Shown: one piece after another, positions 1-64,000 of the stretch
Position numbering within the stretch: the first letter of the stretch is position 1
Layout: each line of letters opens with the position of its first letter
DNA from: Protoeuglena noctilucae
Taxonomy: Eukaryota
Direction of reading: 5' to 3'
NCBI GenBank assembly: GCA_958009085.1
Contig: OY253672.1
Location: 558,001-622,000 of the forward strand
Length of the DNA: 64,000 nt
The notes under the pieces: model-generated
The model's database searches: none
Told to the model about the DNA's origin: nothing
The model's input: the letters and a program-made list of their open reading frames with translations, nothing else
Program-made: the position numbers and the translations under genes

Positions 1-511
1 CTGCGTGCATCGCTGGCGGACGTCGCCCCTGGCCGGTCGAGATTTGCAGCGCAACAGGTGAACTTACAAAGAATCGCGCGGGCTCACCAGGATCCTCAGC
101 AGCGGCGCGAGCGTGGCATCATCGACCAGGGCTGCAATCGGCTCCTCGCTCCGCACCGTGTGCGGCAGCGACGGCACGGACTCGATCGGTGCAACCACCC
201 TGCCGACCTCAGGATCCTGCGCCGACCATGGCGTAGGCCGTTTGCGACGTGACGCGCGCGCACCACCTGGCATGAAACCTTCATGAGAATGTGAGTCCCT
301 GGCGGCGTCGTTTGTGCAGCCGAGTTACCTCCCTGACAGCGCAGCCGACAGGTCCGGTCTCGGAGAAGCGCAGGACGCACGTGCCACCCTCCCAAGCGAA
401 CCATGTCATCGCATCACGAAGCGCATTGACCGTGGTCGCCTCGGTCGCGCCGCGCGCCACGCAAATGAGCACAGCGGCGACCGCGACGAACAGACATACG
501 AGACGCGCCAT
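1..511 (-). CDS. NCT: Nicastrin (gamma-secretase subunit), 5' part; the gene runs off the window start
   Basis: Signal peptide MARLVCLFVAVAAVLICVARG, then ...EGGTCVLRFSETGPVGCA spliced to DPEVGRVVAPIESV. This parallels plant nicastrin 'GFPCVRLLNLSGEIGCSNPGINKVVAPI'. The next intron (GTGAGC near 86) extends to the window edge. Confidence 0.7.
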
Positions 512-958
512 CACATCATCGCCATGTCCCAACTGATGCTAGAGCCAAGCCCCAGCGGACTCCATCACAGTTCACAGCTCATGCGCGTTGCCCAGGACCA
601 TAACAGCAGCGCTAGGCAATGTCCCGGGGTCGGAGTGAGCCACGGGAGTGCATGCACTGAGTGGCAGTGAAGCGACTGGCCAGTCTCGGATCTGGCAAGC
701 CGCCAGAAGATTCGAACCCAGCTGTCGCAGCGATTTAGGACGCTCCGCCCCTCTGCGCGTCCCATCCGCGTGCCCTGCATACGTGCGTGAGCATTCACTG
801 ACATTGCGTGGCCCATGGCGGACGAAACCGCGGCGGGGACGCCCATACGGCGGTGCGATGTCCTGCACGCTGGCGCCTCTGTCGCCTGCGCCTCCCTCCC
901 TCAACTGCCACGCAAACCCCATCACACACTTCTTTAACGACATTGTCCCTGCAGGCCC

Positions 959-2677
959 ATGGAAGGCGCCGAGAGGGGCGCCGACGCGACGCCCCTGACG
1001 GTCCGCGGCACTCCCCCTACGGCCTCGGCGCAGGGGTCGCTTTCCGACTCCACAAACCTCCCCAAGGCCGCGAAACGGAGGAAAACTATCGCATCGAGTC
1101 CGGCGGGGCCGCTGTACGGTGTGCCAGTCACGGGAGGCAAGGGGCGTTGGGAGCGCCTGACTTTTGAAGACGGCGCCCCGCCCGCGCGGTGGGGCGCGGC
1201 CTCGTGCGTCCTGGAGAGGACCGGAGAGGTGACGCGCAGCGCAGCAGGCGGGCCACGCCGTGCGAGTCGCTGAGCAGGCTGCATATGGCACGCAAGCGTG
1301 GTCGCATGCAGGCCGCGAAAGTGGTGGTGGTGGGGGGCGAGGGGGAGGCTGGGCATCTGGGCGACACGTGGATGTTGGACCTATTGACGATGCGCTGGGA
1401 GGAGGGGGCGCTGGCGACCGGGGACGGGGGTGGATGCGCGTGGCACACGCTGTTCGTCGCTGGGACGCCCGACGCGCCCCAACTCATGACCTTTGGGTGA
1501 GCATGCGGCATGCAGCCACATGCCCGCGATGCACTCCTTGCGTGCACTGCGCCTATGGAAACGCCATGTGCCACGTGGGCCCTCACAGAGGCGAGCGGGG
1601 CTGCCGCATGGCCCCTGGGACTGGGACAGAGGAGGACGGGCAGGACGCGCCGGCAGAGGTGCTGAACGACATGGGCGCCTTTGACTTCGACTGCACGTTG
1701 TGGTACTTCCCGCCCATCGCACACGAGGACGACCAAGGCGTGGTGCCGGCCCGGGCGGGCCACACTACGACGGTGTTGTCAGACGGTCGCGTGCTCGTGT
1801 TTGGGGGTGTGGACAGGCAGGGAGCCTTCACGAACCAGGTGTTCATGTTCCACCCGGCCCTGCTCCGGTGGGAGAGCCCCAGCCGGCAGGAGCTGAGGGG
1901 CGCACCTCCCAAGGCCCGTGCCTATCACACAGCCGTGCAGCTGGGACGCCGGCTGGTGGTGTTCGGGGGCACCGGCAAGGCCACGTGGAGCATGCGGGAG
2001 GTCTACACGCTGGACCTGGACGCGTGGAGGTGGTCGGAGCACACGAGCAGCGGTGAGGGGGGCGATGGGTGCGATTAAAACCCACGAGCATGCATGTTGC
2101 ATCAGTGGCATTGTGCTTTGCAACTGGCCCTGATGAAGATGGAGAGGTGTCCTGTTACTCGTTACCTTACAGTTACTTGCTTTCACTGTTTCCCTGGCGC
2201 AGTGGAGGGGGAGGTGCCAGCACCGAGGCATTCGCACGGAGCGGTCGCCCTCGACGACCATCGCATCCTCGTCTTTGGGGGCTGGGACGCGTGCGCGGAG
2301 CCGCCGTGCCACTTTGGGGACGCCGCGGTCCTCGACACGCGGACCTGGGTGAGGAAGGATGGGCAATGCTGGCAAGAGATGCAGTGGTTCATGACTGGAA
2401 CCCTCAAGGCAGCCCTGGTGTAGCGTGGAGTTGATGAGATGCGATGGGAATGACACATCGCCCTCGATGCGCGCAGATCTGGAGCCGCGTCGAGCTGTCA
2501 GGGACAGGGCCGGGGCCCGTGGCAGGGCACTGCATGCAGCGGGTGGCGGTGAGGCGGGACACGAGTGGGACGGAGGAGGCAGCAGTGATGGTGATGGGCG
2601 GGAGGAACGCACGGGGTCAGGTCCAGGACGGCGTGTACTTGCTACACGTGTCGCTGAGCCTGCCTGGCGCGGACTAG
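959..2677 (+). CDS. Kelch-repeat (beta-propeller) protein, 5 exons
   Basis: Repeated Kelch motifs: PPARWGAASC, VVVVGGE..GDTWMLDL, PARAGHTTTVLSDGRVLVFGG, PKARAYHTAVQLGRRLVVFGG, PAPRHSHGAVALDDHRILVFGG. GT-AG introns at ~1229-1310, 1497-1588, 2053-2202 and 2349-2476 keep the frame. Stop TAG at 2677. Confidence 0.85.
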
Positions 2678-2794
2678 ACGTGACTGCGGCATTGCCATCA
2701 CTGTCCGAATGCCATGGTCGGCGTGCGGTTCAGGATTCTAACCACCGGGCACGGCGCACTTCAACGTTTGGATGGGCCTATGCACTGTTCAGTC

Positions 2795-3734
2795 TCACTC
2801 TTCCTTCATTGCAGCGTCCTTTTCTGGCTGGATGGGCTGGATGAGGTTGAACCTGCGGGGAGTGGGTGCAGAGAGGGTGACGCTCACCAGGTGCACAGCC
2901 CAGCAGGCTGCCGCGAGGTGCCGCCTGCGTCTAGAGACCACTGCACGTAGCTTGGGCTGGGCTGAGCTGGGCCTGTGCACGCACACACCTCAAACGAGAG
3001 AGGAGGTGCGGGAGGCTGGAGAGCGTGGGGCCGAACTGGACCGGGTTCTCGTACAAATGCATCAGCGCGACCGCCCGGAAGTTCTGCAGCGAGAAAGCGC
3101 ACACGCGGTCGACGCACAACCCTCTCCTTGCCAATGCAGCGTGCACGCAGCGCGGCTCAAACCTTGTTGTTCCGGATCTGCAGGTGCGCGCGCTCCGGCA
3201 GCAGGACGAGGTAGAGCCGCCTCAATTCCTTGGGCCGCGTGACGTGCGGGGGCAGGTACGGGTACACGACGGGCTCGAAGTTGGGGCGGTACATCATGCC
3301 GAGCACCTCGCAGACCTCAAAGTCCACATGCAGATCCGGGTCCTTGGGCGCCAGCTTGTTTCGCAGCTTCCTTTTCAGGCCCTCAATTTCACCCTCGCCC
3401 GGTCGGAGGCGGCCCCCGGGCAGCATGATCTGCCCCTGGTCCTCGAGAACAAGGACGTGCGGATGGTTGTTCGTGTGCACCAGGATGACCGCCTCCACCC
3501 TGCAGGAGCGGCCCGATGGGAACATCTGACTGCTAAGCAAGCGACTCGAAGCTTCGCCAGCGTCGCGGGCCGCGCGGCGGAGCTCTCCAGCACTCACGTC
3601 CTCCGCATCCCCTGCCGCGAGTATTCGGAGCGCATCCGCGCCAGCCGCGCCGACATCGACTGGTCTTTGTTATTCGTATCATCCTTGGTGCCGAACCTGT
3701 AGTTGGACACATCGTAGATGCTGTACGTCGCCAT
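2795..3734 (-). CDS. NUDT21: Cleavage factor Im 25 kDa subunit (CFIm25/CPSF5/NUDT21), 4 exons
   Basis: MATYSIYDVSNYRFGTK...GMRRT|VEAVILVHTNNHPHVLVL...LPGGRLRPGEGEIEGLKRKL...YRPNFEPVVYPYLPPHVTRPKE...|NFRAVALMHLYENPVQFGPTLSSLPHLLSR. These are characteristic CFIm25 motifs. Confidence 0.93.
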
Positions 3735-4057
3735 GCCGGTCGCCGCCGTGCCACGGCAGGCCGGCCAGCCGCGCTCAAGCCAGCGGCGCCCCCCCTCGGA
3801 ATGCCTTATCCACTATGCTAGCTGGCTGTTCACAGGAAACTCAGGAACTGCGGAAGCAGGTTGATCCCAGGACGACGCACGTGCACGACGAAAGGGCAGA
3901 TGTGCGATGGCTGGCGCCAGGGAGCGGCTTGGGGTTTCAAGACACGTACGCGATATCTAGACGGAACTCGTTTAAAGCTGCAGGCTCAGCAGCTGGGCTA
4001 AACACAACGCTGGATGCGCGCCAGATCCGTGCCAGAAGCAGCAGGGGTCCTACCCAG

Positions 4058-7000
4058 TCAGGCGAGCCCGGAGAGGAAGTCCCCGAATGAGATGCCTGCG
4101 CCCCCTGAGCTGGCGCCCTTCCCTCCCAGTATGCTCCTGCAAGCGACGGCGCATGGGTGCGGTGTGGCGCACCAAGCCGCATGCATACACCAGGGGCGCA
4201 GGCAGACCAAGGAATGTACCCACGCGGTCTAGATGGACTAAACAATATGAGGACGTGCGTTGCACCCCATAAGCCACCCCGCTCACTTGAGATAGGCCGT
4301 CACGCCCCCCTCCTCTTTGGGCGTCTCGGAGTCCCCGGCAGAGGATGACCTGCGTGTGACAGAAGGACAGACTGAGTTGTAATGATACATATGACATTGG
4401 ACAGTCACAAGGCTGCGCTGGCATCGTGGCTGGCAGGGCGGCAGGGGCGCAGAAGCTCGTATGTTCCACCCGCGCTCGCAACCGCACATACCCTGTACAA
4501 GACCCATGCACACAGGGCATATGCGCCCCTCTCACCTCCTCGGCTCCGGCAGCGTCGCGAAAGACGACGCCCCGACCCCCGTGTACGTTGCCGATCCGAC
4601 CTGGGCGGCCAGGATACTCTGGGGCCCCTTGGGCCTGGACCCGACTGCCCCGGCTGCTTTGGCTGACACGGACGCCACGCTCTGGAGGCCGGGCGCTGCG
4701 GGACAGGAGAAGGGCACGTGGCAAGTGATGCTGCAAGACACGTGAGCGGGGTGAGAGGGAAGAGACGCACGCTCGGCACAGCCATGCACATGTCGCAATT
4801 TGTGCCATAGAGAGAGAACAAGGCACGCAAGCTTAGCCGAGTCTTTTGCTCTTCGCGTGCCCAGTCGTACCTGAGAAGGGGAGGTAGGCGAACCGCGGGA
4901 CGGCGGGCGTGGGGCCCAGCGTGGAGGTGGGGGTCGCACCGCTTGCAGCCCTCGTCACGCTACCAGACGCATTAGATCCCAGCAACCCCACGAGGTGCGA
5001 GACGCCGGCCAGGGCTTGAGAGGCGAGGTTCTTGAGGGGCGCTTCGTACGCAGCCCAGTCAATTGGGTCAAGAGGTGACGACACGACCTGCAGGGTCTGG
5101 CGCAGGGATTCTGACACCGCACGTGACCCATCGCTGCTGGTGGCGTCGGTCATTGCGGGACCCGCCACGACGTGGCAGTCCAAGGCGAGCTGGAGAGCAC
5201 CGGACTCGGTGACACCGATGGGGGCGGCGGCGGTCAGTGTGGCGCCTTTGGTGAGGCGGGAGCGGAGGTTGGTGAGGAACGACAGGGCGACGGAGGCGGT
5301 CTGCAGAGAGACAGGGAAGGGACAGTGAGTGCGTCGCCTCACTCCCCAACTGGTTTGGTCCCCAGCTGGCAAGGGACGCGCACGCGATGGCTTGTGGTGC
5401 AACACACACACCCTGGCACACCCTGACAACGTCAGCAAAGGCAGTCAAACGCGTTCCCTCTGTTTCGTGCGTAGCTACGACCTCGCTCACCAGGGCCTGT
5501 GCCGTCGCGCGGTCCTCCGGGCTCCCAGGTGAGACGGTCGCGTCCCTTGCAATGGTGGCTGCGTCGATCAGCAGCCGCAGGGCCGCCGGCGATGGAGACG
5601 ATGGCAGGCGGGCAGACAGGCCAGGGCGCAGCTCCACCTCGACATGGGCGGGCTGCGGAGGCGCACGGAGGTGGCAAACTTCTCCGTGCAAAGTTGTTCG
5701 CTCACTTGCACTCTTGCGCCCGCCACCATCCCAGCTGCACGACCGAGGCAAGCATGGGGTCCGCCACTCACCATCGGCCCATCCCAGGCGAGCATGGGGT
5801 CTGCAATAAGGTCCACAGCTGCCCCTTCCCCCAAAGGCCGGCCCCGCACAGCTGCCCACGCATCCACGCAAGACGCCCCCACCCTCCGCAGCTCGCCCAC
5901 AGCCGGGGGGTCGGTGCGGGAGGTGGCGCGCGCCGGCACAGTGCGGCCGCGGGTCCCGGCCCGGCTGCCCACGGCGCCCGCCCATTGGTCCGGCGATCCG
6001 AGGGCGATCGGGAGCAGACCCCCGCACAGCGCCAGCACCGCCCGGCCCGCCGCCAGGACGCGCAGGGATCCTTCGGATGCTTGTTCGCGGGATTCAGGGG
6101 CCGAGCGAGCCAGCGCCGGTCCCAGGTCTCGCGTCGATGTCAGCACGTCCGCTGCCATCGCCTGCACGCTCTCCTGGACCTTCCCGTACAGCCCCGGCGC
6201 CCTCACGAGCGATCGACCCGATGCGAACGCGACCCCGCTTGCTCCCTCCTGGAGCCCCACTGCCAGAGACATGGCCGCCCTGCGCAGGTGTACGTGAGTG
6301 CCACCATGTCAATCGTTAGTTGTGCCCTTCCAACGCATGTGCTGCCCATCTGGGACGGTCGGCGACGCATTACAAGTGTCTCTTCGATATAAGTCACTCA
6401 CCTCAACTGCTCCTCGACTTGGCCCATGCCGCTCAGCACCGCATCCCTCCACTCTCGCCCGTCCGCAGTCCCATCCATGTCGTCGGAAACACGGAGGCAC
6501 ACGGACAGTGCGCCGGCAAAGCTCTCGTGCGCGCGCTTCACGGACCCCACCGCCACGGACTCGGCATGCGAAGCCAGGGCGCGATTGCACACGTCGTCCC
6601 ACTGCAGGGGCGTTGAGGTCGAAATGATCCGGGGTGCGAGCCGCGACGCGCCACAAGCAAAGGCCTGGCGGCAGTGCTAGGCATCTCACCGCTGACCAAG
6701 GCTCCCCGAGCGTCGCAACCGCGACCTCCTCCCACCGTGGCCCTGTATCCACGGAGCGCACCGCCCCCCGACCGTGCTCTGCCGACAGCTCCGGGGCTGC
6801 CCACGCGTCCACCGCCGTCCTCGCCGCCACCGCCACGTCCAGCAGCGTCTGCGCGTCCCTGCAGAAGCCCAGCTGCAGAGGACCAAGGGCATGCATGCGT
6901 TGATGTCTCACCAACACGCTGTCGGAGAGACGATTGCATGAAGTGTCAAAAAGAGAGGTAGCGCTGCCCTGCAGCGCCTACGCATGACAGCCCAGTGGCA

Positions 7001-8729
7001 CACCATCACACAGCAGCCAGCGTCAGGTGCAACTCCCACCCCATCAGCGCATGCTGCACGCCGCCCCTCACCGCCTCAGCCGCAGATGCGCTGACATCCT
7101 GAGCCGATCGACGGACCCATTCCCGGAGGACCTCCCTCGCTTTCCCGGGTGCCAGGGACTCCACCTCCCGCCCCAGCCGAGCGCAGGACCCCTGCCACCC
7201 GGACTCGCCCCCAGTCTCGTGCCCCAGTGCCCCCAGCAGCGCCTGGTCGCTCGTGGGCGCCGCCGCTGCCTCACGCACCAACAGCTCTCGCAGGAGGGGT
7301 CCTGGTGGGGCCTGCAGAGACCCACGTGATCCCGCACGGGCCACCGCCGCCGCTTCCCCGTCCGGCCTCAGCCCTTGCGGCCCCACGAACATCGCCCACG
7401 CCACTGCCACCGTGTCCTGGATGCACAGGGCCCCGCGCGCCAACGCCGCCCCCGCTGCAGCCGCCTCGCCCGGTCGAGCTGTCCCCGGCGCTGTATTGTG
7501 ATCGTCGGAGGAGCTGCCAGCTCCGTCGGCGGTGGGGGCGGTCGGGGCTCCTGGCCGGGCCGCAGTGGCACGGGCGGCGTGCAGTCGCGCATCCAAGTAG
7601 AGCTGTGAGGGGCAGGGAACGAGTCATGGGTTGCGAAGTGGGCCAGTCATCCCAATCTCTTTGCGACAATCACACACAGACAGGCAGTCCAGTTTCGACA
7701 CTTACGCGGAGGAGGTCGAGGGGCTGGAGGTGCGGGTGAGAGGCTAGAGCGGCGGCGAGGACGAGGGTCGCGGAAGCAGGAGTCTGCAGGGCCGGGGATG
7801 CGAGGCTGCGGGACACGTGGTCTGCCACGGCGGTGCCCAGGGCGCTGAGCTTGGGCGCCTCCCGAGCCAGGAACGGGAAGTGCCGCGACAGTTTGCCCAG
7901 GCTGCCGCCGGGCGCTAGGGCCGCCTGGGCACACCGGGCGAGCCGCAGGGTCCTGCGAGAAAGGACTGACAACCTTCATGGCGTGGTGGCACGCGGTAAT
8001 GGATCAACCCGTGCCGTCCCCCGTCCGCTGCGCCCGCCTCGAGCGCGCAGTTCACCGTGCGGCTTCGAGAGCACCTCCGGCGTCCAGGCACGCCCAAAGC
8101 GCCTCGGGACATTCCAGCAGAAAGTGCACCAGGGTCGCGGCGCGGTGAAGGTGGTCGAATCCCGCCGCGATTTCCGCCCTGGCCGCCCCAGCACCCTTGC
8201 TGGCAGAGCTCTCTAGATGATGGAGCTTGTCCGGGAACGAGGCGAGCAGTTGGGCTGCTTTGCGCGCCGCACCCGCAATAGAAGCAATCGTGTCCGAGCT
8301 GCAGGCGCGTGAGAGGGACCTCGCGCTTAGCCGATGTTCGCTCCTCAGCAACCTGAACCAGGTGCAGCTTTTCGAATGCGCCGTGCGCCCATCACGCACC
8401 TGGTGATCAAGTCGCGGTAGGACTCGCCCACCAGCGACCGCAGCTGGTCCCGCTTCTCCTTCACATTCTCCTCCGCCCGCTGCGATGCAAAGAGAATTCC
8501 GTCCTCGTGGCCACCGATGCAGAGACAGCGCACATCGCGCCGCGGATTCGGTGCAGACCAGTTCGCATTTCTTCCCCCATCCATTTCGAGGCATCGATGA
8601 ATCGGTCGCGCGCAGATACATGCCCAGCGACGACATATGTGACTCGAGCACCTGAGCGACAGTCCGAATCGCAGCGACGGGCTTGGTCTCGAACAGTCCC
8701 TCGGCGCTGTGGGACGGGTCGAAGTCCAT
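4058..8729 (-). CDS. COG1: Conserved oligomeric Golgi complex subunit 1 (Vps51/COG1 family), about 11 exons
   Basis: N-terminus AEGLFETKPVAAIR|RAEENVKEKRDQLRSLVGESYRDLITS|SDTI (Vps51 domain), FLLECPEALWACLD, C-terminal VPRFAYLP and ISFGDFLSGLA*. Internal and 3' exon boundaries are approximate. Confidence 0.85.
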
Positions 8730-8836
8730 GCGGCTCCGAGAGCCCTGGGGCGTCAGGGGGGGCATCTTGTGTCCCTACAGCTTCAGCTCCCTGGCATCAG
8801 GCCCCTCACACGCTGCCCGCTGCACGCTAAGGGAAC

Positions 8837-8874
8837 GCGCCGAGCGCCGAGCGCCGAGCGCCGAGCGCCGAGCG
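8837..8874. repeat. Heptamer tandem repeat (GCGCCGA)x5.4
   Basis: Read directly from the sequence. It lies in the divergent intergenic region between COG1 and the next + strand gene. Confidence 0.95.
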
Positions 8875-9304
8875 TGACTGGTGGGTACGGAATGCTGCGG
8901 CTGCGTCCCGCCGCGCACCACGGAGGAAGACAAGCGCGAAGATGGCGATCTTATGAGCGTTTGGGCAGTGGTGTTTCCGGCGACAGTGCGGTCGTTTGCC
9001 CGACTGCACGCACCTCCGCTCCAGCAGCACATAGCCCCGCAACTTCTGCATGATGATTTGACAGTGACATGACTCCTTGCCATCAAGGGTCCCCTCATCT
9101 GTCGCGCCCCGCCACTTCGAACATCTTGGCGCGAGACGCCCGCTTGGCGTCACAGAGGCATTCCGTGCCCTCTTGCCGCCTGCTTCTCGCTGTGCGAGTC
9201 ATACTGCGCTGTTACGGTAGGTCAGCGGGCTCCCCGGTCCTCTCGTTTTTGGCTGCGGGTCGACAAAGGGATGCCTTCCCGTTGAGCGAGCGCCGGCGGT
9301 AAAA

Positions 9305-12300
9305 ATGGAGAACGACTGGGAGAGGAGGAAGGTGACGAGAAAAAGATAGCTGCGGTGGACCAGGGAGCTGTCGGCACGCCCTCCGCGCCCCGGGCTTCCT
9401 GCTCGCATGACGGCAGTGTGGCTTCCTGCACATGCTCGCCTCACGAGCTTCCCCTGCGTAATGGGCCACTGCAGAATGCCACCATTGTGGCTTTGCAACG
9501 GGAGCTGGAAGCGCTAAACGCCCTTCGGCAGGGAGGGGCTGGGGCTGGCCCCAGCCAGCACGCCCAGCAAGGAGGTGCTCTGAACGACAGCGTCGAGACC
9601 ATCGAGTCCGCGCAGGCAAGGAACTTCGACAACCTTTGTTGCTTGCTTTTCCATCGTGCGCGTCACTTCAAGGCAACACCCGGCCACGCTTGCGCTCTCA
9701 GATGTCCGATGACGACGAGCGCCCGCCGCTGCGCGAGCCCCTCGTGCACCGCGGGCAGCGCCTCAACGTCCTCGTCCTCCCGCGTGACCGCTCCGTCGCG
9801 CCCCCACCGCCGCCGGCCCGGCGGGAGGAGCCCCCGACGGCGGTGGTCCTGGGCCCGCGGGTCCCACCCTCGACTTGGGAGCTTAGCCGGGCCAAGGCGG
9901 TGCTCTTCTACAAAGAGGAGAACGAAGCGCTGCGGGCGGAGCTGCGCGCGCCCAAGGACGTTCAGGAACGCCGCGTGCAGGAGGTGCAGGGCCGTGCCGA
10001 CGCCCAGGCCCGGGCAGCGGCAGAGCGGGAGGCAGCGTTGCGGGCAGAGATCGAGCGATGCGCTATGGAGGCGAAGGTTTGTGGTCGCTTTCCAACAAAG
10101 CAGCTCTGTACCTGTTCACTGCACGTGTTGTGAGCGGAAGGCGCGGCGTACACTTTGCAGTGCCCCTTGCCCCTGGCAGGGCCTTACCCCTGGGGTAGCC
10201 CAGCGACGTGCGCCACAACCATCGTCAGGACTTCTCGCAGGAAGTGCGACAGCAAGCGCTTGCGGAAATCGAGTCTGGCCAAGCAGCCGCAGAGGCTCTG
10301 ACGCAAGAGTGGCGCCTGAAGGCGTGGGCGGTGCGCCGGTTCCGGTGAGGCGCAAAGGCGTCCTGTAGCTTAAGACATGGCTTGCGCCGTAACGTGTTCT
10401 TGTTAATTAACAGCGCAGGTGTATCCATCCCCACTGCCAGCTTGCACATGGGTTGTCCATACCATGACCTGGGCCGACGTGACGGGGTGCCCGCAGGGAG
10501 AATGTGTGGGAACAGCAGCGCCGGCGGCGTCTGGAGGGGGTGGCGTCGCGGCTGGCGGTGCGGACCGAGTCCGGGAGACTGCAGGCATGCTGGTCGGCGT
10601 GGGTCGAGGCGGTGCGGACGGGGTGGCAAGCGCGGCGGGCCCAGGCCAGGGCCGAGTCGTGGGGCGCGCTGCACGATCGCCTGGCGGGCCGGTCGGCGCT
10701 GCTCGCGTGGGCGGACGTGGCTGCTGAGCGCGCGCGCCTGCGCCGCCGGTCCCTCCGGTTCACGGGGCGGTGCCAGCAGCGCCTGGCCGCCCGCGTTCTC
10801 CGGGCCTGGGGCGAGCAAGCGGACGAGCGTCGCGTCGAGGGGGGCCGGATGCGCCAGGCGGAGCGCTGGCACACCGGGCGCTTGCTCCTCCACGCCTGGA
10901 GGGGGTGGCGCCAGTGCACCGATGACGCCCAGGTGACTACTGCGACCTCGCACCCACACCGGGCGCACCCCTAGATACCGCCGCTTGGCTTGCCTTGGCT
11001 CTAATTCCTTCTTGTGCTACTGCTCTGGCAGCGTTCGAAATGCATGTACCCGCCTTCTGGCGTGCGCAGGCCCGTGCCCAGACCGCGCACAACCTCTGCG
11101 AGCAAGGGCTCCTGCGTCGCGCGTGGGCGTCGTTGCTCGATGCGACGAATGCGGCTGCGGAGGGACGCGCGAGAGTGGAGCGGATGGCCCGGTGGCGTGG
11201 GCGGCGGGTGCTGCGGGCGTGGAGGGACACGGCAGGGGTGACGGTGGAGGCCAGGCGTTACGGGGAAGCACTGGCGGACGCCAGAGAGGCAGCGCGGGAC
11301 CAGCGGCGGGTGCTCGCTGCGTGGGAGGGGTGGCGGGATGCGGTGCAGCAAGCGCGTGGGGTGGCGCGGCTGGCGCAGGTCGTCCGCCGTTGGGTGCCCG
11401 CGGATGAAGAGAGGCTGGCGAGGGGCGTCTGGGAGGCGTGGCGCCGGTCGGCGCTCGTGTCGGCGCGGGCGGAGCGCATGGCGGCGCGGCGGCGGGCGGG
11501 GCTCCTTCGGGGCGCTATGCGGGCGTGGCGGGTGGCAGTGCAGAAGGCCGCTGGGGACGCAGCGCGGGCAGACGCGGCGGTGGAGCGGGCGCGCGTCAGG
11601 CTGGGCGGACGCGTGCTGCTGGCATGGGCAACCGCAGCGCAGAGGAGCGCGCGGGCGGCCGCGGAGGAGTGCGGCACGCAGCTCGCGTCAACTCTGCAGC
11701 AGACCCGGGCGCAGCTGGCAGCGACGGCGGGGGACCTGGGGTCGGCCCGCCGCGACCTGACGCGCGCTCGGCGGCTGGAGGAGGAGCTGCGCGCCGAGGC
11801 GGACGAGCTGCGGCGCACGGAGGCCCTCGCTCGGGCCCGGGAGTGCTGGGGGCCGGTGCTGTCCCCCAATGGGGACGCCAGCGCCGCGCTGGTCCCCGAC
11901 CTCGTCTGGCGGCAGGTGCGCGCGGGCGGCGACGAGCCGACGGCCCGCGAGCGCCTGGCGTGCGCGTGGGTGCCGGCCGACAGCCTTGTGGGGTCCCGGG
12001 GCCCGGCGGCTTTCGAGGAAGCGGCGGACGCACCCCTGCGCCTGGCGGGCGGCGCCTCGGCAATTCTGCGGTCCGTCTACCGCGTGGCCGGGGCTTTGGT
12101 CATGGTGGGGGGCGTCACGGGTTGCGAGTGGCTCCGGGACGTGGCCGTGCTTGTCTGGCGGCCCCGGGCGGAGGTGCGCGTGCTCCCTGGCCCGCCATCC
12201 CCGGCCAGCGACGGCGACGGCGCAGCGACGGGATCGTTAGTAGACGCCGGGGAAGCGGGCGCACATACGGCGGGGGATGCAGGGGGGGCAGCGGGTGCGT

Positions 12301-13545
12301 TGCCGGGTGACCTGACGAGGGTGGGGGATGCGGGGGACGGTGAGGGCGAAGCTGAAGGGCGGTGGACGTGGCTGGAGACGCATGTGAATGGGGATACCCC
12401 ACCGCCTCGGCGAGACGTGGCGTCCTGCGCGATCGGGGGCGGCCGGGTGCTGCTGTTTGGGGGCTTCGACGGGGCGCGGGCGATGGGCGACGCGCACGTC
12501 GTGTCGGTGCGCCTGTCCCGCCAGGAGAACGAGGTGGTGGCGGAGGCGACGTGGGAGCCCTTCCGAGCCCAGGTGCGGGGGCTTAGTGCCTTGAGCCCAT
12601 TGCACCGTGGCTTGGGCCTGCTAGAGCTCACGGCGCTGGCAGGCGAGTGATAATGAACCGTTGACTCCTCCCCATGTTCCCAGAACAAGGCGCCCTCTGC
12701 TCGGTACGGGCACTCCATGGCCTGCGACGAGGCCAGTGGGGACGTGGTGGTGTTTGGCGGGTGGCGGGAGGAGCCCCGGGGGCTTTGCTGCGAGACGTTC
12801 GCGCTGAGTGTGNNNNNNNNNNNNNNNNNNNNNNNNNNNNNNNNNNNNNNNNNNNNNNNNNNNNNNNNNNNNNNNNNNNNNNNNNNNNNNNNNNNNNNNN
12901 NNNNNNNNNNNNNNNNNNNNNNNNNNNNNNNNNNNNNNNNNNNNNNNNNNNNNNNNNNNNNNNNNNNNNNNNNNNNNNNNNNNNNNNNNNNNNNNNNNNN
13001 NNNNNNNNNNNNAGCAACTGGCCACGGAGCTGTCCGCGGCGCAGCTCCGCGCCGCGCGGGCCGAGGCCGAGGCGGTGCGCCTCGAGGCCGTCTGCGCCGC
13101 GGCCGAGACTGCCAGGGACGAGGCGACGGCGGCGGCACGGTCCGCCTGCGCCCGCCTTTCGGATGCGGTGCGGGGAGCAAAGGAGCGGGCCGAGAGAGAC
13201 GCCGCCAGGGATGCCAACGCGGTGCTCGCGGCCGAGCGAGCAACGCGCGCCGTGGACCGCGGCGTGCAAGTGTCTCCCGCGGCGTCGCCGCCACCGGAAA
13301 CGGCAGGGCCTGCGAACCCCCCTCGCCTGCCCGGCGCACCAACCCTTCCGAGCGTGTCAGTGAGTGTGGGAGCGGGGGAGACAGCCGATGCTGCTGGTAC
13401 TCAGAATAGCCTCCGCGGCGTGAGTGGGACGGGGGCCCAGGGCATGCCCTCGGGGGTGGCCAACATGGACGAGGTCGTGGCAGCAGCGAGGGACATCATC
13501 CTCCGTCGCATGGCACGGCCCTTGCATCAGGCATGCCATGTATAG
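9305..13545 (+). CDS. Large protein with coiled coil, Sfi1-like Trp repeats, Kelch repeats and a C-terminal coiled coil; interrupted by an assembly gap
   Basis: ORFs 10504-10974 and 10995-12650 have periodic (L/V)xxAWxxW motifs. These are followed by Kelch motifs (ALVMVGG, PPPRRDVASCAIGGGRVLLFGGFDG, PSARYGHSMACDEASGDVVVFGG) and an Ala/Glu/Arg coiled coil after the gap. The start codon is uncertain (9305 or 9702). Confidence 0.65.
12813..13012. other. Assembly gap (200 N)
   Basis: Run of N. Confidence 1.
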
Positions 13546-13722
13546 TATGGCAGGCCGGCATTGGCTGTCTTCATTGAAACGAGCGGGATTGGAACAGCGG
13601 CGGTGCCATTTGAATGGTGGTGGGAACGGCGCATAGGCGGGGTCGGGACGGGCGCCGGCAGCGCTGCGGCGGGCTGGAACGACGACCTGCGCTAGAGAGA
13701 GACGGACGAGGTGCCTGCTACC

Positions 13723-14959
13723 CTACTGTGCGTCCGGCGGGGTGTCGCGATGGAAGACGGCAGCGGGGTTGGGGGGCCGCTGCCGGCTGAGCCCTTCGCC
13801 GCCGTTGCGGAAGAAAGCGCCGTTGATGTCCGTCGGAGACTCCATGCCGCTTGGCCGGAAGGGCTTCGGCGGTGCTCCTGGGTAGTCGTGCTCCTCGACA
13901 ATCAGGGGCGGCTGGCGGAGTAGGACGTCGAAGCCCAAGAGGTGGGGGATGACGTAGCGCGCGAGCTGCGGGTGAAGGCCGGTCGCGATGCGCATGGGAG
14001 ATGGCAGTTGCGGGCTTGGAAGTCACGGCGGGGAAGCAGCTCCCGACCGGGCCGACCCGCACCTCCTTGAAGACGGTGAAGTCGCCGTCCCCGACCGCAA
14101 TCGAGATCTCCTGCTTTTCGTTATCGCGATTCTCGACGAAGTTGAAATAGAAGCCCCGCTGCTCCGCCCGTGGCTGCGAGAAAGGGGGACGGGGAAGTTG
14201 TGCCGCAAGCAGCGCCTCTCCGAGCCTACACGCGAGCGCAGGGAATGCATCGTAGCAGCGACATGGTAAAGGTAACGCAGAAGTGGAAATCGCGGGCCGC
14301 GCGGTCACCAGGGGCCTCAGAGTCAGGGTCTTGGTCTCCCCCGTCTCTGGGGAGTGGATGAAGGACACCGAGCCGTCCAAAGGCAAGTCAATGATCTTGC
14401 CCAGCTCCGACGCAGATAGCGCGAAGTTGACCTGCGGCGGCCGCGGAGAAGGGAGGTCGCGAACTGCCGCACAGCGTGCGCGTCGCGCCCTAAGCCCGCT
14501 AAGCCCCGGCGCACCTTCTCCGGCCACATGTACGACCGCTGCCCATCGACCTCGGTGTCGGCCTTCGCAAACTCCAAGAGCAGCTTCCCCTCCTTCTTCA
14601 TCGCCGTGTACCGGCTCCCATCCCCCTGCGTGACGTGGAACTGCGGCCGCAGGAGCCTGCAGCTCAGCGCCGCCGATTTCCTGTAGATCTGGAACTGGGT
14701 GTACGTGGACCTGCATGCGGGGGACGAGCCCTGCCACCGGTCGCGGGAGAGAAAGCCGCGCTAAGGGGGAAAGTGTTCCCGCCCTTGTCGCGCATGCGCA
14801 CCAGGCCCCGCGATCGCCCTCCGCTCTCGTCGTTGTCGCGCGCCTCGCGCTCACGGCGCGGCCAGGGAACAAGCGGGGGACGCAGACCGAGGACCGCACC
14901 GCCCACGCGGTCTGCAGTGACCGCTGGACGGTGGAGGGGGACAGGAGGACCGTCCTCAT
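13723..14959 (-). CDS. WHY: Whirly ssDNA-binding protein, organelle-targeted, 5 exons
   Basis: Transit-peptide-like MRTVLLSPS..., then YTQFQIYRKSAALSCRLLRPQF, KKEGKLLLEFAKA, RSYMWPEK|VNFALSASELGKII, GFYFNF and GDFTVFKE|LARYVIPHLLGFD. Together these form the Whirly domain signature. Confidence 0.92.
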
Positions 14960-15405
14960 GATGCCCCACCCTGTCCCGGCTTCGCACCAATGACGCAGCG
15001 TCGCCGGCTCGCACGCCTCGTGAGCTGAGGCAGCACTGAGGCACCGAGAAAAGCTGAAGCCAGGCAGGGTCACAAGAAGTGCCAGGCAGGCAGGCGATGA
15101 GTGTACCAAGGGTGCGGAAATGGCCGCACAGGATGGGGAACTCCGTAGTTCAATTGGCACTTAAACGAAGTACCCAGCGCCAGACGTGTCGTGAGGTGCC
15201 CGAGAAGCGACGTCTACCACGCGGAAGCTCCCACGAACTACACATTCCTCATCCACAACTTCTGGGCTATCTTGCGAAGGCGCTGGACTCGGCGACCGCC
15301 TTGCCTTCCGTGCGTTGTTACCCTGGCCTGGCAGAGCGGACGCACGGCTGCCGCCGCCCTCTGCCCTGCTTAGCGGCGCCGCATCGCGTTCTTGTCGTGA
15401 CCAGC

Positions 15406-17866
15406 ATGCCCGCGGCCGAGCCCCGCGAGGTGTCTGTCGTGGCTGTGCGCGACGCAGATGCACAACCTGCGAGCTCCGGGGCCGACTGCAGCCATGGGAA
15501 GAAGATGATACGGGACTGCCCTGCATGCGCTCACAAGGCGGCGATGCAGGAGGCGATGGCCCGGCAAGCCCGGTCGCCCCCGCGGGCTGTCCCCCGGCAG
15601 AACTTCCTCCTTGCCAAGACCAACTTGCGCGCCATCGAGATGCGGGCTCAGGCGGAGCTCCACGAGGTCACCAAGGACAGGATGACCGAGCTGCAGAAGG
15701 CCAACTCGGTTCTGCTGTCGGAGATCGGGAAGGTGCGGGAGGAGGCGGAGTTCACACTGAGCGAGGTCAAGGCGGAGGCAGAGACGGAGATCTGCTCGCT
15801 GCGAGACGCGTTGGCGGATGTGCAGTCGCAACGAGACGCCGAGCACGACGGGCGGCTGACGGCACAGGAGGGACTGCGCCGCCTTGAGGCCGACTTGGCC
15901 GAGACGCGGAGCGCAGGGAAGCGCCTGGACCTCGAGAACCGCTCCCTGAGGTGGGGCCCTGCTTTGAGGGTGGCGGTGTGATGATGGGGGCTGAGCCCGT
16001 GTGAGGTTCTTGACGCGCTGTACTCTCACGTTGTTGCCGCAGGGAGGAGCTGGAGGGCGTCAAGCTGCGGGCGGTGGAGGTCAGCAAGCGCGAGGCGGCG
16101 CTGCAAGGGAAGCTGGAAGAGGCGCGGGCGACCCTGGCGCGGCTGGAGGCGACGGGGCAGACGGACCGGCAGGTCCTGCGGGAGGCGCTGGCGAGGGCGG
16201 AGCAAGCGTCTGAGAAGCTGAAGAGCCTGCGATCGGAGCTGAAGGAGGAGCGGGCCCGGCGGGAGGCGTTGGATGCCGCGTTGGCGCAGAAGGGCAGTTG
16301 CCTGGCGGCCGCGACGCAGCGTGCGGTGGAGGCCGAGGCCCGGGAGGCGGCGGCGGCAGCGCGCCTGCAGGATGCAGAGGCACAGAACGTCATCCTCACG
16401 TGAGCCCTCAGATCCCAGAGCCGCACTGTGGCAGCTCCAAGCTGGGACGAGAGGCTGGCAGGGCTGGCTGGCAGGGCTGGCTCCCTGGTTTCCTCTCTGT
16501 GTCATCCTCTGCCATGTCTGTTGGGTCCCAGCCCCTCGCCCTACTGCGCACTGCGTATTTGACCGACGCAGGGCGCACCTGGCGGAGGCGGTGGCGTCCG
16601 AGGAGGCGACGCGGATGGCACTGCATGCGGCGCTGGAGCGGCAGGACGAGGCCGACCGGGAGGCGACTGCACGGCGGGATGCCACCGCTGCGCTCGAGAG
16701 CGAGCTGGAGGCAGCGAGGGCGGCGGGGCAGGCTGCTCGGGAGGAGGCACAAGCCGCAAGGGCTGAGGCGGGTGTGGCGCGTGCGGAAGCTGCGAGGGAG
16801 AGGGAGGAGCGGCAGCGGGAGCGGGAGGCGACGACGACGGCCCAAGCGGAGGCACGGGCGGCGCGGGACGAGCTGGCCCGGGCGCTGGCCGACCTGGCTG
16901 CAGCACGGGCTGAGAGGGCGTCGGTGGAAGCGGCGCAGAGGTCCCAGGCAGAGGCATCGGAAGCTCTGCGGTGAGGCCCTGCTATGCTGTGCCAGGCTCT
17001 GCCAGATTAGGAAAGATTCTGCATGACACTGTGTTCGTGACGACCACCATCCGCTCCACTGGGCTGGACGCAGGTCCGAGGTGCAGGCATGTCGGGCGGC
17101 CCTGGCCCGGGCGGAGCGGGAGAGGGACGCGGCGGACCGGGCCCGGGTGGAGGCGGAGGCGGGCGTGAGGGAGCTGGAGCGCATCGCGGAGGAAGCGTCC
17201 AGGGCCGTGGATGGCCAGGACGCCAGGCGGGCAGAGGCAGAGCGCGCCCGGGCGGACGCGGAGCGCGCGGTGGAGGCCGGGCGCGCCCGGGAGAGCGCGG
17301 CGGCGCGACGCATCGCCGAGCTGGAGGGGCAGCTACAGGCGAGGGCGGCGGCCGCACGCGGTTGCTTGCTTGCCCGCCTGTGAGTCCCTATGCACTGACC
17401 CAGATGTGTCTTCGTCTGCCCAGGCGAAGAAGACCTCGCTGGCCAGGTACAAGCACGAGAACAGGCTCCTGCTCGAGAGAGTGTCGTCCACCATGACACG
17501 GGGGCCCCAGGTGAGGCAGGGACGCATGCCTGGTGCGAGCATGTCCATCGCCCGCCCTGTGAACACCGCCCATGAAGCACCACCGCCCCTGGACCGCCCC
17601 CGCTCGTTCTCGTGCAGGAGGGCGACGTCGGCCCGGCCCACACCCTGATCGACAAGTACCTGCTGGCCGCGGCGGCTGCGCGCCCTGCGGCGGTGCGGCC
17701 GTCGCACAAGGCCGAGGGGCCGGCGCAGGAGGCGGGAGAGCGGCAGTGGGCCGACCGGTGCGCGGTGCGCGGGCTGTCTAGCTTCGGGAGGGCGAGGGCC
17801 CTGGCCCGGATGGTGGACGCGTGCCACGACGACGACGTGTCGAGCGTGCTGACCGCGGAGCTTTGA
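15406..17866 (+). CDS. Long coiled-coil protein of unknown function, about 7 exons
   Basis: Heptad-rich A/E/R exons joined in frame by GT/GC-AG introns. The N-terminus has CSHGKKMIRDCPACAH. A TGTAA motif (chlorophyte polyA signal) lies at ~18056, downstream of the stop. Confidence 0.7.
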
Positions 17867-18717
17867 AGCGCGGGCAGAGGTGGCGCGGTGGTGCGAGTGT
17901 CGGAATCGCTCGCGTGAGGGCTGAATTGTGGCCTTGGGAGCGCGTTCGCCGCTCCCTGGCACGCGGCACTGCCAGTCCCCGTCCGCCCCGCCGCCCGGGA
18001 AACGCGACGCCGCGGCCGAGGCGACGGCAGAAACAAACGACACAGAGGCCAGCATTGTAATCGGACACATCCAGAGCTTACCGATTGCAGAGCTGCGACC
18101 TCGAGCCCTTATCCAGGGACCCACCAGGTGACGCCCGGGGATCCGGCGCGGGCGCGTTGGCTCTCAATGGGGCGTCAGGGTGCAGAGTGAGCGTTTCGAG
18201 CCCCGGAGCGCGGCCGGGGCTCCGGGCGGGGTCTCTGGCCGCTTCTGGATGGCACCGCGCCCGCGGCGGCCCCCCCGGCGCGCGCGAGGGCCGCGGCGCA
18301 TCTCTCTTGGGCGTTCATGGGGACTCGCCGCGTCGAGGGCCGGCGTTGCGAGCGGGGCGTGCCACCGTGCCCTTGGCATGGGGCTCTCGGCCCGCAGCGC
18401 CCCCCGGGGTCGATGCGTGGCCCGGGTGCCCTTTTCCGTCTGCCACGGCTATAGCGAGGGCTACGGGCGCCGCAGCAGCGGTCGGATGCGGGCCTTGGGG
18501 CACGCGGGGCCTGGGCGTCGATGCGCGCCGGGCGCGCTGCCGTTTCGTCGCCCAGGGGTCCTAATTTTTCCATCGTTTGCCCGATCACCACTCGGATAGC
18601 GTCCGGGGTGCTTCCACGGGGGGGTCGGGGGGTGCCACGTCAACCAGGGGCTCTCGACGAACCTCGCCCGCAGAGGACGGGAACGACCCCGGATCCATCC
18701 AGGCGGTCAAGGAAAGA

Positions 18718-19820
18718 ATGGATGTCAAGGGTTGCACGACCCGTGCGACGAACCACCGCGTCGTCCCCCACGTGGCTGCCGTCAAGGAGGACATGGCCCA
18801 GGACCCCTGCCGCTTCTACTGCCCGTACCCCGGGTGCACGCGCTCCTTCGCCGAGCTGTGGAGGCTCAAGGTACACTACCGCGCCGCGCCCGACGTGCGC
18901 GGCTCCGGCAAGGAGCGCGGCCACGGCATGGAGCTGGGCCAGTGCCCCAAGTGCAACGAGGTGCTCAAGCCCGGCAAGCACCACATCCGATGGTGAGTCT
19001 TCTCCGCTTTCGCCTTGTGCGCCGGTCGGCTGCCCGCCGCGTCGCCGCACCGCCCGCAGAGAGAATCTGGGATGCGCGCTGACGACGCTCCGTTCTCGAC
19101 CGCCCGCAGCTCCGGCGCCGTGAAGAAGACCACCCGGAAGCGGAGCCGGAATGGCGCGGTCAAGAACGCCGCCCTTCTGCCCACCCCGTCGCCCACGTCG
19201 TCGGCGCCCTCCGCCACCATGAGCTCCGGCAAGACGGCCAGCACCCAGCACATGATCGGCTCCGCGTCGCCCATCTACTCGGTCGAGGAGGACTCGCGCT
19301 ACCCCCCTGTTTTCATCGAGAGCTCCATGCACTGCATGCTGCCCCGGCCCGAGGCGCGTGACGGTGAGCGCCTGGCTTTGCTGCGGGCCACGCATCCACT
19401 CCAGCCCCGATGTCCGCGGGTCGTGACCATCCGCCCCGTCCTCCGCCGACCGCAGCCTTCGCGCACGGCCGGACGCCCAAGCGCCCCTGCACGGCGGCCC
19501 TGTCGGGAGGATCGTGCCCGTCCTCCACCGCGACGGTGGCGGGGGACGGCCCGAGCCCTTCCCTCCGCGAGGCCGTCGACGGCCCGTCGCACGCCCAGCC
19601 CGCGCACCAGGCGGACCCCGCGGACGTGGATCTGCGGGGCATGATGCTGCAACTGCAGCACGGCGCCCACGCCGCCGACCTGGACGCGCAGGCCATCGAG
19701 GCTCTCTTCGACGGCTGCAACACCCCGGCGCAAGGCGAGCCGCTCTCCGCCGCCGCGGGGGCGGAGGACATGCACTGGCTCCTGGACATGGACTTCCACG
19801 AGGTCTTCGCCTCCATCTGA
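18718..19820 (+). CDS. CIA5: CIA5/CCM1-like zinc-finger regulator; exons 18718-18992, 19110-19363, 19456-19820 (297 aa)
   Basis: DPCRFYCPYPGCTRSFAELWRLKVHYRAAPDVRGSGKERGHGMELGQCPKCNEVLKPGKHHIRCSG is nearly identical to the Chlamydomonas CCM1/CIA5 zinc-binding domain as I recall it. Confidence 0.92.
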
Positions 19821-20980
19821 GCACCGCCATCGCCACCGCACCGCGGGCCGCCTCCCCGGCGCCCGCCATACCCTACCCGTAAGTCAGCCCCGTTGAGTGG
19901 ATCCGGGAGCTCCCCGACGCGTCCGCCGCGGCGGGCTGGGACGATTTTTCCAGCATGACGGCGCCCTCGCGCCCGATGTCCCAGCTCCCGTGTGCGTTCT
20001 CCGGGATTAGATGACCGCGACGATCCGCGTCGCCGCAGCGCCCTCGCTGCCTAGTCGTGCATTTCGCTGCACTCTCCCCCGTCCCATGGCTGGAGGACCC
20101 TCTCTCAGACTCACGCTTGCTACCGCCCAGGACCTGTGTTTTCGCACCAGTGGTTGCAGCCATGCGCCACGGATGACGGGCGCCGCTCCCGCGGGCCCCG
20201 ATGCGGTGCTGCCGACGAGGTCAGTCATTCCCCACCACGCGCCCCGCAGTTCCTGCATGAGGCCCGATGCGTTTGTGTCGGGCGGATGAGGGGCGTTGAG
20301 GCCATCACGCCGCCCCTGGAACTGCGGGGACGCTTTTCGCAGCTTTGCCTGCTTGCATGTTGCAGTCGTCTCTGCCAGCCGCTACCGCGCGGCCTTTCTG
20401 TATGCTCTGTGGGATGGTCACGCCTCGACTCCCTGCATTGAGAGGCCCAGGCTTTGTGCAGGTCAAGATCTTGGCTTTTTCAGCGACGCTGAGCTCCGGC
20501 GCCGGGCTAGGCAGCCCGGCGAGATGATTGCCCGCTTTTTAGTCTTGTGCCCCCCCCGGGGCTGGCACAGCGCAGCGTGCGGCATGACAACAGTGAGCGC
20601 GGCTCCCGGGCTATGACCACTGGGCGCGAGCGCCCTTTGCGATGCTTTCCGGGGGCCACAGCCGAGCCTTCCTTGGTGGATTGGTGGTGTGGTGGATTGG
20701 TTTGCCTGCCTGCGAGTCGTCGCAGGCTGCGCAGGCCCGAACTTTGCGCTGTCGTTGTGTGCGGCTGCTACTGTACAACTCCTTGCTCTGCCTTGCTCTG
20801 CCTCAAGCATCCAGACAGCACAAGTTGAAATGGAGGAAACCGAACACTGTGTACACCATCTTGAGAGCGACCAAACAGCGCTGTTGAGATGTCGCAACCC
20901 TTCAAGGCGAGGCGAGCCAGCACAGCTGATGCAGCTCGCCAGCAGGGCTTACTACTACTCGGCGGCGCTCACATCCATGC

Positions 20981-21867
20981 CTACTTCTGGCCCTTCTTGC
21001 CGTCCTTCTTGTCGTCCTCTCCCTTCTTCCCCATCCCAAACAGCCTCTTCAGTGCCGTCATGGGGTCCGCCGACTCGTCAGGGTAACCCTCATCCGCGTA
21101 AGGCGCCTGCGCGGGAGTCAAGCACGCACATCGCTTATCGACAGACCCTAGGGCTCCCAGCCATGGCCTGCGCGCTCAAGCAATGCAGACGTCGTGCAGG
21201 GCACCGTCACAGGCAACGACGCCCGGCTTGATGCGTGCTCGGCCAACAGCATGCCCTGGTCCCACACGTGCCAGGGAGGCAGTGACGGTGACCCCCAGGG
21301 CTGCTCCCATGCCCGCCAAGGGAGGCAGTGACATTTGTGTCCCACCAACGCTGCTCCCTCGCCTGCAGGTCGAACCGCTCGCCCTGGTCGTACTTGGGGA
21401 TGCCGAAGGGCGCCAGCGGGACCACGATCCCCGAGTTGCTGTCGTCGCCGTACTGCTCGCGGATCTGCTCGATCGTGCTCTTGCCCCGGCCGGGCAGCTC
21501 GACGTTCTTGCCCTCCTTCCACGCCTTCTTGCGCGCTGCCTTCTCCTCCTGGATGTACTGCGACACCTTGGCGCGCCGCTCGTTCGCGCGCTTCAGGTCT
21601 TCGCCCGTCCGTCGGGCGCGGAGCAGCTCCTGCTGCGCTTGGAAGGCCGCCTCTCGCTCCGCCTCAGCTGCGCTGTCCTTCTTCCTGCGGACGCGCAGGC
21701 AGAGTGCGGCTCCGGGCGCTGAAACTCAGCTCGCAGGGGGTGTATCAGACCCAACTGCGTCTGCGTCACCCGAAGCCGAAGAGCGCCGCGGTCTGCACGC
21801 GCTGCCGGGGGCGTCGGGGTGCTGTGGGTTGGTGGACCCTCGTGAGGACGAACGCGGAGGTCGACAT
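20981..21867 (-). CDS. Hypothetical plastid-targeted protein, 3 exons
   Basis: Transit-peptide-like MSTSAFVLTRVHQPTAPRRPRQRVQTAALFGFG|KKDS, a helical middle, then GIVVPLAPFGIPKYDQGERFDLQ|APYADEGYPDESAD and a Lys-rich tail. Splicing keeps the frame. Confidence 0.75.
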
Positions 21868-22525
21868 GGTACCTGCGAAAAGCAGCAAGGCAGAGATCGT
21901 CGGATTAAGCGGGTCTGCGGTACGAGCCGGCTTGCGGTGCTTCGACGGCGACACACGGGCTCTCCCTGCTGCTCTGCATTCGTCAGGGCCGTTCCCCGCC
22001 CTCGCGACCAGACAGCGCTCGTGGGGTAACGTCGACGCTTGATTAGATGCAACAGATGAACGACGTGCAAAGCTGGGTGGTTGTCATCGCATCAGCGAGC
22101 TCCGGTACCCGCCAATCACTGCCCCATATCAACGCGTTTCCCAGGAGAATGGCGACTTGCGGTCACCTGCAGCAGGCCAGGAAACACGCTTCGGGAGCCG
22201 ATCGGTTCTCAGGATCGCTCAGCGGCTGTCACGGAGGGCCAGGCTCTTTGGGGCTTGACAAAGACCCACGCACACGTCGGTGGTAGCTGCCTGGGGAAGC
22301 GGGGCGGCACGGGCTCACTGCGAGTCGACGCATTGGGAATCTGCTAAGAGGTATGGACCATTCGCGGCATATGTAGCACACCAGACACGCGTTCTGGCTT
22401 GCAGCCAGACTAAGGGACGTGGTTTCAAGTCTCAGAGAGGCAGGAAGGCGAGGGAAAACTGCCGGCTGCATCGACGCGGCGGCATGGGAACGGGCTCACA
22501 AAATCGCCGCCGGAACCTCAGAGGC

Positions 22526-24950
22526 TTAGTGCATCGGCATCACGTCCTCGTCCTTGCGCTCCCCAGGAGGTGCGCCCTGCAGATAGGGCAGCGAGGGAGC
22601 CAGTTGCGGCGAATGCTGGCTGGGCATGGCATGCGGGAGCGCGACAGCGAACTGATTCATCCCCATCGTCCCGAGCGTCCCGTCGGTGCAATCCAGGGCT
22701 CGCTCTCACCGTAAAGGGTCGCGCCAGCCAGGTCCCGAGGGCCGGGAATCGGTCGACGAGCTTGCGTTCGAATTCGAAAGGGCGATTGGGCTCCGCGTCG
22801 TCGAAGTCGACGCCCTGCGCGGATCCGAAGAGCGTGAAGGCGGCCGTCCCCATCACGAAGCACGCGATGGAGGGCACGAAGAGGGAGAGCTCCCAGGAGT
22901 GGGTCTGGTCGAGGATGATGCCGGCGGCCGCCACTCCGATCACGCCGGGGATGGACGCGACGGTGTTGGTCATGCCCAGGAGGATGGAGGCGTAGCGGGG
23001 CGACAGGTCCTGGTGGTTGCAGTAGAGGCCCGCCAACGAGAAGCTGTTGAGCCCGATGGCCACGGAAATGAGCGCGACGGTCGTCATGGGGTCGTCGGTC
23101 CCCAGGGACGCCAGGAGGCACGCGGAGGGGCCCATGAAGGCCATCGTCTGTGCGGCCTTGCGTACGCGGCCCACGGGCCACCCGATCTCCAGGAGCTTGT
23201 CCGCGGAGGAGCCGGCCACGGCCGACGTGACGATGGCCGTGATGGGCGGGATCAGCGACACCTGCGCCGCTTGGGACAGCTCCAGGTGCAGCGTGTCTGG
23301 GGGCGGGGTGGCGGGCACGCACGGTGAGGAAAACCCGAGACAGTAGCATGTTCTAAGTGGTGCGCTAGTGCGACTCGATGACTTGTGCGGAGAAGACACA
23401 GGGCGACGATGCCTTGGCAAAAGGAGATCGCAACGTGAGGCTGGTGGACCTGCCTACCCAGCTCCTGCGATGTCCCTTGGCCCTCACCGGAGAAGTAGGT
23501 GGGGAGCCACGCGAGCATGGAGTAGTGGAACCAGTTGTTGCTGAAGTGGGTGATGGCCAGCGCCCGCAGCGGGGGACACCGCACAAAGGCGCGCCACGGG
23601 ATGCTCCCGGGGCCCTCCTTGGGCTTCTCGAGCACGGCCACTGCAAAGACAAGCAGAGATACGCATCGTATCGATGTCTTAGGCCGCGGCGATGTGCCAA
23701 ACGGGGCACAAGGGCGCAGCTAAGCGACAAAAGAGTGCTGGCATAAGTGTTGCCATGCCGAGTACTCTAGGCTTTATAGCCGCTCTCCCACCGCATGTTG
23801 CAATCCAAGCTTCGCTCACCAGGGTTATCGTCCCCGCCCTCCTCGCGGATGCCCTTGACGAGGTACTCCCACCACAAGACCCACACGAGCCCGGTGAAGC
23901 CGAACAGGTAGAAGACGGACTGCCATCCCAGCGCCTTGATGAGCTCGGGGGCAACGATGAGGCCGGTGATGGAGCCGACCTGGAGCCCGGCGAACACGAA
24001 CGACATCGCCCGGCCGCGCTCGGCGGGGGGCACGGCCTTGGCGACAACGTCGGTGACGGAAGAAGGCGCGACGGCCTCGCCGACGCCCACGAAGGCCCGC
24101 GAGAGGCAGAGGAGGTTGATGGTGGAGGAGCAGAGGGGCACGGCGGCCGTCGCGGCCGACCACACGGCGACCCCTGCGGGCAAGACACGCCGCCCGGAGA
24201 GGCGGTTCACGGCGAAGCCGCCGGGGAGCTGGGATGCCATGTAACCCCAGAAGAAGGAGGACTGGATGAGGCCGGCGACGGTGGGGGACCAGCCGAACTC
24301 CTGGGGAGCACGCGAAGGGCAGGAGTCCAGGGTCTCCTTGGCAGTGGTAGTAACACTTGGCAGCGACCCTGTGCCCGCGAGAGCGAGCTAGTGATGCGCA
24401 CCTTGGCCATGGGGATGATGGCGACGGAGATGTTGACTTTGTCCATGTTGCAGATGACGAAGCAGACACCCATCGCAAAGACCAGCCGGGCCCTGCGGCG
24501 AGGAGAAGCGAGGGCTCGCGAGCTCGAGGACTCGACGTTGACGTCCACGGCATGCGTCTGAAGAGAGCCTCGTCGCTGCGGCGACCCGCAAAAGCTCGTG
24601 CGCCACACGGACCTTGCTGGGAGCTTGCCCCATTGCTCCGCGAGGCTCGATGGCAACCCCCCCGGGGAGGATGTCGACGGCTTCTCGTCCTCTGGAACCG
24701 CGACCGCTTCGAGGACGCGGGACTGCCGCTCCGGCCCCGCCCGCTCATGCACCTGTCGCGGCGTCGTGGCGAGGTCGATGGTCGCATTCGCGGGCTGGTC
24801 GAGTCGCGAGCTCCACCGCAACAGGACTAAAAGGCCAAGATGTGTTCGCACGCAACAAATCACACGGTCTCGGACGCTACGGTGCGCGGGCGACACGCAC
24901 CTCCTCGCCAACACATGACACGGCACCCGAGTCGCCACGGTGGCCCGCAT
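22526..24950 (-). CDS. PHT4: MFS anion/phosphate transporter (PHT4/ANTR, SLC17 family), probably plastidial
   Basis: VCFVICNMDKVNISVAIIPMAK, SQLPGG, LSRAFVGVGEAVAPS, ERGRA, IPWRAF, NNWFHYSMLAWLPTYF and GLYCNHQDLSPRYASILLGMTNT. Confidence 0.93.
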
Positions 24951-25584
24951 CGCCCCGCCGGTCCCCCTGCGCCACGTCTCTTCCATCGACCACGCGCTGG
25001 GCTGGCTGCAAGACCTCCTTGCGCTCCCCCGAGGGACCCGCGGACGTGGCCTCGACGCCACCCCTGCGCCTCGCACTAACCCCGCACGCCGATCTCCAGG
25101 GGCCTGCCGAGCGGACGTGCCCGCGCCGCAGCAACCACGTGCTTCGGAAAGCGACGCCAACGGGCGCCTGCGACGGCCCAGCAACCCCCATCCTCCTCCC
25201 CCTCCCCAAGCAAGAACGTGGACCCGACTCCAAGACCACCTAGGCGACTCTAGCAAAGTTAATGACGCGAGGGCGCTCCCCCAGGCTTCCGCGGAGTCTT
25301 GACTGGCTCGGGCGCTGGTCGGTCACAGCCTGTGTGAGGCGCACGAGAGAGACGGGCCGTGGTTCGCGAATGGATGCGAATGACGACAGTGCGGCGTGGC
25401 AAGGGCGCTGCGGGTAGCCCAGTGCCAGTGAGGGGCATCCCCAGTCCGCCATTTCCCCGCTGCCCAGCCCCTCCCCGATCCATTCGCTAGCGCCTTGAGC
25501 TGTAAAGAGCAGGTTCTGCCACGGACGACCTCGGAAGAGCACGCCGAGGAGGCGGTCGAAGGGAGAGGTCCGCCGGGAGGAGGG

Positions 25585-26363
25585 ATGGCACCGCACATCC
25601 AGTACAGCGAGAAGTATTTCGACGACGTGTACGAGTACAGGTGGGAGCCGGCGCATGGCCACCGCCGGACGCGCCGGAAATACGAAGCCCAGCGCGGGAA
25701 GCCGGACCACGGCCCGCCCACGCGCCCGCAGGCACGTCGTCCTTCCGCAAGACGTCGCCAAGCTGTTGCCGAAGGGTCGTCTGCTGTCGGAGGTGAGCGG
25801 CGCGGCTCGGCTCGGCCGGGAACGGTGGGGAGCTCACAACGGGTGGGTTCGACGCGACGCGCCCCCTTCGCCGGGCTTGAGCGACGGGCGCGATTTTTAA
25901 AGATGCCGTCGGGTGTAGGAGACGGGTTCGCGTCGAGCCAGGGTCGCGAGGGAGCGCGCGAGCTGCCCCCCTCGACCTGGCTGCGCCATGCGGCCCTGCC
26001 CTGATCGAATGCGGACGTTCACGAGCGCTGGTTGTTTCGCTCTCTCGCTCGCGGCCTCCCGCTGCCCCGCTTGCGGCCCCGCGAGGCCGTCCCATTGCGT
26101 GTCCCCCCAGGCGGAGTGGCGGGGCCTCGGCGTGCAGCAATCGCGGGGATGGGTGCACTACGCGATCCACAGGCCTGAGCCACACATCATGCTCTTCAGG
26201 TGCGCACGCGCGCGGGCCGGGGGCCCCGCAGCCAGCACGCACGGCGCTGACTCCTCTTTCGCGCGCCCTTGCCGACCGAATGTCGCGCCGCCCAGGGAGA
26301 GCGCCGCTCCGGAACATCGTTCACGTGCTTTCTCGCAGGCGCCCGCTTAACTACGGTCAGTGA
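25585..26363 (+). CDS. CKS1: Cyclin-dependent kinase regulatory subunit CKS1, 4 exons
   Basis: [76 protein letters not shown]. Confidence 0.97.
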
Positions 26364-26831
26364 GCGGGTCGGGGGGCGGAACTCGGGTCCGTGCTCAAAT
26401 CTCTGGGGACCTGCGGCGCCCGAGGATTAGTAGGCGCTTGCTTCTGCATTGCTGGGGTGTTGGAATGTCATGGAGGCTGGGGTGGACTGTCTACGATGTG
26501 AGATTCGCGTCCAGGGCACGGCGCTGGGGAGCGTGGGGTTGGGGCCAGGGGAGGGGGATAGGGCCGCAGGTCTGAGCCTCCGCTGTGCGGGATAACGGGG
26601 TTCGTCCCTGCAGGCTTCCCGGACCTGTGTCTCCTTGCCCCCGACCGGTGCTTGTTTTGGTCTTTGCTACCGCGCCTGCCCCACAGGGCTGCTGCCCCAG
26701 CGCGACGGCCAATGCCTCTTGAAAGGCTGCTGCACAACTACTAATAGTAGCCGGCGACTGCCAACCAACGAAGAGGTGAGCCAAACAGGTGGCCAGCATA
26801 TGCGCCACGCCACCGGACGGCTATAGATGAA

Positions 26832-27692
26832 TCACTTGCTGGGGGCTCCCACCCTCGGGTGGTGCGCGAACCACTTCCCTGGAAGCGGTGCGTTCGTCAG
26901 CGGGTCCTTGCTGTCCTTATCAGTGCCCCACTGCAGGTGCGGGAGCAAGAGCGAGCCATGAATCGTGGTAGTGGCCAGACACGACGTCGGCCGTGGCTGG
27001 CAGCCGTAGCGACGGCTGCGAATGCTGCACGGCAACCCTTGAGTGTGCGAGACGCGCCACACCTGCCGCTGCCCACACCCAGCGCTTGCGTGAGCAAGCC
27101 ACACCCACCTGCATGCCGTTCAGCACGGGGTCGTAGGGGCTCGTGGCCCACTCCTTCATCGTGTCCGCGAACTCGCCGTAAGACCTGCGCGCAGTACAGC
27201 CAGGGATGACGGTCATTCCCGGGCTTGCTCATGCAAACGGAACGATCAAGCGACGTCGCGGACCCGTGGCGCAGCTCTGCGGTGTGCACGCGCCGCATCG
27301 CGACGCGACTCACCGCCGGTAGGTCTCCCGCTCCTCCACAATGTTGGGGACAGCACGCGCGTAGACGATGCTAGTCCAGGACGCCCTGCGGGATCGAGTG
27401 AGCAGCGTGTGAATGAAGGCACGGGGCAAGGCCCCAGCGTGAAGCTAGCGGCGGGTCCGGAGTCACTATCTACTGCGTGCAGGTCGCCCCCTGGCGGCCC
27501 AGCGTCGGGGCGTGGCCTGCCATTGCTGCGGCGCCCATCTCACCTCTTGTGGGCCCTCTCCTCGACCTCCTGCAGGCAAACGCGCGTGGTGGCGTCCAGA
27601 CGCTCCCACTCCGCGGGGTAGCCGGGGAATTTCTCGTTCCAGTACCGCGTCACGGACGGGAACATCCAGCGCAGGGTCTCCGCCACGCCCAT
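26832..27692 (-). CDS. Small hypothetical protein (~130 aa), 4 exons; mostly absent from the ORF track
   Basis: MGVAETLRWMFPSVTRYWNEKFPGYPAEWERLD...AHKR|ASWTSIVYARAVPNIVEERETYRR|SYGEFADTMKEWATSPYDPVLNGMQ|WGTDKDSKDPLTNAPLPGKWFAHHPRVGAPSK*. All three introns are GT-AG and phase-compatible. Confidence 0.7.
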
Positions 27693-28041
27693 CGCGCCCT
27701 CCTCCCCTCCCCGACGCCTAGCGGCTTAGATTCGCTTGCAGGCGTAGGCGAGCCACGCCGCGGACGTCCGCGAGCTCAGGAAAGGCGGGACAGGCGACCC
27801 TGCGGTCCGACCGGGCGTGATCGAGCGATGCAGACGAGCGGAAGGTCGGATTTCGGAAGTTCTGTCCCGGGACGGGCACGGCCAGTGCCGAACGGGAGCT
27901 CGCCAACTGACCGGCAGTGACACCGCCAGTGTTTTCATGCCCTTCGAAATAATCGGCCAACAGCGCCCGCCTCGAGTTGTCGAGCTCAAGACACGCCCAG
28001 CAGAGCCGCCGGTCGCCCGGGGAAGGCCCACCCATGGCGCG

Positions 28042-28648
28042 ATGGCCGAGGACGGGCAGTCGTCCTCCGCAAGGCTCGATCCCAAGAGTGAGCGGTGCTC
28101 ACGGCCTGGCTCGATGCAGATGGGCACAACACAAGTCTCTGCATTAATGACGCTGGCACGATGCGTCGCCTGCAGCTTTGACGTGGACGCTCGTCGGCTT
28201 CGGCTCGCTCGCCGCGGCGGTCAGCTTCATCACCTTCCGCCGCACCGTCAACACGGCCCTCACACAGACGGTCCGCAAAGCCAACAACCGTTTGTTCCTG
28301 CTCTCCACCGCCCTAGCCCTGGGCACGCTCGGGCCAGGTTCTATTCGCCTCGGTACGTCGCCACGAGAGCCCTGCTGCGCCCCACCTCCTGGCTGATGGC
28401 GCAGTCCACGAATCTCTCGCCCCGCCGCTGTCGCAGTGTCGCCGGCGTTCGAGGGATCGCTGCTGCACCGCCCAGAGTACGAGGGGCTCACCCCCGAGGA
28501 GGCGGCCGAGCGCCAGGCTCAGAAGGAGCAGCGGCTGCGGGAGCTGCGGGCACTGGCCGAGCAGGAGCTGCGGCGGAGAGATGACGTCCCCATGACCATT
28601 TTCTGGAGAGGCTCCTCGGGGAACCACGAGCGCAGGGACGGTGAATGA
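28042..28648 (+). CDS. Small hypothetical membrane protein, 3 exons
   Basis: MAEDGQSSSARLDPK|TLTWTLVGFGSLAAAVSFITF...LFLLSTALALGTLGPGSIRL|VSPAFEG... It has two hydrophobic segments, a short coiled coil and phase-compatible GT-AG introns. Confidence 0.65.
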
Positions 28649-28816
28649 GGCCAGCTGGCCGTGCACCAAGCGGCCCGTTGTTGCAGATAGAAGCAACTCG
28701 CAACGTACTCTTCGATTGCATTCAAACATACAGTGCGCCTTATGCTCTTCAGTGCGCCCTGCCCATAGTTGGGCTGTGCCTCGAGAGCAGAGTCTAGACC
28801 GCGCTGCGCCCGACAC

Positions 28817-31800
28817 CTAGGACGGATTGGGCTTGTTGAAGCCCTTGAGTATCGCCTTGGGGAGCTTCAGCTTGAGCGGGCCAGCGCTCGTCACCCCCTG
28901 GGCCCCCTCGTCCGAAGCGCGAGCCTCCTTGGGCGCTGCTCCAGGGGCCGTGGGAGCTTGCGCCGGGGCTGGCGGTGCAGCGGCTGCCGGTGCGGCAGCT
29001 GGTGGTGCAGGGGCTGCCCGGACGACAGGCAACTTGACCTTCAGTCCACCCACGGCGGGCCGAGGCGCGGCACCTGCCCCGGCGGCGGCAGGTGCGGTCC
29101 GGGCCACGGCTGCGGCGGTGGGTCCGGGCCCCGCACCCGCCCCGGCTGGCCCACTCTGCGTGGCGGGTGTCATGACGGGCGGCGCAGCAGCTGGCACCGA
29201 TGAAGGGCGGGGCTCGGCGGCGCCCGCTGGCGCACCGGGGCTGCCCTTCGCGGGCGGCGGCCCAGCCTGGCGGACACCACCGCCGAGGGACGACCCTGCC
29301 GGCTGCGCCTTGTTTGCCGCCTCCTGCCCCGGGACCCTCCGCACAGCGACGTGCTTCGGGGCCGAGCCGGGCGGCGCGCCCTTGGGTGCAACGGGGGGTC
29401 CACGGCTCGCGGCGGCAGCGCCCGCTTTGGCTGGGGCCGCGCTGGGCGGTGGGGTCGGGGCCCGGGAGGTCCCTGGGGATGGCGACGGTGTGGCCTTCCC
29501 TGTGAGCTGTGCCACTTGTGTGGGTGCCTTCTTTGCATCTGAGGAAGCAGGAGATGGGCCCTTGGCTCCGCTCGGCGGTGTCTTGGCCTTGCCGTCTCGA
29601 GAGCCCGACGGCGGCGTGCCCTTGTTTGGCAAGGGAGGCGTCTTGACCCTCGGTGCGTCGCCGGAGGTGGACGGCGGGGGTTTGGCCGCAGCCGCTGGCC
29701 CAGACGCGGCAACGCGTGGTCCCGCGGGAGGCGGCGTGCCAACGCGTTGCTTGGCGAGAGGCGGGGTGCCACTGCGCGGCCCCGCGGTTGGTGGCGTGCC
29801 GCTGCGAGGCGGGGGCGTCATCGAGCGCCGCGGAGCTGCAGCCGCAGTGTTCCCCTGCCCTGCCGCAGGCGCCCCGCTCGCCGGCCTCGCACCGACTTTG
29901 GGAGCTGACACAGACCGCGCCGGCGCCGCGGCCTGGGCAGCGTCGGGGGCTGTGGTGGTGCCGCGGACGCCGCTCGGCCCAGCCTCCGCACCACCCGCAC
30001 CCGCTGTGGCCACCCCGACCCCGACCTTCCCCAGAGACGAGAGGTTGAAGGCCCCTTGCAGACGGATCCTGCTGATGGCCAGCTTCCTCTGACCACCGGC
30101 TGCCAGGGCAGGGGACCACCCCAGGGCCTGTTGCTCACGGGCCACGTCGGGACGGTACAGCGTGGGGGGCTTCCCGGCCATGCTCTGCGGGTGGGGCAAT
30201 TGGCAGGGTTCTTGTTAACAAGCATGAGATTCGACGAGGTGAGAGTGGGATGTAGTCGCATCGCTGTGCTGATAGCGACCACGCCCTCGCCGCCATCAGG
30301 AGTGTGGACACCCAGCTGGCGGCCGCGAGCAATGCGCTCAGCGCAGGAGCTCGCCTGGACGAGGCAGAAGGCCGCGTGGCGCACGGCTGGGTCTTGGCTG
30401 CCCGCCATGACGGCATATGCCATGGCAGCCGTCTCTGGCGTCACCCCGGGCGCCGTGTCTGGCCGGGACTCCGCCTGCGCCTGGGCCTCGGCGATCCTCG
30501 CGCTCCGGGCCGGGCGCGGCGGGAGGCCTGACCCGGGCACAGCGCAGCCCCAGGCGTCGTGCACGAGCGCCATGGCGCAGTCGAGCGCGCCGAGCTGGAA
30601 GCCCACACAGGAGTCCGACTGCGGGCGAGGGCGGAGTTGAGGGCGGTGATGCAACCGGGTGTGCCGCAGGGGTTGCTGTGTGTGTTGGGCCAGTTGTGCC
30701 ATCGGTACAATGCGCAACGCAGCCGTGGGGTTCGAAACTGTCCCCTCCCGCCACATTCTGGCAGCTCAGCCCCACGCATAGTGTCCCACGCATCCCACCT
30801 GCACCAGAGAGAGCAGCTGCCTCAGCCCCTCATCCACGCCGCCCCGTGCCACCCCGAGGTCCGCCAGACACTCGGCCGCCGCCAGCCGCACGCCCTCTCC
30901 CCAAGCAGCGCCCAGGTATGGTTGCAGGAGCCTCTCCACGGCGTCTGGGCCCACGAGCGGCGATCGCAGCGACAGGGCCAGCGAGGTCAGCGCACGCAGG
31001 GCCGCCTGCGTGGGTGGGGTGCGGATGGGCACATGTAAGGGAAGTTGCCGTCAGCAATGCTCTGTCGAGCATAGGGAACCAATCATAGGACCAAGCAACC
31101 AAGCATAGGGCACCGAGCGTGAGTGTATGAATGGTGCCGTCCGCGTCGCTGCCAATGCCACCAACACACAGCAGGTGGCTTCCGCGTCCCTCCCTCGCCT
31201 GAGTCAGCGCGTGCTCCGGGGAGGGCATGACCCAGTCGACCTGGATCTGGCGGTGCAGCTCCCGCACCACCCGCCCCAGCATGGGCCCCACGGGGCGGGC
31301 TAAACCCAGGGCCTCCACGAACGCCGCCCGCAGCCGCGAGGCGTCGTGCGGGACCCCCACGGCGTCGCCCTCTGCCAGAATGTGCAGCACGGCCTCGATC
31401 GCCTCGTCGGGAGACTCCCCGCGCCCGTCCCGGAAGCAGGCCAGGGCACCGGGGGCCGCCTTGAGGACGAAATACTCGGAAAAGTCCGCGAAGACCTTGC
31501 GCAGGGCGCCGCCGGGGCAGGCGCGGTGCAGCAAGTCGAGCACGTCCGTGAGCGCCCGGCCTTCGTGCCCGGACGCCCGGGCGAGGGCCTCGGCTTCGGG
31601 CAGGCGCCGCAGCGCGCACAGGCGGACGCGGTAGAAGAGATCCGGGCTCGCGGCGGCCCGGGAGAGGCTCTGCAGGACGGCCGCGCGGGTGCGTGGGCAG
31701 GGCTCCTCCCGCGCCAGAGCGACCAGCGTTTCTGCGGCCCTCCACTGCGCGGCCGCCAGCCGCGAGTGGTGCAGCTGCTCGTCCAAGCATCTCAGCGTGT

Positions 31801-34800
31801 CATCCAGCGTGCCGATGCCCTCCAAGCGAAAGTCCGCGAGCCACTGCAGGTCCGGATCGAGCGCCACCCACCTGAGCGGCAGGGGCGGCTCAGGCGCTGG
31901 GCCGTCCTCCCCGTCCCGCGGCTTGCGCTGCCTCTTCCGCATCCCCGGCCGCCGGCTGCGGCACTCGATGAACTCGCACACCGCCGGGCTGTCGCCCAGC
32001 GGCACGGACCGCTCGTTGGGGCCGTCCGTCTCGTGCAACACGATGCGGAGGGTGCCGATGCCGCCGCCCTCCTGAGACGCAGCTTGGGAGGAGATCTGCG
32101 GGCGAGAGGCGCGGGGAGTGCTCAAGTGACGGCGCCGGACACTTCAACGGTGGGTTTTGTGCAGACGGTCAGCACCACCGCACCACCCGCACCAACGCTA
32201 AGCGTCGAGCCCGCACCGGCGGTACGAGGCAGCAATCGCCGAGGTGCTTTTACCAGGCTTTGGTCCCGCGCGCGAGCGCACCTGTGCGATGGGCGTGCCC
32301 CTCTGCTCCAGTGCCAACACGAAGACGTGGTCTTTGGAGAGATATCGCAAACCCCATCGTACCACGGGCGCCCCTCGGCCATGCACCCATCGCTTGGCCA
32401 GAGCCCTGTCCAGCCGCTTCTCCCCCATCTGCGGTCGCGTCGCAGGCACACATGCAGCAGCGGTGCGGGGAGGCACGCACAACGTGCATCAAGAGCAGAG
32501 ACGTCTAAAGCACGTTGGTCGGCGACGCCACACACGACCACGACTGATAGAAATAGAGCCCAGCTGGCACTCGCCTGCCCCACGAGCATACGCAGGAGCT
32601 TCTTGGTGTCCAGCCGGCGCCCCTTGCCCCCCTTGCTCGCCGCCGCGTGCCGCAGCTTGGACTGAAACGCCTTGCGCGCCTCCTCCTTCCCCACCCGACG
32701 CGCCAGCATCGTCACTACCGCCTCTGCCTTGTAGTCCAGCACACCCTCCCCGAGACACTCCAGTCCCCGCAAATCGGATCCCCAGTCTCTCTCCCACGGA
32801 GTCAACACCCTCGCACGGCCCGACGCCCCCGCCCCCGCCCCCGCCCCCGTCCCCGCCGCCGACGGTCCCGCCACGTCGCCCCCCGCAAGCGCTCCGGTCC
32901 TAGCGTCACTTGGCCCCGCCCCCGCGCCAGGTGTGGCCCCCGGCTCTCCAGCACCGGCGCCCTTGTCTGCGCCCTGCCCCGCCCCGCTGGTCCCCGCCGC
33001 GCCTGCCTCCTTGCCCTTCTCGCCCGCGCCGTCCTTGCCGGCATCCTTGCCCCCAACGACGGGCCTCAAATGCGCGAAGGGCCCAAAGGGCGAGTGGAGG
33101 GGCGGCACTGTCCCAAGCACGTCTGCCTCCACGGCCGCCCTCCGCTGCTCGAGCGCCCTCGCTTCCGCCTCGTTGTCTCCGACGATGCGCGCCAGGAGCA
33201 CCGTCCGCAGATACCGCGCGCACCCCACGGCGGCCCAACGGGTCGGGTGGTGCGCGGCAGCTGCGGGGCTCTTGGAGTAGGCGTGCATGAAGACGCCGAA
33301 CCACTGCTGCGACACGGCGAGCGCGAGGGCCGCCGCGCACTCGACGAAATCCTCCACCACTGCGTGCCAGGGGCGTGAGGGGCGGCGTGTCAGCGACCGT
33401 CACGTCAGAGCCTTGGAACAAAAGCAGACGCATGCTATCGCGCGGCAGCGACGAGCAGGGTAGCGGAGGTGTCAATTAGAACAATGCAGCGGAGTCCGCA
33501 CCCTGTGTTCCTGTGGCCCAGTCCTCCGGAAGGACAGCCAGTCCGTAGAGCAGCCGGCCTTGGGACGCCGTGCCGCACAGGCACCCGCGGGGCACGAAGA
33601 CGGCCGACAGGGCGTCGACGGGCAGCGGGCACGCGAGGTGGGTCTCAACGTGGTGGATGAGGGCTCCCAGCGTGTGGGCGGCGTGGGCCGTCCCGGCGTG
33701 GCGCTCCGGGCGGGCCAGGACGTGCGCCTGGGCGAGGCCCAGCACGCGTGGCCACGTCTGGAAAGCCTCGTGGCGACGCAAGTTGGGCGGCAGGTCCCGC
33801 AGAGCCACAGGTCGCGCCTGCCAGGGCCCCACGACCACCGCCAGGGTCTCGGCAGGGACGGCCATGGTCGGGGCGAAGGCCACGCGCCACGCGCGGCCGA
33901 TCCCGGGAATCTCCTCCGCCCGCCGCTCCAGAGGCCTGCCGGGCCCCACCGCCAGGTACCCATCGGGGACCACGGCCGCCAGCGTGTGGGGCGCCATGGC
34001 GCCGGGGGAGTCGACGCAGGGCAGCCAGGTGCGCGTGCGGTGCACCCCGAGCGCCGTGCACCCGCACCGCTGCGACCAGAGCACCCCGCCTGGCCCAACC
34101 TCGTACCGCACCACCACCTCAAGCAAGGGTCCTGCTTGCCCCGCACCGTCCGCCGCCTCGCGTCGCGCCCGCGCGCCCGCGTCCTCATAGTCCGATCCCT
34201 CCTCGGACCCGTCATCGTCGCCGCTGTCATCTTCCGCGTCCGCCCCGCGCCCTGCCCAGCGCCCCGCCCCTGGACCGGACCCGCCCGCCCCCACAGCGAT
34301 GAGCAGGTCGAGCCGCTCCATCTCCGCGCGCCGCAGCTCCCAGTAAGCGCGCTCTGCGTCCTTCGCGACCGCCTGGACGGTCCCGGAGGGCGCCGGCCGG
34401 GCAATCTCGAGGCGCGGCAAGAGGGTGAAGGCCACCGGGGCACCGCCGACCTCCACTGCGACGGCAGGGCGGGAGACGTGAGCGGAGAGTCGCAGTGTGC
34501 ATGGATGTTGCGAAACCTGCGCGGCGAATGCCCGAGGAGCTACGCCGGGGACGCCAGGCGACTTGCCCGAGCAAGAACAGTTACCTGAGGTCACATTCGC
34601 CGCACAGTGCAGGCCCAGGACCGCGCTGGGGTTCCGCACGACGATCTTCGTCGTACCTAGACATCGCTGCCTGTCCGGGTCGAAGAGGAGCACCGTGCTC
34701 TGCTCCTGGACGCTGGCGACCTCGGCTGCAGCGAGGGGATGGCAGAGCGAGGCGCATGGATCCCCGAGACCGGGCACACCGAACGCAATTGCAACTACGC

Positions 34801-34884
34801 CCATAGATGATGCTGTGCAGGTGGATAGGAGACGGCTCGCGCGCCCCCACCTTCCTCCAGGCGTGGTCCCGCTGCCAGCGTCAT
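28817..34884 (-). CDS. TAF2: TFIID subunit TAF2 (inactive aminopeptidase fold) with a long P/A/G/K-rich tail
   Basis: LGLHC, RTWLPCVDSP, QQWFGVFM, KRWVHGRGAP, LRWVALDPDLQWLA, AAAQWRAA, LFYRVR, FADFSEYFVLKAAP and FCLVQ|SMAGKPPTLY. The start codon is approximate. Confidence 0.9.
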
Positions 34885-35337
34885 GGAACGCAGTGATGTG
34901 ACCCCAGCGGCACCATCTAAGCCCTGCAGTTCACGTGCTCCTTAGCCAGACTTGCTAGGCTCTTGGAGGTGGCACGAGCGTGGTGAACGTGTCCCTGTGG
35001 GCTGCTAGGCTGCTAATAGCTGGGTGTACGGGGCACGATGTGAACAAGGATGCTCACTTGATCAACACCAAGTGCCATTAATGCTGGATATACGCCCTGG
35101 CATGCAACACTTGCTTGGCGAGCCGCCCTCGTCAGTTCCACTCGCTGACTTGGGCCTCTCTTCGCACGCCCTGGCCCCAGAACTGCCCACCGATCGGACG
35201 TTCTTGCAATGTGACGGGAGTAGGGTGCGAGGGTGTCTTTTATCTGCAGTGGGAGCAAAGTTGCTCGTTGTACCGACAGCAGCGGTGACCTGCGAGGTCG
35301 GAGATAGCTGCATGTCGACATGATACCTACACCCAAC

Positions 35338-37651
35338 ATGTCGGGAGGCTTCCCAGCCCTGGGCCAGGGGACTGCAGGGGACTTCACGTCCCCGGCCAGT
35401 CACCAGGGCGCAGCAGGGCCGCAGCGCACGCCGCAAACCTCCGAGGACATGAACGGGTTTGATGTGGAGCTTATGGCGGATCTCGTTGCGGAGGACACGT
35501 TCGAACTCAGGCCCCTCCAGGCGAGATCCAGCTGTGCGTGTCGTGCCGAGTTGGCCGGGGCTCTGGCGCGCGCCTGGGGCACGATGGCGCCCACCGCTGA
35601 GAAGTGCTGTTTCCCTGTTTGTAACTGCAGCAACCGACGCTGGAGAAGCGTGCGCGGGTGACGCACTCGACGGTGACGGCCCTCCCGACGGAGGGGAAGG
35701 TCGTCCTCAACCTCTCCGCGGGACAGCCCCTGTGTCGGCCGGACTGGCTTCAAGACAAGTGCAAGCCGCACCCGTTGAGACCCGCGTCCGTGCCGTGGGC
35801 CGCCGCGGACGACCCCGCCGGGCGCGCTCGGCACGATGCGTCCCCGAGCGAGCCTCCGGTCTGCTCGCTGTGGTTTCGGACGGACCGCATCCACGAGATC
35901 GAGAGGGAGTTTTTACCGGACATGTTCAGCAAGGCCTTCCCGCACCGCACGCCCGAGGACTACGTCGCGTGCCGGAACGCCATTTTCGAGGCGTGGCGCG
36001 CCGCCCCGCCCGGCACGCGCGTCACCTACACGCATTGTCGGCGCATCTTGGGCCCACAATGCGACGCGGCGTCCCTGCTCCGCGTCTTCCGGTTCCTGGA
36101 GCAGTGGGGCATCATCAATCACCGGGGCCAGGCCCGGCCAGGCCCGGACCGCACCCCTCTGGCCCCGCGCCCGCCGCCGGAGCACGCCACGTCGGCCGGG
36201 GCCATGTCGGAGGTGTTTCAGTTGCCGCCCGTGGCCCCGCACCAGGTGCGCTACGCCCCGACCACCGGCAGCACCGACAGCAGCACGCATCGGACCAAGG
36301 GCGATGCTGCACCCGCGCTGGGGCAGTCGCACTTTGAGTGCTGGGCTCTCGGTATCGACTGCTCGCAACTCCGGTGAGCTCAGCCGCGGCGCCCGCTGAC
36401 CCCACAGCATGCGGCGCGCACCCAGCATCCCACACCAGCAAGACCGTCCCTTTCTGTGGCTCTCCAGGTACCAGTGCACCCGCGTCCCCGACCTGTACCT
36501 GTCCCCGGAGGCGTTCGCCCAAGGCCTCTTCCCCCACGGCACGAATGTGAGGGACTTTGTGCGTGTGGACACTGGTCGGCCCCCGCACCCACCACCTGAG
36601 GACGCATCCCTGCTGAGCGTCGTGCGGGACGGCTGGACGGCCGAGGAGGTGCTGATGCTTCTGGAGGCCATCGAGCGGCACCAGGACGACTGGGAATCCA
36701 TCGCTGCCCACGTGGGGAAGCACCGCACTGGTGAGGGGGCAAGGACTGCAGAGGGCTATCAAGCGAGCCACGGCCGCTTACAAACGATCGCTGCGACCTC
36801 CCTCCACGCAGTGATCGACTGTCTCCGCAAGTTCATCCAGCTGCCCATCGAGGAGGTCCTCGTGGATGACATGGCGGCATCAATGGGGTCCGGTCGGCGA
36901 CTGCTGCGGATGGCACTAGAGGGCGACACGCACGCTCTCGAGTCCTTGCCCTTCGCATCGGCGGGCAACCCCGTGCAGACGCTCGTGGCCTTCCTGACGA
37001 CGGTCGTCGCGCCCGCCGTGGGCGCCGCTGCTGCCCAGGTGCGGCAGAGCCTTTGGGAAAGGGCGGCAGTGCTGCGGGTCTTGCACTGACAGACCATTGT
37101 GTCGCCTGAACAAGACGCTCGGCACAGGCCCGCGCTCATTGCTAGCCAAGCCCGTCGCTCTTCCCAATAGCTGACTCTCTTCACATCCACGCTTCGCAGT
37201 ATGCATTGGATGTGTTGGGCGCCGAGACGGCTGCCCTGCCCAGGGGCGCAGCCGTCCCGCGTATCATCATGCTGCGCGCGTTAGCGCACGCGCTGGTGGC
37301 CGCGTCCGTCAAGGCGCGGCGCCTGCAGTTCCGGACGGAGGTGGAGATGGAGCGTCTGGCACTGAGGGTCGTGGATGTGCAGATGCAGAAGGTCGAGTTC
37401 AAGCTGCAGGCACTGGAGCGACTGGACGGGGCGTGCTCGGGCGAACGACAAGCCGTGCAGGCGCAGTACAAGTGAGCGCGGGCCGCGATGCGCTGGAGGG
37501 CCAGTGCAGGGCGCTGGTCTCAGCCAAACACGGTTCTTGGTCTCCTCTCGACTGCAGGCTGCATATGCAGCAGAGGGAGCAGAAGTACGCGCTGTACAAG
37601 GCTGCGCACGAGAAGCTGCAGGCGTTCCAACAACAGGCCGGCGGGAGTTAG
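35338..37651 (+). CDS. SWI3: SWI/SNF subunit SWI3 (SWIRM, degenerate ZZ, SANT/Myb, coiled coil)
   Basis: SWIRM WFRTDRIHEIEREFLPDMF...RNAI...RVFRFLEQWGIINH; SANT WTAEEVLMLLEAIERHQDDWESIAAHVG; FIQLPIEE; LPFASAGNPVQTLVAFL. Confidence 0.93.
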
Positions 37652-37965
37652 TAGGAGTGGGACCCTTTGTGCTGCTTGCTGCTCTGGACATCCTGACGTG
37701 CCGGCGCCGGACCACGCGCCTGACCTGACGTGCCCAAGACTCGCTCCCCGCGGCGTTGTGTGGGCAACTTTGTTGAATCGTTGTCGTGGCTTCTCGACCA
37801 CTGTGGCTCCAGGGGTATGCATGGTCGGGATGGCGAAGTGACAACAGAAAACGCGACGAGAATCCTCCTCTCGCGATTGGCCTTGGCCTGGCTAGGTGGA
37901 CCGGCGGATGGGAGAGCCCTTGACGCTTTGTTGAGAGCTCGAGCGGGGGGCGGAGGCGGGTCGCG

Positions 37966-40900
37966 ATGGACACGCTCCTCACGCGAAAGTTGAACTGCTG
38001 CGGCTATGCCGTCCCGATCCGGAGAATCATCCGGTGGGTGTGGGCCGCCGTCGCGCTGGTGAGTTGCAGCGAGCGATGCGCGCGCCACCCTGCGCGAAGA
38101 GCTCGACGGGCGGCCGCGCAGGGTCCCCGAGGGCGGTCCCCCGTCTATGCCCCCCGCGCTTCGACAGGGCACGGGACTGTGCGCCTCATTCGCCCCCTCA
38201 AACTCCTCCTCTGCTTCGTCGCAGGCTGTGGTGTTCACGCTGCCCTTGACGATATGGGAGTTTCGCAAGTGAGGGCGCACGCGACGCTGCGGACTCTTTC
38301 CTGAATTCCACGCGGCCCGGTCCCCCCTATCGCATTTGCACATCGATGCAGTATCGGCGTGCGCCAGCGATCGCAGTTTCCGCCTCCTCCCCTCCCCTCG
38401 ATCGCCGGCGCGGCCGAGAATGCGTCGCGTTTGTCCCGAGCCCCGCCCGCAGCGGCTCTCTGCCCCGCAGCGCGGCTCTTGCGCGTCCATCGGACCGTTC
38501 ATCGCCTTTCCGACCCCCGCAGCGAGGGGTACAGCGCCCACTACCAGGCCTGGTTCGTGGCGGGCCTTTTCGTCATGCTCGCCATCCCCGTCACCGTCTA
38601 CGAAGTCTCCCTGGCGAGTCGGCGCCCGAATGCGATGATACGTTATTGCCACTCCAACGCCGCCCACTTTGGCACTCTTCATACCTCATAGCTAGGTTAG
38701 CCGGGCCTACGCAAGCACCTCGCTCGTATCGACGCTTGTACCCATGCTTGTATGCAGCACTACGTGTACTTCACCAAGCCCCACCTCCAGCGCCACGTCA
38801 TCCGCATCCTGCTCATGGTCCCCGTGCACGCCATCGCGTCCTGGATTTCCCTCCGCTTCATCTCGCCCCACATATGGCTGGCGGCCATTCGGGACTGTTA
38901 CGAGGCCTTTGTGATTTACTCCTTCTTCATGTACCTCGTGAATTACCTCCAGGAGGTCCTCCCCGACGGCCGCATGGAGGCCTTCTTCGCCGACCTGGGC
39001 CAAGTCGGCCACCTCTTCCCCATGTCGCTGGCACCCCAGTGGTTTGCGCCCATCCCAGGCACGGACTACCTCAAGTGGACCAAGCGCCGCGTCATGGCCT
39101 ACGTCGTCGTGCGACCCATACTGGTGACACCTTGAGAAGCTTGCCGGCTTGAGAAGAGACGCCGGGCATCGCTCACTGTGGCCCTAGTTGGGACACCGAG
39201 TGCGCCGCAGAGCCACGTGCTGACAATCCAGCACCACTGTGTACCTCAAAGCACGTTCTTGCTGTCCCCGCAGACGCTCGTGGCCATCACGGCGATGGTG
39301 TTTAAGGTGTATGGGGAGGGCCACATGTCGCTGCATGGGGTGTACGCCTACGTCGCCTTCACCAACACCATCACGCAGGCGCTCGCCCTCTACGCCCTCA
39401 TCCTCTTCTACCACACCACGCGACACGAGCTCGCGCCCATCCGCCCGCTCGCCAAGGTGGGGGAGGGGCTTGCCTGGGCGCGTGTTGGCGTGATAGATGG
39501 GCGGCATGGGTGCCGCCAACCTCCTGGTCCTGCATTACAGCCACTGTCACGTCCGCCAGGTGGGTGTCTCAAACCTCCTCACCCTTCCTGTTCGCAGTTC
39601 GTCTGCATCAAGGCCATCGTCTTCTTCACTTTCTGGCAGGGCGTGGCCATCTCGATTCTGGCGGCCGTCGGGGCGGTCAACCCCACCAGCAGCTGGAACA
39701 CCTACGATGCCCGGGACGTGGCCAATGGCCTGCAGGACTTCCTGGTCTGCATCGAAATGCTCGTGGCGGCCGTCGCGCACGCATTTGTCTTCTCTCCTCG
39801 AGACTATTACACCGACACCCCGCCGCCCAACCGGGGGCTCCTGGGCAACATAAGGGAGATGCTTGACTGGGGCGACGTGTGGGAGGACGCCACGAGAAAC
39901 GTCGCGGACTATGCGCAGGAGACGCAGAGAGAGGTGAGAAAGGGGTGTGAGAAAGGGGATGGGGAGGGTGTGGGAGGGGGTGCGCGACACTGGGCTGTGA
40001 GCAAGGGTGGTACAGGAGATGAGAGAGAGACAGCAGCTACTGTGGTGCAGAAGAAGCGACAAGCACACCTTGCGACTTATTCCAATGCAGATAACGAACT
40101 CGCTCCGGGTGTTTGGCAAGCAAGTGGGGCGCGGGGTCAAGGCGGCCGTCGCGATGCCCGTGACGGTCATGCGGGGGGTACTGCCCAACCAGGCGAGGAT
40201 CCCTTTACTGCGCTGTGCGATGCCGGTCACTATGTGGTTGTACTGACTTTCATGGCTAACGTCAGCCCCATGCACCCCGCATGCCAGCACTAGCTAGGGG
40301 CCGCAGCAGTCCTCGGTCAGGACTCTGCGATCGATCTACAAACAGGCGCTATCAACCATTGGCTAACCCTATCACATGTTTCGCAGGGCTACCACGGCGC
40401 GGGCTTCCGTTCCGTTCCCAACTATGACGATGCCATGGAGCAAAGGGGTCTGACGGCACCAGAAGATGAGGGCGAGGTGCGGGGTGACGCCAGCGGCCCG
40501 GGGACGCCCCGGGAGCGGTCGGAGAGCGCAGGCAGGGCGGGCGGTGAGGCCAGCACACGGCGGGGTGCGTCCCAGAGCGGGGCGTTGAGCGCGGGGAGTG
40601 CGCGGTCGCGCGGCAGGTCGGGCCCAAGCGACGGGCGGAGCGACGAGGGACAGGACAGGACGGGGGAGTGGGATGCGGAGCAGGGAGGGGGCAGGAAGGG
40701 CGCGGGGGCGGCGGGGGTGGCGGGGTTGAGAGGGCGGGGCGCGGGGCGGCTGGGCGAGGGGTCGCGGGGGGGCCTGGGGCCGAAGCGTGGGCGGCAGTGG
40801 GGCGCGGAAGGGGCGGACGTGGATGGGCGGCATCGGCCATTGATGGGGTCGACGGACGGATTGGAACCCGTGGTGCCGCAAGACAACAGCTCTGCTCGGG

Positions 40901-41097
40901 GAGAGGGGCTGTCGGGGCAGCCGGGGCTTGTGGATGGCGCGGGGAGGGGAGCGGCGGGCGTGGCGGGGGCGGCGGGGCTGAGCCAACCTGACGCGCGTCA
41001 GGATGCGCCAGAATGGCTGAGGTCCTCCGGGGGCACCCCAAGGCCGGCGTCGGCGCAGGGTTTGCTGAGTTTGAGCCCCAAGAAGGCCCCTGAGTGA
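37966..41097 (+). CDS. TMEM184/LAZ1-like (organic solute transporter alpha family) membrane protein
   Basis: WFVAGLFV, LQRHVIRILLMVPVHAI, IRDCYEAFVIYSFF, ALYALILFY, PLAK|FVCIKAIVFFTFWQG and LQDFLVCIEMLVAAVAHAFVF. Confidence 0.93.
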
Positions 41098-41258
41098 AGG
41101 CGTGTACCAGGCGCGAGGGCAAGTCTCTTGCCGCCGGCAATTGCTGCCCCCGCGGTCTCACTCGATTGAATTGACGCGTAGGATTAAGCTGTACTAGCTC
41201 CACAAACGGTGGAAACGCATGGTGACAGGCGCTCAACCCTGCCCTTGTGATAACCCCG

Positions 41259-42873
41259 TCATGCAGCCTTGGCCTGGGCCTGTGCGGTGGAGGGCGGGAT
41301 GCCGACCCCCGTGTTGATGATGCGAAGCAGCCAGAGGTTGATCGTCAGGGACACGAAATGGGAGAGGACCGTGTTGGTGCACGCCTGCAAGAACAAGAGC
41401 TCGATGATTGAGAGCACTCTTGGGAGCTGGACCCCCCTCCACACACAAGCGCCCCGCCAGTCTCGCTTTGCGTCCCCTTGCTGCCCCGTTGCTGGCACAT
41501 CACACCTGCACCAGAAACACGTCGAGCGCCAGAACGGGGCTCCAGGAGCCCTGGGCCCCCGCCAGGAAAGGGTTGGTGGTGGCGGACGTCAGCGTCTTGG
41601 CCACCAGGAGCCCGACCGTGGCCTGAAGCCCCAGCTGCGTTGGGCAAACGGGGGCACACAGTCACACCGGTGTTGTGCCTTCGCGCCGGTGCGCACCGCG
41701 CTGCCAAGCGCCCTCCGCTCCGACACGCATGAGTCTTGGAACTGAGGCATTACAAGTCACGACACCGGCATGACTTCAAGCAACGCTGGAAGGGCCATGG
41801 AAACGGGGCTCACCAGCGTCGACCCGCACCCCAGGATGTTGATGAGGGACCCGAAGGTAAGCCGCGACGTGACGTCCTCCCGCGTGACCTCCCGGACGTC
41901 CCCCGTCACCCGCGACCCCTCCAGGCTGGCCAGGAACCGGAAGAGCGTGCGCGAGAGCCGCGTGTACCCAAACGCCCAGAACACTGCGGGACGAGGCACG
42001 GGGCAGTTTGCCACTCGCAACGGGAGGCAGCACCCGAGGCAAGAGAGCACTGCCGTGTCCTCGTATTCGGACAGCACAATGCCGTTGATGTCCCGACCCA
42101 ACCACGCAGGGCTGCGGCAGCCACCTGAGACGGTGCCCGCAACGATGCCGAACATCGTGAAGCCAAGGGTGAGGTTCTGGGAGGTCTCGCGGGTGAATGC
42201 GATGGAGAAGATGGTGATGACGATGGACACGATGCAGAGACTGCGGCAGGGGAGGGGCGCGCGTGGGCGACCGACGGGTCATTACGAGTGCAAGCGCGTC
42301 ACGTCCCTGCGGCCCAGGCACACGGGGTGCGGAGCGACTGTCGGCACTCACGCGAGCTGGCTCCAGAAAGCGACCCATCTGCGGGACAAGAACGCGGTCG
42401 GACTTTCTGGCTGCGTCGCGCTGGCGGGCCTCTGTGGGCGCGCGGCCGACGGTGGGGACCCATGGCTCACCCTAGCCGGCGAAGCGACTCGGCGGCGCGG
42501 CGCAGATTCGTCCTCCCCGCCTCTCCCAGACGGCTCTTGCCTGCGACGATGGAACCAAGGGGCCGCCGTCGCGCGGCGCGGAGGAGTGGGACGACGAACG
42601 ACCCGCTTCGGGCTCCGAACTAATCGGCGCGCGATGTCAGGCGGAGGACGCACCCGCAGCTTCCGCGTGCACACGCACATCCGCCTCGCGCCGCGCGGTC
42701 CCGGGAGCGCCAGCCCCCGCGCCGAGCAACCCCCGACCGTGTTGCACCAGCGACGGGGCAGCGCGCGTCGGCCGCGCCACGCCCGTCGCCACCGCGTCAC
42801 CACGCGATTTCTGCGCGACACCCGATGCCACACGCGGGCGCACCGGTGGCAAGGCGGCGCGGAGAGTGAGCAT
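41259..42873 (-). CDS. TIC21: Chloroplast inner-envelope protein TIC21/PIC1
   Basis: Transit peptide, LRRLG|WVAFWSQLA, FWAFGYTRLS, INILGCGSTL|LGLQATVGLLVAKTLT and PVLALDVFLVQ|ACTNTVLSHFVSL. Confidence 0.9.
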
Positions 42874-42984
42874 CGCGCGGTGATGAGGGTGCGGAGATGG
42901 GAGGGACGCGACCGCAGCTATAGGGGGAATGAGGACCCGCGGGGTGTCAGCGCGCAGTGGTCCTGCCTAATCGCTGTATTTCGC

Positions 42985-45900
42985 ATGCAGGGGGCGACCT
43001 TGCGCTCAAGCGGACGAGAGCTGTTTCTGACGGCCAGCGCCCGACCGAGTTCCATGGCGAAATCGCGGCGGTATTCTCGCCACTTTCATGCATGGGAACC
43101 GGACTCGGCATTTGCTGGCGCTTTCGACCTCGTTTCGCTTTTTGAGCGCACCCGCGGTCTTCTGCGTTTCGTGGGCCTTCCGAGTGGGCGAAACTACGAG
43201 CATTGGCGGAACTCGTGGGCGGCGTGATGGCAGAGGCCCTCGCTGGGCAGCAGAGGTGGGTCCTCGGGTGCAGTTCGCTCCCGTGTCCCGTGGGCGCCCT
43301 CCCCCGCGACGCAGGTTCCCTGTGGTTATTCCGTCACTGAGATTGGTTCATATGGCAAGCGCCTGTGGCTCCTCTCCCCCAGGGCGTGCCTCACGCAGCC
43401 AGAGCAGGGTGTGAAGAACGACGGGTGGGACAATGAGCACTCGGACCTCATTATACACGTCGGCGACGTCATGGAGAGCAGCTCCGGCAAGAGGTAGGTC
43501 GCCCGAGGGGCACCCCACGGTCCGTTGACTTGCGCCCCATGCTTTCTGCGTGGCCGCGGCCCTGGGCGCTCGCTGCGCGGGGCTCAGCGCACCGCGGAAC
43601 ACGTCACTATGTGTGGCATGCGTGGGGGCTTTCTCGAGGGGCGGGGGGTCCCCACCGTGCAGGCTAGGCCGATGCGCTCGGCGGGAACGTGCGGCCTCGG
43701 CGCGTTTGCTCGCTCCTGCGGCGCGGAACGCGCTGGAGGACGCCTGTTCGCACGCGCTGCGCAGGTACGTGGTGAAGGACGTGCTCGGCTCGGGGACCTT
43801 TGGGCAGGTGGTGCGATGCACGTGCGAGACGGGAGGCGAAACGGTGGCCGTCAAGGTCATCAAAAACCTCCCGGCGTACTACCAGCAGGTGCTCGTCCGT
43901 GCCGGCACTCGCCGCGCGCTCCAGGCCGCCCGGGGGCAGCCAGGCCAAATGCCGCACCGACTGCCCCTCGTGCGCAGGCTCGGATCGAGGTGGGGGTCTT
44001 GCAGCTGCTGAACCAGCGCCACGACCCTCACGACAAGCACCACGTCGTGCGGATGCTCGACTACTTCGTCCACCGGCGGCACCTCTGCATCGTCTTCGAG
44101 CTCCTTTCCGTCAACCTCTACGACCTAATTCGGCACAACCGCTTCCGCGGCCTGTCCATGAACCTCCTGCGGGTCTTCCTGCGGCAGATCCTCGCGGCCC
44201 TCGTCGTCATGCGCGACGCGTCCATCATCCACTGCGACCTCAAGCCTGAGAACGTGCTCTTGCGGTCCCTGAACTCCGGCGAGGTCAAGGTCATCGACTT
44301 CGGCTCGGCGTGCTTCGAGGGCCGCACCGTCTACTCCTACATCCAGTCCCGATTCTACCGCTCGCCCGAGGTCGTCCTCCGCCACCCCTACACGGCCGCC
44401 ATCGACGTCTGGTCGTTAGGGTGCATGGCCACGGAGCTCTTCCTGGGGCTGCCCCTCTTCCCAGGTGTGAGATGGGTGTGAGATGGACATGATTACTGTT
44501 GTTCTGGCCCATTCACTGTTCTGGTTCGATCCCCGCGGACCGCACCCGTCGCCGCTCGGCGTGCGCTCCATCTTCGCGGGTGGCGACACCGGTTGGGCTA
44601 ACCTGGGAGTCTCTGCCCTTTCGCAGGGGCGTCGGAGCACGATCTCCTGGGCCGCATCGTGGACATGCTGGGCTTCCCTCCCGACCTGGTCCTGATGGCT
44701 GCCAAGAGCACGTCCAAGTATTTCCAGCGGGGCGAGGACGGGTGGTGGAGGATGTTCACCCGGCAGGAGTTTGAGCAGCGGACGGGGCAGAAGGCGCCGC
44801 AGGGGAAGCGCTACTTCAAGCACGACAAGCTGCCCGACATCATCGCCTCCTATCCCTACCGACCGGGCCTGACGGAGGCAGGCGAGTGGTTGCCATCCGT
44901 ACCCTCGTGGGGTGTCTTCGGGCACTGGCCTGCACCCGCAGCTGCCCCCGCGCGATGTTTGCACCAACGCGCCGCCCTCTGCTCCGCCGCGCAGCTCTCG
45001 CGAAGGAGAAGGAGCAGCGGCACGCGTTCCTGGACCTCTTGCGTGGTCTGCTGGATTTGGACCCCAAGACGCGGTGGACACCTCGGCAGGCCTCCCAGCA
45101 CCCCTTCATCACCGGCCAGCCCTTCACCGCCCCCTTCACGCCCGCCCCCGACGTCCCTGCTGCCCAGCGCGGCATCCCCATCGGCGCAGTGCCAGAGCAA
45201 GCGCAGCGGCAGGACACGCATGCGGAGGCCTCCACGAGTGGATTTGCGCTCATGTCATGGCCGGGGCCGGGGATGGTCCCGCAGCATTCGCCGATCGCGG
45301 CGACCTTCCTGGAGGCGTCGCCCAACACCCAGGCCCAGGCGCTGGCCACCGTGCAGAGCGCGCTGCGGGTGCAGCAGCACGGGGCGGTGCCAGTGGGCGT
45401 GCACGGGTCGGGGCTGGCCGGGGGCGTGGCGGGTGGGCAAGGGCCAGGGGCCCACGGCGGCACGGGCCCCATATCGATCCCATCGCTGCACGACGGCGCC
45501 CTGGCCGCATCGTTGGCCATGTCGGTCCCCGTCCATGGGGGCCTGGCGGCACAGATGCACATGCAAGCGGGCCACGTGCCGATGGCGTCGTCGGGCGCCG
45601 TCGCTGCCACGCCTAACCTGGGCATGACGCCCAGCACAATGGTGAGGGCTTGCGACAGTCGTGCTGTGACATGAATGTGCTGCAGTGGCGTGTGCCTGCC
45701 CCTGTGCGGCGCTACTACTCCTCACGTCGTCCCCGGTGCCCTGCCCTGTCTCTCAGAACGCGCTGGCCATGCACGTGGCGGGTTTCGAGAACTCCCCATC
45801 CATGAGGGGCGCAGGGCCCGTCGCTTCGTCGCACATGTCGCCTGGGTCCTTCCCAGGGGGCATGGTGGTGGGGTCCTACGGCCTCACGGGCCCGCACATC

Positions 45901-46915
45901 AGTGAGGGCGCGCCGGGCAATGCGCAGATGGCCGGTCAAAGAACGCTTGGTGCTAGTCGTCTAATCCGCCTGCCTCCCGCGGCCCGCAGTGTCCCCACTC
46001 AACACGCAGGGGGCGGCTGCGCTGGCTGCAGCGGCGGCGCAGCAGGGAAACACGTCCCTGCACTTCACGCGCGTCCCACCGGCACCCGGGGTGCGTCGCG
46101 AGTCGCGCATTGAGCCCCGCATGCCCGCTCGACGCGATTGCGTCGCTGTGCCTGGCAGGGGTCGCGTCCCACCGTTCCCTCGCGCCGTCCCGCCGCAGGC
46201 CGTCGGCAGCGCGGGCGTCCCCGCCGTCTACTTCCCTGCCAACCGCGTCCCTGGGTCGGTGCCGTCCTCCGGCTTTGTAGTGTCCCAAGGCGTCCCGGTC
46301 GCCCTGGCCCCGGCCGTGATCCCCTCACGTGGCGGTGGGCTTTAGCACCGGGGAGGCGACGGCGGTGCTCCCGCCTCTGGGGGAGGGGTCGGTACCCTCT
46401 GCCCCGCGGAGCTCGGGGGTGGGCCTGGCCGCCAGCCGCGGCACGAGCAACCAGGGGACGCCCGTGGTGGCCGCCGCCATGGACACGACGCCGTCGCCGG
46501 ACCCGGGGGAGTGGAACCCCTTCTACTCCGAATCGGAGCTGCTGACGGGAGACCAGGGCGGCCAGGGTGGCGCAGCGGGGCCCATGCCGGCGCAGGTGGG
46601 TGGGGGTCGACTGGGCCGAGCGAGCCCGGCTGGCTGCTGAGAGAGGCTGACTGCTCTTGTAACTACCTGCCCCTGGGTCCTCTCTCGCAGGCGCCCGTCT
46701 CGCCGCAGTGGGCGATGGCGAGGGTCGCCCCACCGGGGGGGCCCCTCGGGTTCGCGGCGCCGAGCGGGCCTGGGTTCCCAGTCCCCTGGCACCCCGGGCC
46801 GCTCCCGCTGACGCAGAAGGGGCAGCTGTCGGCGCACATGAGCGCTGCCCAGCCGTCGCACCTGGGCCAGCCCTCGAGCACGCAGGACGGCGTGGATGCG
46901 GCGATGGAGGAGTAG
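42985..46915 (+). CDS. YAK1: DYRK-family kinase of the Yak1 subfamily (TAR1-like), with a long low-complexity C-terminus
   Basis: GVKNDGWDNEHSDLII, LGSGTFGQV, VAVKVIK, IIHCDLKPEN, IDFGSAC, YSYIQSRFYRSPE and the C-terminal PDPGEWNPFYS. The 5' exons and start codon are uncertain. Confidence 0.93.
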
Positions 46916-47739
46916 GAGCGGCCGTGGCGCGGCGCACAAGCCTCCGTGGGCGTTCGCGGGCTGTCGCCGTCTTCGAATGTCGTCTCCGTGCCGGCCATTC
47001 GTTGAATCGGAGCGCACATTGCTCGCGCTTTCCGACTGATGTCAGCCAGGGCGGACGCGCTGGCCGACGTGGGGCGCGGGGCATGTCGCTGGAGAGAAGT
47101 CGGATCGTCAGGAAGAAATGCCTCGGCACAGGTGTCCCGGCCCGCGGTTTTGACTCGACCAGCCCGAGTCAGGCCAGCTCTGTCGTGCCAACGCATCCAA
47201 GTGACGCGTCGATGTTGCATCCCCATCGAGAATGCTTGCCTCTGTTTGCATTGGGCGGATGCTCCGGTGCCCGTTGCTGACTCCTCGAGCAGGGGACCCC
47301 GAGGGACGCTCTCTAAGCCGCACTAAGCCTTGCGGACGCCTCCGCTAGCCCCTACCCCCTTCTCATTGGCCGAACGTCGCTTGCCCGGTTCCCTACACAT
47401 GGCCGCGCTCAGCGCTGGAGCCGTGGCTTGCTAGCCCAGCCCAACGAAGGCAGGCAGGCCCCCAACTAATTGCTGCGTTCCTCTTGATAATTTAGTTCTC
47501 CCGCTGCGCATCGTTTTCGCCCGTGGTCGCTGGGTGGTCGGCCTGAGGGTGCCTCCCCGTCTCTCCACCGCGGGCGCTCCTCCGGCTGTCGTGGGAGCCT
47601 GTGCACTCGAAGAGTGCATCGCGCGCCCAGCACCGGTGGGTTCGGAGGAAGATCCCTGCCACGACGGGCAGCCGAGGCCCCGTGGGGCCGTTCCCCGGCC
47701 CGTTCCACGGCGTTCGTCGCTGAGACGCATTCCTGAGGG

Positions 47740-50700
47740 ATGTCTTTGCGACTCCTCGTCTCCGCCCTGGGCTTGTCCTGGACGGGGTGGGCGATCGTCG
47801 TCGGGGTCGTGTGCAAGGGGGCCCAGGCCGCTGTGCAGTGGCGCGCCGGGGCCCCGCAGCCCCACCATGAGGTCCGGTCGATGGACGTAAATCAGGGGTT
47901 GTACACGGGGGGCGTGGACGCCGAGGGCCGGCCCCACGGGCTGGGCGTCCTGCGGGCAGGCGCTGCGGTCTATGAGGGAGGTGAGCATGGCGGGCCCCCG
48001 CCGCGAGATGGCGCCTTCGGGGGACCTTGCCGAGCGCCCCCGCGATGCCTGGCGTTCCGATCCTGCGATCGCGCGCCGCAGCCCGCCGCAGCGCAGCCGC
48101 GAGACGCTGCGGGCGCCCGTCACTCGCAGAATTCGAGCACGGCCTGCGGCAGGGACGGGGGCGCCTCCAGGAGGCATTCGAGGCCACCGTGTACTCGGGG
48201 GACTGGAACGGAGACGTGCGTTCGGGTTTCGGCTGCTGGCACGTGCGATCGGAGGCGGCCGGGTTCGGAGGGCACTGCGGGCTGTGGGGCTTCGACCTGC
48301 CGCAGGGCTGCGGCACGCGGTGGAACGAGCTCGAGAGCACGACCGGGAGCGAAGTCGCTAACGTGAGGCCACACTGTTGCGCGCATCCGCACGCCGGCGC
48401 GCGCGCGCATGTCGGCGAGCGGAGAGCATGGTCTCTGCTGCGCAGTGGTCCGCCAACGAGGCCACGCCGCTGACGGACGCGGTCGAGACGGACGTATGCT
48501 GGAAGTTTGTGGAGCTCGCGAGGGAGGCAGAAGCGGAGGCGCTGCGCGTCGCCGAGTCTGCGACGTCCCTGGAAGCCGCGTGGAGGTGCGTGGCGCTCCG
48601 CGACGCGCCGGGGCCCTCCGCCGGCGCCGCGTACGCGTTTTGATGCCATCTCGCGTTGGACGAGCTGGGCGGACCGGTTCGACTCCCGCCCTCGCGCGCA
48701 GGGAGTGGGACGGGACGGACGACAACGGCCCCGCATGCCTGGCGCCCGCCCACGACTGCGCGCAGCCGCTCGCCGTGCGCGCGCTGCGGTTCGCGATCCG
48801 CGTCCTCAGCGCGGTGGCCGACGGGACGGCTGCCGTGACGTGGCAGAGCGTCGTGGTGGTCCTGGTGCTGGTGACGTCGGTCGTCCTGCCCATCCTGGCC
48901 TCGCAACCCAAGCGGAAGCGCGGGAAGGGTGCAGCCGGGAAGGACAAGCTCAAGCGCAAGATTTCCACGCTTAGGGACGCTTTCGCGGACGCCCTCAGGA
49001 GCCTGCGGACCGTCCCATGGTGCGTCCCACCTGGCCGTCCCTCGTTGCACGGCGCGCCCTGCTCCCTGCCGCCCCTGCCGCCGCCCGGGTCTCGCGCATC
49101 GCGCTCGTTTCCTGCAGCGAATTCACTGTCGCGTCTCCGCGCAGGTCCCCCGCGGGCATTGCGCACCGCGCGCTGTCGTCTGGGCAGGGCGTCCTGGCGG
49201 CCGTGGTCCCGAGCCTCTGCGCGGCAGCTAGCGCATCGGACGGCTCCACCATCGACTTCAGCGTCCCGGACAAGGATGTCGACGAGTTCTGCGCGCCCGT
49301 CCCGACCACGGGCATCCCGGGGCTGAAGCCCAGGCATCGGTGCGTGTTGGGTCGCGACGCTGCGCGCGTCTCTTGCGCATGGCAACCTCACCCCAACCGG
49401 TGTGCACGGCGTGCCCCCGAGCCGCTATCACCGTTGGCGCGTCCCCGCCCTTGGTTCGCAGGCACGACGCGGCGCAGCGGAAGGCGAACGGCGCCGTGCC
49501 GGCAGCGGGGCAGGCGGCACAGGAGGGTCGCCTGGATGGCGCATCAACGGGGGCCAAGGCCAGCTCGGGGGGCGCAGCCGCGAGGGACAGGGATCGCGCC
49601 GAGACGCATGCCGACGCGGAGCCCTGGGCCACGCCTCGCAACTCGGAGTCTGACGTGAGGGGCCCGTTTCTTACGCCACCTCCTGCCGCCCAGCGGCCTC
49701 CACGATTTCGACCTGACGCCCGCGTCGTGCGCCTTCCGTTCGTGCAGGGCCCGGTAGCCGCCGCTTCGGCAGACCCGCGGCGCTCGGCGGGGGCGGGGCC
49801 CTCTCCAGGCACGGAGGCGGCAGCCGGGGTCGGCGCAGGGGACGAGGAGCGGGGGCGCCGCAAGCGCCGGCGGGCTCGCAAGGGCCGCGGTCCCCACTCC
49901 CGATCGACCACGTCTTACGGGTCCCTCGACTTCCCCGGCACGCCGCCCGTGGATGGCAATGAGGACGATGAGGACGACGACGACGACGGCGGGGTGGCCG
50001 AGATGGTGCCCGCTGCACCGGCACGCACCACGGTGCCGCCCGGTGAGGCCGCTGCACGGGTGGCGAGCGCATCATTTCCTGGGCCGGGAGGCACGAGCTG
50101 GGTGGTGCATGCCGAGTTGCGTTTGTGACACCCGTCCCTGCCCTCTGGTCCCCGCAGTGCCCGGGCTCTCCCTAAGCCGCGTCAGCGCCCTCTGCGCGGA
50201 GGTCCACGCGGCGCCGGCCCCCGTGCCGCCTCCCCCGGGCCGCTGCGACGGCCGACGGCACCGCCCGACCCCCTCGGGTGGCACGGCGTCGACGTCGCTC
50301 ATGGGAGACCTCACGGAGGTGCGGGGCAGCGCGGCGCCCTGTTCACAACCTGTGTAATTCTATAGCAGACCCGTCGCGACTCGCTGGGTTCACGCACTGC
50401 CCCATGGGATGGGACGGGGTCCACTTGGCACGACATGCCATGTGTGACACCACCCTCTCTCCTCCCTCGCCCGCAGAGGTCGCGCGTGGCGTCGTGCTGC
50501 CGGGGACAGTCGCCGGACATGGCATCTCCTCGGGAGGCCCTCTCCCCGGACGCCTTCTCCCCAGCGCTCCTCAGCCCGACGGCCGCGCTTGGCCGCCCCG
50601 CGCCCGCACCGTACGTCTACGCCCCGGGCCACGTGTCCCACGGCCGGACGCTCAGCATGCCCGGCGCCGCGGCCTTCCCCGGGGCCTTCTTCAGCCCCCG

Positions 50701-52756
50701 GGGGGTGATCCCCACACACTCGCGCCAGCCCAGCGCGTCCTCTGCTGTGTGGTCCCGCGGCGCGTGGGCCGGGTACAGCCCTCGCCCGGCGCCGTGTCTC
50801 GCCGCGAGCGTCTACCCTTATGTGGTCACCGCGGACGAGGCGCCGTCCATCTTCGGGGCGCCGCCGGCCTCGTGCCCCTACCCGCCCAGGGCGGGGTGGT
50901 GTACCCCACGCCCGTTATCACGGCGGCCTTCGCGCTCACGGCGCGCCCGGCCCCGCCGCCCCGGCCCCCGCCGCGCAAGAGCTCGGGGGGCGTTGTGGGG
51001 GTGTCGCCGCGGCAGCCGCCCCCGCCCCCTCCGCGGTCTCCGTGCTCCCCGCCGCCCTCTTCCCGCGTGTCCGTCCACTCCTCCACCAGCCAGCTGCCCT
51101 CGCGCGCCCACAGCCGCACGCCCTCGGGCCTCCCGCCCGGGGCGCGCACCGCCTCGGACGCCGCCCACCTCCACCCGGGCCTGGCAATGCTGGAGGGACC
51201 CCACATGCTCGGCCCGGCGCCCCTCGGCCCGGTGGACCTGCTCGAGAAAGACTGGAGCGCGTTCGCGGTGCTGCCGCAGGACGCGGACGGCTCCCGCACG
51301 CCCCGCCGCGTGCCCCGCCGCTCGCTGGCCGGGGTCGCGCTGCCGCCCGGCGTGGGCGTGGACCAGCCCCTGACGATCGAGTTCACTGACTCAGAGACCG
51401 GGGCGGAGTCGGGGGAGGAGCGGGACGCGTGCGAGCGCGGCGTGGGGCCCTCGGGCGGAGGGGCGTGGCGCGTGGCGCGGCGGGTGGGCGGCGCGGGCCT
51501 CCTGGGCCCGCAGCTGGAGCCCCTGGTGTCGATCCAGGGCCGCATCGCGGCGAGCTCGACGAGGGAAGTCGCGCCGCGGCTGGAGGACGAGGAGGGCAGC
51601 GGGGCAGCGGCGGGCGGGGCGGACCGTGCGGCGGGCAGCCAGGCGACGCCGTCCACGGGGCACTACAGCTGCCGAGGGGTGGACGACACGAGCAGCGACG
51701 CGCGCAGCCAGGCGGCGCTGGAGGGGTCCGAGCCCGCCATGGAGGACGGAGGAGGGTCGCTGCAGGGGTCGGCCAGCGTGTGCCAGGTGGGGGGCTTGGC
51801 GGTGGGCTTGGCGCCTATTGTAAGCGTCAGTTGTAAGCGTCTCCTGTCTCAGTCTCCAAACATGTGCGACGAGATGTTACGATGTGATGCTACTTTTAGC
51901 GACTGCAGGCCGACTCGGATGCGGAGGCGGATGCGTTAGACGGGCGGCAGGCGGAGGCTGGGGCGCTCAACCGGTCTCTCATCGCGCTCTTCAGCCCCCC
52001 TGGGACCATGCACGGGGCTGAGGAGGACCGGGTCTTCAGCGACGCGGACCTGCTCAGGGCGCTGCTCGCACGCAGGTGACGACTGCGACGATGAAACTAG
52101 TCACAAGCCGATCACGCTTCTGTCGCACACGCGAGCATGTCGTGTCGGCCCAGCCCTCGGCACCCCTCTCACCACTCCACCCCGCTCCCCTCGCCCGCAG
52201 CAACCCCAGCGACGCCACCTCGTCCGCGTCGGAGCTCCTGCGCACGGCCGCCACCGCGCACCTCCTCTACGTCTCAAACGGGTCCGACCCCGCGTCCCCA
52301 CCACCCACGGCCCGGCACGCGGCGCGCGGACCGACGCCCGCGCCCGCCCCGCCCCCGCCGCCGCCCCCCGGGTCCGCCCGGGGCCCCCGCCACATGCGCA
52401 ACGTGAGCACCATCAGCCACACGAGCCTCGACGCGGGCGCCCTGGCCCAGGCGGTGCGGGCCACGGCAGATGGGGTCCTTGCGGTCCCCGGCCACGCCTC
52501 GAGCATGCCGGCAGCCACGTCCCCGCCCCCGTCGCCCGTGCACCCGTCGGTGCTGCCGGCCGTGCCCCCGCCGCCGCCCCCCCGCAAGGGCAGCGGCCAC
52601 CTCCCCGCCTTCTTCAGCCTCCCCGCCACCCCCGCCGACGGCGTCGTATTCCTTCCCTTCCCCACGGAGCCCCTGCCCCCTCCGCCGCCCCGGCGCGCCG
52701 GCTGGGTTGACCGCCACGCGCCCTCTCTCAGCAGCGACGGCGTGCCGCTGTTATGA
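47740..52756 (+). CDS. MORN-repeat protein with an N-terminal hydrophobic leader, a central TM helix and a long disordered Pro/Ser-rich tail
   Basis: YTGGVDAEGRPHGLG, YEG|EFEHGLRQGRG and YSGDWNGDVRSGFG are MORN repeats. VVVVLVLVTSVVLPILA followed by KRKRGK is the TM segment. Downstream exons join in phase, but a single-gene model is an inference. Confidence 0.65.
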
Positions 52757-53536
52757 GACGATGCTGTCGGCCTCCGGCCTCCAACCGTGATCACACTGTT
52801 GGAGGCTGGCGACTCGACTCTCCCACCCCTCGTGCCCCTTTGCTGTTTGTGGAGGAGTCGTGCTCCCTTGTTGCCGGGCCTTGGGACGCCAGAGAATCTT
52901 TGCTTGTACCGCCAGTAGCGCCTGCTGCCTGCTGCCTGCTGCATCCCCAGTCATTCGACCCAGCTGCGCGTAGCCCCTCGGTTACCCTTCCGGGCCCACG
53001 GCGCCCCACCTGCCTAACCCCAAGAGTTGCCGTGCGGGCCGCCCTTGCCGGCTGCAGGCCCCGGGGCGCCGCGTTATGCGTAGCTCGGTGAGATCCTAAG
53101 CCCGCTTGCCACCCACGTCGCCGAGGGTCCTCACCCTCCCTCAGTCAGCGCCTGGGCTTGGCAAGCGCTCCGCTTGTGACAGTGCGGGAGCCGACGCTCC
53201 TAGCCTCGTAGCATTGGATTCGCAAAAGCCCCATTGAACGGGCGCTATGAGACTGACAGGCCCGCGCTCAGCAGACCGAAACGTAAGCTCTGGCAGAGCG
53301 CGACGCATCCGCGGCGACTCACGCGTGCCGCCCAACGCAACAACCCCGGACCTAGTAAATGAGACGGACTGCAACTCGGCACTGCGACTCGGCAGTGTCC
53401 ATGTCCATGAGGCAGCAGAGGGTACAGAGAGCGAACAGGGCACACCCAAGTGTCCTCATGGACTCTTCAATGCCCTCGAAAGTCGTCTCCGCTGTTGCGT
53501 CGTCCCTTAAACTTTTGATAACTGCATCGCAGTTCC

Positions 53537-56500
53537 TCACGACTGGCGCAGCTTGGTGGGGTCGGTGCATGGCCCCACGTCCATAATGACCTCCCGATGG
53601 TGGCTCCACACGAGCCGGATGGCCTCGGGTGTCCCGATGCCGGCGTTGCGGGGGTCGCCGCCCGGGCCGAACCAATGGTTCTGGGGGGCACCCGTGGTGC
53701 GGGCGCTGCGGGGGGCGAGAGGCGCAGGTGCTTGGGGTGGGGTGCTCGCAGTGACAAAGGCGTGACGCTTGCAATGAGCAGGGGTGCAGCGAGACGAGGC
53801 AAGAGCGTAATAGGCGGAGCACAAACAGGCGGATTATAGACGGGCGGATCACTGGCAGCGTGATATGGCCAGTGAGGCTGAGCGTGGCGCCGCGCTCCGT
53901 CCACCGCCTGCCCCCCGCCCGCTCGCTCACCGGATCCCCGCGTAGGTGGTTCCGTTGACGGTGTTGGCGACGATGTGGTTGATGAACTCCATGTCCCTGG
54001 ACACGATGGCGGCCGTCAGGTGGTTGGTCATCCGCTCGCAGCACTCGAGGACCCGGGGCGCGTCACGATCGCCGTACTGCGGGGCGAGACCGGAACGTGC
54101 TACTGGAGACCTATATGTGCTGGCGTCATTGTCGAACACTGGCGTCGAACACTGGTGTCGGAACCCAGCACGCGTGTACTATCAGGTGCGGTGGGCAGCC
54201 CAGGTCCACAACACGCCTGCAAGCGCCCATCCACGCCAGCTCCACACACACCTCAGTGACCACTTGGAAAGGCCCGAAGAGCTCCGTGGTGCAGAGCTCG
54301 AAGGTGGCCTTGTCGCGGAGCATGGTGTCCAGCGGCACGAAGACAGCGGTGGGCTCCACGGCTCCGTAGCACTCCGGGATGGTGTGGCCCTGCAGGGGCT
54401 TGCCCCCGAAGAGCACCTTCGCGCCCGGGAGGTCCGCGAGGGCCTTCACGTGCTTGAGGATGCGGTCGGTGGTCCACGTCAGCACCGGGCCCACCGTCAG
54501 GTCGTCCAGCGAACGCTGCGAGAGGGGCGAATGGGTGAGTTGTGATGCGCACGCTTGTGATACGCATGGTGGACTGGCTGTGTTTGGATGTGCGATGGGC
54601 GCGTGGTAGAAAGGGGCCCTGGCTAGGGGGTGGAGTGAACTGGGTGTCACAGCCGGGTGGCGGTGGATAGTACTAATGTGAATGTACTATTGTGGGGTGG
54701 TTGATACAATGCATTGTTCACCTTGGCCGCCAGCGTCCTGACCTCGTCCAGGATGCCCGCCTTGACCCAGTTGGAGTGCGCGAACAGGATGCTCTGCGCT
54801 GAGCACTTCTGACCGATGGATGCGTAGGCGTCCTGGTCGCACTGCCATGCCACGTAACGCATGTCTGCGGGTGAACAGGATAGACGGGTGGTGCTTGCAT
54901 GATGCAAGGCGAAGCATCGAGTGCAAAGCGCTGTCACGTTCCTTGTTAACAGTGAGGGATGAGGCAAGATGCGCAGTGGATAGGACAGACGTGTACGCAC
55001 GCAGAGCTCAGTGCTGGGGCAGTGCAGGTGCACAGGGCAGACGCACACGCACGCAGGGCCCAGCGCTGGGAGCCACGACGCCCATCCCAGTATCGTTTCA
55101 CTGCATCCAACCCCTACACATGAGCGCCCAGTGTCCCCCGCCGCACTCACTCATCCCAGTCTCGTCTCATGCACCCCACCCCACCCCTTAGCATTCAGTG
55201 TCCACCACCGCCCTCACCGCTGACGTCGGGACCCAGGATCTTCCAGTCGAACCCCGCGTCCTCCGAAAAGACCTTGCCGCCCAGCACCTGGCACAGACGC
55301 TCCGCCACCCTGCGTGCGTTGGACGGTTATAACCACTGTGGAACTTGCAGGGCCGCTAGCACCTCTTATTCTCCATGAACGTTGTCCTCAACCTCACTGC
55401 ATTTTATACCACCCACGAACAAAACCCACGAACAAAACCCCTTGTCGGCCCCCTCACCTCTGGCTGCCCGTGAAGAGCGTCGACCGCGCCTTCCCCTCCG
55501 TCAGCACCCGCTCCACGCTGGGCCCCGTGCCGTGCAGGTAGTCGAGGTCCTCGGCCGGCATCCCGCAGTGGATGGCCAGGTGGAGGAACTCCTCGAAGAC
55601 GGCAGACACGCGGTGGTCGACGTGCACGGTGGGGCGGTTGCCCATGTACAGCGCGCCCATCACCTGCGGTGGGGTGGGGGGATGAGGGTAGAGGGAGTGG
55701 GGTGAGGACGGGGAGAGTGGGAATGCGGATGCATGTTGCAGGGGTGGTTGCTCATGTACAGCGCACCCATGACCTAAGAGGCGGGGTCATGGTGCATGGT
55801 CACGAACGCAAAGGGTGGGGTGGTCGCGCAAGTTGCGGCCGGCTGCATGGTTGGCCATCTAATGCATGTTTATGTACATTTGCTATTACAGACGCCGTCG
55901 CTCGCCTGGAGTGCGGGAATCTCGAGGGGGAAGTTGAAGGGGGTGATGAGGCCGACGCCCCCGAAGGGGAACCGGTGGCCGTGCGACATCTGGCCCCAGT
56001 GGTCGCCGGGGACGCCGAAGCTGCGCGCCAGGAAGCGCACGTTGTCCCCGGCGAAGTTCTCCAAGAACTTTCTGCGGGAGACGCAAACGGCGGGGCAGTC
56101 TGCGACTGCAACTTCGCGCCCAGTGCTTTCCCAACACACGCGCCTGCACCCAGCCCGCTGCAGCTCGCACCTGGTCACGACCACCTCTCCCAGGCACTGC
56201 GCCCGGCTCTTGGGCACGACGCGAGCGATGAGGTCGGCGAAGAAACCCTCCACCTCCGGACGCCGCATCTGGGCCGCCAGCTTTGCCGTCACGTCGCCGT
56301 AGAGCAGGTATCGCTCCGGGTTCTTGAAAGGGTTGTGCAGCCCGCTGCGAAACGAGATAAGAAAGAAAATGTAACGTTCCATGAAGCTTTGAGAGCGTCC
56401 GGGGCTGCTAAATGAACCGGGCGAGTCGTGATAACTAGCACGCACCTCTTCGGCACGCCCGCGAGGTTCTTGATGAAGGAGTCGAGCTCCGGGCCCTTGG

Positions 56501-57024
56501 GATCGGGGACTTGGACTAACACGTGCCTGCGATCGAGGACCGGGCGCTGCTCGGACGCAGGCGCGGCGCGGGTACGTGCGTTTGCGTGGCCACGCCGAGG
56601 CAGCCGCGGGAGGGCCTCACCCGCGCATCGGATCCAGCACGTCTTTGTATTCCTTGGAGTCTTGCCACTTGCCGCTCACTGCGCGCATCCAGGGCGACGG
56701 AGATCGCGCGCCCCCGCCTAACCATCACGAGACGGGGCTCGGGCAGGACGGTCGCTGCCGGCGGTCACGGTACCGCGCACGCGCGATCGCTCGCCACGTG
56801 GCCATGAAGTGGCGAGGATGGACTGCTCTAGGCCGCGTTATATGGCCCGGGGGGACGCGAGGAGCTCGCGGAGGGGGAAACGCATCAATGAGCTCACCCA
56901 GGTTTTGGAGGCGATGGGGGTTCGCGTCACCCATGCTCCCCGGTTCGCACGTCGCCCATGATGCAATCAGACGTGCATGCGCGACGCGCCTTGCCCGCAG
57001 GGCGCGCCCTGCCGTCGCGAGCAT
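53537..57024 (-). CDS. P5CDH: Mitochondrial delta-1-pyrroline-5-carboxylate dehydrogenase (ALDH12), about 11 exons
   Basis: GLHNPFKNPERYLLYGD, RKFLENFAGDNVRFLARSF, ITPFNFPLEIPALQ|VMGALYMGN, TLFTGS, EDAGFDWK, GQKCSAQS (catalytic Cys), ELFGPFQ and TTGAPQNHWFGP. Confidence 0.97.
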
Positions 57025-57657
57025 TGCTGCCGTGTGTCGGCAGCGTCGACGGGCGAAGTACACAGGGAGTACGCTGCAGGTCTAAAACAACGCTTCTTTC
57101 CACCTCTGGGCCAGCGCAGGGGGGCCGAGGCCGATGAGCGAGTCGGTCAGTCCGCCAGTCAGACTGGAGAGGTCGCGAGACCGATTGACTGCTCCCCGCC
57201 ATCCGGGCGCTGGACCTGACTAGGGGGTGGGTGCCCTGTGCACAGGACCTTTCTTTTCGACCCGCTAGTCGTCGCCGCATCTAACAGCGCGCAGCTGCCC
57301 GGGGGAGCACACGTGGCGCTCTCCGTGACCTTTGCGCACTTCCAGCTGCATCACACTGCAGCGTTGACTGGCCTGGCGTCACGTTGGCCACAGGTACCTT
57401 TGGAGGGAGACCTCGGTGGCATTGCTGAGCTTGCGAAAGGGGCGCACCATCCAGCGCGTGGCCAGCCAGACACAATAGGATACAATGGACAGCCGCGTAT
57501 TGCGGGAGAGGGCATCGGATTTGCCTGCTCGCGTCCGGGCACTTGAACATGTTTTCACTACAAAGTTGCGAGCCGCGGCGCGCCCAAGTCACCCGCAGGA
57601 GCCCAGGCGCGGTCCGGAGACTGGTAACGCCAGGGACTTTCCGGGCGGGTCCCCGCC

Positions 57658-60600
57658 ATGTCCATCTTCTTCCAGAATGTGCTCGACGTGCAGCACCCGC
57701 GCGCCCTGGCCCTCCTGGCGGGGAAGGGGGGCCCAGGGATCGTCGCGGTCGCCCTCCCGGGCGCAAGCGTGGCCCTCTATACACTGGTGACGAGCTCCAG
57801 CGCACGCCCCGCCCGCCTCGCGTGCTCTTGGATCTCAAATCCCGCCATGCCGATCGGCATGGACGCCTCGCAGCGCCTGCGGAGCGCCCGCGCTGCTTCC
57901 TTTTCGGGCCCAGCACCTCATGTATGCCCCATCGCATCTTTCCGCAGGACTGCCAGCCGCTGCTGCCCGGAAAGGAGGCCCCCATCACCAACACGACCAT
58001 GCAGCCTTGCGCGGCGCTGGCCTGGTGCCCCCGTGGGAGGCTCCTCGCCGTCGCCTGGTCCGACGGCGGGGTCGCGCTGTGGTCTGACGGCGACCGGCGG
58101 CAGCAGTGAGTCCGCAGGCCCCGCCGGACGCTCCCAAGTGCCGCCCCATTGCACACGCCCATTGTTGCTCCCCACCACCCTTTTCTGAGACCTGACGTGC
58201 CTCTGTCGCGCTCGCTCGCAGCGAGGAGCGCAAGGGCCACTCGGCCCGCATCACGGCCCTGAAGTGGACGGCGGACGGTGAGCGCCTGGTGACGGGCGAT
58301 GCGGCAGGGACGCTCACGGTGTGGGAGGCAGAGGGCCTCCTGCGGCCCGTGATACGGGCGCAGTACAAGGAGCCGGGCACCGTCATCGACCGCATCGTCG
58401 TCGGCGCGCCCTCCTCTGCCCCCGTCGAGGTAAGTCGTTGATGGATGGGTGGGAGCGTGACGGGCGGTGTAGCAGTGCAGGGCTGGTCTGACCGTCACAT
58501 GGCTCGAACATAACACGTGGCCCTTAACAAGTGGCTTAGAACACAAGGTCCATGCTGGCAATGATGACACGGCATTTGTCTGATGGGTTAGAATCTTAGG
58601 TCTCAGGTCATGTCTCCCTCTGTCTCTGCCGCCTTTGCAGTTTCAGGAGGACGGTGCCGGGTCGGACACCCCCCCCAAGGCCCTGGCCATCTACACGGCC
58701 TTCAGTGCGGACGACGGCGACACGCGCGTGTTCGCTGCCAACGACCAGGGCAACCGCATGCGGCTGTTCAAGTGCCGGGGGCAGGTCAAGGCGCTGCACT
58801 GGCACGAGAGGTGAGGATGCGTGTTGATGGAGGTGCCGACGCTAAGGTAACGAGGCGTGAAGCCATCGCATGCATGTCGCTTGGCGACAAGGCGTGAGGC
58901 CATCTCGTGTATTCCCATTATACAATGGCGTTTGCTCGACACGCTCGGCTGGGTGCAACCCACCGCACCGTCTCTTAGCAGCGCATGATGCATCGCTGCC
59001 GCAGACAATCCCACGTCACCACACATCTCCGCATCCCTCTTCCCCACCCCGCCACCCGCAGCCGCCAGCAGGCGATCGTGGTGGACGCCACCGGCAGCCT
59101 CGCCATCTGGACCGCGGGCGTGGATGGCTGGGAGTGCGCCTCCTCGGTGCAGATCCCCGGCGTCGCTGCGCTGCAGGTGGGCGCGCGATACGCCTTGTGT
59201 GCCTGGTCCGAGCGTGTCCTGCCTGGGCCGGCCAGTGTCCGTTGTACCGGCGTCACTCCGTCGTGGTTGTCATCACCTGCGCTGTTGACCTATGCTGCCA
59301 TGGTCCCTCAGCTGTCGTGCCTCCCACTGCCGAGGCCCTTCAGCCGCTCTCAGCCGCCTTTCTCCACTCCCTGCCTCCCTCCCCTGCCCCGCAGGCTGGC
59401 GACCCCGTCACCTTCTCGTGCGTGTGGTGCGGCGCCTCCACTCTAGCCATCGCCACCCCCGACGAGGCCGTGCTGCGTCTCTACCAAGCAGACACGCAGG
59501 ACAGCTACAAGCTGGAGTTGCCCGACGTCGTGCATGTGCCGGGGATGGTGACCTACCTGACGTCAGTCTCGTCGGACCCGGACGGGGGGGTCATTGCCGT
59601 GGGCACCAGCACGGCGCACGTGGTCACGTGGGCTTGCCCCGCGCAGCCGGCGGCGGAGGTGGGCGAGGACCACGAGGCGCACGACCCGGCCATGGGGTGG
59701 CAGCTGCAGGTGCGGAGGAGGGGGGGGTTGTTGTTGGGGGGTAGGGGGGTGAGGGGGGGTGGGGGGGGGGGGTGGTAGAGCGGGTGGGGGGGGTATGGGG
59801 GGAGGGGTGGTGGTGGTGGGGATGCGAGGATGGTGGTGGCAGCTGCAGGTGCGGAGGGGGGGGGGGGGGGGGGTAGTATGGGGGGATGGTGGTGGTAGTG
59901 CAGGTGCGGGGATGGGGTGGCAGCTGCAGGTGAAGGGGGGGTGGGGGGTGTTGTGTGGGTGCGGGGTGGCAGCTGCAGGTGAGGGGTTAGGGGGGTGGGG
60001 GGGTGGGGATGGTTGCAGGTGCTATGGCAGGTGCCCGATTGCAGCTGCGGGTGCAGGATGTTAAGTGCGTCGTGCGTTCGCTTCGGCTCCCTTCGACCTC
60101 AACATCTCCCATGTCTTCCACTCCTGTCGCAGGGCGCTCATCAGTTCGACGAGAGGGTGGAGGACATCGTGGTGGGCCCCGGTGGGCAGTGCCTGGTGGC
60201 CGACTGCACCTCGAGCGTGACGGTGCTGAGGAGCGCGCCCCCCGTGTGCAGCATGGGGGCGGGGCTGGCCTGCGTGCAGATTTCCGCCACGGAGGTAAGG
60301 GGCGGTGTGTGGTGTGGTCGTGGGGTGACGGTTTGGCATAGGGTGCGTGAGTTGGAGTACCGCTCCCACTCCCACCATTGCCACACCACCAGTGTTACCA
60401 CTCCCACCCCCACCACCCAATACCACCACTCCCGTTCCCACTCACACTGCTACCCTCACTTCCCTCACCAGCACACCCACCACCCTCACCCCCACCACCA
60501 CCCTCTCACCAGCCCCTCACCACCCCCACCCCCCCCTCACCACCACCCCCCCAGCTGTCGGTGGACGTGGACCGCGGGGGCAACGGCATGCAGGTGGAGA

Positions 60601-63600
60601 CGGGCATGCAGATCCACGGCGTGAGTCACACCAAGGACAGGGTGCTCGTGTGGAGCGGGGCAGAGGCACAGCTGTACCTGCTCACCTCATCGGGGCCGGA
60701 GCTGGCGGTGAGGGGCCATGCTGTGATGTGTGTGTGAGGGGCGATGGCGATGCTGTGTGTGACGGGCGCTGCTGGGCGTGAGGGGCCATGCTGCGATGCT
60801 GGGCGTGAGATGCGATGCAGTGTTTGAGATGTGATGCTAGGCGTGAGAGGCTGTGATGTGCGTGAGGGTCGATGATGGGATGCTGGGCGTGAGGGGAAAT
60901 GGCGATGCTGTGTGTGAGGGGCAATGCTGGGCGCGACAGGTGATGGTGTGTGTGAGACGGTGGCATGTCCTGTCTGTTGTTACAGACGAGTTGGTTTGAG
61001 TTAGGTACTCTTCAGCTAGCGTGAGACGAGTCAACTCAGGTTGACAACGCCACCCCTTTACTACACCCTTCACCCCACTCTCCCTCATCCCACTCACCCC
61101 ACTCCCCCCCCCTCCCCCCCCCCCAGGCCTCCTTCCCCCGCGCCGCGACCTCCATGGCCCTGGGCCCGTCTGCCATCTTCGAATGCTCCCCCTTGGGCGT
61201 CAACCTCCTCGACAACTCGGGACAGTCTCGCATGACCCTCCCCTTTGACCGCGTCCACGGTCCCCCCGTGTGCCTGGATCTAAAGGCAGACCTGTTAGCT
61301 ATCGTCACACGCGAGGGGTTCGTCGATTTGTACCGAGTGGGGCTGCAGGGCGAGCCGCCTGTGTCGTACGGTCCGCCCCGGCGCCTGGCGCTGCCCGGGG
61401 GCCAGCACGTGGGACTAGTCACCTCTGTCCGCATCAATGCGAACGGCACCATGCTCAGTTTGATCCCCAACGAGAGGCCTGGGCCTGAGGGGTCGGGGCG
61501 TGTGTACGTCTATGATCTGGAGGCCGATGCGTTGGGTGTGCATGAGATGCCTGGCCGGGTGGCCGTGTCGCATGCGTGGGATCTGGTCGATCCGCGGCTG
61601 CTGGGCGTCGAGACGGAGAGGCTGGGGGGGGGAGACAAGGACGAGGAGAGAGGGGTGAGGGGTTGTGAAGGGTGTGTTGGATGTGGGTGGGGCGGGGTGG
61701 ATGGGGTGCTGGGTGTGGGTGGGGTGGGGTGTTGGTGTTGAGTGGTGTATCCGGGTGCTACGTATGTTGGTTGCTGCATGCATGGATGCTGCATGCACAA
61801 ACTCCCGTCCCACCTCACCCCCCTACCCTCCACCCCTCACCACCCCCCCACCCCCAGGTGACCCTGCTCTTCGCCAGCAAAGGCGACGTCCATCACTTCG
61901 ACTCCTCCTCTCTAGGACCCCACACCGCGCTGCTGGGACTGAGGGCACCCGATCTGCACGTCTTCCGCCGACCCAAGGCCGAGCGAGGCCGGCGCACGGG
62001 CCGGGAGTCCCGGGCCGACGCGAACGGCGCGCCGCAGATATCCAACGATTTCGACGACGGATTCGAACGCGCGACCTCCGGGGCGGGCGGGGGAGGGTCT
62101 CGGCCGGCGACCGGGCGCGGGGTGTCGCAGGCGGCATCGCTGCAGCGGTCGCAGTCGCGGGCACTGAGGGGGATCAGCCAGAGGGGTGAGTGTTGGTGTG
62201 TGTGTGTGGGTGTGGGTGTGATGGTGTGATTGGGTCAGCCAGAGGGGTGAGTGGGATGTGGGTCGGTGGTGGTGTGCGGGGTAAGAGGAAGAGGGGTGAG
62301 TGGGGGTGTGACAGTGGTGGTGTGGCTGGGGCAGGCAGAGGGATATGACGAGACTGGAACCTCACCCCCATCACCTCTCCCTCTCTCCCTCTCTCGCTCA
62401 CCCCCTCCCCCTCCCCTCATCCCACTCCCCTCTCACCTCACCCCAACTCTCTCCTCCGCCACCCCCAGACATGGGCGTCCGCCTTCACACTCACCCCTAT
62501 CATCCCTCACCCCACTCCTCACCTCTCACCCCACTATCCTCTCTCACCTCACTCCCCCTCTCCTCTGCACCACCCCCAGACATGGGCGTTCGCCTGCACG
62601 ACGGCCTGGTCCAGCCCCGCATCACCAAGGCCCGCATGTCTCCCTTCCAGGGACTGGAGGACGACTCCCCCGCCATGGTGGCAGCCCTGGTCGGGTTCAG
62701 CTACCACACCGGTGAGGGGGTGGCAGGGGCAGGGGCACAGGTCAGCTGAGCAGTGTGGTTATGAGGGCATGGTGGGTGAGTAAGTGGGGTTCAGCTACCA
62801 CACCGGTGAGGGGGTAGCAGGGGCACAGCCCTCACCAAACCGCCTGCCTTTCAGTGGAACGACACGCACCCACCCTTCACCCGTCCCCACATCATACCCC
62901 ATGCCCTCTCTCCCCCCCTCTCCCCCTCTCTCCCCCACCTGCTCGCCACCCTATGTATGAAAACACACCCACCCTTCCCACGTCTCCACATCACCTCATC
63001 AACCTGCTCCCCCCCCTGCAACACGACACGCACCCACCCACCCTTCCCACATCCCCACACCATACCCCTCCCCCCCCTCCCCTCCAGCTGCCTGCCACCC
63101 TACGTATGACCACACACGCACGCACGCACCCCTCCTGCTCCCCCCCTTCATTCCCCCATCACAACCCCCCCTCACCCCTCCCTCCCCCCAGCCGCGGGCA
63201 ACCGTGAGGAGGCCTACAAGGTCGCCAAGAGCATTGCGGACCCTCGGGTGTGGGAGAGCCTGGCGTTGATGTGCATTAAGACGCGGAGACTGGACGTGGC
63301 GGAGCACTGCCTGAGCAACATGGGGCACGTGCAGGGGGCGAGGGCACTGAGGGAGGCCAAGGTGGGGGTTCGTGAATGCTGCTGGGCACACGCTCTGTGC
63401 CAGCCCCACCCACCCTCTCCACCAATCCCACCCTCTCCAACTTTTCACCCTGCCAGCCCCACCCTCTCCACCCTCACCAACCACACCCTCTCCACCCCAC
63501 CCTCTCTCCACCCCACCCCACCCTTCTCACACACCCACCCCACCCTCTCCACCCTTTCTACCAACCCCACCCCACCCTCTCTTTACCCCAACCCTCCCCT

Positions 63601-64000
63601 CCAACCCCACACCCATCCCACCCTCGCCACCCACCCCATCCCCTCCACTCCATCCCACCCCACCCCACCCTCTCCACCCCTCCCCTCCCCTCTCCCACAC
63701 CCCCACCCCACACCCCCCAACCCCCCCTTCAGAACGAGGACGACGTCAACGTCCGCGTGGCTCTGGTGGCGGTGCATTTGGGCTTAATCGAGGACGCAGA
63801 GGCCTTACTGACTCAGGCGGGGGAGTGGTCCAAGCTGATTGAGCTGTATGCGGCTGCGGGGGAGTGGGGCAAGGCGATTGCAGTGGCGGAGGGCAAAGAG
63901 CGCATGCGGCTCAAGAGCACGCACTTTGCGCACGCCAGGCATCTGGAGGCGCTGGGGCAGATCGATGCCGCCATGGGGTGAGGGATGGGTGGGTCTGTGG
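57658..64000 (+). CDS. IFT140: Intraflagellar transport protein 140 (WD40 + TPR), 5' part; continues beyond the window
   Basis: WD40 repeats ([42 protein letters not shown]), [47 protein letters not shown] and [13 protein letters not shown]. Confidence 0.93.
59691..60060 (+). repeat. Intronic G-rich repeat built from copies of the exon-end/donor GTGGCAGCTGCAG|GTG
   Basis: Real junction at 59709/59710. Copies at ~59830-59857, 59912-59936 and 59963-59986, with degenerate copies at ~59898 and 60013-60055. Confidence 0.9.
60705..60965 (+). repeat. Intronic minisatellite of roughly ten degenerate GTGAG(G/A)GG...ATGCTG units starting at the donor site
   Basis: Read directly. The first unit is the real donor at 60708. 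Confidence 0.85.
62855..63732 (+). repeat. C/A-rich intronic minisatellites (ACGCACCCACCCTTC-type in intron 62712-63191; CACCCTCTCCACC-type in intron 63362-63732)
   Basis: Multiple imperfect copies seen directly, e.g. at 62858 and 63021, and at 63411, 63460, 63484, 63541 and 63666. Confidence 0.85.

Follow-up and report, generated by a model that had tools for sequence, protein, structure and literature searches.

Copies of splice junctions inside the introns of two adjacent genes in a marine green alga

How do introns come to contain diverged copies of their own splice junctions? Two adjacent genes on opposite strands of the window, by which we mean the whole stretch of 64,000 nt from Protoeuglena noctilucae that was analyzed, raise this question.

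57658 to 63977, plus strand: 5' part of the IFT140 gene, of which the window holds 13 exons and 12 introns in full
53537 to 57024, minus strand: P5CDH gene (ALDH12-type aldehyde dehydrogenase), with 11 exons encoding 541 aa plus a stop

The IFT140 gene is truncated by the window end. Its spliced frame is open over 937 aa with no stop, tblastn and alignment place residues 109-937 in collinear order with 1-813 of homologue P0001 (53% identity, 850 columns), and the model matches Pfam PF23385, the second beta-propeller of IFT140 (E = 4.6e-13). P0001 carries the IFT140 Pfam set, and both the domain architecture and the homologue collinearity of the IFT140 family are present in the model. The product of the second gene resembles ALDH12-type enzymes over its full length, and we take ALDH12 to be the same enzyme as P5CDH. 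It aligns with protein P0003 of Pedinophyceae sp. YPF-701 at 71% identity over 519 aa with zero gaps and matches PDB 6d97, 'Aldehyde dehydrogenase 12' (E = 5.7e-29), and several of its database relatives carry the name 1-pyrroline-5-carboxylate dehydrogenase. One P5CDH intron, 55664-55905, is a GC-AG intron. With the outermost splice sites, the models of both genes have open frames and follow their homologues collinearly. Since the spliced models are intact and matched by homologues, the junctions named in a first-pass annotation are, to within 1 nt, those that yield intact proteins.

All seven junction duplications listed in that annotation were recovered by repeat search, TRF, k-mer search and alignment, and one more, at the intron 11 acceptor of IFT140, was absent from its list.

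59692 to 60056, plus strand: donor array of IFT140 intron 6, authentic GT at 59710, copy GTs at 59849, 59930 and 59979
60701 to 60968, plus strand: donor array of IFT140 intron 8, authentic GT at 60708, copies at 60778 and 60862
62171 to 62302, plus strand: donor copies of IFT140 intron 10, authentic GT at 62186, copy GT at 62247, weaker copy at 62296
62397 to 62599, plus strand: tandem duplication of the IFT140 intron 10 acceptor, period 111 nt, copy AG at 62467-62468, authentic exon from 62580
62674 to 62834, plus strand: donor copy of IFT140 intron 11, authentic GT at 62712, copy GT at 62806, 22-38 exon nt
63030 to 63218, plus strand: older copy of the IFT140 intron 11 acceptor, copy AG at 63086-63087, authentic exon from 63192
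55631 to 55822, minus strand: acceptor copy of P5CDH intron 5, authentic exon from 55663, copy from 55773 with AG at 55775-55774
55083 to 55217, minus strand: tandem repeat of P5CDH intron 7, 67-nt unit, the first unit starting exactly at the donor GT at 55217

In intron 6 of IFT140, the three main copies carry 18-23 exon nt, the one at 59849 includes an exact 17-mer (17-mer search), and there are also degenerate copies, at 59904 and 60040-60056; this array is defined by repeat families D7 and D9, a TRF period of 82 at 59782-59948 and anchored alignments. The intron 8 array consists of units of 19-27 nt and ~70 nt (families D5, D6 and D8; TRF rows 60708-60926), and blastn finds an offset match of 60701-60866 with 60771-60956. 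The proposed donor copies of intron 10 (families D13 and D15) fared unequally: that at 62247 is secure, an exact 19-mer of the donor recurring at 62235-62253 (two occurrences vs 0.01 expected), whereas that at 62296 shares ~7 exon nt and is equally like the intron 9 donor. At the intron 10 acceptor, TRF reports a period of 111 with 1.8 copies and 81% matches (family D11; 64/78 identical), and the copy includes 20 exon-like nt, in frame and open. The intron 11 donor copy is 40/42 identical over 62784-62825 (family D12); unrelated spacer parts its two units, which therefore do not form a clean tandem. The added acceptor copy of intron 11, at 63030-63114, is 61/85 identical with its AG kept, matches weakly in its exon-like part and lies in a family of 149-164 nt period at 62859-63121 (families D4 and D14). 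In P5CDH, the intron 5 acceptor copy lies 110 nt from the original and has 33 exon-like nt (family D17, 35 nt, 89%; 60/82 identical), and the second unit of the intron 7 repeat opens with GTGAG at 55150, with zero exon sequence in the repeat (TRF period 67, 2.0 copies, 77% matches; 47/62 identical).

The splice junctions have genuinely been duplicated. When 50-nt junction probes scoring at least 20 were counted, 7 of 54 junctions matched their own intron, compared with 1 of 1404 probe/other-intron pairs (Fisher P = 5e-10). The copies exceed chance and are specific to their own intron.

The copies are probably 'mirage'-type minisatellites, that is, local tandem duplications whose unit includes the exon-intron boundary and which survive hidden in the intron. 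Most of them form tandem arrays, to which TRF assigns periods of 67, 82 and 111 nt and which also give long offset alignments. In this GC-rich marine green alga some introns, mainly IFT140 introns 6-12, would be prone to local duplication, probably by replication slippage or unequal exchange, and the duplications may fall anywhere within and around them. Wholly exonic duplications would alter the protein and be lost, while intronic or junction-straddling ones would not alter the mRNA provided that splicing keeps to the outermost site (the upstream-most donor or downstream-most acceptor). The extra junction copy would then stay inside the intron and decay by point substitutions, and the net outcome would be intron growth. 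The mutational mechanism, the neutrality and the silence of the inner copies are what we infer. With short introns of 100-480 nt and units of 50-165 nt, a large share of the survivors must include a junction. Some points sit less well with this reading, namely that all 13 copies keep their GT or AG, that the intron 11 donor copy departs from a clean tandem and that the exon part makes up less than half of the unit in 6/6 clear straddling cases (P ~0.02 for uniform placement, by hand arithmetic).

Duplication could instead be biased to junctions at the DNA level, with the splice consensus acting as microhomology for slippage or unequal exchange, which we regard as unlikely. The donor consensus (G/GTGAGGGG) and the C-rich tract plus CAG of the acceptor would recur in G-rich and C-rich arms, arrays would be seeded at splice sites, and introns would grow inward from both ends. 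IFT140 introns 6-12 are indeed long and full of repeats, their base composition is rich in G in the 5' half and in C in the 3' half, and in introns 7-12 TRF places repeat arrays next to both splice sites. GTGAG is in excess in the 5' halves of introns 6-12 (12 observed vs 5.2 +/- 2.0 shuffled; 0/200 shuffles reach 12) and CTSAC in the 3' halves (20 observed vs 12.8 +/- 3.1; 2/200). A junction bias would also accord with a published account of two green algae in which tandem repeats cluster where introns meet exons (PMC3887541), and with three arrays that open exactly at GTGAG without exon sequence, at 55150, 60862 and, in a third gene, 39934 (39934-39958), since random placement predicts such arrays rarely. 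The motif excess, however, is not independent evidence, since it consists largely of the junction copies themselves, and the copies with 18-38 exon nt break in unrelated exon sequence and not at the consensus.

Junction windows also lack the overall enrichment that a bias would produce. Same-intron copies of unfiltered 50-nt windows were found for 43/356 (12%) of the junction-straddling windows and 318/939 (34%) of the intron-interior ones, for 28/308 (9%) and 59/582 (10%) at matched complexity (Fisher P = 0.72), and for 15/236 and 18/425 in a second matched-complexity set (P = 0.26); exon-only windows were copied in 3/572 cases. These counts speak against the first-pass proposal that duplication is targeted to junctions, and they are the outcome that the annotation itself had named as refuting it: junction windows are no more duplicated than other intron positions in this small sample of ~8 independent events from two genes, in which the sliding windows overlap and are non-independent. 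A modest junction enrichment may exist, since within the 8 repeat-bearing introns the windows of highest complexity have a copying rate at junctions about double that of the interior (15/63 vs 18/144). Under a simple placement model, 40-64% of the duplications of 50-165 nt tolerated in such short introns should straddle a junction, and ~6-8 of the 10-12 repeat families with units of at least 50 nt do so in our own grouping of repeat and blastn matches. Given this expectation and the lack of junction enrichment, targeting is not needed. The alternative proposal of selective retention holds only in a trivial sense, because exon sequence is tolerated in a duplication only where the junction is included alongside it. 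The interiors of the copy-bearing introns (IFT140 introns 6, 8, 10 and 11; P5CDH intron 7) are also full of local repeats, with P5CDH intron 5 as the only exception.

The suggestion of intron expansion is supported by the greater length of the copy-bearing introns (median 406.5 nt vs 161 nt in the remaining introns; Mann-Whitney P = 3e-4). In a closer relative, the ORF P0002 runs through introns placed where IFT140 has introns 7 and 8; they measure ~177 and 165 nt there vs 260 and 419 nt here. A further-reaching proposal, which we find quite unlikely, is that the alga has a class of introns consisting for the most part of old copies of their two ends, in which splice-site sequence drives growth and intact inner sites tune expression by unproductive splicing. 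If so, duplication seeded at the donor consensus would produce the G-rich, GTGAG-studded 5' arm, and duplication seeded at the branch/pyrimidine/AG region would produce the C-rich, CTCAC-studded 3' arm.

It is very unlikely that selection maintains the copies as functional splice sites, either as decoys leading to NMD-targeted forms or as alternative sites. Such a role would explain why GT is kept in 10/10 donor copies and AG in 3/3 acceptor copies, and why the donor core (-3 to +6) is identical at 78/90 positions, although this higher identity is in part artefactual, since the positions around the core fall outside the breakpoints of the duplication. The copies at 59849, 62247 and 62806 equal the authentic donor over at least -12 to +7, and some copies are nearer the local consensus than the authentic site (GTGAGG at 59979 vs the authentic GTGCGG). 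By frame check, use of any of the 9 inner IFT140 donors would bring in a stop codon 9-22 codons further on, a pattern compatible with NMD coupling. The best candidate for such a role is the acceptor copy of intron 10, which lies 111 nt upstream of the authentic site and would, if used, add 111 nt in an open frame and hence 37 residues to IFT140, but this insert is absent from homologues. Further, the copies are confined to repeat-prone introns, vary in age and decay as neutral sequence does (72-95% identity). Among the RNA-contig joints listed for the region, which are non-canonical with 24-nt sides, none is a usable junction of these two genes.

Two other explanations can be set aside as highly improbable. 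If the introns were copies of a mobile introner and the junction copies its target-site duplications, this would fit a marine organism (introners are common in marine settings; PMC9860276), introns with two loosely complementary arms and a DNA depth 2-4 times higher across low-complexity parts; however, the arms are 72-85% complementary over only 16-34 nt, each junction copy stays within its intron at 61-269 nt from its original and not at the opposite end, and the 27 introns compared share only six short matches, which are C-rich, 34-73 nt long and 77-85% identical. Near-identical full-intron copies, as an introner would leave, were not found among these 27 introns. Assembly error, to which one might attribute the copies as the region is low-complexity, as the contig comparison passed over the repeats at 62183-62229, 62368-62449 and 63622-63718, and as there is a single 1-nt difference at 59834, does not look like the source of the copies: a contig of run X6, possibly from the same strain as the window, spans 44001-62367 and 62450-62933 with 0 letter differences, contig X2 from a different study, which covers one array only, reproduces 60624-60942 without difference, both have the array structure of the window, and the copies carry distinct substitutions that collapsed or expanded repeats would not yield.

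The reading as 'mirage'-type minisatellites rests on comparison with known systems. Mirages are minisatellite-like tandem duplications of exon-intron boundaries in the amphioxus genes for Adh3, troponin C, the globins BflGb6 and BflGb9, and PGBD5 (PMC3087553, PMC3902484); the first of these reports describes splicing as undisturbed (PMC3087553). Mirages have already been discussed in print as a route to intron change. The alga and amphioxus share tandem units of tens to ~160 nt across a 5' or 3' boundary, GT or AG kept in many units, several affected genes per organism and, as the gene models would predict for the alga, an apparently unaffected normal mRNA. Head-to-tail repetition is seen throughout except at the intron 11 donor copy, GT or AG is retained at every donor and acceptor copy, and the unit contains the boundary with 7-38 exon nt in IFT140 introns 6, 8, 10 (both ends) and 11 and in P5CDH intron 5, whereas in P5CDH intron 7 it starts at GT and lacks exon sequence. 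The host here is a green alga and not a cephalochordate, its copies are mostly more diverged (72-95%), with one not a clean tandem, and they lie in introns that are repeat-rich and two-armed in composition throughout. Length polymorphism and undisturbed splicing have been demonstrated for the amphioxus mirages.

In intron 7 of human F7, the first unit of a 37-bp VNTR spans the exon 7-intron 7 boundary and the upstream-most of the identical donors is chosen; experiments established both that the pseudo-sites are silent and that the choice runs 5' to 3' (PMC1557585). The algal introns likewise have a first unit across the boundary, an authentic donor followed by identical or near-identical pseudo-donors (59849, 62247 and 62806), and an upstream-most donor predicted from ORFs and homologues to give the correct mRNA. 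In contrast to F7, the algal units are longer and more diverged, and acceptors are copied too. In Chlamydomonas reinhardtii and Volvox carteri, tandem repeats are densest in introns and biased to intron ends, but the repeats reported in the accessible part of that study have units of 1-50 nt inside introns, and units with exon sequence are not among them (PMC3887541). These species share with our alga the green lineage, a GC-rich genome and intronic repeats biased toward intron ends.

Internal tandem duplication as a source of intron gain or change has reportedly been treated by Gao and Lynch (2009) and by Zhuo et al. (2007). The same process appears in two further papers as Rogers' AGGT model and as internal gene duplications (PMC2891723, PMC2812944). 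As in Rogers-type events, local duplication in the alga makes extra splice sites and intronic material; unlike them, it yields no new intron but places copies of existing junctions within the intron to which they belong. Exon ends repeated at the opposite intron end, the signature of Rogers-type events, were not found with junction probes run over whole introns, which match near their own junction side only. The first-pass annotation knew of no description of the phenomenon as a systematic feature, but the amphioxus mirages (PMC3087553) and human F7 intron 7 (PMC1557585) precede it: the junction-spanning repeats are of a kind already in print, here in a green alga.

Splice junctions are copied inside their own introns in two adjacent genes of the window, IFT140 on the + strand and P5CDH (ALDH12) on the - strand, with at least eight junctions affected. 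The window, with a GC content of 63-75%, comes from the nuclear genome of a marine eukaryote. Marine metatranscriptome runs contain about one-fifth to one-third of the words sampled from it, and runs of a single labelled organism contain 98-99%. The protein most similar to the P5CDH model is that of Pedinophyceae sp. YPF-701, with 81% identity in one exon and 71% gapless identity over 519 residues, which points to a green alga as the source and a pedinophyte as its closest named relative. One P5CDH exon also matches PDB 6d97 (aldehyde dehydrogenase 12; E = 5.7e-29). The IFT140 model combines GT..AG boundaries with a tblastn search by P0001, a homologue of 1382 aa with IFT140 Pfam domains; the model's residues 109-937 are collinear with P0001 residues 1-813 at 53% identity. 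Where copies exist, both models take the upstream-most donor and the downstream-most acceptor.

Gene models
57658-63977, + strand: IFT140, 13 exons, spliced frame of 937 aa without a stop
57024-53537, - strand: P5CDH, 11 exons, 541 aa plus stop

Three details of these models are recorded here. P5CDH intron 5 (55664-55905, - strand) is a GC-AG intron with donor GCGAGC, and the gap-free match to the pedinophyte protein supports its boundary. The last P5CDH exon (53537-53705, - strand) overlaps the RNA-contig end of a convergent + strand gene (47249-53705), and the 3' ends of the two genes appear to overlap. IFT140 exon 13 contains an in-frame internal repeat in a TPR-like region (63817-63880, + strand): 25 nt are found again, 84% identical, 39 nt further downstream.

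The first-pass annotation had listed seven junction copies, each of which we found in the sequence, and one older acceptor copy was added to them. Its description of every copy as straddling or starting at the splice site likewise holds for the positions of all copies.

Junction copies
59849, 59930 and 59979, + strand: donor copies of IFT140 intron 6 (59710-60132), the last 18-23 nt of exon 6 followed by GTG
59904 and 60040-60056, + strand: more degenerate donor copies of IFT140 intron 6
60778 and 60862, + strand: donor array at the start of IFT140 intron 8 (60708-61126), units repeating GCTGG(G)CG/GTGAGGGGCCATGCTG
62235-62253, + strand: donor copy of IFT140 intron 10 (62186-62579), 19 nt spanning the donor repeated without change; a second, weaker copy lies at 62296
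62467-62468, + strand: AG of the acceptor copy of IFT140 intron 10, within a 111-nt tandem unit across the acceptor
62784-62825, + strand: donor copy of IFT140 intron 11 (62712-63191), 42 nt spanning the donor, 2 of them changed
63030-63114, + strand: the added older acceptor copy, of IFT140 intron 11, 61/85 identical, AG kept
55664-55905, - strand: P5CDH intron 5, with an acceptor copy 110 nt away containing 33 exon-like nt
54865-55217, - strand: P5CDH intron 7, with a donor copy in a 67-nt tandem repeat at the intron start, the second unit starting GTGAG at 55150, without exon sequence

To set these copies against chance similarity, 50-nt probes (25 exon + 25 intron) were taken from the 54 junctions of 27 introns: 12 of IFT140, 10 of P5CDH and five with RNA support from the gene at 47-50 kb. 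Scores of at least 20 were reached in the remainder of the probe's own intron by 7/54 probes, compared with 1/1404 comparisons with other introns (Fisher P = 5e-10). A contig from sequencing run X6 matches the window over 44001-62367 and 62450-62933 letter for letter apart from 3 gaps, an agreement that is not fully independent as X6 may be the assembled strain; a contig from run X2, a separate study, reproduces 60624-60942. Judged from these contig sequences, the junction copies appear not to be an assembly artefact.

The copies were attributed in the first-pass annotation to duplication targeted to, or selectively retained at, junctions. We slid 50-nt windows in steps of 5 nt over the 27 introns, including 100 nt of flanking exon, counting a window as copied when it scored at least 20 elsewhere in the same intron. 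Interior matches are partly of low complexity, and the comparison was therefore repeated with a dinucleotide-entropy filter.

Windows copied within the same intron
Intron-interior: unfiltered, 318/939 (34%); entropy at least 3.2, 59/582; entropy at least 3.4, 18/425
Junction-straddling: unfiltered, 43/356 (12%); entropy at least 3.2, 28/308; entropy at least 3.4, 15/236
Exon-only: unfiltered, 3/572 (0.5%); entropy at least 3.2, 3/530; entropy at least 3.4, 3/419

Entropy-matched rates at junctions and in interiors do not differ significantly (Fisher P = 0.72 at 3.2 and P = 0.26 at 3.4), so junctions show no more copying than interior sequence of similar complexity, in overlapping windows with about eight independent events beneath the counts and a sample of 27 introns from one window. 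Targeting is thus not supported in the 27-intron sample, where the junction rate is not above that of the interior, the outcome that the first-pass annotation had named as counting against it. When only the eight repeat-bearing introns are taken under the strictest filter, the junction rate is about two-fold higher (15/63 vs 18/144), and a modest junction bias in duplication may yet exist. Introns with junction copies also have repeat-filled interiors, P5CDH intron 5 being the sole exception.

The position of the copies can instead be understood from what a duplication would do to the transcript. A duplication that includes exon sequence would leave the mRNA unchanged only if the junction were included, the extra copy then being intronic; all copies would straddle or start at the splice site because only with the junction inside is an exon-containing duplication harmless. 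The share of straddlers to be expected was modeled by placing units of 52-164 nt, the observed sizes, uniformly over observed intron lengths and keeping only placements wholly intronic or across one junction. The expected share is 0.40 for the eight repeat-bearing introns at current lengths, 0.55 for the full set of 22 introns in IFT140 and P5CDH, and 0.64 if the introns had been 200 nt before growth. By hand grouping, about 6-8 of the 10-12 repeat families with units of at least 50 nt contain a junction, which is compatible with the model (binomial P = 0.05-0.15 against 0.39). The copies are thus probably local duplications that have persisted neutrally in short introns prone to repeats, and would represent the mirage type of repeat in a lineage new to it; no new mechanism is required. 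Three further origins were considered and set aside: complementary-arm (hairpin) introns, with inverted matches of only 72-85% over 16-34 nt; Rogers-type intron birth, with no exon-end copies found at the opposite intron end; and introner-like elements, with between-intron similarity among the 27 introns limited to short C-rich stretches.

Self-comparison of the 64 kb gave 29 local direct-repeat alignments (offset 10-600 nt, at least 24 nt), of which 28 lie within 55631-63730. By TRF, the last 10 kb holds 75 rows at threshold 30, and the first 54 kb 14 rows at a score of at least 50. In the neighboring gene, the five introns with RNA support are ordinary and short (83-149 nt). With the repeats clustered and neighboring introns ordinary, this is a property of an intron subset, chiefly IFT140 introns 6-12. 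Those introns (59710-63732) are two-armed in composition, with 41% G in their 5' halves and 49% C in their 3' halves, and they carry loosely complementary GGTGAG-type and CTCACC-type motifs; the same composition is only faint in IFT140 introns 1-5 and in the further window introns that were checked. A third gene offers a small case, its upstream exon reading like a membrane protein and its intron predicted from the open frame only:

39934-39958, + strand: 1.9 copies of the 13-nt unit GTGAGAAAGGGGT, the first beginning precisely at the likely donor GT

Intron expansion, one of the possibilities raised in the first-pass annotation, is supported by length. Introns with clear junction copies, six in all, range from 242 to 480 nt with a median of 406.5 nt, compared with a median of 161 nt for the other 21 (Mann-Whitney P = 3e-4), and subtracting the copy offsets would, by our own arithmetic, bring the six to about 130-280 nt. 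This is direct sequence evidence for local duplication lengthening introns about two-fold in this lineage. P0002, a database 'protein' of a closer relative (77% identical in exon 9), is a genomic ORF that runs through two in-frame introns: precisely where introns 7 and 8 lie here, it contains insertions without homology (residues 80-138 and 190-244). These insertions span 59 and 55 residues (~177 and ~165 nt), vs 260 and 419 nt for the introns here; for a relative known from protein only, this fits lineage-specific growth of intron 8 through its array. P0002 also contains 'GWHL' and 'VSFLRPG', which resemble its own exon ends and might be junction copies in that relative, at a length too short to judge from protein alone. 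In L001 (1206-5351), a metagenome contig locus of 75% GC and the only related IFT140 locus found, P0001 is encoded as one uninterrupted 1382-codon frame, 53% identical; the IFT140 of that relative is thus intronless, vs at least 13 introns in the gene here.

The copies retain the splice-site dinucleotides, with GT kept in 10/10 donor copies and AG in 3/3 acceptor copies, and several equal or exceed their authentic splice site. All offsets but one are not multiples of 3. Use of any of the nine IFT140 donor copies is predicted to bring a stop 9-22 codons past the authentic junction, and use of the P5CDH copies would give early stops too. The acceptor copy of IFT140 intron 10 (+111 nt) is the only one that keeps the frame open: 62469-62579 is in frame and stop-free, and would add a proline- and serine-rich insert of 37 residues that is missing from homologues. 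RNA-contig joints were clean GT..AG for the gene at 47-54 kb only, among the matches listed, and the 15 of 68 joints listed included no canonical joint for IFT140 or P5CDH. Joints 53964>54333 and 54356>55223 were set aside: their ends are non-canonical, and their sides measure 24 nt at 90% likeness. A contig from run X1 (61126-61585, from contig base 84) probably joins IFT140 exon 8 to exon 9. Such copies can badly mislead gene predictors, to which the inner sites appear no worse than the authentic ones; these natural arrays of equal or stronger sites could be used to study how a green-alga spliceosome chooses the outermost one.

The first-pass annotation knew of no such systematic feature, but its kind is already published. 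Reports on amphioxus describe mirages, minisatellite-like tandem duplications spanning exon-intron boundaries, at 5' and 3' boundaries of the troponin C, globin and PGBD5 genes; units are of 10-160 nt, AG or GT is often kept, splicing is undisturbed, and mirages are suggested as a general cephalochordate feature and a route to new introns (PMC3087553, PMC3902484). Human F7 intron 7 carries a 37-bp minisatellite whose first unit crosses the boundary, and its identical downstream donors are described as staying unused, since splicing takes the upstream-most site (PMC1557585). Published accounts also place the highest tandem-repeat density of Chlamydomonas and Volvox in introns, concentrated near intron-exon junctions (PMC3887541), and describe repeats at exon-intron boundaries altering gene structure in human segmental duplications (PMC2812944). 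The available portion of a pedinophyte genome preprint (10.1101/2021.10.04.463119) uses 'intron' only for intron-lacking chloroplast genomes and leaves nuclear introns unmentioned, and the literature searched, of limited coverage, described no junction repeats with exon sequence for green algae. The introns described here add a marine green alga, at unusually high density, to amphioxus and the one human gene as bearers of junction-spanning minisatellites.
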